Of a stretch of DNA of 64,000 nucleotides, positions 1 through 64,000 are shown in pieces. Under the pieces are notes generated by a model, which was not told the DNA's origin, searched no databases, and worked only from the letters and a program-made list of their open reading frames with translations. This DNA comes from Somniosus microcephalus. Its lineage: Eukaryota. Within the stretch, counting starts at the first letter, position 1, and each line of letters opens with the position of its first letter. The translations under genes and the position numbers were made by a program. The stretch is taken from NCBI GenBank assembly GCA_052327205.1, contig CM126203.1, positions 313,658,001 to 313,722,000 of the forward strand. Direction: 5' to 3'.

Positions 1-3000
1 CCCAACACTCAAAGTCTTCCTTCATATGCAAAGAATAGTCACTTGACTATAGTTTAAGAACTGCTGGTGCATGTGCAACATGAGTAACTACCTTCGGAGA
101 TGGTGATTGCTTGGCTCTCGTCTTTTGGGAGGCGAAGTTAATTGAAAACCTTGTCCATGACCCTCACTTCTGGTCACTGGACCTTTTCCAAAGGCTGGGA
201 AGGTTTATCTAGATCAGTGATATGAATATTGGATCAGTGGCTTGTACTGCTGGCTGGCCTCTCAGTCTGCCTGCAGCGGGAAAAATAGTGGCATGTGTTG
301 GAAGCAGCAGTTGACCAATGTTCTCCTTTGGCGGCATCAAATCACAAGATAATTATGGATGAGGAAGGCCATTTGACCCTAAAGTCTTTCCATTGTAGAA
401 TTCAACCGTTTCTCAAATGATTCTTGGATTTTTACCTCCACTACTCTGGAGGGCCAATCTCTACGTTGAATTTGGGTGGTCCTTCACTCTCTAGCAGTGG
501 CAGTACCACCTCTCATCATAATACTGCTACTGAAGTTGGAGTAGCATCAACAGCAGTGCTACAGCGATGTGAGATATCACCGTGCAAGTTAACCCATCGC
601 TGTAGTTATAGTGACCCTTTCATCCTGTGTTTTAAGATCCCCTGCTCTTTCGACACACCAACAACCCCATTAATCCCCAACTAAAGAGGGAGACAGATGA
701 CTGTTTTTACCAGGCTTATAGGTTTTAGGTGTGGCAGATCACCTCTACTCCCTCCTGCCACCTAACATTCGCAGCCTTTGTAATGTGCATGAACATCCTG
801 TCATGCTTTGCCTCGGAAACACACAGTAACCTGAACAGGAAGAGAGTGGTATTAAACATTCACTGCACCCAGACAGGAAAAGCAGGTAACCTCAGCAAAT
901 TCTTTCCCCAAATGAGCCCAGAGGGAAAATTCCTTAAGGTTTATTATCCATCATCTTATTCTTGTGTCTACCCAGATTATAAACCCCTTGATATGCACAG
1001 CCTCAGCACAGTTTAATACCACAATCATTAACTTTTATAACTGATAATTATAAGGCTGTAAAATATTGTTTGTTGCCAATAAATCCTGGTAAATGAACAA
1101 ACCATAAAGATAAACTACATTTGAAGTTTTCCTTAAAGGAGCACTGACATCAGGAACTTCAGAGGTGCCAGTTCTTTCCTGAGAAATATGGGGTCTATTC
1201 AAGGTGGTGATGATCTATGATGATCCTATTCTCAACTCTCACCTCCAACCTCCTCTGTCTCTATTTTTATCGATACTATTTCAGTCATTTCTTTTCTGAA
1301 TGTTGCCCTCTTGTTTTTGCTGAATTTCAAATGAACTGTCCTACATACTCTTCCTCCTTCTTCACTGATAGAATCAAGATTTATACGACTGTCTCCTACC
1401 CTCTACTGAGTTCTCTTTCATTTTTTTTAACCTTATTGGTTTCCTGTTCTAGAAACCTAGGACCCTCACTTAGAAAAACTGAAAATATAGTTATTGTGAA
1501 AATCAGGTGGATTTGCTACAATAATGAATTTTAGATTTCCAGGTCAGAACTTTCTGCTTGGACAGTCCCTTGAATTTGCCAAGAGCTATGTTTAAAAAGT
1601 TCAGAATTCATCAAATTTGGCATGCACTACCACTTCACAATAAAAACCATTATCTCCATTTTAAAATTGATCTTGATCGCCTCTGTGGGTACCGTTTATG
1701 TTGCTCCTGGGTCAACCAGTAGGATCTGCTGTGGTCAGATACATAGGTCATCTCTCTTTGATTTTCTCGCCTTCATTTTGGGCTAGCATTCCACCTCCAT
1801 TCAATGTTCGTCTGGCATACTTGCTAACTTCAACAATTTCTCATCTCAAACCAAGGCCCAGCTTGGTTCAAAAGACAGAGACCACGCTCCAGAGCGCCAA
1901 GGCTAAGTTCCTGATTTCTAAATCACCCTGGACCTGATTGGCTGAAGCAGGCCTTAGTTCCAATGTCCTGGCAGGCTGCAACTTTCAATCCCCAGACAAC
2001 CGCAACAAAGGACTTCATTAGGAAGGCAGAACACAACAGCACTCTCCAGGAGCAACACTGAAGCAAAGGTTTCATCAACTGAAGAGTTCCCAGCCTGCCA
2101 TCGTACATAATCTATTAATGCTGTTAATGTCGTAACTACCGCTGCTTCCTGTTCACTCATGTGTGTACTGCAGTGAAGCAGTACACATAGAAAAGGGAAA
2201 ATGATTACCCATTCCCTATCAGTTACACACTAGTTAATTTCCAATGGCATTGCTCATGGATAAAAATAGTGTCTCTCCCTTGTAACCGTGTCTCTGCTTA
2301 CCTTTTACATTCTGATTCTTTCTCTCATTCTCTCTCTTTTGGTTTGTTTTCCACTCATTCTGACTCTATCACTCTCTCTGCACACATCTGACACTCTGTG
2401 TACTTTCTCATTACTTCTCTCCCTTTCGATCAGTTGGTGCATCTCTTTTTTCCCCCCATATGTCTAACGTTCTCTCCTTTTCTTTCCAACTGTCATAAAG
2501 ACCTGAAGGAAAACTCAGGTGTTTATGATAGCTGCAGAAAATCTCTCTTTCTCCCTCTCTGAGTGGAATCTGGTGCATGTGTTATCTTGCTGCTGTCGCA
2601 CAAGATGATTGGGGATGAGGTGTTGTCTGGGACAAAACAGGAGTAAGAAGTGAGTAAAGAGAGGGCAGGGGACAAGCCTGGGGCTCAGCCCAGGGCTAGG
2701 AAGAAGCAGGGCAGTTAGGACTTGGGCTTGGAGGGGAGCAGGGAACAATGGCTTAGTTGCAAAACTAAATTGATAGATGGGCCAGCAATCTGAATTGGAC
2801 CTTGATAACACTGTGAGCAATGCTGCATTAACAGTAATGTGGAAAGCATCAGGTATGGAAGACATGAGGCATAAGTAATAATAATACTTTTTCCTTATAT
2901 ATAATACTTAATCAACAAATGATTCCAATACTATAAATTTTTATATAAACATAAACAGTCAATGATTCTAATATGATAAAGCAACATCTGGAAGAGAATG

Positions 3001-3255
3001 CATAATGAAGCAGAAATGAACCTGGGACTAGTCTCCAATACTGCGGAGCAGAGGAAGGAATATACTTCTGCCCATATTCAAGGAATAGAGTGGAAACAGA
3101 CCTGGGGTTGGAGAGTGAAGCAGAGATGGGTCCAGATCCAGAGAGCAAAAGAGGGATATAAGATCAAGGAGCGTGGTGAGGAGTAGGGTAGTGTAGTAGT
3201 ATAGTATGGTTCAAATCCTACCGTGGCAAATGATGAAACTGAATTCAATAATTTC

Positions 3256-3506
3256 AACTGGAGTAATGTGTCCAATTCTGGGCACCACACTTTAGGAAGG
3301 ATGTGAAGGCCTTAGAGAGGGTGCAGAAAAGATTTACAAGAATGGTTCCAGGGATGAGGGATTTCAGTTGCGTGGATATACTGGAGAAGCTGGGGTTCTC
3401 CTCCTTAGAGCAGAGAAGGTTGAGAGGAGATTTGATAGAGGTGTTCAAAATCATGAGGGGTCTAGACAGAGTAGATAGAGAGAAACTTCCCATTGGTGGA
3501 AGGGTC
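3256..3506 (+). mobile_element. CR1 LINE 3' RT fragment (left part; resumes at 6261)
   Basis: ORF 3303-3518 ALERVQKRFTRMVPGMR...LEQRRLRGDLIEVFKIMRG is a typical CR1 ORF2 C-terminus; interrupted after ...GAAGGGTC. Confidence 0.9.
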
Positions 3507-6260
3507 ATAGAAACATAGAAGATAGGAGCAGGAGTAGGCCACTTGGCACCTCGAGCCTGTTCCGCTATTTAATGAGATCATGACTGATCATCTAAATTCA
3601 GTACCCTGTCCCTGCATTCTCCCCATATCCCTTAATCCCTTTAGCCTTAAGAAATATATCTAACTCCTTCTTGAATATATTTAATGAATTGGCCTCAACT
3701 GCCTTGTGTGGTAGAGAATTCCACAGGTTCACCACTCTCTGGGTGAAGAAATTCCTCCTCATCTCAGTCCAAAATGGCTTACCCCTTATCCTTAGATTGT
3801 GACCCCTGGTTCTGGACTGCCCTGCCATCGGGAACATCCTTCCTGCATCTAGTCTGTCTAGTCCTGTTAGAATTTTATAAGTTTCAATGAGATCCCCTCT
3901 CATTCTTCTAAACTTTAACAAATATAAGCCTAATCGACCCAATCTCTCCTCATATGTCATTCCTGCCATCCCAGGTATCAGTCTGGTGAATCTTCGCTGC
4001 ACTCTCTCCATGGCAAGAACATCCTTCATCATGTAAGGTGACCAAAACTGCACACAATACTCAAGGTGTGGTCTCACCAAGGCCCTGTATAACTGCAGCA
4101 AGATATCCTTGCTCCTGTACTCAAATCCTCTCGCTATGAATGTCAACATACCATTTGCCTTCTTAACCGCCTGCTGCACCTGCATGCTTACCTTCAGCGA
4201 CTGGTGCACAAGGACACCCAGGCCTCGTTGCACTTCCCCTTTTCCCAATCTATTGCCGTTCAGATAATAATCTGTCTTCCTATTTTTGCCACTGAAGTGG
4301 ATAACCTCGCATTTATCCACATTATACTGCATTTGCCATGCATCTGCCCAATCACCCAACCTGTTCAATTCATGCTGGAGTTTCTCTGCATCATCCTCAC
4401 AGCACACACGCCCACCCAGCTTTGTGTCATCTGAAAACTTGGAGATATTACATCTAGTTCCCTCATCTAGATCATTTAAATATATTGTGAATAGCTGGGG
4501 TCCTAGCACCGATCCCTGTGGTACCCCACTAGTCACTGCATGCTACTCGGAAAAAGACCCGTTTATTCTAACTCTTTGCTTCCTGTCTGCCAACCTGTTC
4601 TCTATCCAAGACAATACCTTACCCCCAATCCCGTGTGCTTTAACTTTGCACGCTAATCTCTTATGCGGGACCTTATCAAAAGCCTTCTGAAAGTCCAAAT
4701 ACATCACATCCACTGGTTCTCCCTTATCTATTCTACCAATTACATCATCCAAAAATTCCAGTAGATTAGTCAAGCATGATTTACCTTTTGTAAATCCATG
4801 TTGACATTGTCCGATCCTGTCACTGTTTTCCTAGTGCTCTGCTATTACATCTTTTATAAAGGACTCTAGCATTTTCCCCACTACCGATGTCAGGCTTACC
4901 GGTCTATAATTCCCCGTTTTCTCTCTACCACCTTTTTTAAATAGTGGGGTTATATTAGCTATCCTCCAATCCATGTGAATTGTTCCAGAGTCTACAGAAT
5001 TTTGGAAGATGACCAGCAATGCATCTACTATTTCTAGGGCCACTTCCTTAAGTACCCTAGGATGTAGATTATCAGGCCCATGGGATTTATCGGCCTTCAA
5101 TCCCATCAATTTCCTAACACCATTTCCCTACAAATACTGATTTCATTCAATTCCTCCCTCTCATTAGACCTTATGTTCCCCGACATCTCTGGGAGGTTAT
5201 TTGTGTCCTCCTTTGTAAAGACAGAACCAAAGTATGTATTTAATTGGTCTGCCATTTCTTTGTTCTCCATTATAAATTTCCCTGATTCTGGCTGCAAGGG
5301 GCCTACGCTTGACATCACCAATCTTTTTCTCTTCACATATCTATAGAAGCTTTTACAGTCAGTTTTTATGTTCCCTGAAAGCTTACTCTCATAATCTATT
5401 TTCCCCCTCTTAATTAATCCCTTTGTCCTCCTTTGCTGAATCCTAAACTGCTCCCAATCCTCAGGTTTGCTGCTTTTCTGGCCAAATTATCTGTCCTCTC
5501 CTTGGATCTTATGCTATCCCTAATTTCCCTTGTTAGGCACGGTTGAATCACCTTTTTTGTTTTATTTTTATGCCAAACAGGGATGAACAAATTCTGTAGT
5601 TCATCCATGCATCTTTAAATGTTTGCCACTGCCTATCTACCGTCAACCCTTTAAGTAACGTTCCCCAATCCATCCTAGCCAACTCATGCCTCATACCATC
5701 GTAGTTTCCTTTATTTAAATTCAGGAACCTAGTCTCTGAGTCAAATACTTCACTCCCCATTTTAATGAAGAATTCTATCATATAATGATCGCTCCTCCCC
5801 AAGGGGCCTCGCACAACAAGATTGCTAATTAATCATTTCTCATTACATAATACCCAGTCTAAGATGGCCTGATCACTAGTTGGTTCCTCAAAATGTTGGT
5901 CCAGGAAACCATCCCGTATACACTCTAGGAATTCCTCCTCCACAGTATTGTTACTAATTTGGTTAGTCCCATCTATATGTAGATTAAAGTCACCCATGAT
6001 AAATGCTGTGCCCTTTTTGCACGTGTCTCTAATTTCCCGTTTAATGCCATTCCCAACCTCAGCATTACTGTTTGGGGGTCTGTATACAACTCCCACTAAT
6101 GTTTTCTGCCCCTTGGTATTTCTCAGCTCTGCCCATAGAGATTCCACATCATCAGAGCTAATATCCTTCCTTACTATTGTGTTAATCTCCTCTTTAACCA
6201 GCAATGCTACCCCACCTCCTTTTCCTTTTTTCCTGTCCTTCCTGAATATTGAATACCCCT
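3507..6260 (-). mobile_element. 5'-truncated CR1 LINE (partial APE endonuclease + RT, disrupted ORF2), inserted antisense into an older CR1
   Basis: ORFs with VGVVYRPPNS/MGDFN (APE), NYRPVSLTS, YLDFQKAFDKVPH, GVPQGSVLGP, SKFSDDTKL; TTCTATG-type tail at about 3507-3520; GGTC repeated at both junctions. Confidence 0.95.
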
Positions 6261-6567
6261 GGTCGAGAACCAGAGGACACAGATTTAAGGTGATTGGCAA
6301 AAGAATCAAAGGCGACATGAGGAAAAACTATTTTATGCAGCAAGTGGTTAGGATCTGGAATGTACTGCCTGAAAAGGTAATGGAGGCAGATTCTATCGTG
6401 GCTTTCAAAAGGGAATTGGATAAGTACCTGAAGAAAATAATTTGTAGGGCTACGGGGAAAGGACGGGAGAGTGGGACGAGCTGAAGTGCTTTTGCAGAGA
6501 GCAGGCACGGGCTCGATGGGCCAAATGGCCTCCTTCTGTGCTGTAACCATTCCATGATTCTATTCTA
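6261..6567 (+). mobile_element. CR1 LINE 3' end (right part of the 3256-3506 element)
   Basis: SRTRGHRFKVIGKRIKGDMRKNYFMQQVVRIWNVLP; ends in CCATTCCATGATTCTATTCTA tail. Confidence 0.9.
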
Positions 6568-8389
6568 CGAAATCTTGTCATGTGTGGGCTAGCATCAGAA
6601 AACTGACCACAAAAACAGCTAGATTGTCATAAAAACTGAATTAGTTCACTTCTGTCCTTCAGGGAAGGGAACCTGCCACTTCTGCTTGATCTGGCCTACA
6701 TGTAACTCCAGTCCCAACAACGTGCAAGCCACTCTGTTATATAAACAATTATTCAAGGAGAAAGTTCATCACCACCCTCTCAAGGCAACTAAGGATGGGC
6801 AATAAATGTGGCATTGCCAAAGTTGCCCTCATCCCAAGTACAAATTTTTGAATAAAGCCTGCCGTTGTGAATGGCAGGGACCTCCCAGCAGGGAGTCTTA
6901 GACATTCAGAGTGGCAACAGGTCAGTGAGAGTGTGGGCAGTGGTCTGAGGCTCAGAAGGAGGAAACTATAGTTATGGCTGGTGATATGGAGCTAGGAGTG
7001 CATTCCAGGACTAGGAAGCATGGGGACAGGGAAAAGGGAACACTCTGTTGGCACAATACTTTTCTCATGCAGATGCAAAAGAAATGGAATAATGAGTTTC
7101 TTGCATGCACTGTTCACATGGGGCTTTGGCCAAGCAGGGCAGCCTTTGCTTTGGGAGTAAAGGGGGAGGATGTACCCACGGTCAGGAACATTAATGAGGC
7201 CTGCTAGGGCAGCGGCCCATGCAAGAGAAATTTATTGGATGTTTATGGGTGCATGAGCGATTTTTTTTAGATTTAGTTAATTTTATAGATATAATTGTGT
7301 AAGAAATGTTATTCGTAGGGATGTACCGTGAGATGGGTGAGGATCTGTCATAGCGGCTGTGTGTCCCAGAATTTCTTTTTAGTAGAATATGATTGGTCAA
7401 TTTTGGATCAAAAAAGTGTCACTATAAGCACGATTCTGGGATCTGATTGGTTGAAATGACGTGGTCCTTGGAATCTGATTGATTGAAGGAACAGTGGTCT
7501 CTGATTCTGCAATCTGACTGTGTGAAGGAATGCTCCAACATTACAGTATTACAAGTGGCATTCACAAAGATGCCCAATGTTTAACCTAGATAGGGTTTTA
7601 ATGTATTTCAGAGCACATCTTATTTCTTGGTCCCCAAATTGCCTATTGAAAAACTGTGTACCCCGTGAATGATTCACATGGTCTGGTACCCAATTTTCTG
7701 GTTCTTGCCTGCCACTCATGGGTCCCTACATCATCAGTGGGGATTCATAAAATCAATCCTCTTAGCTCCATTTTTTCCTTTACCAGCCTAAGGAAGCTAC
7801 GGCTACCCCAGTGCCACCCCGGCTGAGACCAACCAACTCAGTATAGATCAGGTATCAAACCTGGGACCATGCTGGATTAGTCCCACATTAGACAATACAT
7901 TTACCCCTAAGCCATTGCTGCAGCAATTTATCCTCCTGTATCAATTCTGGAAACCGTCGATAAAAGCGCAAACAGGGAGTTTACAATAACATGTATTATA
8001 TGTTACATATATGTATATACATTTGATAAGTTGAACTTTTAGCCTAAATCAAGCCTACTGAGTAAAACAAGGCCTAAGAAGTAGGAGAGATGAGAAGATT
8101 AACTGGGGGCTTACTCAATTATCACAGAATTATATTGCAACATTCCTGGTTCTCTATTAGCTGCAATTTAATTACACCTCTCAGAGGAATTGCTGTGTGC
8201 AGTATCTCAGTGCTGTAGATTCCTGATACTGCACATGCATCGCATAGTTCACACACCCTAAATTTCTCATCATTGAACTGCCGTGAGGAAGATTCCCACA
8301 GAGGCAAAGAATAATTTCACAACAAGAAATCATAAAGCATGGGAACTTGCTGTCATTTAGCTGTGGTTCATCTGACTCCCTATTTACAG

Positions 8390-8803
8390 AATCATAGAAT
8401 CATAGAATGGTTACAGCACAGAAGGAGACCATACCGCCCGTCAAGCCCATGCCCGCTCTCTGCAAGAGCACTTCAGCTAGTCCCACTCACCTGCCCTTCC
8501 CCCGTAGCCCTGCAAATGTTTTCCCTTCAGGTACTTATCCAATTCCCTTTTGGAAGCCTCGATTGAATCTGCCTCCACCACCCTTTCAGGGAGTGCATTC
8601 CAGATCCTAACCACTCGCTGCGTAAAAATGTTTTTCCTCATGTCGCCTTTGGTTCTTTTGCCTTAAATCTGTGTCCTTTGGTTCTCGACCCTTCTCCCAA
8701 TGGGAACAGTTTTTCTCTATCTACTCTGTTTAGACCCCTCATGATTTTGAACACCTCTATCAAATCTCCTCTCAACCTTCTCTGCTCTAAGGAGAACAAC
8801 CCC
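8390..8803 (-). mobile_element. CR1 LINE 3' fragment
   Basis: LFSLEQRRLRGDLIEVFKIMRG; tail AGAATCATAGAATCATAGAATGG; same family as 6261-6567. Confidence 0.9.
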
Positions 8804-9181
8804 ATAAAACTTGGTTCAGCATTCATGTAGGCTTAAGCTGAGCAATTCATCTTGTGGATGCAAAGTGATCAGAATCCTGGTTAAGTGTCAAAAATACCAA
8901 AGGTAAGTAAGCTCATCCAGCGCCATCACATATCAGAAAATGGCTGGTGTTGTGCCTGATATCTTCCGATACGTGTTGGCTGTAAGTGAGATTCTCTTTA
9001 TACAGTTCCTTTGTTTACTTATTTAGCAATGTGGCATTCGGCAAAGTTTGTCTAAGAGGCAAAATTCTACATTTGAATAGTCCACCATCTTAAGACAGAA
9101 CAGATATCTGAGGTCAGCATATGAACTAATATCATATAAATATCGACATGTTAAACTGTTTGGAGTGGGTGGGGTGGGGGG

Positions 9182-9445
9182 TGTTATGTTCATTAATAAA
9201 TAGACATTCTTATTATGAACACAGCTAGCTTTTGCTAGACCTTTTATTGAGCACATGTGGACTAGGTACTATATCTGTGGAGGCTTCCATCTTGACTGTT
9301 GCCTTGTGGGTAGCCTAGCCTCATGGGTAATGTAGTCTTAATATATATATATGGCTGGGTAGTGTAGTCTTATACATACAGCTATATACAGCTCTACGGC
9401 TCCACCTAGTGTCCACTATAGAATGACATGTTATTGATCATTACA
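9182..9445 (-). repeat. 3' LTR of element 1
   Basis: TGTTATG...TTACA on the plus strand, direct repeat of 11497-11760, adjacent to the polypurine tract. Confidence 0.95.
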
Positions 9446-9639
9446 TCCCCCTTTCTTTGAGGTTTAACAAAATCAATATCAATCAACTTTCAAGAAAACA
9501 ATAAAGATAATATCAGTAACACTTTTGTTAGTGCTCTATAAACATAAACATTTTCAAAACAGTCAACACATTTTCAAAGCTTTACATTGTACTCAAAGAT
9601 TAAGTCTATCAGGCTTTTTTACTTCACGTGTGGATCTTC

Positions 9640-11451
9640 TCAACACGGGTGAGTCTGATGTGTCTTCATGAGATTGTTCTGGCGGTGAATGACAAGATGC
9701 AGTTGCAGCATTGTCATCAATTTGGTCTTGAATACATCGGGGTCTCCTTGCGATCTTTGCTTGGAGAGGGTTTCAGTGTTTCCTTCACTCTTCATGCCAT
9801 AACTCTCAATATAGTCAATGCACTCTCGAAAAACTGCTGGCAGCTGGATCCCATCATACAGCATAGTCCTCTCAGCAGCCTCGGCTAATGGAACACCAAA
9901 GATTGGCCTGAGGGAAGAAGGAGTATCCACCGGAACTGTTTCCTGCTCTGGTGCAGGCTTCTTCTTTTTCTTTTTCTCTTTCCACTGCTTAACAACATCT
10001 GCTGCGGTTATATCTTTGGACTTTTTCTCCTTGTGTTTTTCCTCTTTGTGCTTTTCTTCCTTTGGCTTCTCTTTGACCTTAAAGTCTTTTTCTTTCTTCT
10101 TGGAGAAACTAGGCTTTTTGAAGACATGGATACCCTTTGGCCTTTTCATCCTTGATGGGGTCTCTGCTTCATCACCTGAGTCATCTGGTCTGCTTATGGC
10201 ACAGTTTATATGGTAGACTCTCTTGACCAGGTCTAAGTCTTCACAAGCTTTGTCACCTAGTATCGAATCAAGTCTTTCAGCCACAACAGAAAACATGAGA
10301 TGATGCACTTTGTCTTTGACTGTCACTTTAAGTCTGCATACACCTAAGCTATCTATTTTCTGTCCATTATAGTCCTTCAGTAGTACTGACTTTTTCTGTA
10401 TTTTGGGCTTTTCTTTCATATTGTTAATGTCACTCATACTGATTAAGTTTGCTTTTGCCCCAGTGTCAAGTTTCAATGTAACTAATGCTCCATTTATCTG
10501 CAGTGGGATCATCCATTTGTCCTCTTTTACTGCATTAACTTTATGTTCAGCATTGTCTATTTCGGAGGGCTGCACATTTTCTGTATCTTTTTTGATATCG
10601 TCACATGACACCATTCCTACAATAAATGTCTCACTTAAATCAGTGTCCTCAATCACATTAACTCGTTGCCCTTTCGTCGTTTTTACTTTTGAAAAGTATT
10701 GTTTGGCAAAGTGATTCTTTCCATTACATTTTGTGCACATTTTTCCAAACGCTGGGCATTGTCTTAACTGGTGTTTGTAACCACAGCGTTTACAATTAAA
10801 AATTTCATCCTCCGATTGCTTTTCATTTCTGTTCTGCCCATGTTTCTTCCCCTTGTAGGACACAGCACCGACAGCAGCATTATCACTCATTACATTCGCA
10901 TCATTATTGATTTCACTGAAAGTCTTCGCGTGCTTTCGAGCTAGCTCGCTGGCTTGGCATATTTTCACCGCATTTTCCAAATTTAGTTCGGTTTCTCTCA
11001 ACAGACGTTCCCTGACTTTTTTATCATGAATACCAAACACAATCTGGTCACGAATCATGGATGCTTTGAGCTCAGAGAAATTACATGTCTGTGCTTTCAG
11101 TTTCAGATCAGTTATAAAGCTATCAAAAGTCTCATTTTGCTGCTGTGTCTGAGAACAGAAGATGTATCTTTCATAGGTCTCATTCTTTTTGGGAGAGCAA
11201 TGTGCATCAAATTTTTTTAGCACATCTTCTAATTTTTCTCTGTTCTCCACTAGATTAAATACAAATGTATTAAATACCTCTATCACCTGTGGGCCTGTAA
11301 CCGTAAGCAGCAATGCTATCTTCCTTGCATCTGGCTTCGTACCGAATCCGATGGCTGCAATGTAGAGTTCGAATTGTTGTTTAAAAATCCGCCAATTGTA
11401 GTCGACATTTCCCTCGAGATTCAAATGCTCTGGTGGCTTCAAATTCTCCAT
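9640..11451 (-). CDS. Chimeric Gag-aspartic protease-RALBP1 fragment protein (about 603 aa from the ATG at 11451)
   Basis: Gypsy Gag (PPEHLNLEGN, MIRDQIVFGI, CKRCGYKH and CTKCNGKNHFAKQY knuckles), protease LDTGAKANL...ILG, then RALBP1-like segment in frame. The ORF-track start at 11508 lies inside the LTR, so MENLKPP is the likelier start. Confidence 0.88.
   Translation of the reverse strand: MENLKPPEHLNLEGNVDYNWRIFKQQFELYIAAIGFGTKPDARKIALLLTVTGPQVIEVFNTFVFNLVENREKLEDVLKKFDAHCSPKKNETYERYIFCSQTQQQNETFDSFITDLKLKAQTCNFSELKASMIRDQIVFGIHDKKVRERLLRETELNLENAVKICQASELARKHAKTFSEINNDANVMSDNAAVGAVSYKGKKHGQNRNEKQSEDEIFNCKRCGYKHQLRQCPAFGKMCTKCNGKNHFAKQYFSKVKTTKGQRVNVIEDTDLSETFIVGMVSCDDIKKDTENVQPSEIDNAEHKVNAVKEDKWMIPLQINGALVTLKLDTGAKANLISMSDINNMKEKPKIQKKSVLLKDYNGQKIDSLGVCRLKVTVKDKVHHLMFSVVAERLDSILGDKACEDLDLVKRVYHINCAISRPDDSGDEAETPSRMKRPKGIHVFKKPSFSKKKEKDFKVKEKPKEEKHKEEKHKEKKSKDITAADVVKQWKEKKKKKKPAPEQETVPVDTPSSLRPIFGVPLAEAAERTMLYDGIQLPAVFRECIDYIESYGMKSEGNTETLSKQRSQGDPDVFKTKLMTMLQLHLVIHRQNNLMKTHQTHPC
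9781..10182 (-). other. RALBP1: Captured host coding fragment: RALBP1/RLIP76 lysine-rich region plus the start of the RhoGAP domain
   Basis: SGDEAETPSRMKRPKGIHVFKKPSFSKKKEKDFKVKEKPKEEKHKEEKHKEKKSKDITAADVVKQWKEKKKKKKP...PIFGVPLAEAAERTMLYDGIQLPAVFRECIDYIESYGMKSEG closely matches vertebrate RALBP1 as recalled. Confidence 0.93.
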
Positions 11452-11482
11452 GTCGCTTTTCACAATTTTCAGCAGATCTTCA

Positions 11483-11496
11483 CCACCCTGGTACCA
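11483..11496 (-). promoter_or_regulatory. Primer binding site of element 1, tRNA-Leu(TAA)-like
   Basis: TGGTACCAGGGTGG directly after the 5' LTR; complement of the tRNA-Leu(TAA) 3' end is TGGTACCAGGAGTGG (one-base gap). Confidence 0.75.
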
Positions 11497-11760
11497 TATT
11501 ATGTTCATTAATAACTAGACATTTTTATTATGAACACAGCTAGCTTTTGCTAGACCTTTTATTGAGCACATGTGGACTAGGTACTGTATCTGTGGAGGCT
11601 TCCATCTTGACTGTTGCCTTGTGGGTAACCTAGCCTCATGGGTAATGTAGTCTTAATATATATATATGGCTGGGTAGTGTAGTCTTATACATACAGCTAT
11701 ATACAGCTCTACGGCTCCACCTAGTGTCCACTATAGAATGACATGTTATTGATTATTACA
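11497..11760 (-). repeat. 5' LTR of element 1
   Basis: Direct repeat of 9182-9445; inner terminal dinucleotide mutated (plus-strand TA instead of TG). Confidence 0.95.
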
Positions 11761-13514
11761 GGGGGGAGGTGGCACTGTGACTGGGTCAGATTCTATCCAT
11801 ACTCATGCACTTTCTGGGAGGAGTGATTTATGATTGGGAGCACTGTTTCTCCCCCCACTCTAGCATAGGGCACAGAGGTCAATTGTCGTGCCCACCAGGA
11901 TGCCACCCTTCACGGAATCAGCTAACTCACCGTAGGCCGAGGTCAAACCTGCAACCTTCCTGCTCGGTTCGCTCAGTTACACACACAGAAGTACAATTAG
12001 CTACTAAATCATTGAGGATGCTATGAGCCATTATGAGAACATTTTAAAAGAGCCCACTGCTATCTATACTCTGAACTGTTCATAACAAAACTAACAATCC
12101 AGGCACAATTATTTAATAAATACCAGTTATTATTACTATCATGAAATTATTGACCTGCTGTGACAGTAAAACACTTCTGAAATAGATGCTTTCCCGCTCA
12201 TGTGGAACAACAAAGCTGTCTCTCAGTAATCCTGAGTGTACGCCACCAATAAATTAAATACTCCCTTTATTCCAACCACCATGAGGGACACCACATTTAC
12301 CACCACTGATTACTACTGTTGCTTTGCTGGTCTTTGCAGGTGTTGTCAGTCTTTGAACATGTGTGGTAGAGTGAAAAAGTAGGGTTGTGGCACTTTGCAA
12401 AATCCAAATCCAGGCAGGGATGAAATTAGGGAGGGGCCCAAGGCTTGGCTTTTGAAGTTTGTTTTACTGATGATGAAATTTCATTAAAAACCTTAATAAC
12501 TAATGTATCCACACTATCAGACCGTGAAGTGGAAAACAGAATACAATTTTATTTAAAAATCCAGATATTTTTGTGTGCATTTTACATTTTAAAATTTTTG
12601 TGGACAACCATCTCAAAACCAGATGGGTGACAACCCAGTTAAAGAGGAAGGGAGAAAAGGAAGAAAGTTGTGAATTAGAAAGAAGCAAACAAGGAAGGTG
12701 TGGCTGAAGTTCTGAGATGAGCTGCTTGTACTCAATGAGTGCGGCTGAGTGCAGTCGGCTGTCAGGAATACTTGTTGGGAACACCCTGATTGTCCTCCTT
12801 CCCAGAGTGAGACTGTAATTCTAGATATAACCCAACATCATGAGAACAAAGTGACAGACTGAATGGGGCCACACCTCTACAGTACCCTAAAGAAAATGGG
12901 AGACTCTTAAATCTTGTATTGTTATTGTTTGTGACATAAAAACAGTACTGCTGTCTTCAAAGGATTAAAGGGTTAACCACGAGATTAATGTTTAAATGCA
13001 GAATGTCCTCACAGTGCTCGAGTTACACTGGCCACTGCAGAACATCAACCCTAAGTGCCACTACAGCCCTACCGGCCTTTGTCCAAACAGGTGTCAACTT
13101 TCCCTTAAAAGCATCCTTCTTTAAAAAGACACAGTTATCAGGTGACTCCGAGCAGGGGCCCGTCCCCTTCCATTAGGCATGCTCAGTGACCTGCATGAAT
13201 GTCAAACAATAGCCAGATGTCACTGATAGTTAAACCGGTGACTGGTTTAATTCCAGCAGCCCAACGGCTGGGATCACAATGCTGCTCGGCGTCACAAAAC
13301 TGGCAAAATGCTGATGCCTTCAAAAAAAAAAGAACTGAGTAGAACAGTGCAAAGGGCTATCAGCGAGCCAGCACATCACACACTGGCTAACTGACTGACA
13401 ACAGTATGGAGGTTTTGCAAAAAGCAAGCCATTAAAACATAAACCATCCAAGGTCATTTCTTCCCAGTGCTGATTAACTATTTTCAGTGGAGCAATGCAA
13501 AAACATTTTTTATA

Positions 13515-13842
13515 TTCATTCATGGGAGGTGGGCGTCACTGGCAAGACCAGCATTTATTGCCCATCCCTAATTGCCCTTGAGAAGCTGGTAGTGAGCCGT
13601 CTTCTTGAACCGCTGCAGTCCGCATAGTGAAGGTACTCCCACAGTGCTGTTAGGGAGGGAGTTCCTGGATTTTGACCCAGCGACGAAGAAGGATCGGCGA
13701 TATAATTCCAAGTCAGGATGGTGTGTGACTTGGAGGGGAACTTGCAGGTGGTAGTGTTCCCATGCGCCTGCTGCCCTTTTCCTTCTAGGTGGTAGAGGTT
13801 GCGGGTTTGGGAGGTGCTGTCAAAATAGCCTTGGCGAGTTGC
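13515..13842 (-). mobile_element. LINE 3' fragment (CR1-group family with GGATGGGCAATAAATG tail)
   Basis: Related degenerate copies at about 6625-6840 (+) and 15705-16300 (-). Confidence 0.6.
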
Positions 13843-14109
13843 ATAAAAATAAAATTATTATGCTGCACTGTATCTGGCAGTTGCACTGTGAGTAACTTTG
13901 GAGACAGCATTACATTTTCCCCATACACTGTTGGCAAAATAAATGCTTCCACTAAAACCACAGGCTGCCACTTTTACTAGTCACCAGCAGTCTGAGCGAT
14001 CAATCCACCCATACAGGCTAGCCATGGAGTTTCCCAATCACTGGAATATTACCAAGGACTTGAGATTCGCAAAGTGAGCCCTGCCATAGTTCTAGGGCAG
14101 GGGTGGGCG

Positions 14110-14270
14110 TTTCTTAAACCCGACCTCTTCGACCACGCTTTTGGTCATCTGCCCTAATATCGCCATACGTGGCTCGGTATCAAATTTTGCTTGGTAACTT
14201 TCCTGTGAAGCGCCTTGGGATGTTTTACTACATTAAAGGCGCTATATAAATACAAGTTGTTGTTGTTGTC
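14110..14270 (+). mobile_element. L2 LINE 3' tail
   Basis: CCTGTGAAGCGCCTTGGGATGTTTTACTACATTAAAGGCGCTATATAAATACAAG(TTG)n; same tail at about 26870-26937. Confidence 0.75.
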
Positions 14271-14738
14271 CACACAAGTACTGAAGCAGAGCTAAGGAAT
14301 TCAAGATTTACTTTTGAATTTTCTGCCCAAGGGATCTTGAAAATCATCCATTTTGCACCTTAAATCAAGTTGTGGTTGTTAGCAACGCTGTTGCAGGGAA
14401 CCTTCCTCAGCCATCAAAGAAGGTCAGAAATAAAATGTAGTAGTTATGTTACTGGACCAGTAATCCCGAGGTCTGGACTAATAATACAGAGAATCTGGGG
14501 GAAAAATTGAGTCGCGCCCCCCTTTGGGGCGTTACCTTCGCCAGAGCGCTACTTTTAGTGCCCCGAAAAAATTAGTGCCCCCGCGGCCAAAATTGAGTCG
14601 TAGCGCCCCAAGAGGGAAGCGCCCCGCCTCCCTCTTGGGGTGCTGCGAGGGAATATTGCGGCGCTACGTGCTGCAGCACCATGCAATGCTGCCTTGCCAG
14701 TAACGCCAACATCCCAAGAATACATTTTTAAAAATCAT

Positions 14739-15451
14739 GGCCTAGAAATTCAGTAAGGCGCTGCCAGCTTTGCGGCCAGTTACCGCCCAAAGAGGGCTTC
14801 TGCGCCAATAGAGGAGTTTGCGCTGATATTCAGCGCAGCGGTAATGGCGGCGGTAGCCGTTAGCGCTGCGCCGGCACCGATGACGTCATCGGTGTGTGCA
14901 GTGCCCCGGTTCCGTCCCGATACCGGCCCGACCCCCATATTTAGTTGCGGCCGCCTCTTCCGCAGCGGCCGCAAACAGCGATCAGAAAACGGGGCCGTAC
15001 TGTAGCCTTAGTGGGGCGCTTTAAGGTGGAGGTGCGGCCGGCCGCATTTTCGGCGGCCGCCTGCCCGCACCTCCTTCCCCGGCCTCCTCCACCACCCCCC
15101 CCCCGCGGCATTGCCGGCTGCTTTCCGCGAACCCGGCACTTCTCCGTGGTGCCTGGCTCATTTGCCGGCACTATCCAGCGGCGATCTCCCTGTTGCAGGC
15201 ACCTCCCCCTTAAGAGAAGGAGGAGGCCTGCAGTACCGCAGCCTGCCGCTCCGCAGCGGGTGGCGCAGTGGCGCCTAGAGCACTGAAATTCAGTTTCAGC
15301 GCCCCAAGCGGGGGCGGGCACACCCTGGAATAGTGCCCGGTTCCGACTTGGGGCGCAAAAACTGAATATCTGACGCGCGCAACTGGCTCCGCGCTCAGCG
15401 CTAACTTTTGGGCGCATGCCAGCTGGTGGGCCCAAAGTGAATTTCTAGGCC
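14739..15451. mobile_element. GC-rich MITE, PIF/Harbinger-type
   Basis: 14-bp TIR GGCCTAGAAATTCA/TGAATTTCTAGGCC, 3-bp TSD CAT; related inverted copy at 44832-45541; truncated relative at about 14497-14707. Confidence 0.8.
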
Positions 15452-18137
15452 CATGACTTTTAAACAATTGCATGCGCATAAGGTTGCTTATTGAAAGAAA
15501 AAAGCAGGGGCAGAGCCGGAAAAGGGAGCGTGTGAACTTATTTTTAGGGAGGAGGTTGCAGAAAAGTAGGGTAGAGCAAGGCCACGGAGAGCTTGTAAAT
15601 GAGAATCAAGATTGTAACCTGTTAGCAGCTGGATCAGCAGCATAATTTCAGAGGCCTGAGGGCAGATCGCCTGCCTGGCTTATCAACCAGACACTGACAA
15701 ACCCGAATTTATCGCCCATCCCTAGTTGCCCTGAGGAGGTAGTGCTTGAGTTGATGCCCCCACGATGATGCAAGCTAGGGAATGCCAGGATTTTATTTAT
15801 TTATTTTGCAGCAGATACAATGAAAGTATAACGGTATATGCCCAAGTCGGGATGGTGCGTGACTTGGAGGGGAAATTTGAGCTGATGTTGTTCCCATGAT
15901 CTTGCAGCTCTTGATCTTTCTGGTGGTAGAGGTTGCAGAGCTAGGAGGTGCTGTCACAGTAAACTTGGTGAGTTACTGCAACGCTTCCTGTAGAGAGTAC
16001 ATACTGCAGCCACAGTACACTGGTGAAGGGCAGGGTGGATACTGCGTCCAGTGGCAGGGGTACCAATGAAGTGGACTGAGCTGTGCTGAATGATGTCAAG
16101 CTTTTCAAGTTATTGCAGCTATACCCAACCAGATGAGTGGTGAGTAATCCATCTAATGTAAGTGTTCTAGGTGGTGGAGAGGCTTAGAGAGGTCAGGAGG
16201 TCACATCTTGTAGCCACGTGCTGATATAGCGGGTCCAATTAAGCTTCGGGTAAATGGTGACCCCAGGATGTTGATGATGTGGACTTGGCAAATGGTGGTA
16301 CCGTTGTAGGCCATAAGTAGGCTCAAGGTCCCTTAACCTTGACATTCAAACACAGTTCAATCCAACAGGGATCGATGGTTAATGATCAGAAGCAGGAAAC
16401 CTGGCTTCTTTTTCCCTTCACAGCCCAGGAGGGTTGAAAACAATTGTTAAGACCCCTACCCTTTCCACTACCCCTAACTTGGTACAGATGAGGCATTAAA
16501 CTTAGAACCTTCCTGGTCTGTTCTGGCTCAGTTTCACATTGGATAATATACTTAAAGTACTGGGCCATCGGCGGGGAGATACCACCAGATTTCTTTGTTA
16601 AACAGTGCAATAGGTTTTCTACGCAACTTCAGTTATTATCTCTTTCAGCAGCTGTCACTACTGTTCTAGCTGGCTATTACAGAAGGTGGTTCCCCGTCTG
16701 AAGTTCAAACTGCACCATTTGGATAAATCCAAACTGTCTTGGAGCTCATTCTTGCATGTTGTATCAACCACTCTACAGCAGTCATTTGTATTTCCATATT
16801 TATACAAACTGAACATCCCAGTCCATGGAAATGACTGCAAATGCTAAGCAAGTGGTCCTTGAGCCCAGTACTTTAGACTGCATACACTATGTTGCTTCAG
16901 TCATTTTAAATAGATTTTGAAACACATTTGACTACTTTTGTAGAACTAGAAAAAAAAGCGATTGGGAGTTTAAGGTCGATATAGAGGGTTCAGGGAAATC
17001 GTTGACAAAGTAGTCAAACTAGTGACTGCAAAAGGGGCTTCACTAGCATGTTCCATATCATCACGAGAGCATTGGACAAAATAGAGGGTGGGGGAGGAGA
17101 GTATCTCTGGAGACTGGTCATATTACTTACCCAGAAAACAAAAGCATTCTAAAACTCACTGCAATATATTACACCAGGGTATTCCTGCTATACTTGCCCA
17201 TCGTTTCTGCTCCCCATATTCACAAGGCTAAAGTTGGAAACTCACAATGTAGTGCACTGAGGATATTAACAACTTGACATCAGACGAAAACCTGGCTCAC
17301 TTACGTCACTCATTTCCCCTGACTAAGGCCACCCTGCCTAGCTACATGATCCACTATGAACCCCCCACCCAAACCATTGTGACAGTAGTGTGGCTCTCTT
17401 CTCCAGGTCCCATCTTAACCAGACCCCTTCATCTTCCGGCACTTTATCATCTTTTTGAGTATCTTATCCTCTTACACTCATCCCTCTTCTCCTTTGAGGT
17501 CCTTATTCTCCATCATCCTCCCAAGTATCAATGCAACTTCCTTGAAAACAATCACCTCCCTTCTCTCCTCACTTATCCTCTATACTGAGCAACTAATTTT
17601 TAGTGATTTTAACATTCACCTAAATGTCCCATGATTAAATCTCTTCTGATTTCTCTACCTTCCTCTCATCACTCACTTCATCCCGCCCTTCAACTCCCCA
17701 CCCACACCCAGCAACTTTGACCTCATTAACACACAAGACCTTGCCACTTCCAAGGTCAGCATTCACATCATCCTGCCTGTCTCCAGCCCTTGTCAGAGGT
17801 ATTGTGAATACTTGACCATGGAAAGCTTTAGAGTTGAGCCTGATCCTGTCCGCACTGGGCATCCACTACACATGCACTTTCCGTAGGGGAGGAGGGGGAG
17901 GTCACTGGATAGAGATCAGAAGCAGGAAACCTTGCTGATTTTTTTTCTCTCTTCCTTGCCTAATTGTGGACCATTTCTACCACTGCCCTGGACCATTTCT
18001 ACCACTGCCCTGACTGAGGTCAGCTAACTCACCTGGGACCTTTCCGGCCTGTAAACCTCAGTACTACACTGGGCATCAAACTGGCCAACTGAACTATCGG
18101 GAAGCTTATCAGTCAGTTTATAAGTGGATCACGGCTG

Positions 18138-18535
18138 TCTTTTGCACATAAATCTAGGCTGACACTCTAGTGCAGTGCTGAGGGAGTGCTGCACCGTCGG
18201 AGGTGCCATCTTTTAGATGAGACATTAAACCGAGGCCCCGTCTGCTCTCAGATGGACATAAAAGCTCCATGGCACTATTTTGAAGAACAGCAGGGGAGCT
18301 ATCCCCGGTGTCCTGGCCAATATTTATCCCTCAATCAACAAAACTAAAACAGATTATCTGGTCATTATCACATTGCCGTTTGTGGGAGCTTGCTGTGCGC
18401 AAATTGGCTGCCATGTTTCCCACATTACAACAGTGACTACACTCCAAAAGTACTTCATTGGCTGTAAAGTGCTTTGAGACAGCCAGTGGTCGTGAACGGC
18501 GCTATAGAAATTCAAGTATTTATTTCTTTTTCTTT
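18138..18535 (+). mobile_element. SacSINE1-like Deu-domain SINE (5'-truncated)
   Basis: GTCGGAGGTGCC..GATGAGACATTAAACCGAGGCCCCGTC core and L2-like tail; many copies in the window. Confidence 0.8.
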
Positions 18536-20338
18536 TGTTCAGTCTGTGCTTCCACCCTTGTGCATCTTTGAAGAACAATTTCCAATTCACAATTTTAAAA
18601 CCTAAAGCCTACAAGGCCTCAAAGACTACAAACAATGGCAAGAATTTGGCAGACCGTTCATCTGTGGCTTATAATTATGATATCAATAAAAATCACACAA
18701 GCGACGGGACACAATAAGCAGTCAATTTAAGCACTCACGTACAGCAGCAGTACTCAGAGCAACATTATTATTCACACCAGTAAGAGCCTTCTAGAACTGC
18801 ACAGTTATGCAAATTTAGCTTATTGGCTTAATCTCACTGACTACACGGTTTCTGTACAGCAGCAGTATAGTAGCTTCATTATCTCATTACAAAGCAACAG
18901 TTGCATTATTACAATATGCTTTTGTAGAGGACAAAAGGAAGTAATTTTGATCAAATAGGGTATCAGTGGAAGGCCCATATGAAAAAAGAGACAGTGAAGA
19001 TGGGAAAATAATGAGTAAGCATAGCAGAACAAAAGGTCTTTTGGGCTCTTGCTTCAAAGCCACAGTGATGGACCCATGGGCTTTGCGGGACAGTTTTGCA
19101 CAATTGATTTTCAATGACATAATTAGTTGTCATATCTTATTTCTGTAAAATTATGTTTCAAAAGTCCTAAAAGAAAACTCATGGATAAGTTAATGACACC
19201 GTGTAGAAATATATGCTGCAAAGGTCCCAGATTCAGTCGCCAATCTGATTTGAATTAGTTCTTCTCAAATGAGATAATTGTAGGCCTGCTAGGGTTGGTT
19301 TCAGCAACCCGGGAGTAAGGATGGGAACAAAGTCAGCTAAGATTCCCTCTTCTGATGCTACCTAGGGACTCCTGGCAGAAAGAGTGCACACATGAACATC
19401 AGGGAAGGTCAGGGTTGGGCTCGGGTCACGGTGCCTCACACAGTATGCCGATACTTCATGTCCACGCTCATTTGGGCAAGATAATGGAGCAGCGTCAGCA
19501 CCTGTGGAATGATATCCTGGCAAAAGTCAGGATGGGAAGGGAGAATAAAGTCTGTTGGGGTGGGAATTCTACAAAATAGCCATGCTATTACAACAGCAGT
19601 CAAACACACGTGTAGGGAAAAGGAATGTAATCTCACAGTCAGCTTCTAACATTGCAAACTTTAGATTGTCGCTTGTTAGCCAGCATTTTGTTTCCTCACT
19701 TTATGCAAAGCGTACACTGCATTGCTGGAGTTACTCTGCGATTCAAATTGAATCAGCTATTTATTCAAAATATTTTCCAAGTAATGCAATGGGGTTGCCA
19801 CATCTCATTTACAGTGTATTTATGGCAGGGGCACAGGGTCATCGCAAACAGCAACTGTGCACCTATACAGTTACAGCAGAGTCTCTATAAAACGGCAGCA
19901 GGGACAATGTAAAATGGATGTCAAAGTAATAAACAGGTTATGAACACAATGTTTTTTACTATGGAGTAGAACTTTTGTGGAGTTCTCCTGATCTTCCACC
20001 ATAACTCTTCCTTGGTTCCTACAGATAAATCTAAGGACCGACTACAGGTCCCAATTGCCCATTAAGCTAGCACCTCACAGCATCATGCATCACTCACTCT
20101 TTCCAAAGCAAGGAACGGCACAGATATATCCTCCGCAGAGGATTTAGATAGTCAGTTTGAGGAGGGTGCACCAGGTGTTACACAGGTCAGAAGTAGGAGG
20201 GAGCAGGTGACGGTGGGAGAGGAGGAATCTGATGGCCAGAGGGCTAGCTCCAATCTTTCAGAACTGTGGAGAACAGGGATTCGCACCTCAGGGGACCCAA
20301 GCCTAAAAGGATACTATTTGAGCATCATTGTTCCTTGC

Positions 20339-20595
20339 TGTTAAATCTGTGAGTTGTTCAAGTAATTAATACTCAGACTTAATCAGTAACAATAAAACAG
20401 GTCTTTACTGGTTGGAGGTAGGGACTATACGTAGGTCTTTACTTCATGCCCACAGGTGGGAACTGAGGGGAGATCAGTACCCACAGTACTATTTATACCC
20501 CTGTGGCCAGGAGTGGTACTGCGTATCACTACGCCCAACAAGTAGTGCAGTCCTGTCCATAGGTTCAAAGTAGCACACATATTACATACACAACA
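20339..20595 (-). repeat. 3' LTR of element 2
   Basis: Direct repeat of 23689-23945; minus strand has GGGGTATAAATA (TATA-like) and AGTAAA (polyA-signal-like). Confidence 0.97.
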
Positions 20596-20911
20596 TTCCT
20601 CCCTTCCTAGCTTTACAGTCATCTCCCCATTTAACATAACGTAATAACATATATACATATATAACTTCAGGTTTACATAACAGAATAACATAGATACATA
20701 GATAACTTCATGTCAAAACAGATCACAGATTCAGTCTCTGCGGAAAACAGTTCACAGATTCAATCTCTGTGGTGGAGTCGGTTTACGTTGCTGGAGTGAC
20801 TCATTCAATAGTCCTTCCATGGATTTAACAGTTTGAACTTCCGAACTGAATTGGCTCCGTTCGGAGGGACCACGTGTGTGATCTGGTAGAGGTGATAATG
20901 GTTCAGATGGG

Positions 20912-21180
20912 TCATCTTCTGTTTTTACTTTTCCTTTTCTGCTTCTTGGAGACTCTCTGGGCTCCATTGTCAGCTGCCACAGCTGCCAGCTGCATGCGCA
21001 GTTCCTCCTTCTCTTCCTCCTGTTTCCGTCGTAGAGCCAGCTTCTCCCGATGTTCCGTAGACTTTTGGTGCTCCTCCATGATTTCTGCACTTTGGGAGTC
21101 GAAGTTACAAGCTGGGCAGGACAGGACATCGTAATATTCGGTGTCGTCCACCAGGTCATAGTAATATTCGGTGTCGTCCT
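20912..21180 (-). other. DNAJC21: Captured host fragment: DNAJC21-like C2H2 zinc finger with acidic lead-in and basic tail
   Basis: [46 protein letters not shown]...[12 protein letters not shown] vs recalled [46 protein letters not shown]...QKLSKKQKKKKQK. Confidence 0.75.
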
Positions 21181-23143
21181 GAGCTAGACCAGTGAGAGGG
21201 TCGTCTATTTCCTCCATACCCAGCTGGACGTTAGCCAGCTCTTGTTCCAAATCCAGACATCTTTCCTGAAGAGACTTCTTCATGTGTACCTCTGCATCCA
21301 GCTTTTTCTGGGCTTTCAGCAAGTCGTTTACTAGTGACCTCATTTGTGATTTTAATACTTCAACTTCCTTTGGAGATTGATTGATCGGACTATGCAATCC
21401 CTCTACCGGAGCAGCTGTTTCAGCGGTCTGTTGTTCTACGTTGACGTGAGTCAGCGTACTTTTGGCATCCAAGGGCTGCTCTGTTGCAGTCATCTCAGTC
21501 TGTGTTGCCACCTCAGCTCTTCCAATAACCTTTGAGAGCTCCGAACCCCTTTCGTTTGAATATTGAAGTTCGTGTTCAAGTTTTTCCCATTTCAGAGTCC
21601 TGTCCTTCAGCATATGCAGGAGTTGGCTGACCGTTAACTCCTCTGACATCAGACGTTTTGTGTGCTCCTGTTCCATTTTCTCCATCAGCTGCTTCTGTTG
21701 TCTTTCCAGATTCTCCAACTCTATGTCAAAGAACTCTTTCGTTGCATTCAACTCTTGCTCACAACGGCGAAGCATTTGTTCTAATTGCTGTTGTAGTTTG
21801 AAATGGAGTTGAGTTCGAGCCCGGTGTCCCTCAGAAATGGGCACATCAGTAGACTTGCCAGACTCAGAATCCACAGTTAAACTATGTTGTTGTTGCTCAG
21901 TGGAATTCTGTGCTGAAACTTTGTCTTTTGCACCTGAGTTGGGCTTACCATCATCCGTTCCAGAGTCTGGGCCGACTATCTTCACCGAGTTCTCACTCGT
22001 TATTGTTTGTAGGAAATGCCAGTCCATATTCATTTTCCTAATCCACTCCCGTCCTAGTAGTGGAGGACCTCCTTCAGATATCACATATAAGTCCATTATT
22101 TGACTGTCTTCGCCCTTGTGGACCACTGCAACCTCTATTTTCCCGATGGGGTACACTCTTTGCCCCGTGTATGTTTCCAATATAATCCCCGTATCCTGTA
22201 GGGGAATATGTTGGAATAACTTTCCGTAATCTTTCTTATTTATGACCGTCAATGCCGATCCAGTGTCCAATTCCAGTTTTACTTGGACTCCTTCTATCTG
22301 AAGAGTGACCCAAATTGTCTGGAGGTCTGCACCCTTACCAGCGTTGAGTACTCTTAAGCTAGCCAGTTCATTACTGCTAGCGTCTGAATCGGAGTCCTGT
22401 TCGGTCACCTTGTGTACCTTTGCGTATTTTCCTTGCGGTGACTTCTTGTTGCTGGTCTTCTTCGCTGACCTGCATACTCTAGCTATATGTCCAAGCCTAC
22501 CACAAGTTCTACATTCTTGGTTTTTAAACCAACACTGGTTCTGATCATGCGTTGTCTTTCCACAACGATAACATTTGCCAGAACTCACACCCAATTTGTG
22601 TGCACTGAGCTCCGGTGACCGTAGCTGCATTACTGCCGTGCCTCTCGCTGCGGCTTCGTGTGCTGCTGCCATAGTGACCGCCTTCTCAAGCGTCAGCTCA
22701 TTCTCCGCGAGCAGTCGCTTTTGTGTATCCTGTTTAAATAAACCACACACAAATTTGTCTCGAAGTGCCTCTGTCAGTCCCGTTCCAAACTGGCAATATT
22801 TCGCTAATTTACGCAATTCCAGCAAATAATCAGCATTGCTTTCATGCTGTAGCTGCCTTCTGTCGTAAAATTTAAATCGTTCCGCTAGCATCAGCGGCGT
22901 GGGGTTTAGATGATCTTTCAGGACAGTAACAATCTCATCGAACGTCTTATCCGCCGGTTCATCTGGTGATAACAGGTGTTTCAATTGCCCGTATGTCTTC
23001 GCACCCATTAAATTTAATAATGTTAGAGCTTTATCTTGGTCACGAATTTTATTGGCCTTACAATAATTTTTTACTCTTTCAACATATATGGCCCAATCTT
23101 CGAGGTCACTATCAAAGGTGCTAATATTCCCATGTTTAGGCAT
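20912..23143 (-). CDS. Chimeric Gag-protease-STK10/OPTN/DNAJC21 fragment polyprotein (743 aa from the ATG at 23143)
   Basis: Gag ([30 protein letters not shown], two CCHC knuckles), protease LDTGSALT...LLGREW, then about 360 aa of non-Gypsy sequence with no stop. The ORF-track start at 23263 is a GTG. Confidence 0.92.
21220..21646 (-). other. OPTN: Captured host fragment: optineurin central coiled coil
   Basis: [14 protein letters not shown]...EKLE...RAEVATQTE...[41 protein letters not shown] vs recalled [14 protein letters not shown]...ERLE...RSEIETQTE...[41 protein letters not shown]. Confidence 0.85.
21650..21832 (-). other. STK10: Captured host fragment: STK10 (LOK)/SLK PKK coiled coil
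   Basis: [57 protein letters not shown] vs recalled STK10 [57 protein letters not shown]; paralog SLK not excluded. Confidence 0.82.
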
Positions 23144-23677
23144 TGTAGATTTGCAATTTCTCAGATTTTTTTTTTTTACTGCTATCCAAGATGGCGGCTT
23201 CCCGCTCTTGCCGTCGTCCTCCGCCCACAAAATGGCGGTTTTCCCGCGCTTGGCGGTCTTCACCCGTCCCCCAACGCCGTCTCCCTTCAGCCCCCGAGTG
23301 CGGCCCTTATCTTCGCCGCGATCGCCCGAGTGCGGCCCTTATCAGCGGATGCGATCGCTGGATCGCGAAGCGGCTCTTATCAGGAGATGCGATTGCTCCG
23401 TTGAAACGCCTCCCGCTCGAAGCGGCTCTCGCGCCCTATTCCTCCAGCTCCCCCAGCCCCGTTCGTGCGGCCAACGCGGTCGACTGCCTGTCGCGTCGCT
23501 GCCCGGCTCAGACAACGGCTTACCCACCACCAAGCTGGAGAAGAAGCTGACGGTCGCCGATGGAGGCTCCGAGGTCAGGATGTCTTCCAGTGGGGTGGAG
23601 AGGGTGGAAACCTCTCTGCAACGTCCTGGCTGTGGACGAAGCTGCCGTGGAGTGACTGCCGCAGGGTCCGAATCAGA

Positions 23678-23687
23678 CTCGTCGCCA
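23678..23687 (-). promoter_or_regulatory. Primer binding site of element 2, tRNA-Ser(GCT)-like
   Basis: TGGCGACGAG one base after the 5' LTR, complementary to ...CTCGTCGCCA. Confidence 0.8.
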
Positions 23688-23688
23688 G

Positions 23689-23945
23689 TGTTAAATCTGT
23701 GAGTTGTTCAAGTAATTAATACTCAGACTTAATCAGTAACAATAAAACAGGTCTTTACTGGTTGGAGGTAGGGACTATACGTAGGTCTTTACTTCATGCC
23801 CACAGGCGGGAACTGAGGGGAGATCAGTACCCACAGTACTATTTATACCCCTATGGCCAGGAGTGGTACTGCGTATCACTACGCCCAACAAGTAGTGCAG
23901 TCCTGTCCATAGGTTCAAAGTAGCACACATATTACATACACAACA
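23689..23945 (-). repeat. 5' LTR of element 2
   Basis: Direct repeat of 20339-20595. Confidence 0.97.
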
Positions 23946-24144
23946 CTTGCGGTCAGTAGAGAGAGTGCCAAAGACCTGGCAAAGTCTGGTAATGACTGTC
24001 GAGAAGTCTGTGCAGTCATCCATGATCACTGAGCACAGCTGCAGTTCAGCACAGAGCACGTGAATGCGAATGGGTGACCAGGTTTGGTCAAATTCTGGGC
24101 TGAGGCCGTCTCTATGTAAAGGGGCGGCAGCTTAGTTAGACCAT

Positions 24145-24666
24145 GGGGTAGAAATGAGCCTAGGTCTGATTTCGGACCCAAACCTGGCACTGCGGAGGCA
24201 GCGTGCGCCCGAAGCAAGAGGCCTGATGATTGATAGAAATTTGTCCTTGGGCCTCATCTGAATAATTGGGGTGAGCTGCCAGTCCTGGACACGGCTCTAC
24301 AGGAAGCACGTCGGACGGGAGACATCAATTTGGGGCCGCCTTAATCGCGGCCCTCGGGGAAGTCCCAGAAGGGGGGCTTGCTGGAGCAGGATACGGCGGG
24401 GGTGGGGGGTCGATGCGACTACCTTGGAGTTGGGGGACCACTACTTCCTTAAAAAACTAAATTTTAAGCTTTGGTTGGCAGCCACAAGGACCGCTGAAGG
24501 TCTGACACCTGCCCCACTTAGCAGTAACAATTTCTTAAGGGGGTCCTTTAAAAGGCCAGGAATGCCTAAAAAAAGGGCCACACAGACCATCCTACTGCTA
24601 AATTGGTATGCTTTGCACCTGTTTTACACCCAAAAATCAGACGCAACGCATACCAATTTCTACCCC
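24145..24666. mobile_element. MITE, PIF/Harbinger-type
   Basis: TIR GGGGTAGAAAT/ATTTCTACCCC, TSD CAT. Confidence 0.75.
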
Positions 24667-25282
24667 CATATGTGAAAGTGGCTTTACTTTGGGCTTGTGA
24701 CTGCTGAATTTGTCAGTGAAACATTGCAAAGATGTTTTTAACCACAAAGTTTGTCAAATTGAAACAGGTCAGTATATTTTGCGCTGGGTACGTTCCATGG
24801 TGCCAGCATGTGAGCCTAGATTATAATTATTAGCAGGCTGTCAATCCACAGGGAACATCACTCAAAGCCTGATCTTGTCCTCATCCAATCCAGTAGGAGT
24901 CACTCAATAACAATCAGAAAGAGGAATCTTGGCTGATCTTTCCACTCTCTAGCTTAGGGAAACTGAACCAACAGTAATGCCTTCATTAGTGCCCAGATGA
25001 CATTAGGTAACTCAGCACAGACCAGAAATTGAAGCTGAGACTTTCCTAATTCATGTACTGGATGATCTATTTATCAATTGAACCACCAGTGGAGTCTGGG
25101 ATTTGCCACTTAACAGGAATATTCACTTATCAAGTATTTATTTAAGCAACATCAACCAAGATCCAGGATTCATGAAATGCACTGCAGCTGGACATTGTAG
25201 GGAACACGTTTATTAAGTGAAGACGTTTCACAGATAATGTTTGAAATGGGAGATACAACAGGACTTTAAATATGCAATGGAG

Positions 25283-25615
25283 CATTGGAACATGAGTAGG
25301 CCATTCAGCCCCTCGAGCCTGTTCCACCATTCAATTAGATCATGGCTGATCTGTATCGTAACTCCATCTACCTGCCTTGGTTCCGTAACTCTTAATATCC
25401 TTGCCTAACAAAAATCTATCAATCTCAGTTTTGAAATGTTCTATCGACCTAGCCTCAACAACTTTTTGGGGGAGAGAGTTCCAGATTTCCACTACCCTTT
25501 GTGTGAAGAAGTGCTTCCAGACATCACCCCTGAATGGCCGAGCTCTAATTTTAAGGTTATGCCTCCTTGTTCTGGACTCCCCCATCAGAGGAAATAGTTT
25601 CTCTCTATCTCTCCA
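25283..25615 (-). mobile_element. CR1 LINE 3' fragment
   Basis: DREKLFPLMGESRTRRHNLKIRARPFRGDVWKHFFTQRVVEIWNSLP. Confidence 0.88.
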
Positions 25616-26351
25616 ACAACTCCTGTAATCATCAATGGTATTTATCTTCCAAATACAAAACAAAGTTCTGGCACTTGAAAAATTAACCTATCTCTTCTCT
25701 TTCAGACTTTCTCTATATTTCTGCATTTTCCATTTACGTTTCAGATTTTCATCATTCAGTTTTACATACTGTAAATAAATATTTGAATTCTGTAATAAAT
25801 ACAAAAGCTGTTTTAGACACTGTTGATGTAGCAGTTGGTCAATCTTTCCCATAAACCAGCGCAAAGGAGCATCCTAGTGTTTTACTCAAATATATTACTT
25901 GCGTTCCCCTCTTCTGTTGACTCATGCTAGTGTACTGTGCTACAGATGTCCTCCTGTAGCTCACCCAAATGGTTGCTCTTCATGTGTGTGCACAGAATGA
26001 GTGTCAGCAGATGATTATCCCATGAAGGACATCATGGCTGAGCTTGATTCTACTCTCCTCCAACATCCAATCATGCATACTCCCAGTAGGGTTACTGGAC
26101 AGCAATTGGGAGCAGGCATCCTGGCCAATTTCCCCCTTTAATAACCCAGGGAGTTGGAAACCAATTGTAGTCCTCTACTACCACCCAGCTGATAACTTAA
26201 CATAGGCCAGGGATTGAATCTGACACCTCTGTAGTCTGAATGGCTCAGCAAACACACCTTTTGAGATTTCCTAAAACCCTTGTTTGTAAAAGGTGAAAAG
26301 TTTCAGATGAGACGCTAAACCGAGGGCCCATCTGCCCTTTCAGGTGGATGT

Positions 26352-26937
26352 ACCTCTAGACTTGACGATTCCAACACACTCCTGGCTGGCCTCCCACATT
26401 CTACCTTACGTAATCTTGAGGTCATCCAAAATTTGGCTGCCCGTATCCTAACTCGCACCAAGTCCCGTTCACCCATCACCCCTGTGCTCGCTGACCTACA
26501 TTGGCTCCCCGTTAAGCAATGCCTCGATTTCAAAATTCTCATCCATGTTTTCAAATTCCTCCATGGCCTCGCCCCTCCCTATCTCTGTAATCTCCTTCAG
26601 CCCCACAACCCCCCGAGATATCTGCGCTCCTCTAATTCTGCCCTCTTGAGCATCCCTGATATTTATTGCTCAACTATTGGTGGCCATGCCTTCTGTTGCC
26701 TAGGCCCTAAGCTCTGGAATTCCCTGCCTAAACCTCTCCACCTCGCAACCTCTCTTTCCTCCTTTAAGACGCTCCTTAAAACCTACCTCTTTGACCAAGC
26801 TTTTGCTCACCTGCCCTAATTTCTCCTTATGTGGCTCGGTGTCAAATTTATTTTGTCTTTTAATACTCCTGTGAAGTGCCTTGGGATGTTTTACTACGTT
26901 AAAGGCGCTAGATAAATATAAGAAGTTGTTGTTGTTA
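26352..26937 (+). mobile_element. L2 LINE 3' fragment inserted in a Deu-domain SINE (about 26300-27190)
   Basis: AARILTRTKSRSPITPVLADLHWLPV...FKTLLKTYLF (L2 ORF2 C-terminus) and (TTG)n tail; SINE sequence on both sides. Confidence 0.88.
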
Positions 26938-28019
26938 TGTAAAAGAAGAGATGGGAAGTTCTCTGTGGTGTCCTGGCCAATATTTATCCCTCAACCAATA
27001 TCACTAAAACAGATGACCTGTTCATTATTACATCGCTGTTTGTGGGACCTTGCTGTGCGCATATTGGCTGTCGCGTTTCCTACATTACAACAGTGACTAC
27101 ACTTCAAAAGTACTTGATTGGCTGTAAAGTGCTTTGGGACCTCCTGATGTCATGAAAAGCACTACATAAATGCAAGTTTTTCTTTCTTTTACAGTTGCTG
27201 ACTTCAGTAATTGATTTGTAAATGTTCAACTTACTACTTATTTTCAAAATGCAAATACTGTAGACACGGTAAATGTAACTTGCTATTCAGCGACTTACTG
27301 GATCAATCTAATTCCACTGATTAAGGAAGTAACTGCTGTGATGCTGAGAATGGACTAGGGTACTTGTCAAGGTAATGCCATAGTGGCTTCCTAAATCATG
27401 CTGTCAGCAGCTGCACAAAAGCAGTTATTTTAATGCTCGCTGTCACTCTCTCTGCTGTACATGGCTTCAACACAGACAGCCATGTGATGAATGTTAAAGG
27501 AAACACATGGTTAACCACTCGCTTCTGGTTTCAAGAAAGCTGGTTAAAAAGGAACAGGATGCCCTCCAAAGGCCTCATGCTCTGGAGTGCATTGCTGGCT
27601 TGATCATATGCCCTGGTTAGGACAAGATCTTTGATATACTGCGTGTTCCTCACTGGTAATGTTTAAATGAAACTGTTTTTTTCTAAATATATCACTTGTA
27701 CATCTGTCAACTCAGGATTTAGGATGAATACTAAACTAAAAGGGAGGTGGCAATCAAATCTGAAGAGCCAGCTTATAAAGTACAAACTGAATTCAGATCC
27801 AATGTGTAAGTGCGCCAACCAGTGAAATTCAGTACCAATAGATAGAAAGTATTGAACATACGAAGAAAAATAAAGAGAAGCATACACAGTCCACAAATGG
27901 TGTTGAAATAGTTAAGTATGAAATTGAAAGAGATCTGGAGGTATTAGTAGGCACAGCACTTAACACATCTCGTCACTAAAGAGCAACAATCAACAAAGCA
28001 AATAAAATGCTAAAATATT

Positions 28020-29440
28020 TCAGTGCAGTACTGAGGGAGTGCTAATCTGTCAGAGATGCCGTCTTTCGAATGAAACGTCTGCTCTCTCAGGTGGACATAA
28101 AAGCTCCCACAGCACTATTTGAAGAGCAGCAGGGGTGTCCTGGCCAATATTTATCCCTCAATCAGTATCACTAAAAAGCAGGTTATTTCATCATCTATGG
28201 CCTTGCTGTTTGTAGCACCCTGCTATATGCAAATTGGCTGCCACATTTCCTATTTTATAAATGATAGCAAAATACTGCGGATGCTGGAAATCCGAAATAA
28301 CAACAGAAAACACTGGAAAAACTCAGCAGGCCAGGCAACATCCGTGGAGAGACAAACAGAGTCAATGGGGTCGATTTTCCCGAAGCTGTCAGGAAGAAGG
28401 CGGGACTGCAACTTTCGGGTTTTAGACCCGCCTACATCGACGTCCGGCCAATCCGCGCGATTTTCCCTTGACTGATCTTGTTGAGCCCGCCCAGCGGGCT
28501 CAGCAGGCCAATTAAGGGCTACCCGGCAACAGGTGACGTCACAGACTGCAATTTCATCTGTCAAGAGATCTTGACAGATGAAATATCAGTGTTTCACAGC
28601 TGTTTGAAGCTGCCAAACACTGACAGTCTGAGTTCTAACATGAGTCCTTCTGCACAGACTCAGTTAGAACTCTCAGCAGCACTCAAAGCTGAAGGCTGTC
28701 ACTTTTCACAGATCGCAGCCATTCAGCTTTAAGTGCCGGCTGAGTGATGCGCTCCTGACGCCTACAGGAAGAAAGGCTGTTAAGGTAAGTACAGGTAAGT
28801 AAAAGTTCTTTACACACTTTAGACACACCAAACACACTTACCTTTGCACTTATGCACCCATCACTCACCTGAACACCGACATCGTGACCCCTCCAACTCC
28901 ATCAACCCGACGGCCCGCCTGCTCTAACCTGGTGTGGCTTGGAGTCGTCGGGAATCCCACACGACACCCCTCAAAATAGGGATTAGGCTAAAAACTGCCT
29001 GTTAACTACCTGTTAACAGGCAGTTAATTGGCACTAATCCCTTCCCGCCTGGGGTCGGCGGGTCCCAGTGAGGGGCGGGTACCCGCCGCCTCTGAAACTT
29101 GCGTGGAGCGGGGTTTTGGGCGGGATGGTGTTGGGACCCCCGAATTCGGGATTTCCCCCCCCCACATGCCTGAAACCCCGCCTGACGGCTCCAGGAAAAT
29201 CGACCCCAATGTTTCAGGTCGAAGACCCTTCGTCCTGACGAAGGGTCTTCGACCTGAAACGTTAACTCTGTTTCTCTCTCCACGGATGTTGCCTGGCCTG
29301 CTCAGTTTTTTCCAGTGTTTTCTGTTGTTATTTCCTATTTTATAAAGGTGACTACACTCTAAAAGTACTTCATTTTCTGTAAGGTGCTTTCAGATGTCCT
29401 GAGGTCATAAAAGGTGCTATATAAATGCAAGTTCTTTCTT
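28020..29440 (+). mobile_element. Deu-domain SINE hosting a Penelope-tail hairpin insertion (28262-29329), itself hosting a MITE
   Basis: SINE core and tail on each side; 17-bp duplication ATTTCCTATTTTATAAA at 28245-28261 and 29330-29346. Confidence 0.8.
28367..29207. mobile_element. 841-bp MITE, PIF/Harbinger-type
   Basis: Perfect 14-bp TIR GGGGTCGATTTTCC/GGAAAATCGACCCC, TSD AAT; sister copy at 50263-51102. Confidence 0.85.
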
Positions 29441-29589
29441 TCTATAGTAGAGTGCAAGTCAGAGGAAGTCATGTTTAATCTCTGGTCTGACTGCACCTTG
29501 AGTACTGTGTCCAAACTTTGTACAATAGTGTAAAACGGGTGATAGCAAGTCAGCAGCCCATTTTACATCTTCCTGATTTTTAATTTCAA

Positions 29590-31170
29590 GTTTATCTCCT
29601 CTCTCTCATCCTGGTCATTCCCCCGAGTATAGCCTCATCCATCTTCACTCCCTCAAGTCCAAGGGACAAAAACTTGATCAAAAATCTGGCGCACAACTGA
29701 CTTAGCCATCCATCAGATCTTGCTGTAAACATCAGCTGTTATCGGGCCTCACTCTCCTTGGCCAAAACTGTCCACTACTCCAGAATCATCCTGGATAGCA
29801 AAGATAAACCCCAGCTTCTTTTCTCAACTACCAAACATCTCCTTAAACCCTCTCCCCTGCCCCCTCCACTCTCAACTCCAACACCAAGAATAAGGACCTC
29901 ATGGACTTCTCTGTCATCAAGATTGAGACCATCCATTCAGCTGCCTCTGCGGCTTTCCTCCTTCCCCTTGCCCACCAAGCAAAACTTCCCCACCTCCCTC
30001 CCCATCCAGTCTTGGATGAGCCACAATTTCCTCCAGCAAAACATTGGGAAGACTGAAGCCATCGTCTTTGACCTCTGCCAGACACTTCGTACTATTGGCA
30101 CTGATTCTATCCCACCTTCAGCCACTATTTCAGGTTGAACCAGATTGTTCGCACTCCCGGCGTCCGTTTCAACCCTGGGCTTCCAACCCCATGTCCTCTC
30201 CATCACAAAGACATAGAAACATAGAAACATAGAAGATAGGAGCAAGAGTAGGCCATTCAGCCCCTCGAGCCTACTCCGCCATTCAATGAGATCATGGCTG
30301 ATCATCCAAACTCAGCACCCTGTCCCTGCCTTCTCCCCATATCCCTTGATCCCTTTAGCCTTAAGAAATATATCTAACTCCTTCTTGAATATATTTAATG
30401 AATTGGCCTTAACTGCCTTCTGTGGTAGAGAATTCCACAGGTTCACCGCTCTCTGGGTGAAGAAATTCCTCCTCATCTCTGTCCTAAATGGCTTACCCCT
30501 TATCCTTAGACTGTGACCTCTGGTTCTGGAGACCGCCTACTTCCACCTCCATAACATTGCCCACTTCTGCCCCTGCCTCAGCCCATCTGCTACTGAAAGT
30601 CTCTTCCAGATTTGACTCTTCCAATGCTCTCCTGGTCGGCCTTCCATCCTCCACACTCAGTACACTTCAGCTCATCCAAAGCTCCACTGCCCATATCCTA
30701 TCCCACAAAAATGCCATTCACTCATCACCCTTGCCTTGCTGGCCTACATTTGGTTCTTGGTCCCCCAACACCTCCAATTTAAAGTTCTCATCATCGCATT
30801 TAAATGCCTTCATGGCATTGCCTCTCTCCATGTCTGTAACCTCATCCAGCCCTATAACTCCCCAGATCACTGCATTCCTCCAACATTGGCCTCCTGTGCA
30901 TCCCCTCCCGCCCCCTACGTTTCACCACTGGCCATGCCTTCAGCCATCTAGGTCTGACACTCTGGAATTCACTCACTAAACCCCTCCGCCTCTCCAGCTT
31001 TTCTCTTCCTTTAAAACCCTTCATAACACCCTCCTTAAGGCTTACCTCTTTGACCAAGGTTACCGCTCATAAAATCTACTTCTTTGGCTCGCCTTTTTAT
31101 CTGATTACTCTTCTGTGAAGTGCCTTGGCATGTTTTTCTACATTAAGGGGCAATATAATGCATGTTGTTT
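29590..31170 (+). mobile_element. Degenerate L2 LINE pieces interrupted by a CR1 3' fragment (about 30211-30527, minus)
   Basis: IQSWMSHNFLQQNIGKTEAIVF and SRFDSSNALLVGLP L2 motifs; CR1 tail CATAGAAACATAGAAACATAGAA. Confidence 0.75.
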
Positions 31171-31697
31171 GTTGTTGTTGCCTGTTGATGACGATGATGA
31201 TGATGCTGCACACAAGTACAGAAGACTGTCTGCAACTGGCTATTGAAGACCATTTCAAGCTCAGAACAGAGCAGTGGAAGATACCCCTCCCCCACACTGC
31301 ACCTTATATGAGTTGAGTATGTTTTATTTGCAAATAAACCGTGACCAGAGGAAACGAGAGAAAATTTCCATCTAAAACAAGGCAGAAAATCAAATAAATT
31401 CCTTGGTTTCACTTACAATTGGGATGTCCTTGTCCTCCTGTGTCTGAGTGCGTATGTGTGTGACTGAGAGAGAGAGAAGAGGGGAATACTTTCAAAGCAA
31501 ATACACAGACTTGATGTGGTTTAAGGAAAGAGTTTCCACTTCAGAATGGTATTCAGGAATAGAAATAATGTTGGTCTACTCCATACTTTCAGACCAGCCA
31601 CTTGCTGCTTTCAGCTGAACACAAAACAGCACCTTCATCCCAATGCAAAATACTATTGCCCTGCAGGAGTCTGACACCAGAATCCAAATAAAATATT

Positions 31698-32458
31698 GGC
31701 CCAGAACTAGGTGTCGGGGGCTTGCCGCGCGTGCAAGCCCCCGATCTGCACTCACCCTGCGCGCTGACATCTGAAGCCCGGGCCTGCTTGCATTTCCTGT
31801 CACTGGCCCGGTTCAGATGTCAGCGCGCAGTGCTTACCTGATCAAGCGGCGTAGTTAGTGCGATGTGCCGGCTGGGATCAGGTGAGCACTGTACAACCAA
31901 TCAGGGGAGGGGAATGTTCATTCATGAGTTTGAGAGTAAGAACTGTCAAACTCATGAAAACTACAGGGGCCCAAAACACTATTTAAACTTTAAATAAAAA
32001 TTTAAAAAACATCCCAATCATTAAATTAAGTATAAATAAGTTTTAAAAAATTTAAACAATAATTTTTTTTTTTGAAAAAAATAAATTTTTAATAAAAAGG
32101 GTCTAAAACTAAACTTACCTTATTGCAGATTCTTTAAAATAATAAACCTGTGGAAAAAAAATTCTACATTGCACTAAAACACCACTTACCTGTAAAAATA
32201 AAAACTTACGTGTGCTTTTTACAAGCGTAAAGACCAGAGGCCTTTACACATGCGCAAATCCCCCAAAACAGAGGAAATCCAAGACGCACGCGCTGCCCCC
32301 TACAGCGCATGCGCTAGCCTCTTCAACTCTTGGGTTAGAGGAGAGGAAATGTCGGTTTTCAGCGCATGCGCTGTGCATGCTGAAAACCGGCATTTCCTCC
32401 GGCCAGACGCGTGAGTACCCCTTCCGTACTCACGCGTTTGGGGAGGAATTACTGCCCC
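31698..32458. mobile_element. MITE-like element with GC-rich palindromic subtermini and an AT-rich core
   Basis: Imperfect GG...CCCC termini, flanking ATT duplication, internal hairpins (ACGCGTGAGTAC/GTACTCACGCGT; TGCGCGCTGACATCTGAA/TTCAGATGTCAGCGCGCA). Confidence 0.6.
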
Positions 32459-32629
32459 ATTGTTTAATGCAGCCTCACAGGACTCTCAGGCTCATATATT
32501 AATAATGGCCATTTATGTATAGTAGCAAATGATAGCAAGCGTCTGTGGAACAGTATCAGGACAGCCATTCCATTTCATCCATCGCCTCATCCGGCACTTG
32601 AACAAAAAACTTTTTTTCTTCCTTTCAGG

Positions 32630-35296
32630 TGTCAAGGATTGAAAGCTTCAGCAACTCTTGGACACCAATGCACCTCCAGAATCTTCTTTCCCTTCACTTT
32701 CCTCTGACCCCATTCTTTCTTCCAATCTCACCTCCTGCCGTGTTTTCACTATCCCCTCTGACCTTCCCTCTCTGACCCAGAACGATCAGTCCTCAGCAAA
32801 GGCCTGAGCTTCATCCCCTTACGCCCCCACCTCAATGAATTTCGAGCTCGGCACGGCGCTAAGCTCTTTTTCCGTCGCCTTCATTTCCATGCCCACTTCT
32901 TTGGCCAGGAGTCTTCCCCCGCACAGCTGACCCTTTCTCCCATTTTCTGAATTCTTGTTCCACCTGGACCCCTCCCTCTGGCCTCTTAACCTCTCTTGAT
33001 CTTTTCATTGCTAACTGCCGGCGTGACATCGGTCATCTCAATTTCTCTGCTCCCCTCACTCACTCCAACCTACCTCCCTCTGAACTTGCGGCACTCCATT
33101 CTCTCAGATCCAACCCCAACTTTGCCATTAAACCTGCTGACAAGGGTGGCGCTGTTGTTGTTTGGCGAACCGACCTCTACCTAGCGGAGGCTAAACGCCA
33201 ACTCTCCGACACCTCCTCCTACCTCCCCCTGGAGCATGACCCCACTACCGAACATCAAGCCACCGTTTCCAAGACTGTCACTGATCTCATCTCTTCTGGA
33301 GATCTTCCCTCCACGGCCGCCAACCTCATAGTTCCCCAACCCCACACAGCCCGCATCTACCTCCTTCTCAAGATCCACAAACAGGACTGGCCCGGTAGAC
33401 CCATCGTTTCAGCCTGTTCTTGCCCCATGGAACTTAGCTCTTCCTATCTCGACTCTATTTTTTCTCCCTTTGTCCAGTCTCTTCCCACTTACATCTGTGA
33501 CTCTTCCGACATCCTCCACCACTTTAACAGTTTCCAGTTTCCTGGTCCCAACCATCTCCTTTTCACTATGGACGTCCAATCCCTCTACACCTCCATCCCC
33601 CACCAGGATGGGCTGAGGGCGCTCCACTTCTTCCTTGAACAGAGGCCCAACCAGTCCCCATCCACCACCACCCTCCTTTGCCTGGCTGGACATGTTCTCA
33701 CGTTGAACAACTTCTCCTTTGACTCCACTCACTTCCTCCAAATTAAAGGTGTTGCTGTGGGGACCCGCATGGGTCCTAGCTATGCCTGCCTTTTCGTGGG
33801 ATATGTGGAACATTCGTTGTTCCAGTTCTACTCAGGTCCCCTCCCTCACCTCTTTTTCTGGTACGTTGATGACTGTATCGGTGCCATTTCCTGCTCTTGC
33901 CCTGAACTAGAAAATGTGATTCACTTTGCCTCCAATTTCCACCCTTCCCTCACCTTCACATGGTCCATCTCTGACTCTTCCCTTCCTCGATTTCTCTGTC
34001 TCCATCTCTGGGGATAGGTTATTGACTAACATTCACTACAAGCCCACTGACTCCCACAGCTACCTGGACTACACTTCCTCCCACCCCGCTTCCTGTAAGG
34101 ACTCTATTCCATTCTCCCAGTTTCTCCGTCTCCGCCGCATCTGCTCTGACGATGCCACCTTCCATACCAGTGCTTCCGACATGTCTTCCTTTATCCTCAA
34201 CTGAGGATTCCCCTCTGCCATGGTTGACATGGCCCTTGACCGTGTCCATTCTATTTCCCGCACTTCTGCTCTCACCACTGCCCCTCCCTCCCAGAACCAT
34301 GATAGGGTTCCCCTTGTCCTCACCTTTCACCCCATCAGCCTCCACATTCAACGGATCATCCTCCGCAATTTCCGCCACCTCCAGTGTGATCCCACCACCA
34401 AACACATCTTCCCCTCACCTCCCCTTTCAGCATTCTAAATTGACCACTCCCTCCGCGACACCCTGGTCCACTCCTCTATCACTCCCAACACCCCCTTCGT
34501 CCGGCCCCCTCCTGTGCAAGCGCAAGAGATGCAACACATGCTCTTTTATCTCCTCCCTTCCCACTGTCCAGGGCCCCAAACACCCCTTCCAGGTGAAACA
34601 GCGATTTACTTGTACTTCTTGCAATTTAGTATACCATATTCGCTGCTCATGATGCAGTCTCCACTACATTGGGGAGACCAAACGCAGATTGGGTGACCGC
34701 TTTGTGGAACACCTCCGTTCAGTCCGTAAGGGTGACCCCGAGCTTTCGGTCGCCTGTCACTTTAATTCTCCGCTCCACTCCCACTCTGATCTCTCGGTCC
34801 TCGGCCTCTTACACTGTTCCAATGAAGCTCAACGTAAGCTCTTGGAACAGCACCTCATCTTTCGATTAGGCAATTTACAGCCTTCTGTACTCAACATCGA
34901 GTTTGACAATTTCAGACCATAACCTCTGCTCCTATCATTTTTTGTTTTCTCTCTCACAAGGCAGCTGTTGATCATTCTGCCAGTGCCATTTACACTTCAT
35001 CTAGAGTCATCTTTTGTTTCTTAACTTGTCCCATTACCATCTTCTTTTGCCTTGCACCATCATCCCTTTTGTCTCGTAATCTCTCCTGCCTTCCACCCTA
35101 TCACAGACCTTCACTTTTGTTCTTTCCTCCTCTCCCCCCTCTCCCTGCCCCTACACTTGCTTAAAAACCTGTTCCATCTCCAACTTTTTCCAGTTCTGAT
35201 GAAGGATCATCGACCTGAAGCGTTAACTCTGTTTCTCTCTCCACAAATGCTGCCTGACCTGCTGAGTATTTCCAGCATTTTCTGTTTTTATTTCAG
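32630..35296 (+). mobile_element. Penelope-like retroelement (RT + GIY-YIG endonuclease), disrupted
   Basis: KPADKGG, TMDVQSLYTSIPH, QIKGVAVGTRMGPSYA, WYVDD, FLD, YKPTDSHSYL, NLVYHIRC..YIGETKRRLGDRFVEH; 3' tail with hammerhead-like motif. Confidence 0.92.
35192..35228 (+). ncRNA. Minimal type I hammerhead ribozyme motif in the Penelope tail (core mutated GAAA>GAAG)
   Basis: AGTT-CTGATGA-AGGATCATCGACCT-GAAG-CG-TT-AACT. Confidence 0.55.
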
Positions 35297-35356
35297 CAAT
35301 ATCAGAAGGCTAGTAAAGAGCAAAATACGTACTTCAGATTCTAGAAATGTGCACCA

Positions 35357-35810
35357 GCCATGGCTCAGTTGGTAGCACACTTGCCTCTGAGTCAGAAGGT
35401 TGTGGGTTCATAGACCCACTCCAGAGACTTGAGCACAAAAGTATAGGCTGACACTCCAGTGCAGTACTGAGGGAGTGCCGCACTGTTAGAGGTGCTGTCT
35501 TTCAGATGAAATGTTAAACCGAGGCCCTGTCTGCTCTCTCATGTGGATGTATAAAAACCTGTGGCACTATTTCGAAGAAGAGCAGGGGAGTTATCCCTGG
35601 TGTCCTAGCCAATATTTATCCCTCAATCAACATCACTAAAACAGATTATTTGGTCATCATCACATTGCTGCTTGTGGGGGCTTGCTGTGCGCAAACTGGC
35701 TGCCGCATTTACTACATTACAACAGTGACTGTACTTCATTGGCTGTAAAGCGCTTTGAGATGTCTGATGGTTGTGAAAGGTGCTATATAAATGTAATTTT
35801 TTTTTTCTTT
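35357..35810 (+). mobile_element. Full-length SacSINE1-like tRNA-derived Deu-domain SINE
   Basis: A box TGGCTCAGTTGG, B-box-like GGGTTCATAGACC, Deu core, L2-like tail. Confidence 0.85.
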
Positions 35811-38279
35811 TTTGGAAAAGTGAAACAAGAACAGAAATACTGGAAACACTCAGCAGGCCATTCAGCACCAGTGGAAAGAACAGTTGGCCCCAATTTTAAC
35901 TCCAGGTGGCTTCCCCACTCAGGCCTGAGTTAAAATTATAGTCGGGTCTCAATTATGCCATCGGGCCGCAACATGCATATGTAAAAAAGGACCCTGTTGA
36001 CTCTGGGCGGGTGTCCTTGCTACCTACTTAGGAGAGCAGGTTAAAATTGCAGATACTGCGACCGTAACGGTTTTCGGACAGGTAAGAGCCAGGGCAGTTT
36101 TAACTGCCCATCCGCCAGGTTTCTGCTGAGCGAGTAGGGTTAAAATCGCCCCCATTTCGGGTGCAGACCCTTCTTCAAAAATTGGGAGGTTATTTGACCA
36201 TAGAAGTATCACAGCTGAGTCCAATCCTGATTTTACCAGACATCTACACATGTGAAAGTCACTGGAACCTTATCTAATTTTCATCTACCTGACCTAAGGC
36301 CAGTGAGTCTCAGTTTATTGGCTCTGCTGTAGTCCAGCAGAGTTGTGTAACTCATCACCGACTGGAGATTGAACTGGGACCTTCCTAGTCTGTATGGCTC
36401 AAATACTCACTGCCAGCATGATCGGAGTATCAGAGCAGCTGAGAATCATTTAGGTGCTATTTAGAGATAAAAAATACAAGCTATTATAATTTAAAACAGT
36501 GCCAGAAATGGGTTCAGTGGTACAGACAGCTTACTGCTTTTCAAAGATTTTGAAGCTGCTTAGAGTGTATTAACAAACAGTTCATTAAATACGTGGGGTC
36601 CTTCCACAGGCCTCTTTTGCACAATAAGCAATTCACTGTGTATCATGTTTCACTTGGCAGCCATAAAGCAGAGACTCCACCTGTTTAACTTGAATAAAAT
36701 ATCTTTATTCGTACATAAACACCGTAAAAAGCTGAGTCTATCAATACCAAGGAGAGGCCACATTAACTGACACATTGACAACCCAGCCCTTTTCCTTCTT
36801 GCAGGCATGAATTCATGTTCATGTTAATGGATATTGTCATTCAGGACAACATGGGGGGGGGGGGGGTGGGAGGGGATTTATGTGGGGAAAGGGTATTCGT
36901 AGGGACAGCAACAAAACTTGCACTGTGAAGCTGCCGAGTTCACTATTTGTACCACAGAATGCTGGGTGTGGGTAGTTACTTACATTTTTCCTGGTATATT
37001 TATTGATTGTTTCTGAACTCGTTTTCTCCACTGCTTGCCCACATTTTGATAAGTTTCTTTTTTTCTCTCCTTTTTTCTTTCTCTCCTTTTTTTTTTAAGA
37101 TGCCTCTCCCTATGCCACATGCCAGTCCACGGTCGTGAAGGTGGTGAAGTGACCTTCTTTTGGAGCCTATTCCTGGTTCCAGCTCCATTACCTATGAGGT
37201 TCAACCCACAATATGGTAGCACCCTGAAGGGCAGAACCAGCACCCAACCTCTGCCCATGCCTCTGTGTGGACGGGCCAGCAGGAGGCACACAGCAGCCCA
37301 TGTAGGGGAACAAACCACCCTTCTCCAAGATAACCCAACTGAGATTAGGAACTCAAAGTGTGGAGAATTACAGGGACAAGCCTACACACCATGTTGCAGT
37401 GCAATAACATACCAGACAGCTGCTTCACTGGCAACACAGTTCTTATGGTGGTGAGGGGAGGGGGGAGCGAATAATTACCTATTAAGGTCTGAAGCCCTAA
37501 CTTGATACTAATGGAACTTCAATTTGGAATTTGGAACAGGTTGGTTATGGAGACAGCTTCGCAATATCAGTAATGAGGATCTGATGCATATTATAAAGTA
37601 GATAGACAGAGGCAGGCACAGATGGATAGACACACACACACACACACACACATACACACTACTTGACGTTTCTCTGTAATCTACAACTAATATTTTCTTG
37701 TAAACGGACTGGAATGACATTAAAAAAACATATTATACCTAAATGTCATTCATCAGTTCTTGGAAACAGTGGAATGCAATAAGAATTAGGATAAATTTTT
37801 AACTGAAAAGGCAACAAGAAAATGAGGACAGTACAGTTATAGAATAACAGATTGCAGGGATTAAGTGAAAAGCTGTAACCTGATCTCAGGGTTCAGGTGA
37901 CATTCATAAGCCACTCAAGCTTTGTTTTTTTAGGGTATCATCCGAACACCTTGGATCAGTTAGAGGCTTTAAAGTCATTTCCACATTGCTGTTTTCCTAC
38001 AACTATGTAAGCACTTCAATTCAGACATGTCCTCATAAAACTAGTTCTTTAGGCACTAAAACTGTCAATTCAAACATTGACAAAGAAAGAAAGTCTTGTG
38101 CATTTTGTGTAATCTAAATTGGGAATATTGCAATCTATGAGTGAGCTCCCCCAATGACTTAATACTAAAACATAGAAGCCATAAATTTGCAGATTCAATC
38201 CCTGGTCCATGCTGAATTAAATGATTTCAGCCAGAGATTCAGGTAAGGTGCCACAATTGGCCTAATAATTGGCTGTTAG

Positions 38280-38842
38280 CTGTAGCTCAGTGGGTAGCAC
38301 ACTCACCTCTGAGTCAGAAGGTTGTGGGTTCATAGTCCCACTCCAGGGACTTGAGCTCATAAATCTAGGCTGGCACTCCAGTGCAGTGCTGAGGGAGTGC
38401 TGCACTGTTGGAGGTGCCGTCTTTCGGATGAAACATTAAACCGAGGCCCCGTCTGCTCTCTCAGGTGGACATAAAAGAACCCATGGCACTATTTTTGAAG
38501 AAGAGTAGGGGAGTTATCCCCGGTGCCCTGGCCAATATTTATCCCTCAACCAACATAACTAAAACGAAGGGTCATTGACCTGAAACGTTAACTTTGTTTC
38601 TCTCTCCACAGATGCTGCCTGACCTGCTGAGTGTTTCCAGCATTTCCTGTTTTTATAACTAAAACAGATTATCTGATCATTATCACATTGCTGTTTGTGG
38701 GACCTTGCTGTGCGCAAATTGGCTGCCACATTTCCCACATTACAACAGTGACTCCACTTCAAAAAAGTACTTCATTGACTGTAAAGTGCTTTGAGACGTC
38801 CGGTGGTCGTGAAAGGCGCTATATAAATGCAAGTCTTTCTTT
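38280..38842 (+). mobile_element. Full-length SacSINE1-like SINE containing an 89-bp Penelope-tail insertion (38566-38654)
   Basis: TAGCTCAGTGGG A box and Deu core; insert flanked by 11-bp duplication ATAACTAAAAC. Confidence 0.85.
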
Positions 38843-40495
38843 TTGATAGCTCCTGGGTTGGTGAGCGATAAAAATCAAGCAGGGTTCCACTGCTAATCAC
38901 TCTCCAGTGACTGCTATGGTAAAGTACATTTGCAAGGATGTTGAAGACTGTGGCTCGGCAGTGATTTGCTCCATGGTGGAATAACTTGGAGACTGTCAAT
39001 ACCTAGGGTCACGCATGAGGTATTAAGGCGGCAGCCAGCAACTGTACCACACCCTTCAAAACAGCAGGGAATTCAAGTGGGCAAAACACTGCAGGGAGTT
39101 AACAAAGATATGATATTGTAAGGTTCATAACATGAATTATAACAGATAATAGTCTCTAATTTAACCAATTTTACATCTCCTTGCGTAATCCTCTTCAGAG
39201 CCACCATTCTTAACAACTGCTCGTCAGTATTCCCACTCCCTGTCTCCGGAGATCAGGCCGCTAAGCTTCTGTTTGTTTTCAGTCATTTTCAAGTCCTCAC
39301 TGTACCAAAGGCTTCCTGATCCTTGGCCCCAGAGTCAGCCACTTAACAATAGCGCGAAAAAAAAAGATACTCAGTGGGAGGTCTGTCTTGGAAACATGTC
39401 CACATGTCCCATCATCCCATCCCCCTCCTCCTTCAACCACCCCCCACCCCCCTGCCCGCCGCCCGCCCACACCCACCCCCCCTGCAACAAACAAGTCACT
39501 GGGCCTGCTGTTTTGGGATAATGGTATTAGTCGAAGGTGAAGAAGACAGAAAGTCAATGACCGGATTTGTTCAATTTAACCTCTCTGACCCACCAGTTTC
39601 TTCACTCTGACTGTCACACTCCCTGATAGCAGCAAGAACAGCAGCAGCAGGCCGGTCTCAAACACAGAGGGGGCAGCCTCATAATCTAATGCATCTCGTA
39701 ATTAGGGTCTAGCCTGCCATTGTAAATTAGCGACCAGCAAGCACTTGGGTAAATATTATCATTAAAAGCCTGCTGTGTTGTATCACCTTCAGGGGCCAGA
39801 AGAAAATAAAACCATCCTAATTATCCAGTTCACCAAGAAAATGCCAATCGATACTTATTGTTTAATACTCATTACATTTTACTTTTTTGCCTCTTCCAAA
39901 TTTGTGCCCTCTTTTCCTAAAGGCAATGACTCTTGCTAAGTTACAATTTCATGGGTCCAGATGCCTCCAGCACGCAACCCTACGGACGACTGTTCATATC
40001 TGAGCCTAAACATTAAGTGGTGGCAGGCTATTCGATCATGGGAGTTATGAGGGCTGGCCAATCCTGCCTTGCCCAATGTTCACTGACATGCACATTCCAA
40101 CAGACACCAATGCATGGTGCTCAGGAGATGGAAGCCTGGTTGATCCCTCGCTGGATCAGGACCACTGGTGTGGTTGACCATGTCAAAGGCTGCATATTAC
40201 TCAAGGAGGATGAGGAGGGATAATACACCAGTGTCACAGTTACAGAGAATGTTGTTTGTGACTTTGGTTAGGGTTGTTTCAGTGCTGTGGGCGGGGCAGA
40301 AACCTGACTGGAATGATTTAAACAGGGAATTGCGGGTGTGACAGGTACGGATACCCACTGAGCCATTGGCAAATCTAAGTGTTGCTTTCACTGTTGCATA
40401 TTAGCAAGTATCAAGAATTCCAATAAAGTTATTGGAGGGGAGCTTGTGTCATGTAAGATTCATTTGTACCATGACACTGTACCTTTAAATCTCAT

Positions 40496-41141
40496 GGGGA
40501 AAAATTTGGTTGCTTTGCGCCTCCCGTTAGTGCCCTAATGGGGCACAAAGCAACTAGCGTCCGGGCGCGGCAATGTTTGCGCCGCTCACGAAATTGATCA
40601 GACATTTTGTGGCAGCGCTAAACACTACCGCCATGATCTCCTGCGCCCGCAGATTGTGACGTCAGTTGAGCGTGCAACACCCCAGTAGCGCCCCGGACCA
40701 GATATTGAGTGGTGCCCACTGCCTTACCGCCTGCCGCTAGCAACGACAGGTTGAGGGGAGTGTTTTGCAGTCGGGAAGGGACTGGGAGAGCGTTATTTAA
40801 AGGCGAGCGCTTCCTGCCTTTTTTGTCGGCGACACTTTTGCACCACGCATTCTGAGAGAGAGAGTGAGAGACTTCCCCTTTAAGAACTGGCCGGCGCCAG
40901 TGTGCCTGTGTTCCATTGCTGATTGACATCACATGAGCTTCGCCAGCGCTCTGAGGTAACGCTTCGCTCCTCGGTGTTAGCGCCTTAAGAGAGGTGTGTA
41001 GTGCCTGATTTAGCGCTCCAATCACCTCCAGGGGCGATAGAAGCCAAGTTTGCAGTCGGAGGTGATAATTAGCGCCAGGCGCTAAACTTTGCGCTTGGCT
41101 GATAATTGCGCCCCAAACGGGGTGATACTGAATTTCTCCCC
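40496..41141. mobile_element. GC-rich MITE, PIF/Harbinger-type (shorter sister of 52056-53059)
   Basis: GGGGAAAAATTT...AATTTCTCCCC termini; colinear with 52056-53059. Confidence 0.75.
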
Positions 41142-43129
41142 CTCTACTGTTTTACAAGCAGTTCAAGAATGTGGTCTCTATAGCTTTGAAATATTAAAAT
41201 GTGCTGGCAAATGTAATTTTATTTGCCTTTAAGTGTTAATTCAACCTGCTGTATCTTCAGCTACTTTTATATTCAGTGGAGCCACCAGCTTGCTGGGTCT
41301 TCCCAGCTGCCCGCCTTAGCAAATCCAGCAAACTTACTTTGATGCAGCATGAGACAAATGCGTCAGTAGCCGGCGGCTCTAGAACCTAATATAAAAGCAG
41401 CTAAAGACCCTCTCTCAGCAGTTCAACGCCAATCAAAGGGTCTGCAGAAAAAGAATGTGCAGTTGTTGTTTGAACAGTCAAACTTTCCCCTTCCCCTCCC
41501 CTCCACCAGATAAATACTTTATGGTTTGCTCAGTTTGGGTGGGACACCTTGTCATGATCTCTGAAGGATGACTCATGGTTTACTATCACCCACCCCCAAC
41601 AAAGGAAAATGTTATTATCCTTTGTAGTTAACCTTATGACAATTTTAGTCTGTAGATTCTTGCCCTTTAGAACAGTTACTGGTGACCTGGCCAACCTCGT
41701 GGCAGGTTTATGAATTTATCAATTCTCCTGTCAATGGTGCTTTTGTCCTTGCGTGGTTTTACATTCAATCCCTTAGTGATGGGGCAGTGAGGGTGTTAGG
41801 GCTCTCCATTAGATTCCAGTGTACTGCGATCTGATTGTTTTCGTTCTATGAGAGTTTTATAAAACAGTCAGTGGCTTGCCGATAGCCCAAACATTTTAGC
41901 CTTTATTTATGAATAATAATATTTATACCTCATTTACCTTGCAAAGGTGGGCTTGGGAGAGCAGAGGAAAAGTCGCAGTTCCTAACATATTGTGCTGCTC
42001 CTTGACCAGTGAATAATGAATGGCCGGCGGGGGGCGGGGTGGGGGGGGGGCGGTGCACACAGGAAGACAGAAAAACAAGCTTGCTTTAAATCAGGAAGGG
42101 AATATATATATTTAAAAATACAGAGCGTCGGCATGCTTTGCACGATCAAGAGCGGGTCATTCATACAAAAACATCTTTCTAATAATTTCAGGCCAGGCGG
42201 AAATCATATTTGCGTTGCATGCACAAACTGTGGTATTGGGCTGACTCATTGGATCAGGGCACAGGCAGCATGCCAGGCGAACAGATTGTTAAGCAAAACA
42301 TCAGCCCTGTAATCTTTAAAGCCATTCGGCAAGTAAAGTGAAATACAGATCTTCTGTAAGCACTGGGCAGATGCCAAGGGATTACACTAACACTGGGGTG
42401 ACTGGATCCAGTCCAGCAAAGACTGCTCCTGCTGTACACAGATTAGGCTTCACCCACTCTACTATCCAGTTGGCCTGATGGTATCAAATGTAACGTACTT
42501 GTTATTATTGTGGATAAAGACTAGATATTTTCCATGTACTCACTAATCTCTACTGATACCAGCAATCAGAAATATGTGCAAACCTCTCTCCTTTATTCCT
42601 CTTACTTTTGTTGTTGTACTACTTGATTCAGATATTTTGCAGCATTTTTGTAATGATTAATTACTATTTAAGAGACACATTTTGTAGCAAAACTTCACCC
42701 ATTGTTGCACATTTTCAAATGATTCCCCATGCACAATATCCCTCTAATGTTTCTACTGAAATGATCAGGGTTTTCACATGCCCGACATCACTTTACTTGT
42801 TGTTAAACAATGATCCTGATGCCCAACATCCACTGATCCCTATGTTCTCTGCACCACTGTCACTTATCTTAGGCTCAGTAACCCATGTGCACTAATTCTT
42901 CCGACCCCTGTGCCTTATTGTCTAGTGACCTCTGTATCCTGTATTCAGTGATTCCTGTTGCCTACATCCAGTGACCCATGTGCTTTATGACATTGTATTA
43001 TGTTCAGTCCATTTGACACTTCAACAAATAAGTACGTCTAGAGAAGAGCTCCTGTGAGGGAAGGTAGTAAATCTAATTAAAGTTAAATATCAGGAAGGTG
43101 CTTGAAGCATTAGTATGTACAGTATTAGT

Positions 43130-43678
43130 AAGTATATCACTGGAGTACTGCGTTCAGTTTTGAACACCAAACCTCAGGTGGCCTTGGAGGGGAAACAGTG
43201 CATTCACCAGAATGATACCAGGGCATAAAGGGTTAAATTATGAGAACAGGTTGCATAAACTTGGCTTTGATTCCCTTGAATTTAAATGGTTGAGGGGATC
43301 CAGTTGAGGTGTTTATATAATGATAAAGGGATTTGATAGTGTAGATACAGAGAAACTATTTGCTCGGGTGGGGAATCCAGAACAAGGGGTATAATCTTAG
43401 AATTAGAGCTAGGTCATTTAGAAGTGAAATCAGGAAGCACTTTTTCACACTTAGGTAGTGGAAATCTGGAACACTCTCCTCCAAAAGGCTGTGTATGGTG
43501 AGTCATTTGAAATTTTCAAGACTGATATGGATAAATTTTTGTTAGGTAAGGGTATCAAAGGATGTGGAGCAAAGGCGGACAAATAGAGTAGAGATACAGA
43601 TCAGCCATGATGTAGTTGAATGGCGGGACAGGCTCAAAGATCTGATTGGCCTGCTACTGCTCTTACCTTCTTATGTTC
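43130..43678 (+). mobile_element. Old CR1 LINE 3' fragment
   Basis: Degenerate similarity to the other CR1 3' ends (GAGTACTGCGTTCAGTTTTG..., GTGGAAATCTGGAAC, tail). Confidence 0.7.
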
Positions 43679-44831
43679 CGATAAAAGATCACTCCTAATT
43701 TTCACAGAGATACAACAATGTATGTGACAATTATTTGCTTTGCTTCCTCCCCAAGCTAGTGTATTCCTCGCACTCCGATAAAAAATTAATTTTGGAACCA
43801 CACCTCATCTTCTTAGCAAGAGTGGACATCGAGAATGCAACGGCATTCCTATACCTAGCATTCATTGGGCATTAATGATGAGAAATTCCATTGGAAGCAG
43901 TATTCCCATCATCAGCCTAATTATGAATAGGGATAAGAACATAAAACATAAAAAATAAGAGCAGGAGTAGGCCATATGGCCCCTTGAGCCTGCTCCGCCA
44001 TTCAATAAGATCATTGCTGATCATTGACCTCAACTCCACTTCCCCGCCCGATCTCCGTGTCCCTTGATTCCCCTAGAGTCCAAAAATCTATCTATCTCAG
44101 CCTTGAATATACTCAAAGACTCAGCATTCACAGCCCTCGGGGGCAGAGACTTCCAAAGATTCACAAACCTCTGAGTGAAGAAATTCCTCCTCATCTCAGT
44201 ATTAAATGGCCGACCCCTTATCCTGAGACTATGCCCCCTAGTTCTAGACACTCCAGCCAGGGGAAACAACCTCTCAGCATCTACCCTGTCAATCCCCTTC
44301 AGAACTTTGTATGTTTCAATGAGATCACCTCATTCTTCTAAACTCCAGAGAGTATAGGCCCATTCTACACAATCTCTCATCATAGGACAGCTCTCTCATC
44401 CCAGGAATCAATCTAGTGAACCTTTGTTGCACCATCTCCAAGGCAAGTATATCCTTCCTTAGATAAAGAGACCAAAACTGTGCACAGTACTCCAGGTGTG
44501 GTCTCACCAAGGCCCTGTACAATTGTAGCAAGACTTCCTTACTCTTAAACTCCAACCCCCTTGCAATAACCCCCTTGCAATAACGGCCAACATGCCATTT
44601 GCCTTCCTTATTGCTTGCTGTGCCTGCATGCTAGCTTTCTGTGTTTCTTTCACAAGTACACCCAAATCTCTCTGAACACCAACATTTAAAAGTTTCTCAC
44701 CATTTAAAAAATATTCTGTTTTTCTATTCTTCCTACCAAAGTGAATAACCTCACATTTCCTTACATTATATTCCATCTGCCAACTTACTGCCCACTCACT
44801 TAGTCTATCTATATCCCTTTGCAGACTCTTT

Positions 44832-45541
44832 GGGGGAGAAACTGGGTTGAGCCGCAAACGGGGCGCCAAGCTCGCCTGGGCGCCAGATTTTGCGCTGTGA
44901 TCGGAGCAGCAGCGATCGCCGGAAATTCAGCTTGAGCGCCCCAAGAGGGACACGGGGCGAGGCTCGAGGCGCTCCGCGTCCCTCTTAGGGCGCTGAAACT
45001 GAATATCGCAGCGCAACGTGCCACAGCGCCACACGCTGCAGCACAGCGCGCTGCGGTACTGCAGGCCTTCCTCCCATTCTTAAGGGGGAGGGGCCTGCAC
45101 CAGTGTGATGAGCGATCGCGGGTGCCGGCAAAAGAGCCCGGCACCGAGGAGAAGTGCTGGGCTCTTGGAAAACAGCCGGCAATGCCGCGGGGGGAGAACA
45201 GGAGGCCGGGGACGGAGGTGCTGGCAGGCGGCCGCCGAAAAAAACGGCCGCCCTGCACCTCCACCTTAATTTGCGCCACTACCACCATAGGTAGGCCCCA
45301 TGAACCGGGCGCGATTAGCGAGCGGCGCTACAGAGGCAGTCGCTGCCAAATATCGCGATCGGGGTGGTAGCGGGGCGCTGCGCACACCGATGACGTCATC
45401 GGTGGCGGCACAGTTCAACAGGCTAACGCTGCTATTAGCGCCCCAGCTAAATATCGCGGGAGGCGTGGCCAGTGGCGCTACAGCCACTGAGTGCCCTCTT
45501 TAGGCGCTAACTGGTGGCGCAGCCCACCAAATTTCTCCCCT
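44832..45541. mobile_element. GC-rich MITE, PIF/Harbinger-type
   Basis: GGGGAGAAACTGG...CCAAATTTCTCCCC termini; interior homologous (inverted) to 14739-15451; interrupts CR1 RT. Confidence 0.78.
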
Positions 45542-45583
45542 TTTGTGTTCTCCTCACAGCTTACTGTCCCACCTAGCTTTGTA

Positions 45584-48404
45584 ATTGGATGTAATTGGAA
45601 TTAAGGAGACATGGCTTCAGGGTGACCAAGGCTGGGAATTCAATATCCCGGGGTATTCAATATTCAGGAAGGACAGGCAAAAAGGAAAAGGAGGTGGGGT
45701 AGCATTGCTGGTTAAAGAGGAGATTAACACAATAGTAAGGAACGATATTAGCTCTGATGATGTGGAATCTGTATGGGTAGGGCTGAGAAATACCAAGGGG
45801 CAGAAAACGTTAGTGGGAGTTGTACAGACCCCCAAACAGTAATGCTGAGGTTGGGGATGGCATTAAATGGGAAATTAGAGATGCGTGCAATAAGGGCACA
45901 GCAGTTATCGTGGGTGATTTTAATCTACATATAGATTGGGCTAACCAAATTAGTAACAATACTGTGGAGGAGGAATTCCTAGAGTGTATACGGGATGGTT
46001 TCCTGGACCAATATGTCGAGGAACTAACTAGACATCAGACCATCTTAGACTGGGTATTAGGTAATGAGAAAGGATTAATTAGCAATCTTGTTGTGCGAGG
46101 CCCCTTGGGTCGGAGCGATCATAATATGATAGAATTCTTCATTAAGATGGAGAGTGAAGTAGTTGACTCAGAGACTAGGGTCCTGAATTTAAATAAAGGA
46201 AACTACGATGGTATGAGGCGCAAGTTGGCTGGGATGGATTGGGGAACGTTACTTAAAGGGTTGACGGTGGATAGGCAATGGCAAACATTTAAAGATCACA
46301 TGGATGAACAATAGAATTTGTTCATCCCTGTTTGGCATAAAAATAAAACAAAAAAAGTGACTCAACCGTGGCTAACAAGGGAAATTAGGGATAGCATAAG
46401 ATCCAAGGAGAGGACATATCAATTGGCCAGAAAAAGCAGCAAACCTGAGGATTGGGAGCAGTTTAGGATTCAGCAAAGGAGGACAAAGGGATGAATTAAG
46501 AGGAGGAAAATAGAACATGAGAGTAAGCTTGCAGGGAACATAAAAACTGAATGTAAAAGCTTCTATAGATATGTGAAGAGAAAAAGATTGGTGAAGTCAA
46601 GCGTAGGTCCCTTGCAGTCAGAATCAGGGGAATTTATAATGGGTAACAAAGAAATGGCTTCCAATTAAATACATACTTTGGTTTTGTCTTCACAAAGGAG
46701 GACACAAATAACCTCCCAGAGATGTCGGGGAACATAGGGTCTAATGAGAGGGAGGAATTGAACGAAATCAGTATTTGTAGGGAAATGTTGTTAGGGAAAT
46801 TGATGGCATTGAAGGCCGATAAATCCCCAGGGCCTGATAATCTACATCCTAGGGTACTTAAGGAAGTGGCCCTAGAAATAGTAGATGCATTGCTGGTCAT
46901 CTTCCAAAATTCACTGGAATCTGGAACAGTACCCATGGCTTGGAGGGTAGCTAATGTTACCCACTATTCAAAAAAGGTGGTAGAGAGAAAACGGGGAATT
47001 ATAGACTGGTAAGCCTGACATCGGTAGTAGGGAAAATGCTAGAGTCCATTATAAAAGATGTAATAGCAGAGCACTTGGAAAACAGTGACAGGATTGGACA
47101 AAGTCAACATGGATTTACCAAAGGTAAATCATGCTTGACTAATCTACTGGAATTTTTTGAGGATGTAACTGGTAGAATAGATAAGGGAGAACCAGTGGAT
47201 GTGGTGTATTTGGACTTTCAGAAGGCTTTCGATAAGGTCCCGCATAAGAGATTGGTGTGCAAAGTTAAAGCACATGGGATTGGGGGTAAGGTACTGACTT
47301 GGATAGAGAACTGGTTGGCAGGCAGGAAGCAAAGAGTTAGAATAAACGGGTCTTTTTCCGAGTGGCAGGCAGTGACTAGTGGGGTACCACAGGGATCGGT
47401 GCTAGGACCCCAGCTATTCACAATATATATTAATGATCTAGATGAGGGAACTAGATGTAATATCTCCAAGTTTGCAGACGACACAAAGCTGGGTGGGCAC
47501 GTGTGCTGTGAGGAGGATGCAGAGAAACTCCAGTATGATTTGGACAGGTTGGGTGATTGGGCAGATGCATGGCAGATGCAGTATAATGTGGGTAAATGCG
47601 AGGGTATCCACTTTGGTGGCAAAAACAGGAAGACAGATTATTATCTGAATGGCAATAGATTGGAAAAGGGGAAGTGCAACGAGACCTGGGTGTCCTTGTG
47701 CACCAGTCGCTGAAGGTAAGCATGCAGGTGCAGCAGGTGGTTAAGAAGGCAAATGGTATGTTGGCCTTCATAGTGAGAGGATTCGAGGAAAGGAGCAAGG
47801 ATGTCTTGTTGCAGTTGTACAGGGTCTTGGTGAGACCACACCTTGAGTATTGTGTGCAGTTTTGGTCGCCTTATCTGAGGAAGGATGTTCTTGCCATGGA
47901 GGGAGTGCAGCGAAGATTCACCGGACTGATACCTGGGATGGCAGGAATGACGTATGAAGAGAGATTGGGTCGATTAGGCTTATATTCGCTAGAGTTTAGA
48001 AGAATGAGAGGGGATCTCATTGAAACTTATAAAATTCTAACAGGACTAGACAGACTAGATGCAGGAAGGATGTTCCCGATAGCGGGGGAGTCCAGAACCA
48101 GGGGTCACAGTCTAAGGATAAGGGTTAAGCCATTTAGGACTGAGATGAGGAGGAATTTCTTCACCCAGAGAGATGTGAACCTGTGGAATTCTCTACCACA
48201 GACGGCAGTTGAGCCCAACTTATTAAATATATTCAATAAGGAGTTGGATATATTTCTTAAGGCTAAAGGGATCAAGGGATATGGGGAGAAAGCAGGGACA
48301 GGGTACTGAATTTGGATGATCAGCCATGATCTCATTAAATGGCTGAAGAGGCTCGAGGGGCCGAATGGCCTACTCCTGCTCCTATCCTCTATGTTTGCAT
48401 GTTT
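45584..48404 (+). mobile_element. 5'-truncated CR1 LINE, same family as 3507-6260
   Basis: APE (IKETWL, YRPPNS, VGDFN, SDHN) and RT (GVPQGSVLGP, FADD); 7-bp TSD CTTTGTA at 45577-45583 and 48405-48411. Confidence 0.95.
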
Positions 48405-50262
48405 CTTTGTATCATCAGCAAACATGGATATGGTACACTCGGTCCCTTCATCTAGCTCATTAATATAGGATGTAAATAGCTGAGGCCCAAGCACTGATCG
48501 TTGCGGCACGCCACTAGTTACAGCCTGCCAACATGAAAAAGACCCGTTTATCCCTACGCTCTGTTTTCTGTCCGTTAACCAATCCTCTATGCATGCTACT
48601 AAATTACCCCCAATCCCATGAGCCCTTATCTTGTGTAATAACCTTTTATGTGGCACCTTATCGAATGCCTTTTGGTAATCCAAATACACTACATCCACTG
48701 GTTCCCCTTAATCTACCCTGCTAGTTACATCCTCAAAAAATTCTAACAAATTTGTCAAACACCATTTCCCTTTCATAAAACCATGTTGACTCTGCCTAAT
48801 CATGTTATGATTTTCTAAGTGCCCTGATACAATTTCCTTAACAATGGATTCCAGCATTTTACCAATGACTGATATCAGGCTCACTGGTCTGTTATTCCCT
48901 GTTTTCTCTTTTCCTCCTTTCTTGAATAGCGGTGTTACATTTGCTGCCTTCCAATCCGCTCGATCTAGGGAATTTTGGAAGATCAAAACCAATGTATCCA
49001 CTATCTCTGCAGCCACCTCTTTTAGAACCCTAGGATGTAGGCCATCAGGTCCAGGGGATTTGTTGGCTTTTAGTCCCAATAATTTGTCAAGTACTTTTTC
49101 TCTACTGATATTAATTACGTTAAGTTCCTCACCCTCAGTTCCCCACCATTTTTGGTATGCTTTTTGTGTCTTCTACTACGAAGACAGATACAAAATATTT
49201 GTTTAATGTTTCTGCCATTTCCTTATTACCCATAATAATTTCTCCTGTCTCAGCCTCTAAGGGACCAACGTTTACTTTTGCTACTCTTTTCTTTTTTACA
49301 TACTAGCAGAAGCTCTTGCGATCTGTTTTTATATTTCTTGCTCGCTTTCTCTCATTCCATTTTTTCCCCTCTTTCTCAATTTTTTGGTCATCCTTTGCTG
49401 GTTTCTGAAACTCTCCCAATCCTCAGGCTTACTACTATTCGTTGCAACATTATAAACTTCTTCTTTCAATCTAATGCTATCCTTAACTTCTTTAGTTAGC
49501 CACGGATGGATCACTTTCCCTGTGGAGTTTTTGTTTCTCAATGGAATGTATTTTTGTTGAGAATTAGGAAATATTTCTTTAAATGCTAGCTACTGCTTAT
49601 CTACCGGCATACCTGTTAATCTATTTTTCCAATCAACCTTAGCCAACTCGCCCCTCATACCTATGTAATTGGCTTTATTTAAGTTTAAGACTCTAGTTTC
49701 AGACTTAGGCAAGTCATTCTCAAAATTAACGTGAAATTCTATCATATTATGATCACTCTGCCCCAGAGGATCCTTTGCTATGAGATTGCTAATTAACCCT
49801 GTCTCATTACAAAATACAAGATCTAAAATAGCCTGTTCCCTGGTTGGTTCCATGATGTATTGTTCTAGGAAACTGTCCCAAATGCATTCCATGAACTCGT
49901 CCTCCAGACTACCTTTGCCAATTTGATTTGTCCAGTCTATATGAAGATTAAAGTCCCCCATGGTTATTGCATTACCTTTGTTTCAAGCTCCTAATATTTC
50001 TTGATTCTGTCCAACGGTATAGCTACTGTTAGGGGGCCTATATACTACGCCCATCAGTGTTTTTTGCCCCTTGTTATTCCTTCTCTCCACCCATACTGAT
50101 TATTCTTTCTGATCTCCCAAGCCGAGATCCTTTCTCTCTACTGCCCTCATGTCATCCTTTATTATCAGGGCTATCTCCCCTCCTTTTCTATTCTGCCTCT
50201 CTTTTCAAAACGTCAAGTACTCTGGAACATTTAGTTCCCAACCTTGGTCACCTTGCAACTAC

Positions 50263-51102
50263 GGGGGTGATTTTCATTCAGAAGTCAGGAAGGAGGCGGG
50301 ACTACAACTTTTGGGGTTGTAGTCCCGCCTCCATCGAGATGCGGCCAATCCATGCATTTTTTCTTCCTTGACCTTGTTGAGCCCACCAGCTGGCTCAGCA
50401 GGCCAATTAAGGGCTACCCAGAAACAGGTGACGTCACAGACTGAAATTTCATCTGTCAAGACGTTTTGACAGATGAAATATCAGTGTTTGACAGCTGTTT
50501 GAAGCTGTCAAACACTGACAGTCTTACTTCTAACCCGAGTCCTTCTACACAGACTTAGTTAGAAATCTCACTGGCACAGAAAGCTGCAGGCTGTCACTTT
50601 TGACAGATCGCAGCCATTCTGCTTTCTGTGCCGGTGAGATGATGGACTCCCGAAACCTAGAGGAAGGAAGGCTGTAAAGGTAAGTACAGGTAATTTAAAC
50701 TTCTTTACACACTTTAGACACACCAAACACACTTACCTTTGCACTCATGCACACATCACTCACCTGAACACCGACATCTCGACCCCTCCAAGTCCTTCAA
50801 CCCGACGGCCCGACTCCTCTAACTTGGCGTGGTTTGGAGCCATCGGGAATCCCACAGTTCAAGCTTTAAAATAGGGATTAGGCTAAAAACTGCCTGTTAA
50901 CTACCTGTTAACAGGCAGTTAATTGGCACTAATCCCTTCCCGCCTCGGGTAGGCGGGTCCCAGTGCGGGGCGGGTACCCGCCTCCTTTGAAACTTACATG
51001 GAGGCGGGTTGAGGGCGGGATGGTGTCGAGACCCCCGAATTCGGGACTTTAACCCCCCGCACGCCTCCAATCCCGACTCCACGGGTCAATGAAAATCGAC
51101 AC
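50263..51102. mobile_element. MITE, sister of 28367-29207
   Basis: Colinear high similarity; imperfect TIR GGGGGTGATTTTCATT/AATGAAAATCGACACC. Confidence 0.82.
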
Positions 51103-52055
51103 CCATGTCTCTGTAATGGCTACATCAAACCCATTTATCTCTATTTCTGCCACTTGACCTTTTTCTCTGCTGCACTGCTACCGTTAAACTCTCTGACCCT
51201 TCATATCACACTCTGCTTATTTTTACCCAAATCGCTAGACTGTTCTATTGCCTTGACCTTTCGCTTTAGATTTCTAAATTTCCTCTCACCTGACTCCTCC
51301 CCCCACTTTTTTAGTTTAAAGCCCTATCCACAGCCCTAGTTATTCGATTCGCCAGGACGCTAGTCCCAGCCTAGTTTAAGTGAAGCCCGTCCCGACGGAA
51401 CAGCTCCCTCTTTCCCCAGTACTGGATATTCAACAGCCACCATCACTTTCGGCAGAAAATCCCAGAGGTGGTGACATACATTGGGGAACCAGCAGGTCAG
51501 ATCTACACCAAATTCTCCTTTGATGCAAAACAAGCAAAATAAAGACGGAAAATCTGGACCACCATGTCCAGTATTTTACGTGTATACAAACCACTCACTA
51601 CATTAACTCAAACTGAAGTGAACACGCCCCAAAGCAGTCTGCCAGAGGAGACTATTTGCCAAGGACAGTGTATTTAGGAAAGTAAAATGAATGACGTTGA
51701 CTTGTTAAATTTAGATGTTCGCACGTGAAACTGTTCTACAAATGAGTCTCTCTCTACTTCAGTTATTGTTTTCTATATTGAGAAAGTAAAACTATATAGT
51801 TTTCCATTCTGGTTTCACTCTCGTCGCTGAGTCAGATGGTTGTGTGCTCAAGCCCCATTCTACAGATTTGAGCAGGTAATCCAGACTGACACCTCAGTGC
51901 AGTATTGTGGGAGTGCTGCACTGTTGAACGTGTCATCTTTCGAATGAGATATTAAACTGAGTCCCCATCCACCTCTTAGGTGGACGTAAAAGTTCCCATG
52001 GCGAGCAGGGGAGTTCTCCCCAGTGTCCTCGCCAATATTTATCCTTAAAAACAGA

Positions 52056-53059
52056 GGGGGAAAAATTCAGTTGGTTTGCGCCTCCCGTTAGCGCCTTAAG
52101 AGGGCGCTAATGGGGCGCAAAGCAACTAGCGCCCGGGCGCGGCGATGTTTGCGCTGCTCGCGAAATTAACTAGACATTTTGCGGCGGCGCTAAACACTAC
52201 CGCCACGATCTCCTGCGCCGGCAGATTGTGATGTCAGTCGAGTGCACAACGCCCCGGTAGCGCCCTGGCCCGGATATTGAGTGGCACCCCCTGCCTTACC
52301 GCCTGCCGCTAGCAACGACAGGTTGAGGGGAGCATTTTGCAGTCAGAAAGGGGCTGGGGGAGTGCTATTTAAAGGCGACCGCTTCCTGCCTTTTTTTGCT
52401 AGTGACATTTTTGCACCACGCATTCTGAGAGAGAGAGAGAGAGACTTCTGGAGAGATTCAATGCTGTGTGAAGGAGTTTTGAGCACTGAGCAGCACTTTG
52501 CAGGTTCATTTTGATTTACCCTTCCTTGTATCGATTTAGAAGAGACTGTGGGGGCTGCACTCTGAGCTCTTTCCCTGGGCCTCTCCATTGTTCTTTCCAG
52601 CAGATTTGATGTACAGGTCTCTCCAGGCCGAGATTCAAGGCTGCAATGAGTAGGATGTGGATGGAGACCAAAATCAACCCTCCCCTTTAAAATAAAAATA
52701 GAAAATGCTGGAGAAACTCAGCAGGTCAAGCAGCATCTGTGAAGAGAGAAACAGAGTTAACGTTTCAGGTCGATGACCTTTCGTCAGAACTCCCCTTTAA
52801 GAACTGGCCGGCGCCAGTGTGTCTGTGTTCCATTGCTGACTGACATCACATGAGCTTCGCCAGCGCTCTGAGGTAACACCTCGCTCCTCGGCCTTTGCGC
52901 CTTAAGACAGGTGTGAAGCGCCTGATTTAGCGCTCCAATCACCTCCCGGGGTGATAAAAACCAAGTTTGCCGTCGGAGGTGATAATTAGCGGAAAGCGCT
53001 AAACTTTGCGCATGGCCAATAATGGCGCCCCAAACGGGGCGACACTGTATTTTTCCCCC
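52056..53059. mobile_element. GC-rich MITE, PIF/Harbinger-type, containing a Penelope-tail insertion
   Basis: TIR GGGGGAAAAAT/ATTTTTCCCCC, TSD AGA; insertion 52691-52790 flanked by TCCCCTTTAA duplication. Confidence 0.82.
52754..52792 (-). ncRNA. Minimal type I hammerhead ribozyme motif with intact core
   Basis: GAGTT-CTGACGA-AAGGTC-ATC-GACCT-GAAA-CG-TT-AACTC: helix I GAGUU/AACUC, CUGANGA, stem II, GAAA, palindromic ACGU stem III. Confidence 0.68.
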
Positions 53060-54667
53060 AGATTACCTGATCATTTACCTCACTGCTGTTCGTGGGACCT
53101 TGCTGTGGGCAAACTGGCTGCCATGTTTACTACAATACAACACTGACTTCACTTCAAAAGTACTTCATTGGCTGTGAAGCACTTTGGGATGTCCTGAAGT
53201 CATGGTGCTATATAAATTCAGGTTCTTTCTTTAACAGAAATCTCAGGGCTTGGGAGCAACAGCCAGAAGATCCCTAAAGCTGATAGTCAAAATGCAGCTG
53301 CCAATCTCATATGCCTGCAGCCGTGTTCCTGTTTCCACATCTGGCTCCACCAGGGACACAGGCCTGTGCCGAGGGTACAGTTCCTGGTGCAGGAAATTTA
53401 GGTGATCCCTTGGGTATGCTGTGCCTGTTTGGCATCTAGGAGAAGAAAATTGGCCCTTTCATGTGCTGCCCCTTTAAGCCACTGCAGGCCACCAAAATCC
53501 AAACGTCTAAAACAAGATGAAATGATGCCCCTCCTTCATGCCACAGGTGACCTGTTCATTGCTCTCCACCAATGCTGATCTGTATCTAGATGCAAGGTGG
53601 TGCATCGGAGCAAGCTAGTTTAAAGCTTCCCCCCAATTTCTCAACAATTTAGTATTTACCTCAAACATTCAATTTACCAGCAAAAAAATGACAGTAGAAA
53701 AAGAATAAATACTGCACATTTACTAAGAGGCAAATGTAACACATACTCTAATGACAGGCCTGCTGTGCAGATGTGTGAATCAGCCTGTATTTGGTTTGAC
53801 CTGATTTGACCTTAGCACGTTGAACTCGAGGCTGGATCCATAGCATGAACATTTGGACTTTTTGTTTTGTGGAAGGGAGAATTCTGAGATTTCACGAGGA
53901 CTTTTACCCTGATCCAACGAACCTAAGTCAGACTGGCTCTGATTTCCGGCCCAGACATCTTGTCCATCCCCACTGTGCTGCATGTCAAACATCAAAAAGG
54001 AAGCTGTGCTTTCAAAGCATTTACTAGAGTGAAGGGAGCAAAGCTAAATACAGCTGTTATCTATATTTAAAAAAAAGATACGGTAACAAATCCCTAATCT
54101 ATGAACAGTTTGCCACACAATCCATAAACATATTTGTGAGGAATTTGCAGCATAAAACAGGCCACTGCTAAAGGAGGCTCCCCCTTTATATCCAGGCAGA
54201 TGGCCTTGTTTGCTTCAATCCCACACTTTACTTTAAATTCTTACACTCCACATGGCTCTATTTACTTAGGTCATTATCCACCATATGTAGCTCCAGGAGA
54301 ATGTATAAGTGTTTTGTTTAGCAAGAGGGTTTTGTCCTCCATCGGTCCTCCAAGTGTGTTGTACAACCTGACATTAATCTGTAGCTGGTACTTCAATCAT
54401 AAGATCATTTGCCTTCTGGAGTGCGTGTTTGAGCAGGATGTGACAGCATACCACTGCCCATTGCTTTGAACACACCATAGATACATTTTTTTTTTAAACC
54501 CGTGGACAGTTTGGCAGCCCGACGGACCTCATTAACCACAGAGATCTCTGAGTGCGTGAGAATGATCTCAGCGGTAGTTGTTGACACAATCGTGCTTTTC
54601 AAGGGGCTGAGCTATAGGCTCTTGAGGAGAGCCCTTCCTATGTGCTCTGTGGCTTCTAAGCAAATCT

Positions 54668-54930
54668 AGAATTATAGAAACTTGCAGCACAGAAGGCGGC
54701 CATTCGGCCTATCGTCTCTGTGCTGCCTCTTTGAAAGAGCAGTCGTGCTTTGTTCCCCCCTCCCCCGTTTTGTCCGTAACCCTGTAGGTTCCTCATCCTC
54801 AATCACCTGCCCAACTCCCTTTTAAAATTATTAATTAATGGAATCAGCTTCCACCACCTTTTTAGCTAGAGCGTTCCAGATCCCGACAACTCACTGAGCG
54901 AAAAGATTTCTCCTCATCTCCCCTCTAGAA
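54668..54930 (-). mobile_element. CR1 LINE 3' fragment
   Basis: Resembles the tails at 8390 and 6261 (GCACAGAAGGCGGCCATTCGGCC...TCCACCACC...TTCCAGATCC). Confidence 0.7.
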
Positions 54931-56977
54931 CAAATATGTATGGGAGCCTTTACAAAAAGAAGCTGTTTACAGCATTGAGATTTCTACAATGCCAATTATT
55001 TTTCTTTAAAGACAGCAGCTGAACAAAGGAACAAATAATTCTGTTACTACCAATGCCTTCAACAACACGCCCTGAAATCAGGGCATGGAATGCTAGTGTC
55101 TGCTATTTTAGCAGACAGAGGAATTTCACATGAACTTGCGAAGTGTTCGAACTTCCAAAGTATAATTTCAGGATCATAGTGCAGGTTACCCCAGCGGCCC
55201 AGATAGTAAATGCATTATTTTGGGTGGAGTTGAGTCACACTGGCCAGGAAGGTGTAAGGTTTGATTCCTGGTCTGTGCTGAGTTAACTAATTTCAGCCAG
55301 AGTGGCGATTGGGGCAGTAAACTAGCCTTCAGTTTCCCTGGGCGAGTAAGCGGATAATTTAAACATGGCTTCTACTCATAATCAATGAGACTTTGTGCTT
55401 TTCATGGGCTGTATTTGTTGCATGTGGTCCATAGAGTTCTATGAAGTCAGGAGGACTCCACTGAAAATCTAACAATCAATGCAAAATGCTAGAGAATTTG
55501 TTGATATAATTCACAGGTCCCCTGCTGTGTGCAAATTGGCTGTCGCGTTTCCTACATTACAACAGTGACTACACTTCAAAAATACTCAATTGGCTGTAAA
55601 AAGCACTTTGGGATGTCCTGACGTCATGAAGGGTGTTATATAATGCAAGTCACTTTTTCACTATTCACTGATCTCTGCTGGAATTGGCACTTGTGCAGCC
55701 CCAGCGTCCAGAGTCACATCAAAGAATGGTCACCCGTGGGAGGTAGCAGAGGGTGCACAGCTCCTCCCCACTCATTAGGATTCCACTTTTACTTTCACTG
55801 AAGTGTGTGTCGCTCACTATGTGAAGAAGCAAAAGCTAAATCACTGATTAAACTGTCGCCCAGTATTGATATCGCAGCAAGAGCAAAGAATGCCCATGAT
55901 ATGCAGCAAACTGCCGGTGAGATCAAAAAGAAAGCGGACTAGGTCCTTAAACAGGCAAATCAAATGCAACACAGCTCAGCTGGAGTTTGCTTATCTCAAG
56001 CAGTTTTGTGTGACTAAACTGTGTGCACTGAGGCAGCATTTACAAAGGGTTTACTCAGTTGAAATAACAGAGCTTTTACCAGCCCAAGATCAGAAAAGGT
56101 GACAAAATGGTTAAATAGACAATTAAGAGTCTGAACTGCAGGAAACTTGTTAGGGAAAATGTCCCGTACACTTCCAGGTGTCTACATTATCACTAGTTTG
56201 GTGGCCATGGGTGAAGCTGGCCACGCAAGTGCAACTGGGCAGAATCTGCAAATCTAAAATATGTTTTTTGACCACTTATTTGAACCTTGACCTCTAACCT
56301 TTTGGAATATGTGGTAGACTGACCACCTGATTAAAATTTGAATGATTCATATTGTCCTCTGTGGAAAATGTAGCAGCTGAAGTCTTTTAATTTGGCCAGT
56401 TAACCCTTTCATTACCTTTCCAGTCTGTTATTGCAATCCAAATTATTACTGATGCCACCCACCTTCTTTTTCTTTTGCCATTTTTCTCTCCTCCTCCCCA
56501 GAAGGGGCTGAGTCTTGCTGGAGTACGGATTTACAATCCTTCAATATACTGTCTATTCTTCAGAGCTCGGTACTGATCTGTACAGTCCCAGATTCGATCT
56601 CAAATCTGTGCTGAGTTAAGTGAACTCAGGCAGGATGGCAATACAACAACAACTTGCATTTATATAGCACCTTAATGCAGTTAAATGTCCCAAGGCGCTT
56701 CACAGGAGCGTAATCAGAAAAAAATTGACACCGAGCCAACAAAAGAGTCGTTAGGACAGGTGACCAAAAGCTTGTTCAAAGAGGTTGGTTTTAAGGAACG
56801 TCTTAATGGAGGAGAGAGAGGTGGAGAGGTTAAGGGCGGGAATTCCAGAGCATAGGGCCTAGATAGCTGAAGGCACGGCCACCACTGGTGAGGCAAAGGA
56901 AATGGAGGATACAAGAGGCCAGAGTTGGAGGAACATAGACTTCTCAGAGAGTTGTAGGGCTGGAGGAGGTTACAGAG

Positions 56978-59900
56978 TGTCTTGTTTTGCACACTTCGTA
57001 CAAAAATAATAAATTGCAGGACAACGGAGTATTACAGTTCAAACTCTTTTATGAAGCATCAGGTCTGTGATGTTTCTCATACAGCACCGTGTGGCCAAGA
57101 TGGAGTTAGGCCCCTGGGTCTTCCAAAACAATAGTAGTCCTTACAGATGCCTGCAGGCCAATGACAACTCAGCATGTGATCACATGTGAATATAATAGGT
57201 ATTCCTTACAGATGCCTGCGGGCCAATGATAATTCAATATGCAAATGTTACATCCCCTTTCTTTTAAAAGAAAAATGTTATGCATTACTTTTGAACCTTT
57301 CTTCTACATAATGTTCTCAGTAGCATCAACATATAAGTAAACTCAACATTTAACTAGCACTGAAAACATCTCAACGTTTCAATAACGATGTACAGTTTTT
57401 TTTTAGGGCAGCGATCCACCTACACCCTTTGACAGTTCACAAGTCAAGGATAACTCTAGGCTTGACCTCTCGTCCTGACCTTGTGTGGTATGGAACTGAG
57501 CATGCTCCTGAATCGGTCAACAAATCAGGTTCAGGTTTAGGTTCAGGTAAGTATGATGTGTTTTGTGTATTGCTCTGTTCATCACACTCTGTTGAACTGA
57601 TCCTCTCGTCGGAATGACGGTGTTGTTCCTTGGTGTTCAGGAGGTGCCTGCGATTGCGGCGGTACACCTGTCCTTCTGGGGTGCGGACGTGATACGATCA
57701 CTCAGTGTCAGCTGGCTGGATGGCGACTGCTGGCTTCCAGTAGTCATGCTCCTGGATTCTGATGGATTCTCCATTGTGCAGCGACGGCAGTAGTCTAGCT
57801 GACCTGTCATAGTATCTCTTTTGGTGTTGCTGTCTCTGTACATGTTTTGCATGCACTTGCTTGCAGCCGATGACCTCTGCCTGCAGCTGCTGGTTGGTGC
57901 TTGAGCGAAGTCTGCGGCTCATCAACAGCTGTGCTGGTGACTTGAAGTTGTCAACCAGAGTGTTGCGGTACTCAAGGCGACTGATGTAGGGGCCTCTTTT
58001 GTCCGCTTTGGCTTTGTCCATGAGTGTTTTTGCAATCTGGACAGTTTTTTCAGCAAGGCCATTACTTTGAGGGTAATGTGGGCTTGATGTGACATGTGTG
58101 AAATCCCATGCCTTGGCAAACGACTCGAACTCTTTTGATTTGTATTGGGGGCCATTGTCTGAGACTAAAGTCTCTACCATGCCATGCCTGGCAAAGGCTG
58201 CCTTTAGCTTGTGGATCACAGCTGCAAATGTGGTGCTGTGAAGCTTGTCCAGTTCAAAAAATCTGCTGTAGTAATCAACAGTCACTATGTAGTCCTCGTT
58301 GTTCCATGTGAACAGATCCGTTGCTACGACCTGCCAGGGCCTGTCTGGGATACGGTGAGGTATCATGGGCTCTTTGACATTTGATGGGTGGCGTTCTAGA
58401 CAAATGGAACATTTTCCGACAATGTCCTCAATGTCTTTGCACATTCCAGGCCAAAACATAATGTCACGTGCTCTTTGTTTGCATTTTTCCATGCCCATAT
58501 GTCCAGCATGAATTTTTGTCAACATCTCTTCTCTGAGACTGGTAGGAATGATGATTTTCTCCCCTTTGAAGACAAGTCTGTTGATTTGTGACAGTTTGTC
58601 TCTGTGGTTCCAGAATTCAGATATGCTCTGAGGGCATTTCCTCCTTTCCTCAGGCCATCCTTCATGTATGACTTTGCTCAGCAGTGTGAGTTGTGCATCT
58701 TTCTCTGTTTCCGATCAGATCGCCTTCAGTTTTGAGTCACTCACAGGTAAGCTGTTGTACTCCATGAGCACCTGCACATCCATGCCTTCACTGAGGCTGC
58801 TGTCCTGGTAGCTAAGAGACTTTCTGGCGAGCGTGTCTGCGACAGGAATGTCTTTGCCTGGATGGTGAATGATTGTGAAGTCGTACTTCTGTAGCTGAAG
58901 GATCATTCTCTGTAGCCTTGGTGGGGCTGCGGCTAGTGGTTTCCTCATGATTGACTCGAGGGGCTTGTGGTCGGATTCCACAATGACTTGTCAGCCATAG
59001 ACGTACTGGTGGAAATGCTTACATCCAAACAGAATTGCATATAGCTCTTTCTCGATTTGAGCATAGTTGATTTCACTGTCTGTGAGAGATCTGGAAGCGT
59101 AGCCGATGGGCTTTCCTTCTTGCAATAATACTGCGCCTAGTCCATACTTTGACGCGTCCACTTGTAGTCTGAGCTCTTTGTTGGGGTTGAAGTAGGCAAG
59201 AACTGGTCCTGGTTCTCTGGTGATTAGGTCTTTCATTTTCTGAAATGCTGTGTCATGTTGTTTGTCCCACAGGAACTCATTGGATCATTTGAGCAACTGA
59301 CACATGGGTGCGTTGATTTCGGAGAGGCTCGGGGCAAACTTGGCTAAGTAGTTAACCATGCCTAGTACTGTCTCTAGCTCTGCGCGGTTCTTCGGCCACT
59401 CCATCTTCTTGATGGCGGAGATTTCCTCTGGATCCGGCTTAATGCCATCAGTTGAGAATCGATGCCTGAAATAACTGATCTCGGTGGATCCGATTATGCT
59501 TTTCTCGGGGTTGAGCCGGATACCTTTCTCCCGTGATCTTTGTAGCATCGCACAGAAGTTCCTGTCATGTTCCTCTCTAATCCTGCCATAGATGAGGATG
59601 TCGTCTACAATTGCGACTACTCCGTCCAGGCCTTCATAGGTTTCGTCGATCTTCCGCTGGAATTCATCCTGAGCTGAGATAAGACCAAATGGTAAACGCA
59701 GAAATCGGTAGCATCCAAATGGTGTGTTGAACGTTAGCTTAGATGACTCTTCCGTGAGCTTGATAGTCCAGTATCCTGATCGTGCGTCCATTACACTGAA
59801 GTAACGTGCTCCCACTAGCTTGGGTGTGATGTCATCTAGCGTTGGTAGAGGGTAGTGAGGGCGTTTGATAGCCTTGTTCAAATCTCTGGGGTCGAGACAG

Positions 59901-61699
59901 ACTCTGAGCTTGCCTGTACGTGGTTTCTCAACCAATACTAATGCGTTGACCCACTCTGTCGGTTCTGTTTCCCGGACGATGATTTCTGTATTCTCCATGC
60001 TCTGCAGCTCCTCCTTCAGGCGACTACGTAGAGCAAGGGGTATCCTTCTCGGTGGGCAAACCACAGGGGTTGCTGCTGGGTCAAGGTGAATAGTGCATTC
60101 ACCTGGGAATAGTCTGATTCATTTGAAAACATCAGCAAACTCCTCCATGACTGTCTGCTTCTCAACTGGTGCTGTCAATGATAGCACTAGCTCTACGAGG
60201 TCCATGTCTAAACATGCCTTTAGACCTAGCACTGGAGGTGCTCGAGTGTCAACAATGTAAAAGTCCAACATCATGTCGCTTTCTTTGTACTTGCATTTCA
60301 TCACGCATTGCCTTTTACAATGAGCTGCTCACCCCCATAGCCGGTCAGTCTGTGTGAGGTGGGCTGTAGCTCACACTCATCCTTCAAGCTGTGATACTCA
60401 CTCAGAGGAATTACGTTAACCTGAGATCCAGTGTCTAGTTTAAACTTAAGCTCTTTGCCCTGTTTTCCTATCTCAATATCGGCATAGGCTTGCTCAGTCT
60501 CTGAAATCTGTTTTTTCTGTGACACAGAATCAATAAACAGTTCCTCTGCATTTGGCTCTCTATCTGGCATTTGGCTGTCACTCACTGTGTGTACTGTTTT
60601 TCCAAAAGCAGTCCTGCAGACTTTAGCAAAGTGGTTCCGTTTACCACATTTAGTACATTGCCTTCCTTTGGCAGGGCAGTACTCCTTTTCTCCATGCCAG
60701 TTGTTTCCACAATATCCACAGTTTTTGAAGTGTTTTATGTCTGTGTCGCCCATTTTTAGAACTCTCTCTCTTTCTGTTCTGAAACACGTTTTCTGGGCGG
60801 TGTTCTTTGGTGTGTGTCTATTAACTGCGTGCACTGTCTGTTCACTCGAACTGTTCGTGGCGCCGGTTATGGTTTTCAACTGTGCTTGGGCTATCTCATG
60901 CGATCTAGCTATGTCCATAGCTTTGTCCACCTTTAGCCCGGACCCAACATTCAAAAGTTTCTCTCTCACTTTAGCTGAATGTATTCCAAACATGATGCGG
61001 TCTCTGACCATCTCATCTTTATCGGCATATTCAAAGTCTTTTACCAGTAGTTTTAACTCATTCACGAACTGTTCAAACGACTCACTAGCTCCTTGTACTT
61101 TCTCCTGAATCTTGTACCTAGCAAATATCGTATTTGTCTTGGGCATCACATATGCTTCAAAACGGTCAAAATAACTTTTCAGTACCTTTGCTTCGTCCGC
61201 GGTGAGAGACCATGTGTTAAAAATGTCTCTCCCTTTTTCTCAGATCCATAGGAGTAGGTAGCTGCATCTTTCTTCCTCCCCTTTGTTTTTCAACGGGCCC
61301 GAGAACATTAACTCCACGTGCTGCTTCAACTTGCACCATTCTCTATGTAAGTTCAAAGATTCCCAATTCATTCGAGGTAAGGGAGCTCCAACGATGTCCA
61401 TTTCAAATCCCTGTTCTGACAACATGTCTTGTTTTGCACACTTTGTACAAAAATAATAAATTGCAGGACAACGGAGTATTACAGTTTAAACTCTTTTATG
61501 AAGCATCAGGTCTGTGATGTTTCTCATACAGCACCGTGTGGCCAAGATGGAGTTAGGACCCTGGGTCTTCCAAAACAATAGTAGTCCTTACAGATGCCTG
61601 CAGGCCAATGACAACTCAGCATGTGATCACATGTGAATATAATAGGTATTCCTTACAGATGCCTGCGGGCCAATGATAATTCAATATGCAAATGTTACA
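56978..61699 (-). mobile_element. Full-length Ty3/Gypsy LTR retrotransposon (element 3), inactivated
   Basis: 275-bp LTRs 56978-57252 and 61425-61699 (3 mismatches), TSD CAGAG, PPT 57253-57265, PBS TGTTGTCAGAA (tRNA-Leu(CAA)-like, 1 mismatch). Confidence 0.97.
57437..61403 (-). pseudogene. Gypsy gag-pol (Gag, CCHC, PR, RT, RNaseH, IN) with six in-frame TGA stops and one frameshift
   Basis: LDTGSQVN; LRVCLDPRDLN, RLPFGL, IVDDIL; VDASKYGLG, YAQIEKE, SDHKPL; HAGHMG, ATDLF, SDNGPQ, GLAEK; ends TRSGREVKPRVILDL. Confidence 0.95.
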
Positions 61700-62489
61700 C
61701 AGAGATAGGAAGCGGCGAGTCCATGGAGGGAAATGAATACAAAGATGAGAATTTTAAATAATACTATAATTGGTTTCAGTGTTCATGGGCTAGAGAGGGC
61801 AAAAGTCGGGATCTCTGATCAATAGCCAGTGATTCCTTGCTGTAAAATATGCTTGTGCATGGTTTTCAGGTGAAGACTGACTCACCCATGATGATCCACA
61901 TGGTCGAACAACCTGCTAATACTCAATATCAAGGCTCACACATGAAGAATGGCTACATGGGTGAGAGGCCAGAGGTCAGCCAGTGCCCTTGGAACTGTAG
62001 TTAAGCATGAGTTAATGATTTGAGGAGAGGAGGAGGAGAACATCAGAGTGGAAAAAAACTAGCTAAAAAGGCATATTGTTGCTCACTTCCACAGCGATCA
62101 TGTCAGATACCAATAATGCTGCACTGCGGCACATATGATATCTGCTGCATCACAAACCACTGCAATGTGGATTTAATAGGAATTCTTTAAACTTTATTTT
62201 CCATTTTTATTTAATAATACACACAAGAAGGAATCCACTGTTTGTCTGCCTTTTGGAAGGAGAAAATTGCACCTGGTTATGAGACTATACATCAAAGAAG
62301 TTAAAAGATTAAAAGCTCTGCTGTGGTATCATTAATGCAGCAATATAAAAGACTGATTGTCAGTCAGAGAGAAAAAAGAATTGGGTGAGCCTGACAAAGC
62401 TGTCATTCAAAAAGTATAAAAAGGGGGAGAAGAATTAGGCAGGTTGTCAGTGCTGGCCGAAGCACAAAACAACGGGCTGGACTGTCAAA

Positions 62490-62700
62490 CTGGTTCCTAA
62501 GCTCTGGAATTCCCTACCAAAACCTCTCCGCATCTCTATCTCCCGCTCCTCCTTAAAACCTACCTCTTTGAGCAAGCTTTTGGTCACCTGTCCTAATCTC
62601 TCCTTATGAGTCACATTTTGTTTGATAATCGCTCCTGCGAAGCGCCTTGGGACACTGTACAAAGTTAAAGGTGCTAGATGAGGGAAGTTGTTGTTGTACT
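62490..62700 (+). mobile_element. L2 LINE 3' tail
   Basis: CCTAAGCTCTGGAATTCCCTACCAAAACCTCTCC...GAAGCGCCTTGGGAC...(TTG)n. Confidence 0.7.
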
Positions 62701-62802
62701 AAGGATATGCTCCTGCCCTCTTTCACACAGTCAAGAAGAAAATCCTCCCCTGAGTTTCAGCAGGTTATTCACCCCTCGGGGAGCATCAGGACCAAACGTG
62801 AT

Positions 62803-64000
62803 CCTGCCACCCAGCTCCTGCCACCAACTCCTGCCACTCAGCTCCTGCCACCCAGCTCCTGCCACCCAGCTCCTGCCACTTAATTCTTGCCACCTAGTTC
62901 CTGCCACCCAGCTCCTGCCACTTAATTCTTGCCACCTAGTTCCTGCCACCTAGCTCCTACCACCCAGCTCCTGCCACCTAGCTCCTACCACCCAGCTCCT
63001 GCCACCTAGCTCCTGCCACCCAGCTCCTGCCGCCTAGCTCCTACCACTCAGCTCCTGCCACCCAGTTCCTGCCACCTAGCTCCTACCACCCAGCTCCTGC
63101 CACCTAGCTCCTACCACCCAGCTCCTGCCACCCAGCTCCTACCACCTAGCTCCTGCCGCCTAGCTCCTACCACCTAGCTCCTGCCGCCTAGCTCCTACCA
63201 CCTAGCTCCTACCACCCAGCTCCTACCACCCAGCTCCTACCACCTAGCTCCTGCCGCCTAGCTCCTGCCACCCAGCTCCTGCCGCCTAGCTCCTACCACC
63301 CAGCTCCTGCCACCTAGCTCCTACCACCCAGCTCCTACCACCCAGCTCCTGCCACCTAGCTCCTGCCGCCTAGCTCCTACCACCCAGCTCCTACCACCTA
63401 GCTCCTACCACCTAGCTCCTACCACCCAGCTCCTGCCGCCTAGCTCCTACCACCCAGCTCCTACCACCCAGCTCCTGCCACCTAGCTCCTACCACCCAGC
63501 TCCTGCCGCCTAGCTCCTACCACCCAGCTCCTACCACCCAGCTCCTGCCACCTAGCTCCTACCACCCAGCTCCTGCCACCTAGCTCCTACCACCCAGCTC
63601 CTACCACCCAGCTCCTGCCACCTAGCTCCTACCACCCAGCTCCTGCCGCCTAGCTCCTACCACCCAGCTCCTGCCACCCAGCTCCTGCCACCCAGCTCCT
63701 ACCACCCAGCTCCTGCCACCCAGCTCCTGCCACCCAGCTCCTACCACCCAGCTCCTGCCACCTAGTTCCTGCCACCCAGCTCCTGCCACCCAGCTCCTGC
63801 CACCCAGCTCCTGCCACCTAGCTCCTACCACCCAGCTCCTGCCACCTAGCTCCTGCCACCTAGCTCCTACCACCCAGCTCCTGCCGCCTAGCTCCTACCA
63901 CCCAGCTCCTGCCACCCAGCTCCTGCCACCCAGCTCCTGCCACCTAGCTCCTGCCACCTAGCTCCTACCACCCAGCTCCTGCCACCCAGCTCCTGCCACC
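62803..64000. repeat. 14-bp minisatellite, consensus GCTCCTRCCRCCYA, running off the window end
   Basis: About 85 tandem units read directly. Confidence 0.95.

What the first reader, a model, noticed from the sequence alone, without database searches (positions are those of the whole stretch)
9182..23945. Recurring class of Gypsy elements: Gag-protease fused in frame to captured host protein domains in place of RT/RNaseH/integrase
Seen: two elements about 9 kb apart have unrelated LTRs, different PBS (Leu vs Ser tRNA) and dissimilar Gag. Both share the plan LTR-PBS-[gag-PR-host fragment(s), one open frame]-remnant pol tail (...RLNL*)-PPT-LTR, with near-identical LTR pairs. Known: Gypsy protease cleaves the polyprotein near the PR/RT boundary, and template switching during reverse transcription captures cellular mRNA (as in oncogene-transducing retroviruses and LTR-mediated retrogenes). 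Inference: independent convergence on keeping Gag+PR and putting host cargo where RT normally sits suggests a propagating class of non-autonomous elements. These would build particles, borrow RT/IN in trans, and package or release host-derived domains. Both cargoes are non-catalytic and contain strongly basic, NLS-like stretches ([21 protein letters not shown]). I know of no description of this in cartilaginous fish but cannot verify novelty.
Basis: partly seen in the sequence, partly recalled or inferred. Interest (0 to 1): 0.95.

Follow-up and report, generated by a model that had tools for sequence, protein, structure and literature searches.

The report
Retrotransposons carrying host mRNA and circRNA
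Two families of jumping genes in a shark-like genome swapped their own copying enzymes for pieces of host genes and still spread to many sites, and one descends from an element that copied a host circular RNA once around, leaving a clear record of how circular RNAs get written back into a genome.

Summary
Confirmed and extended. Both elements are real, dispersed, non-autonomous Gypsy LTR elements with Gag-protease fused in frame to host fragments. E1 (9182-11760) carries RALBP1 pieces: 40 of 40 scored genome hits are full-length, 25 of 30 have perfect 5-bp target duplications. E2 (20339-23945) carries STK10, optineurin and a zinc-finger piece: 41 full-length hits at 99%, 9 of 9 checked have duplications. 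RT-encoding helpers sharing the protease end exist for E1 and for E2's parent family. New: E2 descends from a family whose cargo is exactly one lap of a back-spliced STK10 circle (five spliced exons, last donor joined to first acceptor, entry and exit at one microhomology site); 1,136 copies keep that junction. Optineurin, a new Gag-protease/LTR backbone and the zinc finger came later. The E2 family is transcribed, mostly sense, in one of two RNA runs of a related organism. Function of the cargo protein is unproven: dN/dS about 0.6 (p 0.04), neutral after insertion, no domain kept throughout. Gene capture by LTR elements and circRNA pseudogenes are known separately; I found no report of this combination or scale. 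The scan's notes held no such finding.

The parts
11497..11760 (-). E1 5' LTR (264 bp)
   Evidence: 5-bp duplication CCCCC on both sides
11487..11496 (-). E1 primer binding site TGGTACCAGG (tRNA-Leu by recall)
9640..11451 (-). E1 single ORF, 603 aa: Gag (aa 1-263), linker, protease with DTG (aa 312-424), RALBP1 piece (425-557), out-of-frame tail (558-603)
9782..10180 (-). RALBP1 piece from inside one host exon, in frame; 8 substitutions and one 15-nt repeat deletion against the host; 5' junction microhomology CTCAG with the helper
9735..9788 (-). Piece of the RALBP1 C-terminal end (17 of 17 residues as in P0002), out of frame, joined to the exon piece at GTGAAGG
   Evidence: host last exon itself not fetched
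9593..9734 (-). E1 integrase tail remnant ending KPDRLNL*, other frame
   Evidence: 92-94% to helper 3' ends
9182..9458 (-). E1 polypurine tract (9446-9458) and 3' LTR (9182-9445)
23689..23945 (-). E2 5' LTR (257 bp)
   Evidence: duplication GCAAG
23678..23687 (-). E2 primer binding site TGGCGACGAG (tRNA-Ser by recall); same as in L040
21998..23143 (-). E2 Gag (two CCHC knuckles) and protease (DTG); backbone only about 78% identical to the parent family's
21651..21998 (-). STK10 pieces in frame: two parts of host exon B, then exons D-E spliced; 85-93% to host
21207..21658 (-). Optineurin piece in frame (P0121 aa about 225-384), lacking the NEMO-type, CC2-LZ and zinc-finger domains
20920..21206 (-). 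C2H2 (jaz/met-type) zinc-finger piece of unidentified host origin (DNAJC21 is a recalled lead), ending in the basic stretch and the stop
   Evidence: (zf-C2H2_jaz E 0.014, below cut-off)
20800..20920 (-). STK10 exon A-B pieces (the second half of the circle), past the stop, other frame
20752..20808 (-). E2 integrase tail remnant ending PPQRLNL*
20339..20608 (-). E2 polypurine tract (20596-20608) and 3' LTR (20339-20595)

Best explanation
These are parasitic, non-autonomous Gypsy elements. In a particle made by an autonomous element, reverse transcriptase jumped at short shared words from the integrase tail onto a co-packaged host RNA and back onto the protease-RT linker, replacing RT-RNaseH-IN with host sequence (shown as a sequence footprint). 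For E1 the template was RALBP1 mRNA; for the E2 lineage it was a back-spliced STK10 circle copied exactly once around. The products keep LTRs, PBS, PPT, Gag and protease, are transcribed (shown for E2), and are copied with RT/IN from helpers (inferred). Repeated co-packaging let the E2 lineage delete parts, add optineurin and a zinc finger, and move onto new 3' ends and a new Gag-PR/LTR backbone (order inferred from shared junctions). The long frame is most likely kept because Gag-PR works in cis and because a frame that runs close to the 3' LTR with a soluble, charged tail is tolerated and may protect the RNA from decay; the cargo acts as tolerated filler under weak constraint rather than as a specific accessory protein (inferred, about 60:40).
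For: Copies and target duplications. Five host exons with AG acceptors and GT/GC donors, found once each for the two circle ends; element order B3'-C-D-E|A-B5' with exact splice joints; 1,136 junction copies, control 0; none of the listed hits runs past the circle's end though the query went 86 residues further. Microhomology TATTGGATGAG (helper linker) and TAGATGAG (helper IN tail) with the same host site; CTCAG for E1. Helpers: 8 of 8 and 12 of 12 fetched pattern hits run into RT. Gag-PR dS 0.5-1.15 against cargo dS about 0.17-0.19 between E2 and siblings marks a backbone swap. Cargo is richer in D/E/K/R (0.33-0.43) and poorer in hydrophobic residues (0.21-0.22) than Gag-PR or RT. Motifs gained are lost again: E2 lacks the optineurin part with the DSFVEI motif that siblings carry.
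Against: In-frame cargo shows dN/dS about 0.62 pooled (42 N, 25 S, p 0.039) while the STK10 piece past the stop shows 1.5 (11 N, 3 S), which fits some amino-acid constraint. Nine junctions of known frame in the E2 lineage, upstream of the final stop or in the parent families, are all in frame against a baseline of 0.4-0.5 each; more than RNA protection may need. No protein, particle or cleavage data. Helper for E2's present backbone was not found (not searched). The parent circle was not seen in RNA.
Confidence: 0.62

Rival explanations
1. Same origin, but the cargo is a selected accessory protein: the protease releases a host-derived coiled-coil or basic fragment that helps the element (transport, nuclear entry, or decoy against autophagy or innate sensing).
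For: dN/dS 0.43-0.49 uncorrected and 0.62 corrected for the mutation spectrum; no stop in 67 cargo substitutions (chance 0.09); all internal junctions in frame; chimeras far outnumber exact helper matches in the STK10 lineage (1,136 against 16); sense transcription across the cargo. A TQT motif (dynein light chain binding, recalled) is kept in E2 and 4 of 4 siblings.
Against: Cargo content keeps changing; catalytic and known binding domains are missing; E1 copies decay neutrally (private changes dN/dS 0.85 in cargo, 1.06 in Gag; 13 of 31 broken) and hold too few shared changes to test; each region alone is not significant (STK10 p 0.23, OPTN p 0.054).
Confidence: 0.25
2. The permuted STK10 cargo came from a linear exon-repetition transcript (trans-splicing or a lost tandem duplication) or from two separate template switches, not from a circle.
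For: Sequence alone cannot tell a circle from an exon-repetition mRNA; no inverted repeat was found in the 7.7 kb host stretch fetched.
Against: One acceptor and one donor in the assembly; joint exact at both splice sites with only a 2-base overlap; entry and exit at the same site give one lap with nothing from outside the five exons.
Confidence: 0.1
3. Assembly artefact or single post-insertion events.
For: None found; one pair of E1 loci (L022, L023) shares flanks and is a segmental duplicate.
Against: Dispersed copies with their own target duplications; near-identical sequence in runs labelled as four organisms.
Confidence: 0.01

Closest known systems
LTR-mediated retrocopies in animals (Tan et al. 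2016, PMC5131818; passages read) and maize Bs1 as described there
   Same: Host mRNA pieces replace part of the internal ORF, microsimilarity at joints, several genes in one element, co-transcription, further rounds of copying.
   Different: There the cases are polymorphic or few-copy (Bs1 one to five copies; five in zebrafish). Here families reach hundreds to over a thousand copies, keep Gag plus protease in one frame with the cargo, gain genes serially and change backbone. The word 'circular' does not occur in that paper's main text.
circRNA-derived pseudogenes (Dong et al. 2016, PMC4897178; main text read whole, supplements not read)
   Same: Non-colinear exon joint at splice sites, sequence confined to the circle's exons, no poly(A); mouse circRFWD2 copies (33 high-confidence) lie beside MMERVK10C LTR sequence.
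   Different: That paper calls the mechanism unresolved. Here both template partners are present, both switch points are resolved to one site, the lap is complete and in frame with Gag-PR, and 1,136 copies keep the joint. The mouse copies may be the same process; their supplements could narrow this difference.
TR-GAG non-autonomous elements of plants (passages of PMC8704663)
   Same: LTR element that keeps a Gag frame, lacks RT/IN and moves with a helper.
   Different: No host cargo described there; these keep the protease and carry host coding sequence.
Host domains in bird endogenous retroviruses (PMC12287698, abstract and section 11 read) and gag-onc transducing retroviruses (recalled)
   Same: Repeated capture of cellular coding sequence by LTR elements; gag fusions that depend on a helper.
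   Different: Those are retroviruses; these are env-less Gypsy elements, cargo is non-catalytic fragments, and spread is in the germ line.

Membership tests
Ty3/Gypsy LTR retrotransposon | LTRs TG..CA, PBS, PPT, target duplication | tested here: met
Ty3/Gypsy LTR retrotransposon | Order protease-RT-...-integrase in the autonomous form | tested here: met
   RVT_1 directly after the protease end and rve/Integrase_H2C2 at the 3' end of helper loci
Ty3/Gypsy LTR retrotransposon | Placement by RT phylogeny | not tested
   no labelled reference set; relatives carry Pfam 00078/17917/17919/17921/00665
Mag group of Gypsy (features recalled) | 5-bp duplication, two Cys/His knuckles, gag and pol in one frame | tested here: met
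   protease and RT in one frame in helper pieces; whole helper frame not read
Mag group of Gypsy (features recalled) | RT tree groups with Mag | not tested
   label remains a recalled lead
LTR-mediated retrocopy (Tan 2016) | Host sequence replaces internal ORF, with microsimilarity at the joints | tested here: met
   11 and 6-8 bases for STK10, 5 for the E1 5' joint; none clear at the E1 3' joint
LTR-mediated retrocopy (Tan 2016) | Introns absent (RNA template) | tested here: met
   STK10: four forward splice joints exact in L040/L041, two kept in E2. E1: indirect only, one exon piece joined to the C-terminal end
LTR-mediated retrocopy (Tan 2016) | Co-transcribed and copied again as a non-autonomous element | tested here: met
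   (E2 only for RNA)
circRNA-derived pseudogene (Dong 2016) | Back-splice joint, donor of a later exon to acceptor of an earlier exon | tested here: met
   met in the parent family; the window's E2 has lost the joint under the optineurin insert but keeps the permuted order
circRNA-derived pseudogene (Dong 2016) | The parent circRNA is expressed | not testable with these tools
   element transcripts carry the same joint at 99% identity; needs RNase R data
TR-GAG | Single ORF for Gag, no RT or integrase | tested here: not met
   RT/IN absent, but the ORF also holds protease and host cargo; works like one, not filed as one
Transducing retrovirus (recalled) | Retroviral lineage, envelope supplied for infection | tested here: not met
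   no env frame in E1, E2 or L040; helper 3' ends run from integrase to PPT and LTR

The most novel reading that the evidence does not exclude
Gypsy elements in this fish lineage evolve accessory genes from captured host RNAs, circular RNA included: the cargo is translated with Gag, released by the protease and selected because it helps the element spread, so the STK10, optineurin and zinc-finger series records the stepwise birth of a retroelement accessory protein.
Probability: 0.25. Interest if true: 0.92.

Novelty: new variant of a known kind. Interest (0 to 1): 0.78.

Why it matters
It gives a base-resolved natural record of a circular RNA being copied into a genome by an LTR retrotransposon, with circle donor, helper element and over a thousand descendants all in one assembly; the paper that defined circRNA pseudogenes left this mechanism open. 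It also shows that gene-capturing LTR elements can become abundant, long-lived, transcribed families that keep shuffling host exons in frame, which bears on exon shuffling, on genome growth in a 6.4-Gb genome, and on how retroelements gain accessory genes. In practice, thousands of near-host copies of RALBP1, STK10 and optineurin pieces will confound annotation, RNA-seq mapping and circRNA calling in this species group.

Tried and rejected
Misassembly and single-copy readings: rejected. Window element E3 (about 56978-61699) as helper: rejected, Gag-PR 24-28% identical and no LTR match. Tandem genomic duplication of STK10 exons: not present in the assembly. Inverted repeats flanking the circle: none in the 7.7 kb fetched, flanks short. 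Host source of the zinc-finger piece: not found; the genome search returned only element copies, Pfam and Atlas give only a generic C2H2 type, PDB nothing. Host optineurin gene: not reached (one search returned only intronless copies), so siblings stood in for it. Same chimeras in public protein sets: none among the 120 best hits of each of three searches by Pfam labels and names; I looked at only 18 proteins by Pfam scan and 8 by eye, and did not screen the 150 hits for cargo; P0318 (Gag plus C2H2 fingers) and P0459 are unfollowed. Run search listed no RNA holder; the RNA evidence comes from two raw-read runs added by species label. Helper 3' ends for E1: 3 of 8 fetched stretches showed tail and LTR, 1 only an LTR end, 4 nothing. 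Uncorrected dN/dS overstates constraint; the corrected value is used. Gag-PR dN/dS of 0.13-0.25 between E2 and its parent mostly reflects evolution in autonomous lines and is not used as proof of selection in the chimera. No structure or complex was predicted. The Bs1 paper was not held. Literature searches (listings and abstract starts unless stated) showed no report of this class in cartilaginous fish or of a circRNA fused to Gag-PR; the library lacks most subscription journals and Repbase/Dfam were not available.
Full report
Setting. The window lies on contig C2 of a 6.45-Gb assembly. The best protein matches of the cargo are all from sharks and rays, so the host is taken to be a cartilaginous fish; this is inference.

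Observation. Both elements are as described. E1 spans 9182-11760 and E2 20339-23945, both on the minus strand, with LTR pairs differing at 6 of 264 and 2 of 257 bases and 5-bp target duplications. Their Gag-protease regions are 23% identical and their LTRs unrelated. In both window copies the integrase tail (...RLNL*) lies in another frame than the long ORF.

Copy number. For E1, 40 of 40 scored hits (6,701 first-look candidates, which are not copy numbers) cover the element at 96-100%; 25 of 30 fetched have a perfect 5-bp duplication, 3 have one mismatch, 2 none, and two loci share flanks. LTR pairs differ at a median of 3 sites. 18 of 31 copies keep the full frame. For E2, 41 of 43 matches are full-length at 99-100%; 9 of 9 checked have their own duplication. 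Its last 107 residues are identical in 148 of 150 scored hits, 116 of which lie in frames of 743 aa or more; these were picked for identity, so the share is biased upward.

E1 cargo. 399 bases from inside one RALBP1 exon (host at C7, L031), with 8 substitutions and a 15-base repeat deletion. It is followed, out of frame, by 17 residues matching the very end of RALBP1, joined at GTGAAGG; about 400 codons lie between them in the protein, which points to an mRNA template, though the host last exon was not fetched. A pattern for the E1 protease end without cargo has 5,297 matches; 12 of 12 fetched run into RT, sharing CTCAG with the host at the joint. Three of 8 fetched 3' stretches show the same tail and LTR (81-94%).

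E2 cargo and its history. The cargo is STK10, optineurin and a zinc-finger piece. Searching the genome with the host proteins exposed two larger families. One has Gag-PR, STK10 385-478, STK10 616-690, optineurin 131-384 or 131-428, STK10 about 307-390 and the integrase tail in one frame (4 loci read, chosen for long frames, of 66 scored). The other has STK10 only, circularly permuted: residues 385-704 followed directly by 291-387. The host gene on C8 has five exons for this stretch, A to E, with AG acceptors and GT donors (GC for C), 1,245 bases in all, a multiple of three; the acceptor of A and the donor of E each occur once in the assembly, and database isoforms also break after residue 704. 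In L040 and L041 the order is B(3' part)-C-D-E-A-B(5' part), every joint exact, 98-100% identical to the host. The E-to-A joint is a back-splice joint; 1,136 places carry it, reversed control 0. The element enters and leaves at the same host site, TTGGATGAG. The autonomous parent has TATTGGATGAG in its protease-RT linker (16 exact pattern matches, 8 of 8 fetched run into RT) and TAGATGAG in its integrase tail (2 of 4 fetched 3' ends; the other 2 belong to a sister subfamily whose tail appears in L036-L039). Reverse transcriptase leaving the tail for a circle, going round once and returning to the linker gives exactly this product. An exon-repetition mRNA would too, and cannot be excluded by sequence.

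Order of events (inferred from shared joints): circle capture; B-to-D deletion and optineurin insertion over the back-splice joint; then, on the line to E2, further deletions, the zinc-finger piece with a frameshift that ends the ORF, and a new backbone (Gag-PR dS 0.5-1.15 against cargo dS 0.17-0.19; LTR largely unlike L040's). E2 keeps the permuted order but not the joint. Unexplained: E2 cargo is only 85-93% identical to host STK10 although its copies are 99% alike and the older family is 99% like the host; many rounds of error-prone copying are the likely cause.

Expression and range. In two RNA runs of organism B, which holds 78% of E2's sampled words in another run, 15,050 of 16.65 million and 13,625 of 14.40 million reads lie on E2, over all 30 bins, about 5,700 in each at 99% or better. 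In X21 first mates on the plus strand outnumber the others about 10-30 times over the cargo, which in the usual stranded library means sense RNA; X22 shows both directions about equally, so it adds no strand evidence. These are family totals from a related organism. Contigs of organisms C and D also cover 30 and 23 of 30 bins. E1 expression was not tested.

Selection. Private changes in E1 copies are neutral in Gag and cargo (1.06, 0.85) and the cargo has only 3 shared changes (one a stop), too few to test; protease shows 0.36-0.50. On the E2 branch in-frame cargo gives 42 N to 25 S, about 0.62 after correcting for the mutation spectrum (p 0.039; STK10 alone 0.71, p 0.23; optineurin 0.53, p 0.054), the past-stop STK10 piece 1.5 on 14 changes, and no stop has chance 0.09. 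Nine joints of known frame are in frame against a baseline of 0.4-0.5 from chance microhomologies; five of them are not part of E2's own ORF (0.45 to the fifth is about 0.02), but my loci were picked for long frames. Two E1 joints and the last E2 joint are out of frame, all near the 3' end. This fits selection for a long frame and a harmless tail better than for a given domain, without excluding the latter.

Comparison. Capture by LTR template switching (PMC5131818, passages) and circRNA pseudogenes (PMC4897178, main text whole; supplements not read and may bear on the mouse case) are known, as are Gag-only non-autonomous elements (PMC8704663, passages) and host domains in bird retroviruses (PMC12287698, abstract and one section). 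PMC7264820 (abstract and passages) states that transduced frames in plant elements occur in one or a few copies. Ten searches found no report of high-copy Gag-PR-cargo families or of a circle captured in frame. Names recalled and from no call: Mag group, tRNA-Leu/Ser, LC3-interacting and dynein-light-chain motifs, DNAJC21, Tudor/TDRD, UBR7.

Verdict. A real, propagating class with at least two independent lineages; a new variant of a known process, notable for the circRNA footprint and scale. Interest 0.78.

Noticed in passing
L032/L085/L086 (G000:C8 about 142362130-142365140) and L033 (C10 81149600-81152900): A third cargo-carrying LTR element of about 3 kb (direct repeats about 500 bp, 89% alike) with no Gag or protease: spliced RALBP1 exons ending at the exon donor, then a Tudor-like piece (recalled), an LDL-receptor class A repeat (Pfam E 5e-4) and a UBR7-like PHD piece (recalled). 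Four related hits. RALBP1 was thus captured at least twice.
   Followed up: partly
window 56978-61699 (-): A third Gypsy element with 275-bp LTRs (99%) and Gag, protease, RT and integrase in broken frames; unrelated to E1 and E2.
   Followed up: partly
window 20979, 21640, 21650, 22017, 22404 (loose ends): RNA reads leave E2 at fixed points by the hundred: sibling forms with the longer optineurin joint, the parent-type linker, a variant zinc-finger stretch reading EHREMVALQ (resembles DNAJC21 by recall) and an unidentified insert at 21640, so further cargo variants are transcribed.
   Followed up: no
L036-L039: Optineurin-bearing siblings end in a frameshifted arginine-rich tail (…RRRRHRRD) and have long GA-rich repeats in the 5' leader.
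   Followed up: no
G000:C12 155239536-155256039; C2 244606767-244613741; C4 152774509-152778527: Copies of E2 or E1 in close or tandem arrays, perhaps sharing LTRs.
   Followed up: no
L060 5318 (host STK10 exon C): Exon C uses a GC donor; the elements are spliced correctly there.
   Followed up: yes
P0318: A public protein with Gag of this type followed by an acidic run and C2H2 fingers, without protease: possibly another Gag-host chimera.
   Followed up: no
window 62702-64000; 3506-6262 and 45647-48401: A 14-bp tandem array at the window end, and two copies of a 2.7-kb repeat (about 93%) in opposite orientation.
   Followed up: no

What the first reader, a model, noticed from the sequence alone, without database searches (positions are those of the whole stretch)
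9182..11760. LTR element with Gag-PR fused to a RALBP1 fragment truncated just before the RhoGAP arginine finger
Seen: right after the protease end (DLVKRVYHIN), about 134 codons of RALBP1-like sequence follow in frame and stop at YGMKSEG. Known: RALBP1 continues GMKCEG-IYRVSG, where R is the catalytic arginine finger, so the cargo lacks GAP activity and the Ral-binding domain but keeps the lysine-rich N-terminal region. Inference: the high similarity suggests a more recent capture than in element 2. The basic segment might act as an NLS, an RNA/membrane-binding module or a trafficking adaptor. This copy shows slight decay (second knuckle C>Y, mutated LTR terminus).
Basis: partly seen in the sequence, partly recalled or inferred. 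Interest (0 to 1): 0.88.

Follow-up and report, generated by a model that had tools for sequence, protein, structure and literature searches.

The report
Shark retrotransposon carrying RALBP1 mRNA pieces
A jumping gene in a shark-like genome swapped its copying enzymes for two pieces of the host RALBP1 messenger RNA and still spread to about 2,800 places; the way it captured the pieces is known, the scale is unusual, and we found no sign that the captured piece does a job.

Summary
9182-11760 (minus strand) is a Ty3/Gypsy derivative: LTR, PBS, one 603-codon Gag-protease-RALBP1 frame, integrase tail, PPT, LTR. It is one of about 2,800 copies; the pol-bearing parent has about 6,300. It joins the first at a 7-nt microhomology, and that joint is what ends the frame three codons before the arginine finger. 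The junctions fit template switching onto RALBP1 mRNA, followed by spread in trans (Tan 2016). The break looks accidental: most of the GAP domain is missing anyway, and a second LTR family carries the same exon with the finger. No selection on the RALBP1 peptide was detected (p=1.0 and p=0.10; low power). The family is transcribed, but hardly from this copy's allele. Other Gypsy families here also carry host fragments (7,876 hits for a PKK piece). Known mechanism, at a scale far above the published cases I read (1-9 copies).

The parts
11761..11765 (.). target-site duplication (G run), 5' side of the element
   Evidence: 5 bp in 8 of 9 other copies with both ends found, of 40 tried
11497..11760 (-). 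5' LTR, 264 bp, ends AATA in this copy
11487..11496 (-). primer-binding site, 10 nt complementary to the 3' end (with CCA) of host tRNA-Leu(UAA)
10181..11451 (-). Gag (two zinc knuckles) and aspartyl protease, residues 1 to about 423 of one frame
   Evidence: 89-96% nucleotide identity to 30 of 30 RT-bearing parent loci
9782..10180 (-). RALBP1 piece 1: inner part of coding exon 2 (host residues 93-230, less one 5-residue repeat), in frame; its 5' junction lies on microhomology CTCAG
9782..9788 (-). 7-nt microhomology GTGAAGG, shared by exon 2 and the last exon, that joins the two pieces
   Evidence: junction pattern 2,830 hits, control 0
9734..9788 (-). RALBP1 piece 2: last 55 coding nt of the last exon, read out of frame
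9459..9733 (-). tail of the parent's integrase frame (read out of frame; stop at 9640-9642) and 3' untranslated stretch
9446..9458 (-). polypurine tract
9182..9445 (-). 3' LTR, 264 bp
9177..9181 (.). target-site duplication (G run), 3' side of the element

Best explanation
This is one copy of a non-autonomous Ty3/Gypsy family founded by a single reverse-transcription accident. Copying an element RNA, the reverse transcriptase switched template three times in a particle that also held RALBP1 mRNA, joining the integrase tail to the end of the last exon, the last exon to exon 2 (GTGAAGG), and exon 2 to the end of the protease (CTCAG). RT, RNase H and most of the integrase were replaced. The product kept all cis signals (LTRs, PBS, PPT), so the autonomous parent copied it in trans to about 2,800 sites, with repeated recombination in gag between the two RNAs. 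Intact copies would make a Gag-PR-RALBP1 polyprotein, but the RALBP1 peptide is most likely a passenger, and where it ends was set by the microhomology. SHOWN: anatomy, parent, junctions, copy numbers, one shared set of breakpoints, mixed gag tree, family RNA. INFERRED: the template-switch steps, copackaging, trans mobilisation, translation, passenger status.
For: Both pieces with the same breakpoints in 42 of 42 family loci and 96 of 99 copies taken in positional order. The pieces lie 38.5 kb apart in the gene but 1.2 kb apart in the mRNA; no intron or poly(A) sequence lies in the cargo, and cargo matches join element sequence directly, with no duplicated target. Microhomologies of 5, 7 and 2 nt; chance of at least that length at a random joint is 0.005, 0.0004 and 0.16. 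The parent has gag-PR-RT-RH in 20 of 20 loci and all five domains in order in 14 of 20; cargo copies have RT and RH in 0 of 40. Cargo and parent copies interleave in the gag tree (at least 4 forced changes) but separate in the tree of the protease region next to the cargo (1 change, support 83/86). Only 1 of 3 junctions is in frame, as chance predicts. RALBP1 variants shared by 4 or more copies have N:S 10:3, against 155:43 for singletons, p=1.0. Only 14 of 90 copies keep the frame. The mechanism, partial capture and re-amplification are described in PMC5131818.
Against: The selection tests are weak because the family is star-like. After filtering for linked variants the RALBP1 piece gives N:S 2:3 against 144:46 (p=0.10). 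No stop or frameshift marks a replicated lineage (0 of 12 recurrent ones; 0 of 15 against 110 of 875, p=0.14). Both lean towards a kept reading frame. Neither piece crosses a normal exon-exon junction, so the mRNA origin rests on distance and microhomology. In one RNA run cargo-type reads outnumber parent-type reads at the junctions (about 239 against 76-92) although cargo copies are about a third of the family, which may mean an advantage. A second Gypsy family in the window also has host sequence in frame behind its protease.
Confidence: 0.65

Rival explanations
1. Same origin, but the fusion helps the element. The basic RALBP1 peptide takes RT's place in the polyprotein, may be released by the protease (the residues after the protease are the parent's own), and aids RNA binding, membrane or nuclear targeting or particle assembly; or the open frame alone protects the RNA from decay and favours packaging in cis.
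For: The in-frame state is the family norm. The piece has pI 9.4, with 29 K+R in a 68-residue stretch, and covers the polybasic region proposed for membrane contact in PMC8124665. Linked variants lean synonymous (2:3), and no replicated lineage carries a break. Cargo RNA is over-represented in run X23. Other families here have long Gag-PR-host frames.
Against: The frequency test is neutral (p=1.0). The purifying signal in gag and protease comes mostly from variants that parents also carry. The one family-specific substitution and the 15-nt loss cannot show selection. Further copies lose all the EEKHK repeats (14 of 18 loci). In run X24 cargo-type reads (163) do not clearly exceed parent-type ones (134 and 197). 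No protein evidence.
Confidence: 0.22
2. The cargo was taken second-hand from an older element or retrocopy that already carried a longer RALBP1 mRNA, rather than from the host mRNA directly. This concerns origin only and does not exclude the best explanation's account of spread.
For: Four of the five fixed differences from today's host exon are shared, base for base, with the second LTR family (8 of 8 copies). Mosaic elements with several host pieces exist in this genome.
Against: At one of the four sites five outgroup proteins agree with the elements, so the host changed there. None of the 8 second-family copies carries the last exon, and all that cover the site lack 45 nt that this family mostly keeps. 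The last-exon piece has no fixed difference from the host.
Confidence: 0.2
3. This locus is a domesticated gene (a host-used dominant-negative or GAP-dead RALBP1 fused to a capsid).
For: This copy keeps a 603-codon frame, which only 14 of 90 sampled copies do.
Against: It has ordinary private changes, including in a knuckle, and LTRs 2.3% apart. At sites where it differs from the family almost no RNA read carries its base (3 of 253 in X23 and 7 of 133 in X24 at 10160; 0 of 184 and 0 of 170 at 9811).
Confidence: 0.02
4. A RALBP1 processed fragment was inserted later, by a LINE, into one dead copy.
For: None.
Against: 2,825 and 2,830 junction hits with controls at 0; pol is replaced, not interrupted; no poly(A) or duplication at the cargo.
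Confidence: 0.01

Closest known systems
LTR-mediated retrocopies in animals (Tan et al. 2016, PMC5131818; section 5 and passages read)
   Same: Partial mRNA replaces part of the internal ORFs; microsimilarity at the switch points (median 6 bp there; 5, 7 and 2 nt here); more than two switches; both LTRs kept; re-amplification as a non-autonomous element; sense co-transcription.
   Different: There: single or few insertion sites, and 1 to 8 LTR-type cases per vertebrate or mosquito genome. Here: one capture grew to about 2,800 copies, roughly a third of its family, in frame behind an intact Gag-protease.
Maize Bs1 (as described in PMC5131818 passages; the primary papers were not read)
   Same: LTR element with joined partial exonic pieces; all copies share the switch points.
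   Different: Bs1 has 1-5 copies and pieces of three genes and is suggested to be functional; here thousands of copies, two pieces of one gene, no selection shown.
Crocodilian ERVs CrocERV29 (KIT ligand) and CrocERV31 (nectin3) (PMC4299795; passages read)
   Same: A vertebrate LTR lineage that replicated with a captured host mRNA, in one case at the cost of a viral gene.
   Different: Those are retroviruses with whole-ORF cargo, 9 and 6 copies, under purifying selection; here a Gypsy element, a fragment without its catalytic domain, fused to Gag-PR, neutral so far as tested.
Replication-defective gag-onc transducing retroviruses (recalled; passages state only that capture usually deletes viral domains)
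   Same: Host coding sequence replaces pol, in frame with gag, and a helper supplies the enzymes.
   Different: No env, no infectious stage shown, no active catalytic domain, germ-line copies.
Fish Ty3/Gypsy 'K02A2.6-like' single-ORF polyproteins (e.g. P0122)
   Same: Gag-PR 68% identical; the parent's RT is 85-87% identical.
   Different: RT, RNase H and the integrase core are gone in this derivative.

Membership tests
Ty3/Gypsy LTR retrotransposon (non-autonomous derivative) | Paired LTRs with TG...CA ends and a short target-site duplication | tested here: met
   264-bp pair, G-run duplication; 5 bp in 8 of 9 other copies. This copy's 5' LTR ends TA, and a GA end is common in the family.
Ty3/Gypsy LTR retrotransposon (non-autonomous derivative) | tRNA primer-binding site and polypurine tract | tested here: met
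   10-nt match to host tRNA-Leu(UAA) genes; purine tract at 9446-9458.
Ty3/Gypsy LTR retrotransposon (non-autonomous derivative) | Domain order PR-RT-RH-IN in the autonomous parent | tested here: met
   14 of 20 parent loci show all five domains in order; the other 6 had no hit at the integrase core.
Autonomous Ty3/Gypsy element | Own RT, RNase H and integrase | tested here: not met
   RT and RH in 0 of 40, integrase core in 1 of 40 cargo loci.
LTR-mediated retrocopy (Tan 2016) | Partial mRNA replaces part of the internal ORF instead of interrupting it | tested here: met
   Parent sequence ends at the protease-RT boundary and resumes in the integrase tail.
LTR-mediated retrocopy (Tan 2016) | Microsimilarity at the switch points; no poly(A) or own target duplication | tested here: met
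   5, 7 and 2 nt; the 2-nt joint alone is within chance.
LTR-mediated retrocopy (Tan 2016) | Loss of introns | tested here: inconclusive
   Each piece lies inside one exon; they are joined across 38.5 kb but not at a splice site. The second family does cross exon junctions.
LTR-mediated retrocopy (Tan 2016) | Secondary retroposition and co-transcription with the element | tested here: met
   2,825 and 2,830 junction hits; RNA reads over the whole element including the cargo, mostly in one direction in X23.
RhoGAP / RALBP1 protein | Arginine finger, nine-helix GAP fold, Ral-binding coil | tested here: not met
   Finger codon covered in 0 of 99 copies; no Pfam hit for the cargo; PF20924 has one match in the genome, the host gene.
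Functional captured gene (Bs1 or CrocERV type) | Purifying selection on the captured frame | tested here: inconclusive
   p=1.0 by frequency, p=0.10 by linkage; few informative variants.
Functional captured gene (Bs1 or CrocERV type) | Protein is made | not testable with these tools
   No ribosome profiling or proteomics available.

The most novel reading that the evidence does not exclude
In this cartilaginous fish, Gypsy elements routinely replace pol with in-frame host mRNA fragments and succeed because of it: a 'Pack-Gypsy' system in which Gag-protease-host fusions (RALBP1, about 2,800 copies; a PKK coiled coil, about 7,900; PKK plus immunoglobulin domains) and cargo-swapping LTR mosaics are translated, favoured in replication, and flood the genome with transcribed host-exon copies that may act back on the host genes through small RNAs.
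Probability: 0.2. Interest if true: 0.78.

Novelty: new variant of a known kind. Interest (0 to 1): 0.5.

Why it matters
LTR-mediated capture in animals is described mostly from single or few-copy cases. Here one capture, its parent, its donor gene and thousands of daughters lie in one genome, so one can test directly whether captured fragments help an element spread or merely ride along. At least two further families in the same genome carry host fragments, so this route may contribute to genome growth, exon shuffling and false gene models in sharks. About 2,800 transcribed copies 98% identical to a single-copy gene also confound RALBP1 read mapping and could tie the gene to transposon silencing (inference).

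Tried and rejected
(1) That the break at ...MKSEG is an exon boundary: rejected; the exon runs 17 nt further and holds the finger. (2) That the family copy about 24 kb upstream of the host's first coding exon (C7:32357715-32361072, same strand) is the founder: it has the standard cargo plus a later LINE-like insert; with one copy per 2.3 Mb, a neighbour within 50 kb either side has about a 4% chance; not pursued. (3) That purifying selection in the cargo family's protease shows use in cis: the raw signal (8:12 against 187:49, p=0.0003; 3:4, p=0.04, for variants not seen in 30 parents) vanished after linkage filtering (1:1, p=0.38); most of it is parent-shared. (4) That frame-broken copies were sources: 0 of 12 recurrent breaks marked a lineage. 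(5) The pattern as a count of the second family: 14 of 18 fetched hits were this family with a longer repeat loss, so 8 copies is only a floor. (6) A fused Gag-RALBP1 protein in public protein sets: none among the 120 of 353 hits shown. (7) No RNA holder was listed in the index; raw runs under the same species label were laid instead. (8) The host PKK gene was not found; the best hit, L233, looks intronless and does not match element 2. (9) Earlier scan notes: nothing. (10) Literature: searches listed no paper on RALBP1 capture or on high-copy Gag-host fusions in sharks; only the top 10-20 titles of each were seen, and term look-ups in 10.1101/2025.06.08.657570, 10.64898/2026.06.26.734816 and PMC5753468 gave nothing on it. 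Repbase and Dfam could not be searched and may hold this family. No structure prediction was run; ages in years were not estimated, as no rate is known here.

Full report
Setting. The window lies on contig C2 of a 6.45-Gb assembly. The best named relatives of the cargo are skate, sawfish and shark RALBP1 at 85-89%, so the host is taken to be a cartilaginous fish (inference).

Anatomy. The element spans 9182-11760 on the minus strand between G runs. Its LTRs are 264 bp and differ at 6 sites. The PBS matches 10 nt of the 3' end of host tRNA-Leu(UAA) genes, and a purine tract precedes the 3' LTR. One frame of 603 codons (11451-9640) holds Gag with two knuckles, a protease, the RALBP1 piece and a 47-residue tail. 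Gag-PR is 68% identical to a fish Gypsy polyprotein that continues into RT, RNase H and integrase.

Donor gene. The Ral-binding domain has one match in the genome. Nine coding exons on C7 give a 659-residue RALBP1. The cargo is two pieces: mRNA 321-734, inside coding exon 2, less one 15-nt repeat; and mRNA 1969-2023, the end of the last exon, 38.5 kb away. They overlap by GTGAAGG. Exon 2 runs 17 nt beyond the break and holds the finger arginine, residue 233, so the break is not a splice site. Human Arg232 is the finger, the GAP domain spans residues 192-368 and also needs Lys268 (PMC8124665, passages). The cargo holds about 40 GAP residues and would be inactive with or without the arginine (inference).

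Parent and junctions. A search with a related RT found 150 top matches. All 30 loci fetched share gag-PR with the element at 89-96% up to the joint, where parent and mRNA share CTCAG in the parent variant with that base. The element returns to the parent's integrase tail at a 2-nt overlap beside the RALBP1 stop codon. Chance of overlaps this long is 0.005, 0.0004 and 0.16. One of the three joints is in frame.

Scale. With up to one mismatch, the protease-RALBP1 joint has 2,825 matches, the inner joint 2,830 and the parent's protease-RT joint 6,325; reversed controls have 0. Of 46 loci, 42 belong to the family and all 42 have both pieces; 96 of 99 copies taken in positional order on C1 do too, and 3 are cut short. 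Repeat pairs were found in 46 of 52 cargo loci, median mismatch 1.6% (three of these pairs were flanking repeats, not LTRs), and in 8 of 20 parents, median 2.0%. Copies differ from each other by 1.9% in the cargo and from the host by 2.3%. Five substitutions separate nearly all copies from the host; four are shared with a second family and one of these is host-side by outgroups, leaving one substitution and the 15-nt loss as family-specific. Capture was thus followed quickly by a burst (inference).

Spread in trans. In a gag tree of 35 cargo and 27 parent copies the two labels need 5 changes, at least 4 forced by supported branches. In the tree of the protease region, next to the cargo, 39 cargo copies fall on one side of one branch, with moderate support (83/86). 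Of 98 sites variable among cargo copies, 63 vary among parents too. This fits one origin and repeated recombination with copackaged parent RNA. The parents were chosen by RT score and are not a random sample.

Selection. Of 99 positional copies 90 cover the frame and 14 keep it through the cargo. Among 129 copies, RALBP1 variants in 4 or more copies have N:S 10:3 against 155:43 for singletons (non-CpG; p=1.0). Restricting to variants that mark linked groups gives 2:3 against 144:46 (p=0.10). Gag and protease show a purifying signal (p=0.03 and 0.002) that is lost when variants seen in parents are removed. None of 12 recurrent stops or frameshifts marks a lineage, but this is not significant (0 of 15 against 110 of 875; p=0.14). 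The data neither show nor exclude a kept frame; they give no significant support for a useful peptide.

Expression. Four of 24 listed runs were laid. In RNA run X23 the cargo has depth 110-294 in the direction expected for the element's sense strand and 4-36 in the other; strandedness of the library is not on record. About 239 reads cover the cargo side of the 3' joint against 92 parent-type loose ends. In X24 both directions are similar, with 163 against 134. Loose ends at LTR borders are mixed (agreement 0.41-0.5), so read-through from many loci or DNA contributes. Host mRNA may add reads; host-type loose ends were not among the rows shown, and 221 rows were hidden. Reads rarely carry this copy's own bases (3 of 253 at 10160 in X23), though the animals differ from the assembled one. 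Run X21, under another organism label, has a 505-nt contig across both cargo joints; X1 holds only host RALBP1.

Other captures. Eight loci of a second LTR family (about 500-bp LTRs, no gag seen) carry RALBP1 exon 2 through the finger codon, most with spliced exon 1 and some with exon 3, followed by varying host pieces: phosphoglycerate kinase, VWA and a weak LDL-receptor class A hit. Element 2 of the window has a PKK coiled-coil piece in frame behind its protease, with 7,876 pattern matches; a relative adds immunoglobulin domains. That the same exon is carried with its finger argues against avoidance of the finger.

Comparison. PMC5131818 (section 5 and passages) describes the same structure, switch-point microsimilarity and secondary spread, and gives Bs1 1-5 copies. 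PMC4299795 (passages) reports captured mRNAs in 9 and 6 ERV copies, under purifying selection. PMC3597677 (passages) finds host fragments in Repbase consensus sequences, with selection in 9 of 24 testable cases, so capture into a family is not new. Supplements were not read and may list fish LTR cases. My searches showed no shark case and none at this scale.

Verdict. Real and well resolved. What remains unusual is the scale and the recurrence of Gag-protease-host fusions in one vertebrate genome. New variant of a known kind; interest 0.5.

Noticed in passing
window 20339-23945 (-): Element 2: a different Gypsy family, LTRs 99% alike, with Gag-protease in frame with a PKK (SLK/STK10-type, names recalled) coiled-coil piece and further unexplained sequence; 7,876 pattern matches in the genome.
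   Followed up: partly
L234 562-1929 (-) (G000:C1:144.31 Mb) and L235-L244: Relatives of element 2 (gag-PR about 77% identical); L234 has a longer PKK piece followed in frame by I-set immunoglobulin domains; many PKK hits lie in open frames above 1,000 codons.
   Followed up: partly
L046-L049, L215, L223, L224, L230: Second LTR family without a visible gag, carrying spliced RALBP1 and interchangeable host pieces (PGK, VWA, LDL-receptor class A by Pfam; Tudor-, DCUN1D-, UBR7- and PRPF6-like pieces by recall only). The cargo differs between copies, like Pack-MULEs.
   Followed up: partly
family LTR 3' ends, L112-L151: A non-canonical GA end is inherited in both LTRs of 10 or more of 40 copies, beside the usual CA.
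   Followed up: partly
G000:C7:32331025-32331486 (host RALBP1 exon 2): The host differs from both families at four sites, one changing an isoleucine kept in five outgroups; about as many changes as a neutral copy has gained. Could be old polymorphism, a shared intermediate, or host escape from small-RNA cross-silencing.
   Followed up: partly
G000:C7:32357715-32361072: A family copy with a LINE-like insert lies about 24 kb upstream of the host RALBP1 first coding exon, on the same strand.
   Followed up: partly
window 56978-61699 (-): A third Gypsy element with gag, protease, RT and integrase in broken frames and LTRs 99% alike.
   Followed up: no
G000:C4:0.7-1.9 Mb: A large cluster of tRNA-Leu(UAA) genes, paired with tRNA-Ser(AGA) in the two loci checked.
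   Followed up: no
L233 (G000:C3:354.66 Mb): An apparently intronless PKK-domain C-terminus next to LINE sequence, probably a retrocopy.
   Followed up: no
window 62700-64000: A 14-bp tandem array of more than 70 units.
   Followed up: no

Follow-up and report, generated by a model that had tools for sequence, protein, structure and literature searches.

The window, a 64,000-nt stretch of shark DNA, holds on its reverse strand a helper-dependent Ty3/Gypsy long terminal repeat (LTR) retrotransposon of about 3.6 kb in which spliced host RNA stands in place of pol. One stop-free frame of 808 codons (20912–23338, reverse strand, as are all stranded features of the element) runs in the order Gag-protease, STK10, optineurin (OPTN), DNAJC21, and in it the OPTN piece is joined to two other host fragments; the LTR element has a very high copy number. 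The element is bounded by two 257-bp LTRs with TG...CA ends and two mismatches between them (5′ LTR, 23689–23945; 3′ LTR, 20339–20595), and by a 5-bp target-site duplication, CTTGC (23946–23950 on the 5′ side and 20334–20338 on the 3′ side). A primer-binding-site-like motif, TGGCGACGAGTC, lies at 23671–23687 and is common to an autonomous family, family X, described below; a polypurine tract occupies 20596–20608. LTRs, duplication, primer-binding-site-like motif and polypurine tract all agree with a Ty3/Gypsy assignment. Gag and aspartic protease are encoded at 22000–23143, with a start ATG at 23143, two CCHC knuckles at 22573 and 22513 and the protease motif LDTG at 22270; they match gag-pol relatives at E 1e-121, with weak Pfam scores below the cut-off. 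Neither the frame nor a Pfam search revealed reverse transcriptase (RT), RNase H or integrase in the window element, which is accordingly classed as non-autonomous.

The cargo begins with two pieces of STK10 exon 9 split by an in-frame deletion (21828–21998), followed by a piece of STK10 exons 11–12 (21651–21832; exon junction near 21745) that carries the PKK coiled coil (PF12474). Next come OPTN coding exons 5 (part), 6, 7 and 8 (part) at 21207–21658, with exon junctions near 21547, 21376 and 21260 and a 21-nt in-frame deletion. The DNAJC21 piece (20921–21206) encodes a degenerate C2H2 finger, a charged helix and a basic tail, and contains a polymorphic 30-nt duplication. The stop codon of the fused frame (20912–20914) falls 316 nt before the 3′ LTR. 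Behind it, at 20800–20920, lie the end of STK10 exon 8 and the start of exon 9, downstream of exons 11–12 and out of frame with the main open reading frame (ORF), and then a remnant of an integrase C-terminal tail (..PPQRLNL; 20752–20799) that is stop-free and in frame with this STK10 remnant. The identity of the DNAJC21 piece comes from a search with residues 710–808, in which three of 134 candidates matched (best E 6e-4). The host DNAJC21 gene was not located with a family search, whose matches were left without assignment, with a 76-residue query or with the whole white-shark protein, a query that was swamped by element copies when run against the genome. Sequence comparison of the cargo with the PDB gave no matches.

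Other repeats share the window. Another Gag-protease element, belonging to a different Gypsy type (about 9183–11759, reverse strand), has a RALBP1 piece where pol would be. This piece is 94% identical to one exon at the RALBP1 locus (G000:C7), and its junction has 2,773 matches; the 5′ join is in frame, the 3′ join is out of frame, with the ORF closing some 200 nt short of the 3′ LTR. The RALBP1 cargo lies inside one host exon and is therefore uninformative on splicing or circles. One element with RALBP1 cargo has landed in a RALBP1 intron (within L097–L104 and L056–L067). At 57698–61239 (reverse strand) is a broken Gypsy of autonomous type, whose Gag-protease, RT and integrase pieces are split among different frames. 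Non-LTR reverse transcriptase fragments, presumably CR1-like and Penelope-like, lie at 3598–4542, 32863–34652 and 46955–48707, and a tandem array with a 14-bp unit, periods of 28, 42 and 70 and 90% matches runs from 62802 to 64000 and off the window.

Origin of the optineurin piece

A first-pass annotation had drawn attention to an optineurin-like, intron-free stretch at 21220–21646. The stretch is real, and its true edges (21207 and 21658) lie 12–13 nt further out on each side. Residues 561–711 of the fused frame match shark optineurins, the best being that of a sawshark (E 4e-50, 69% identity), and a query with residues 500–808 returned shark optineurins first and STK10 after them. The piece corresponds to about OPTN residues 223–384, the central coiled-coil region. 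We located the host OPTN gene at about 85.872–85.906 Mb of G000:C17 through 14 exon matches in Pfam searches. Four consecutive host exons match the piece at 92, 80, 87 and 91% nucleotide identity and abut one another in the element; the three introns between them in the host (552, 2,017 and 2,469 bp, all GT-AG) are missing. Three introns have been removed exactly, and the OPTN piece therefore originates from processed RNA. The annotation's proposal of capture from processed mRNA is thereby borne out, the fragment crossing three introns of the host gene rather than lying within one exon.

Also as annotated, the piece is devoid of the TBK1-binding N terminus, the LIR and the UBAN domain, all of which lie outside residues 223–384. 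In the sawshark protein the NEMO/TBK1-binding region spans residues 44–111, CC2-LZ/UBAN 497–590 and the zinc finger 641–666; the DSFVEI motif, which we take to be the LIR, is at about 180–186. The host OPTN exons that match the cargo (G000:C17, about 85,884,780–85,885,380) each show one extra base in a short base run, relative to element copies and shark proteins. These extra bases are probably assembly errors, made when repeat-derived reads confused polishing, and are possibly real damage.

Copy number and transcription

A 26-base motif over the STK10–OPTN join has 3,939 exact matches genome-wide, against none for a control. Among 150 scored matches, 145 are identical across 142 cargo residues and 130 sit in open frames of at least 730 codons. 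The LTR pairs of 20 whole copies are identical in 13 cases and differ by one mismatch in six and by two in one; these copies were chosen for an identical cargo protein, which biases the sample to young insertions. No A-tract was found at the cargo ends in the window element or in the fetched copies. Near-identical sequence to 20339–23688 occurs in three organisms at 0.68–0.85 of sampled words and in two more at 0.21–0.37.

The family is transcribed. In RNA run X20 (organism B), 11,849 of 16.65 million records fall on the element, and the 20-fold strand bias across the cargo is consistent with sense transcription if the library is of the standard stranded kind; reads are not assignable to single copies. 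Sixteen reads of this run, with two start sites, skip 465 nt (21220–21686), an in-frame loss of the whole OPTN piece. A second run, X21, was set aside as evidence of transcription: its 11,238 records of 14.4 million are nearly strand-neutral (ratio 1.5) and could stem from intronic RNA or DNA carry-over.

STK10 entered as a probable circle

A STK10 query taken from outside the window's cargo returned 91 matches, most of them intron-less, that define an ancestral family B. Behind Gag-protease it carries STK10 from mid-exon 9 through exons 10, 11 and 12; exon 8 and the beginning of exon 9 follow, and the integrase tail comes last. The scrambled join fuses the exon 12 donor (GAG|gt) to the exon 8 acceptor (ag|CAC). 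This back-splice join is present at 38–40 of 40 bases in all 14 loci, representing 11 distinct copies, and has 826 exact matches genome-wide. In these surviving relatives STK10 stands in place of pol, both of its joins being in frame. The back-splice junction itself is gone from the window copy, which keeps the scrambled STK10 order behind its stop codon. In the host gene (G000:C8), the intron after the 131-nt exon 10 starts with GC and is a GC-AG intron. STK10 introns also harbour two decayed relatives of the helper lineage (within L097–L104 and L056–L067).

The founding template was, on this sequence evidence, very probably a circular RNA of STK10 exons 8–12 copied for exactly one turn. These exons sum to 1,245 nt, that is, 415 stop-free codons. 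Entry and exit use the same motif, and the two lie 1,245 nt apart in three of five measurable copies and 1,233 and 1,239 nt apart in the others, two copies with in-frame deletions. The 5′ junction carries a 10-nt word common to the STK10 circle and the pol linker of family X; it is one of just 3 matches to family X among the 1,245 10-mers of the circle. A linear exon-repeat or trans-spliced transcript, or extra template jumps on ordinary mRNA, could also have yielded a scrambled order, and the junction alone cannot separate a circle from an exon-repeat RNA, a caveat equally voiced in the description of mouse circRNA-derived pseudogenes (PMC4897178). Against such a linear source, which we regard as quite improbable, the junction coincides with exact splice sites on either side, the STK10 content of the relatives is confined to exons 8–12, and the host region holds one ordered exon set. 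Moreover, recurrence of the same motif 1,245 nt apart at entry and exit is predicted by a circle and not by a linear template.

Stages of the lineage

We ordered the later stages from nested shared junctions, not from a rooted tree. Two copies (L108 and L134) represent a stage with a deletion in STK10 and with DNAJC21 inserted into the exon-8 arc, the back-splice still intact. In others (L105–107, 109, 110 and 135–140), OPTN exons 3–8, including DDSFVEIRM, occupy the place of the back-splice segment without interrupting the frame, which continues to the tail. This ancestral OPTN capture comprises six exons in ordinary order with both ends inside exons, which fits linear or circular RNA alike. 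OPTN was first captured with its LIR, which was lost later; the LIR-coding motif occurs within one mismatch at 1,151 places, host gene included, and in the window family the LIR part was lost at a shared word. Shared words measure 9 nt at the STK10–OPTN join of the ancestor and are shorter at other joins.

Two further branches carry other coiled coils. Family D (L141–L146; 1,339 matches) belongs to the same lineage and has about 229 codons of another coiled-coil gene in place of the LIR-bearing part, all in a single open frame. The Atlas gave this insert no name, its first match scoring 0.94 with low recognition. The OPTN piece of family D is much decayed, with helix-breaking changes that wreck the coiled coil. 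In another branch, L134 carries at 2257–2900 a myosin-tail-like insert (Atlas 0.96, PF01576) within the STK10 coil, with both joins in frame and one stop in the L134 copy.

Family X was reached through the loose ends of RNA reads. It has 1,625 matches, and all 12 loci examined continue into RT. Its pol follows the protease, and three of four whole copies have about 1,320 open codons and LTRs that are 98–99% alike. In a Gag-protease tree, from which family D is absent, the window family groups with X (100/100) apart from its cargo ancestors (98/98). Between the window family and those ancestors, dS is 0.53–0.90 over Gag-protease and 0.14–0.19 over the cargo. The grouping with X and this contrast in dS therefore indicate that the front half of the element, Gag-protease, was swapped. 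The LTRs of the window element and of X agree over only about 92 nt at 75–80%. We infer that family X is the helper that supplies RT and integrase. A motif for the helper directly behind the window family's protease was found in two variant copies of the window family only.

Selection on the fused frame

Gag-protease is constrained. Its dN/dS is 0.17–0.32 against the ancestors and 0.32–0.41 against X, and changes fell in 6 of 67 conserved and 63 of 177 variable columns (p=1.5e-5). The cargo behaves differently. OPTN changes between the window family and its ancestor hit conserved columns (6 of 47) as readily as variable ones (14 of 97; p=1), with similar outcomes for two other reference copies. 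STK10 changes (5 of 37 against 3 of 20 columns) likewise reveal no site-specific constraint. Measured against the host exons, OPTN has a dN/dS of 0.48 (0.26–0.97) without and 0.64 (0.34–1.29) with transition bias. STK10 in family D has a dN/dS of 0.31–0.51 with intervals below 1 (0.47–0.51 with transition correction), and pure neutrality of STK10 is therefore disfavoured. For DNAJC21, dN/dS is 1.4–2.7, with wide intervals from a short, rearranged alignment. Because cargo dN/dS is below 1 in most comparisons and some intervals exclude 1, some protein-level constraint on the cargo is possible.

The reading frame itself is preserved. The window family has accumulated 79 base changes and family D 181–188, and neither has gained a stop (simulated chance 0.025 and at most 0.0013, respectively). 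Seven of the eight distinct indels inside the ORF of 20 copies are multiples of three; many 1-nt indels lie outside the ORF. Across all families, the native frame is kept at 19 of 21 junctions and indels, as tallied by eye and with several of the relatives found by protein searches, which favour open frames (P=6e-4 at a null of 0.55). That null allows for the tendency of words common to two coding sequences to fall in frame, about 0.4–0.6 of the time: 39–62%, not 33%, in comparisons with at least 11 matches. Both exceptions are the 3′-most join, where the stop is left 200–316 nt from the LTR. It could be argued that neither cargo nor frame is selected at all, that in-frame joins follow from shared words and that the elements spread by drift because they are short. 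The in-frame excess of coding shared words speaks for this, as does the window copy taken alone, which keeps frame at 6 of its 7 junctions (P=0.10 at 0.55). Set against the lack of stops in both families and the multiples of three among ORF indels, full neutrality is already hard to hold, and we give it very little credence. Selection appears instead to act on Gag-protease and on translation up to near the 3′ LTR, not on OPTN binding surfaces.

The first-pass annotation had further proposed that the fragment is a decoy of an autophagy and innate-immunity adaptor. In that scenario the OPTN piece would bind host optineurin, either after release by the protease or while still attached to Gag, and would dampen the autophagy or TBK1 signalling aimed at the particles. 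The absence of every effector part from the piece, the transcription of the family and the kept frame are in keeping with it. A predicted pairing with sawshark OPTN 223–384 scored 0.45 against 0.00 for the best control (partner pLDDT 61; contact agreement between runs of at least 64%); this signal is weak, on a scale where 5 of 78 solved complexes and all four passing mismatches score 0.60 or under and where close relatives of a true partner pass by likeness. Both derived families (3,939 and 1,339 matches) are without the LIR part that 1,151 places keep, and its loss could reflect selection against an LC3-binding motif on Gag. The constraint test goes the other way: conserved OPTN columns were not spared, and dN/dS of OPTN reaches 0.64–1.04 in family D and 0.88–1.16 in another branch. 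STK10-only and RALBP1-only families (826 and 2,773 matches) spread without any OPTN, and the 16 reads described above have lost the whole piece in frame. The decoy is poorly supported by these data, and we consider it highly unlikely.

A less specific role would make the fused tail a generic protein, a charged coiled coil and basic cluster on Gag-protease whose host source is unimportant and which might aid particle assembly with helper proteins, RNA binding or reaching the nucleus. All six cargos (STK10, OPTN, DNAJC21, RALBP1, the myosin-tail-like insert and the unnamed coiled coil) are charged or coiled-coil, cargo dN/dS is 0.5–0.65, and a K/R-rich tail ends every version of the window lineage. 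Yet 8-nt shared words between the STK10 coil and OPTN are 3–5 times denser than with kinase exons or pol, and coil-to-coil capture is therefore explained without selection. Purine-rich RNA, moreover, gives K/R in any frame, and the OPTN part of family D has acquired helix-breaking changes. We judge a generic tail to be unlikely, though less so than the decoy.

Discussion

The reading that we favour, and think somewhat better than even, is that a helper-dependent Gypsy carries OPTN and the rest of its cargo as passengers, kept in frame for the benefit of the element's own RNA. Surviving relatives show a history of five steps. Pol was first exchanged for STK10 exons 8–12 in back-spliced order, the equivalent of exactly one turn of a 1,245-nt circle. 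DNAJC21 then entered the STK10 exon-8 arc, and OPTN exons 3–8, with the LIR, took the place of the back-splice segment. Next, the LIR part and more of STK10 were deleted, and finally Gag-protease gave way to that of autonomous family X. At each step the helper's reverse transcriptase probably jumped from one co-packaged RNA to another where the two had a short word in common. Degradation by RNase H of template that the enzyme had already passed would explain why copying of the circle ended about 10 nt after one full turn.

Keeping the frame open to near the 3′ LTR would most likely let the RNA avoid the nonsense-mediated decay that a long 3′ UTR invites, or else favour the packaging of translated RNA. 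There is precedent in unspliced retroviral RNA with a long 3′ UTR, described as sensitive to nonsense-mediated decay (PMC2925335). The repeated capture of coiled-coil genes may reflect their purine-rich codons, which have more short words in common, often in frame. For circles in retroelement particles, a 2026 preprint on HIV-1 offers indirect support (10.64898/2026.01.21.700838).

More speculatively, the window element may exemplify a shark class of 'cargo-for-pol' Gypsy elements, in which stable packaged circular host RNAs, copied for one turn, replace pol. A translated filler, refreshed by coiled-coil RNAs and by helper Gag-protease, would enable defective elements to become more numerous than their helper and to enlarge the genome; the LC3-binding motif would have been purged because it sent Gag to autophagy. 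We put this forward as a tentative proposal that is rather more apt to fail than to hold as a whole.

The mechanism of circRNA retrotransposition was left open by Dong et al. in 2016 (PMC4897178). The shark family bears the footprint expected of an LTR reverse transcriptase acting on a circle, namely one turn, an exact junction and shared words, and this makes the question directly testable. It also presents repeated rounds of LTR-mediated exon shuffling in a vertebrate whose genome still contains the intermediates, at copy numbers in the thousands. The family has implications for shark genome size, for the retention of long open frames by defective elements and for false gene-family expansions (OPTN, STK10, DNAJC21 and RALBP1) in shark annotation and read mapping.

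Comparison with known systems

The closest relatives of the Gag-protease part are K02A2.6-like Ty3/Gypsy elements of fishes, single-frame gag-pol proteins with which it is 35–50% identical. Their layout is that of family X; the window element differs from them in having no RT, RNase H or integrase. Compared with optineurin, the piece has no NEMO domain, LIR, UBAN or zinc finger, drifts in sequence and is set between the STK10 and DNAJC21 pieces. Acutely transforming retroviruses form gag-onc fusions that depend on a helper, with host coding sequence in frame behind gag and in place of pol. Unlike them, the window element has no env, is not a retrovirus, spreads in the germ line and gives no sign of selection for the cargo protein's own function.

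Literature searches of open-licence PMC and bioRxiv listings returned no report of the window family or of shark Gag-protease–cargo elements. LTR-mediated capture and circRNA-derived pseudogenes are both already known; for their combination in a multi-thousand-copy vertebrate family with intermediates, these searches turned up no precedent.

The window element has the features of LTR-mediated retrocopies: spliced mRNA within an ORF, shared words at the joins, re-amplification and no poly(A). In such retrocopies, including maize Bs1, an intron-less mRNA likewise replaces part of an internal ORF, the joins have short shared words, both LTRs are kept, and several parent genes are combined in an element that spreads non-autonomously (as described in PMC5131818). 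Bs1 exists in 1–5 copies and is partly out of frame according to that account, whereas the shark family numbers thousands. The shark family further differs from Bs1 in carrying its cargo in native frame with Gag-protease, and in its circular founder, surviving intermediates and Gag-protease swap; the word 'circular' is absent from the main text of PMC5131818.

The STK10-bearing ancestors, for their part, have two features of circRNA-derived copies, a non-colinear junction at exact splice sites and content confined to the exons of the circle. The mouse circRFWD2 copies likewise have a non-colinear back-splice junction, no poly(A) tail, LTR sequence alongside and many copies, and may themselves lie inside an LTR element (PMC4897178). 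There, 33 high-confidence copies are treated as pseudogenes and their mechanism is called mysterious. The shark circle, by comparison, lies precisely in place of pol, makes a full turn and is in frame at both ends, in an element that kept on spreading and acquired further genes.
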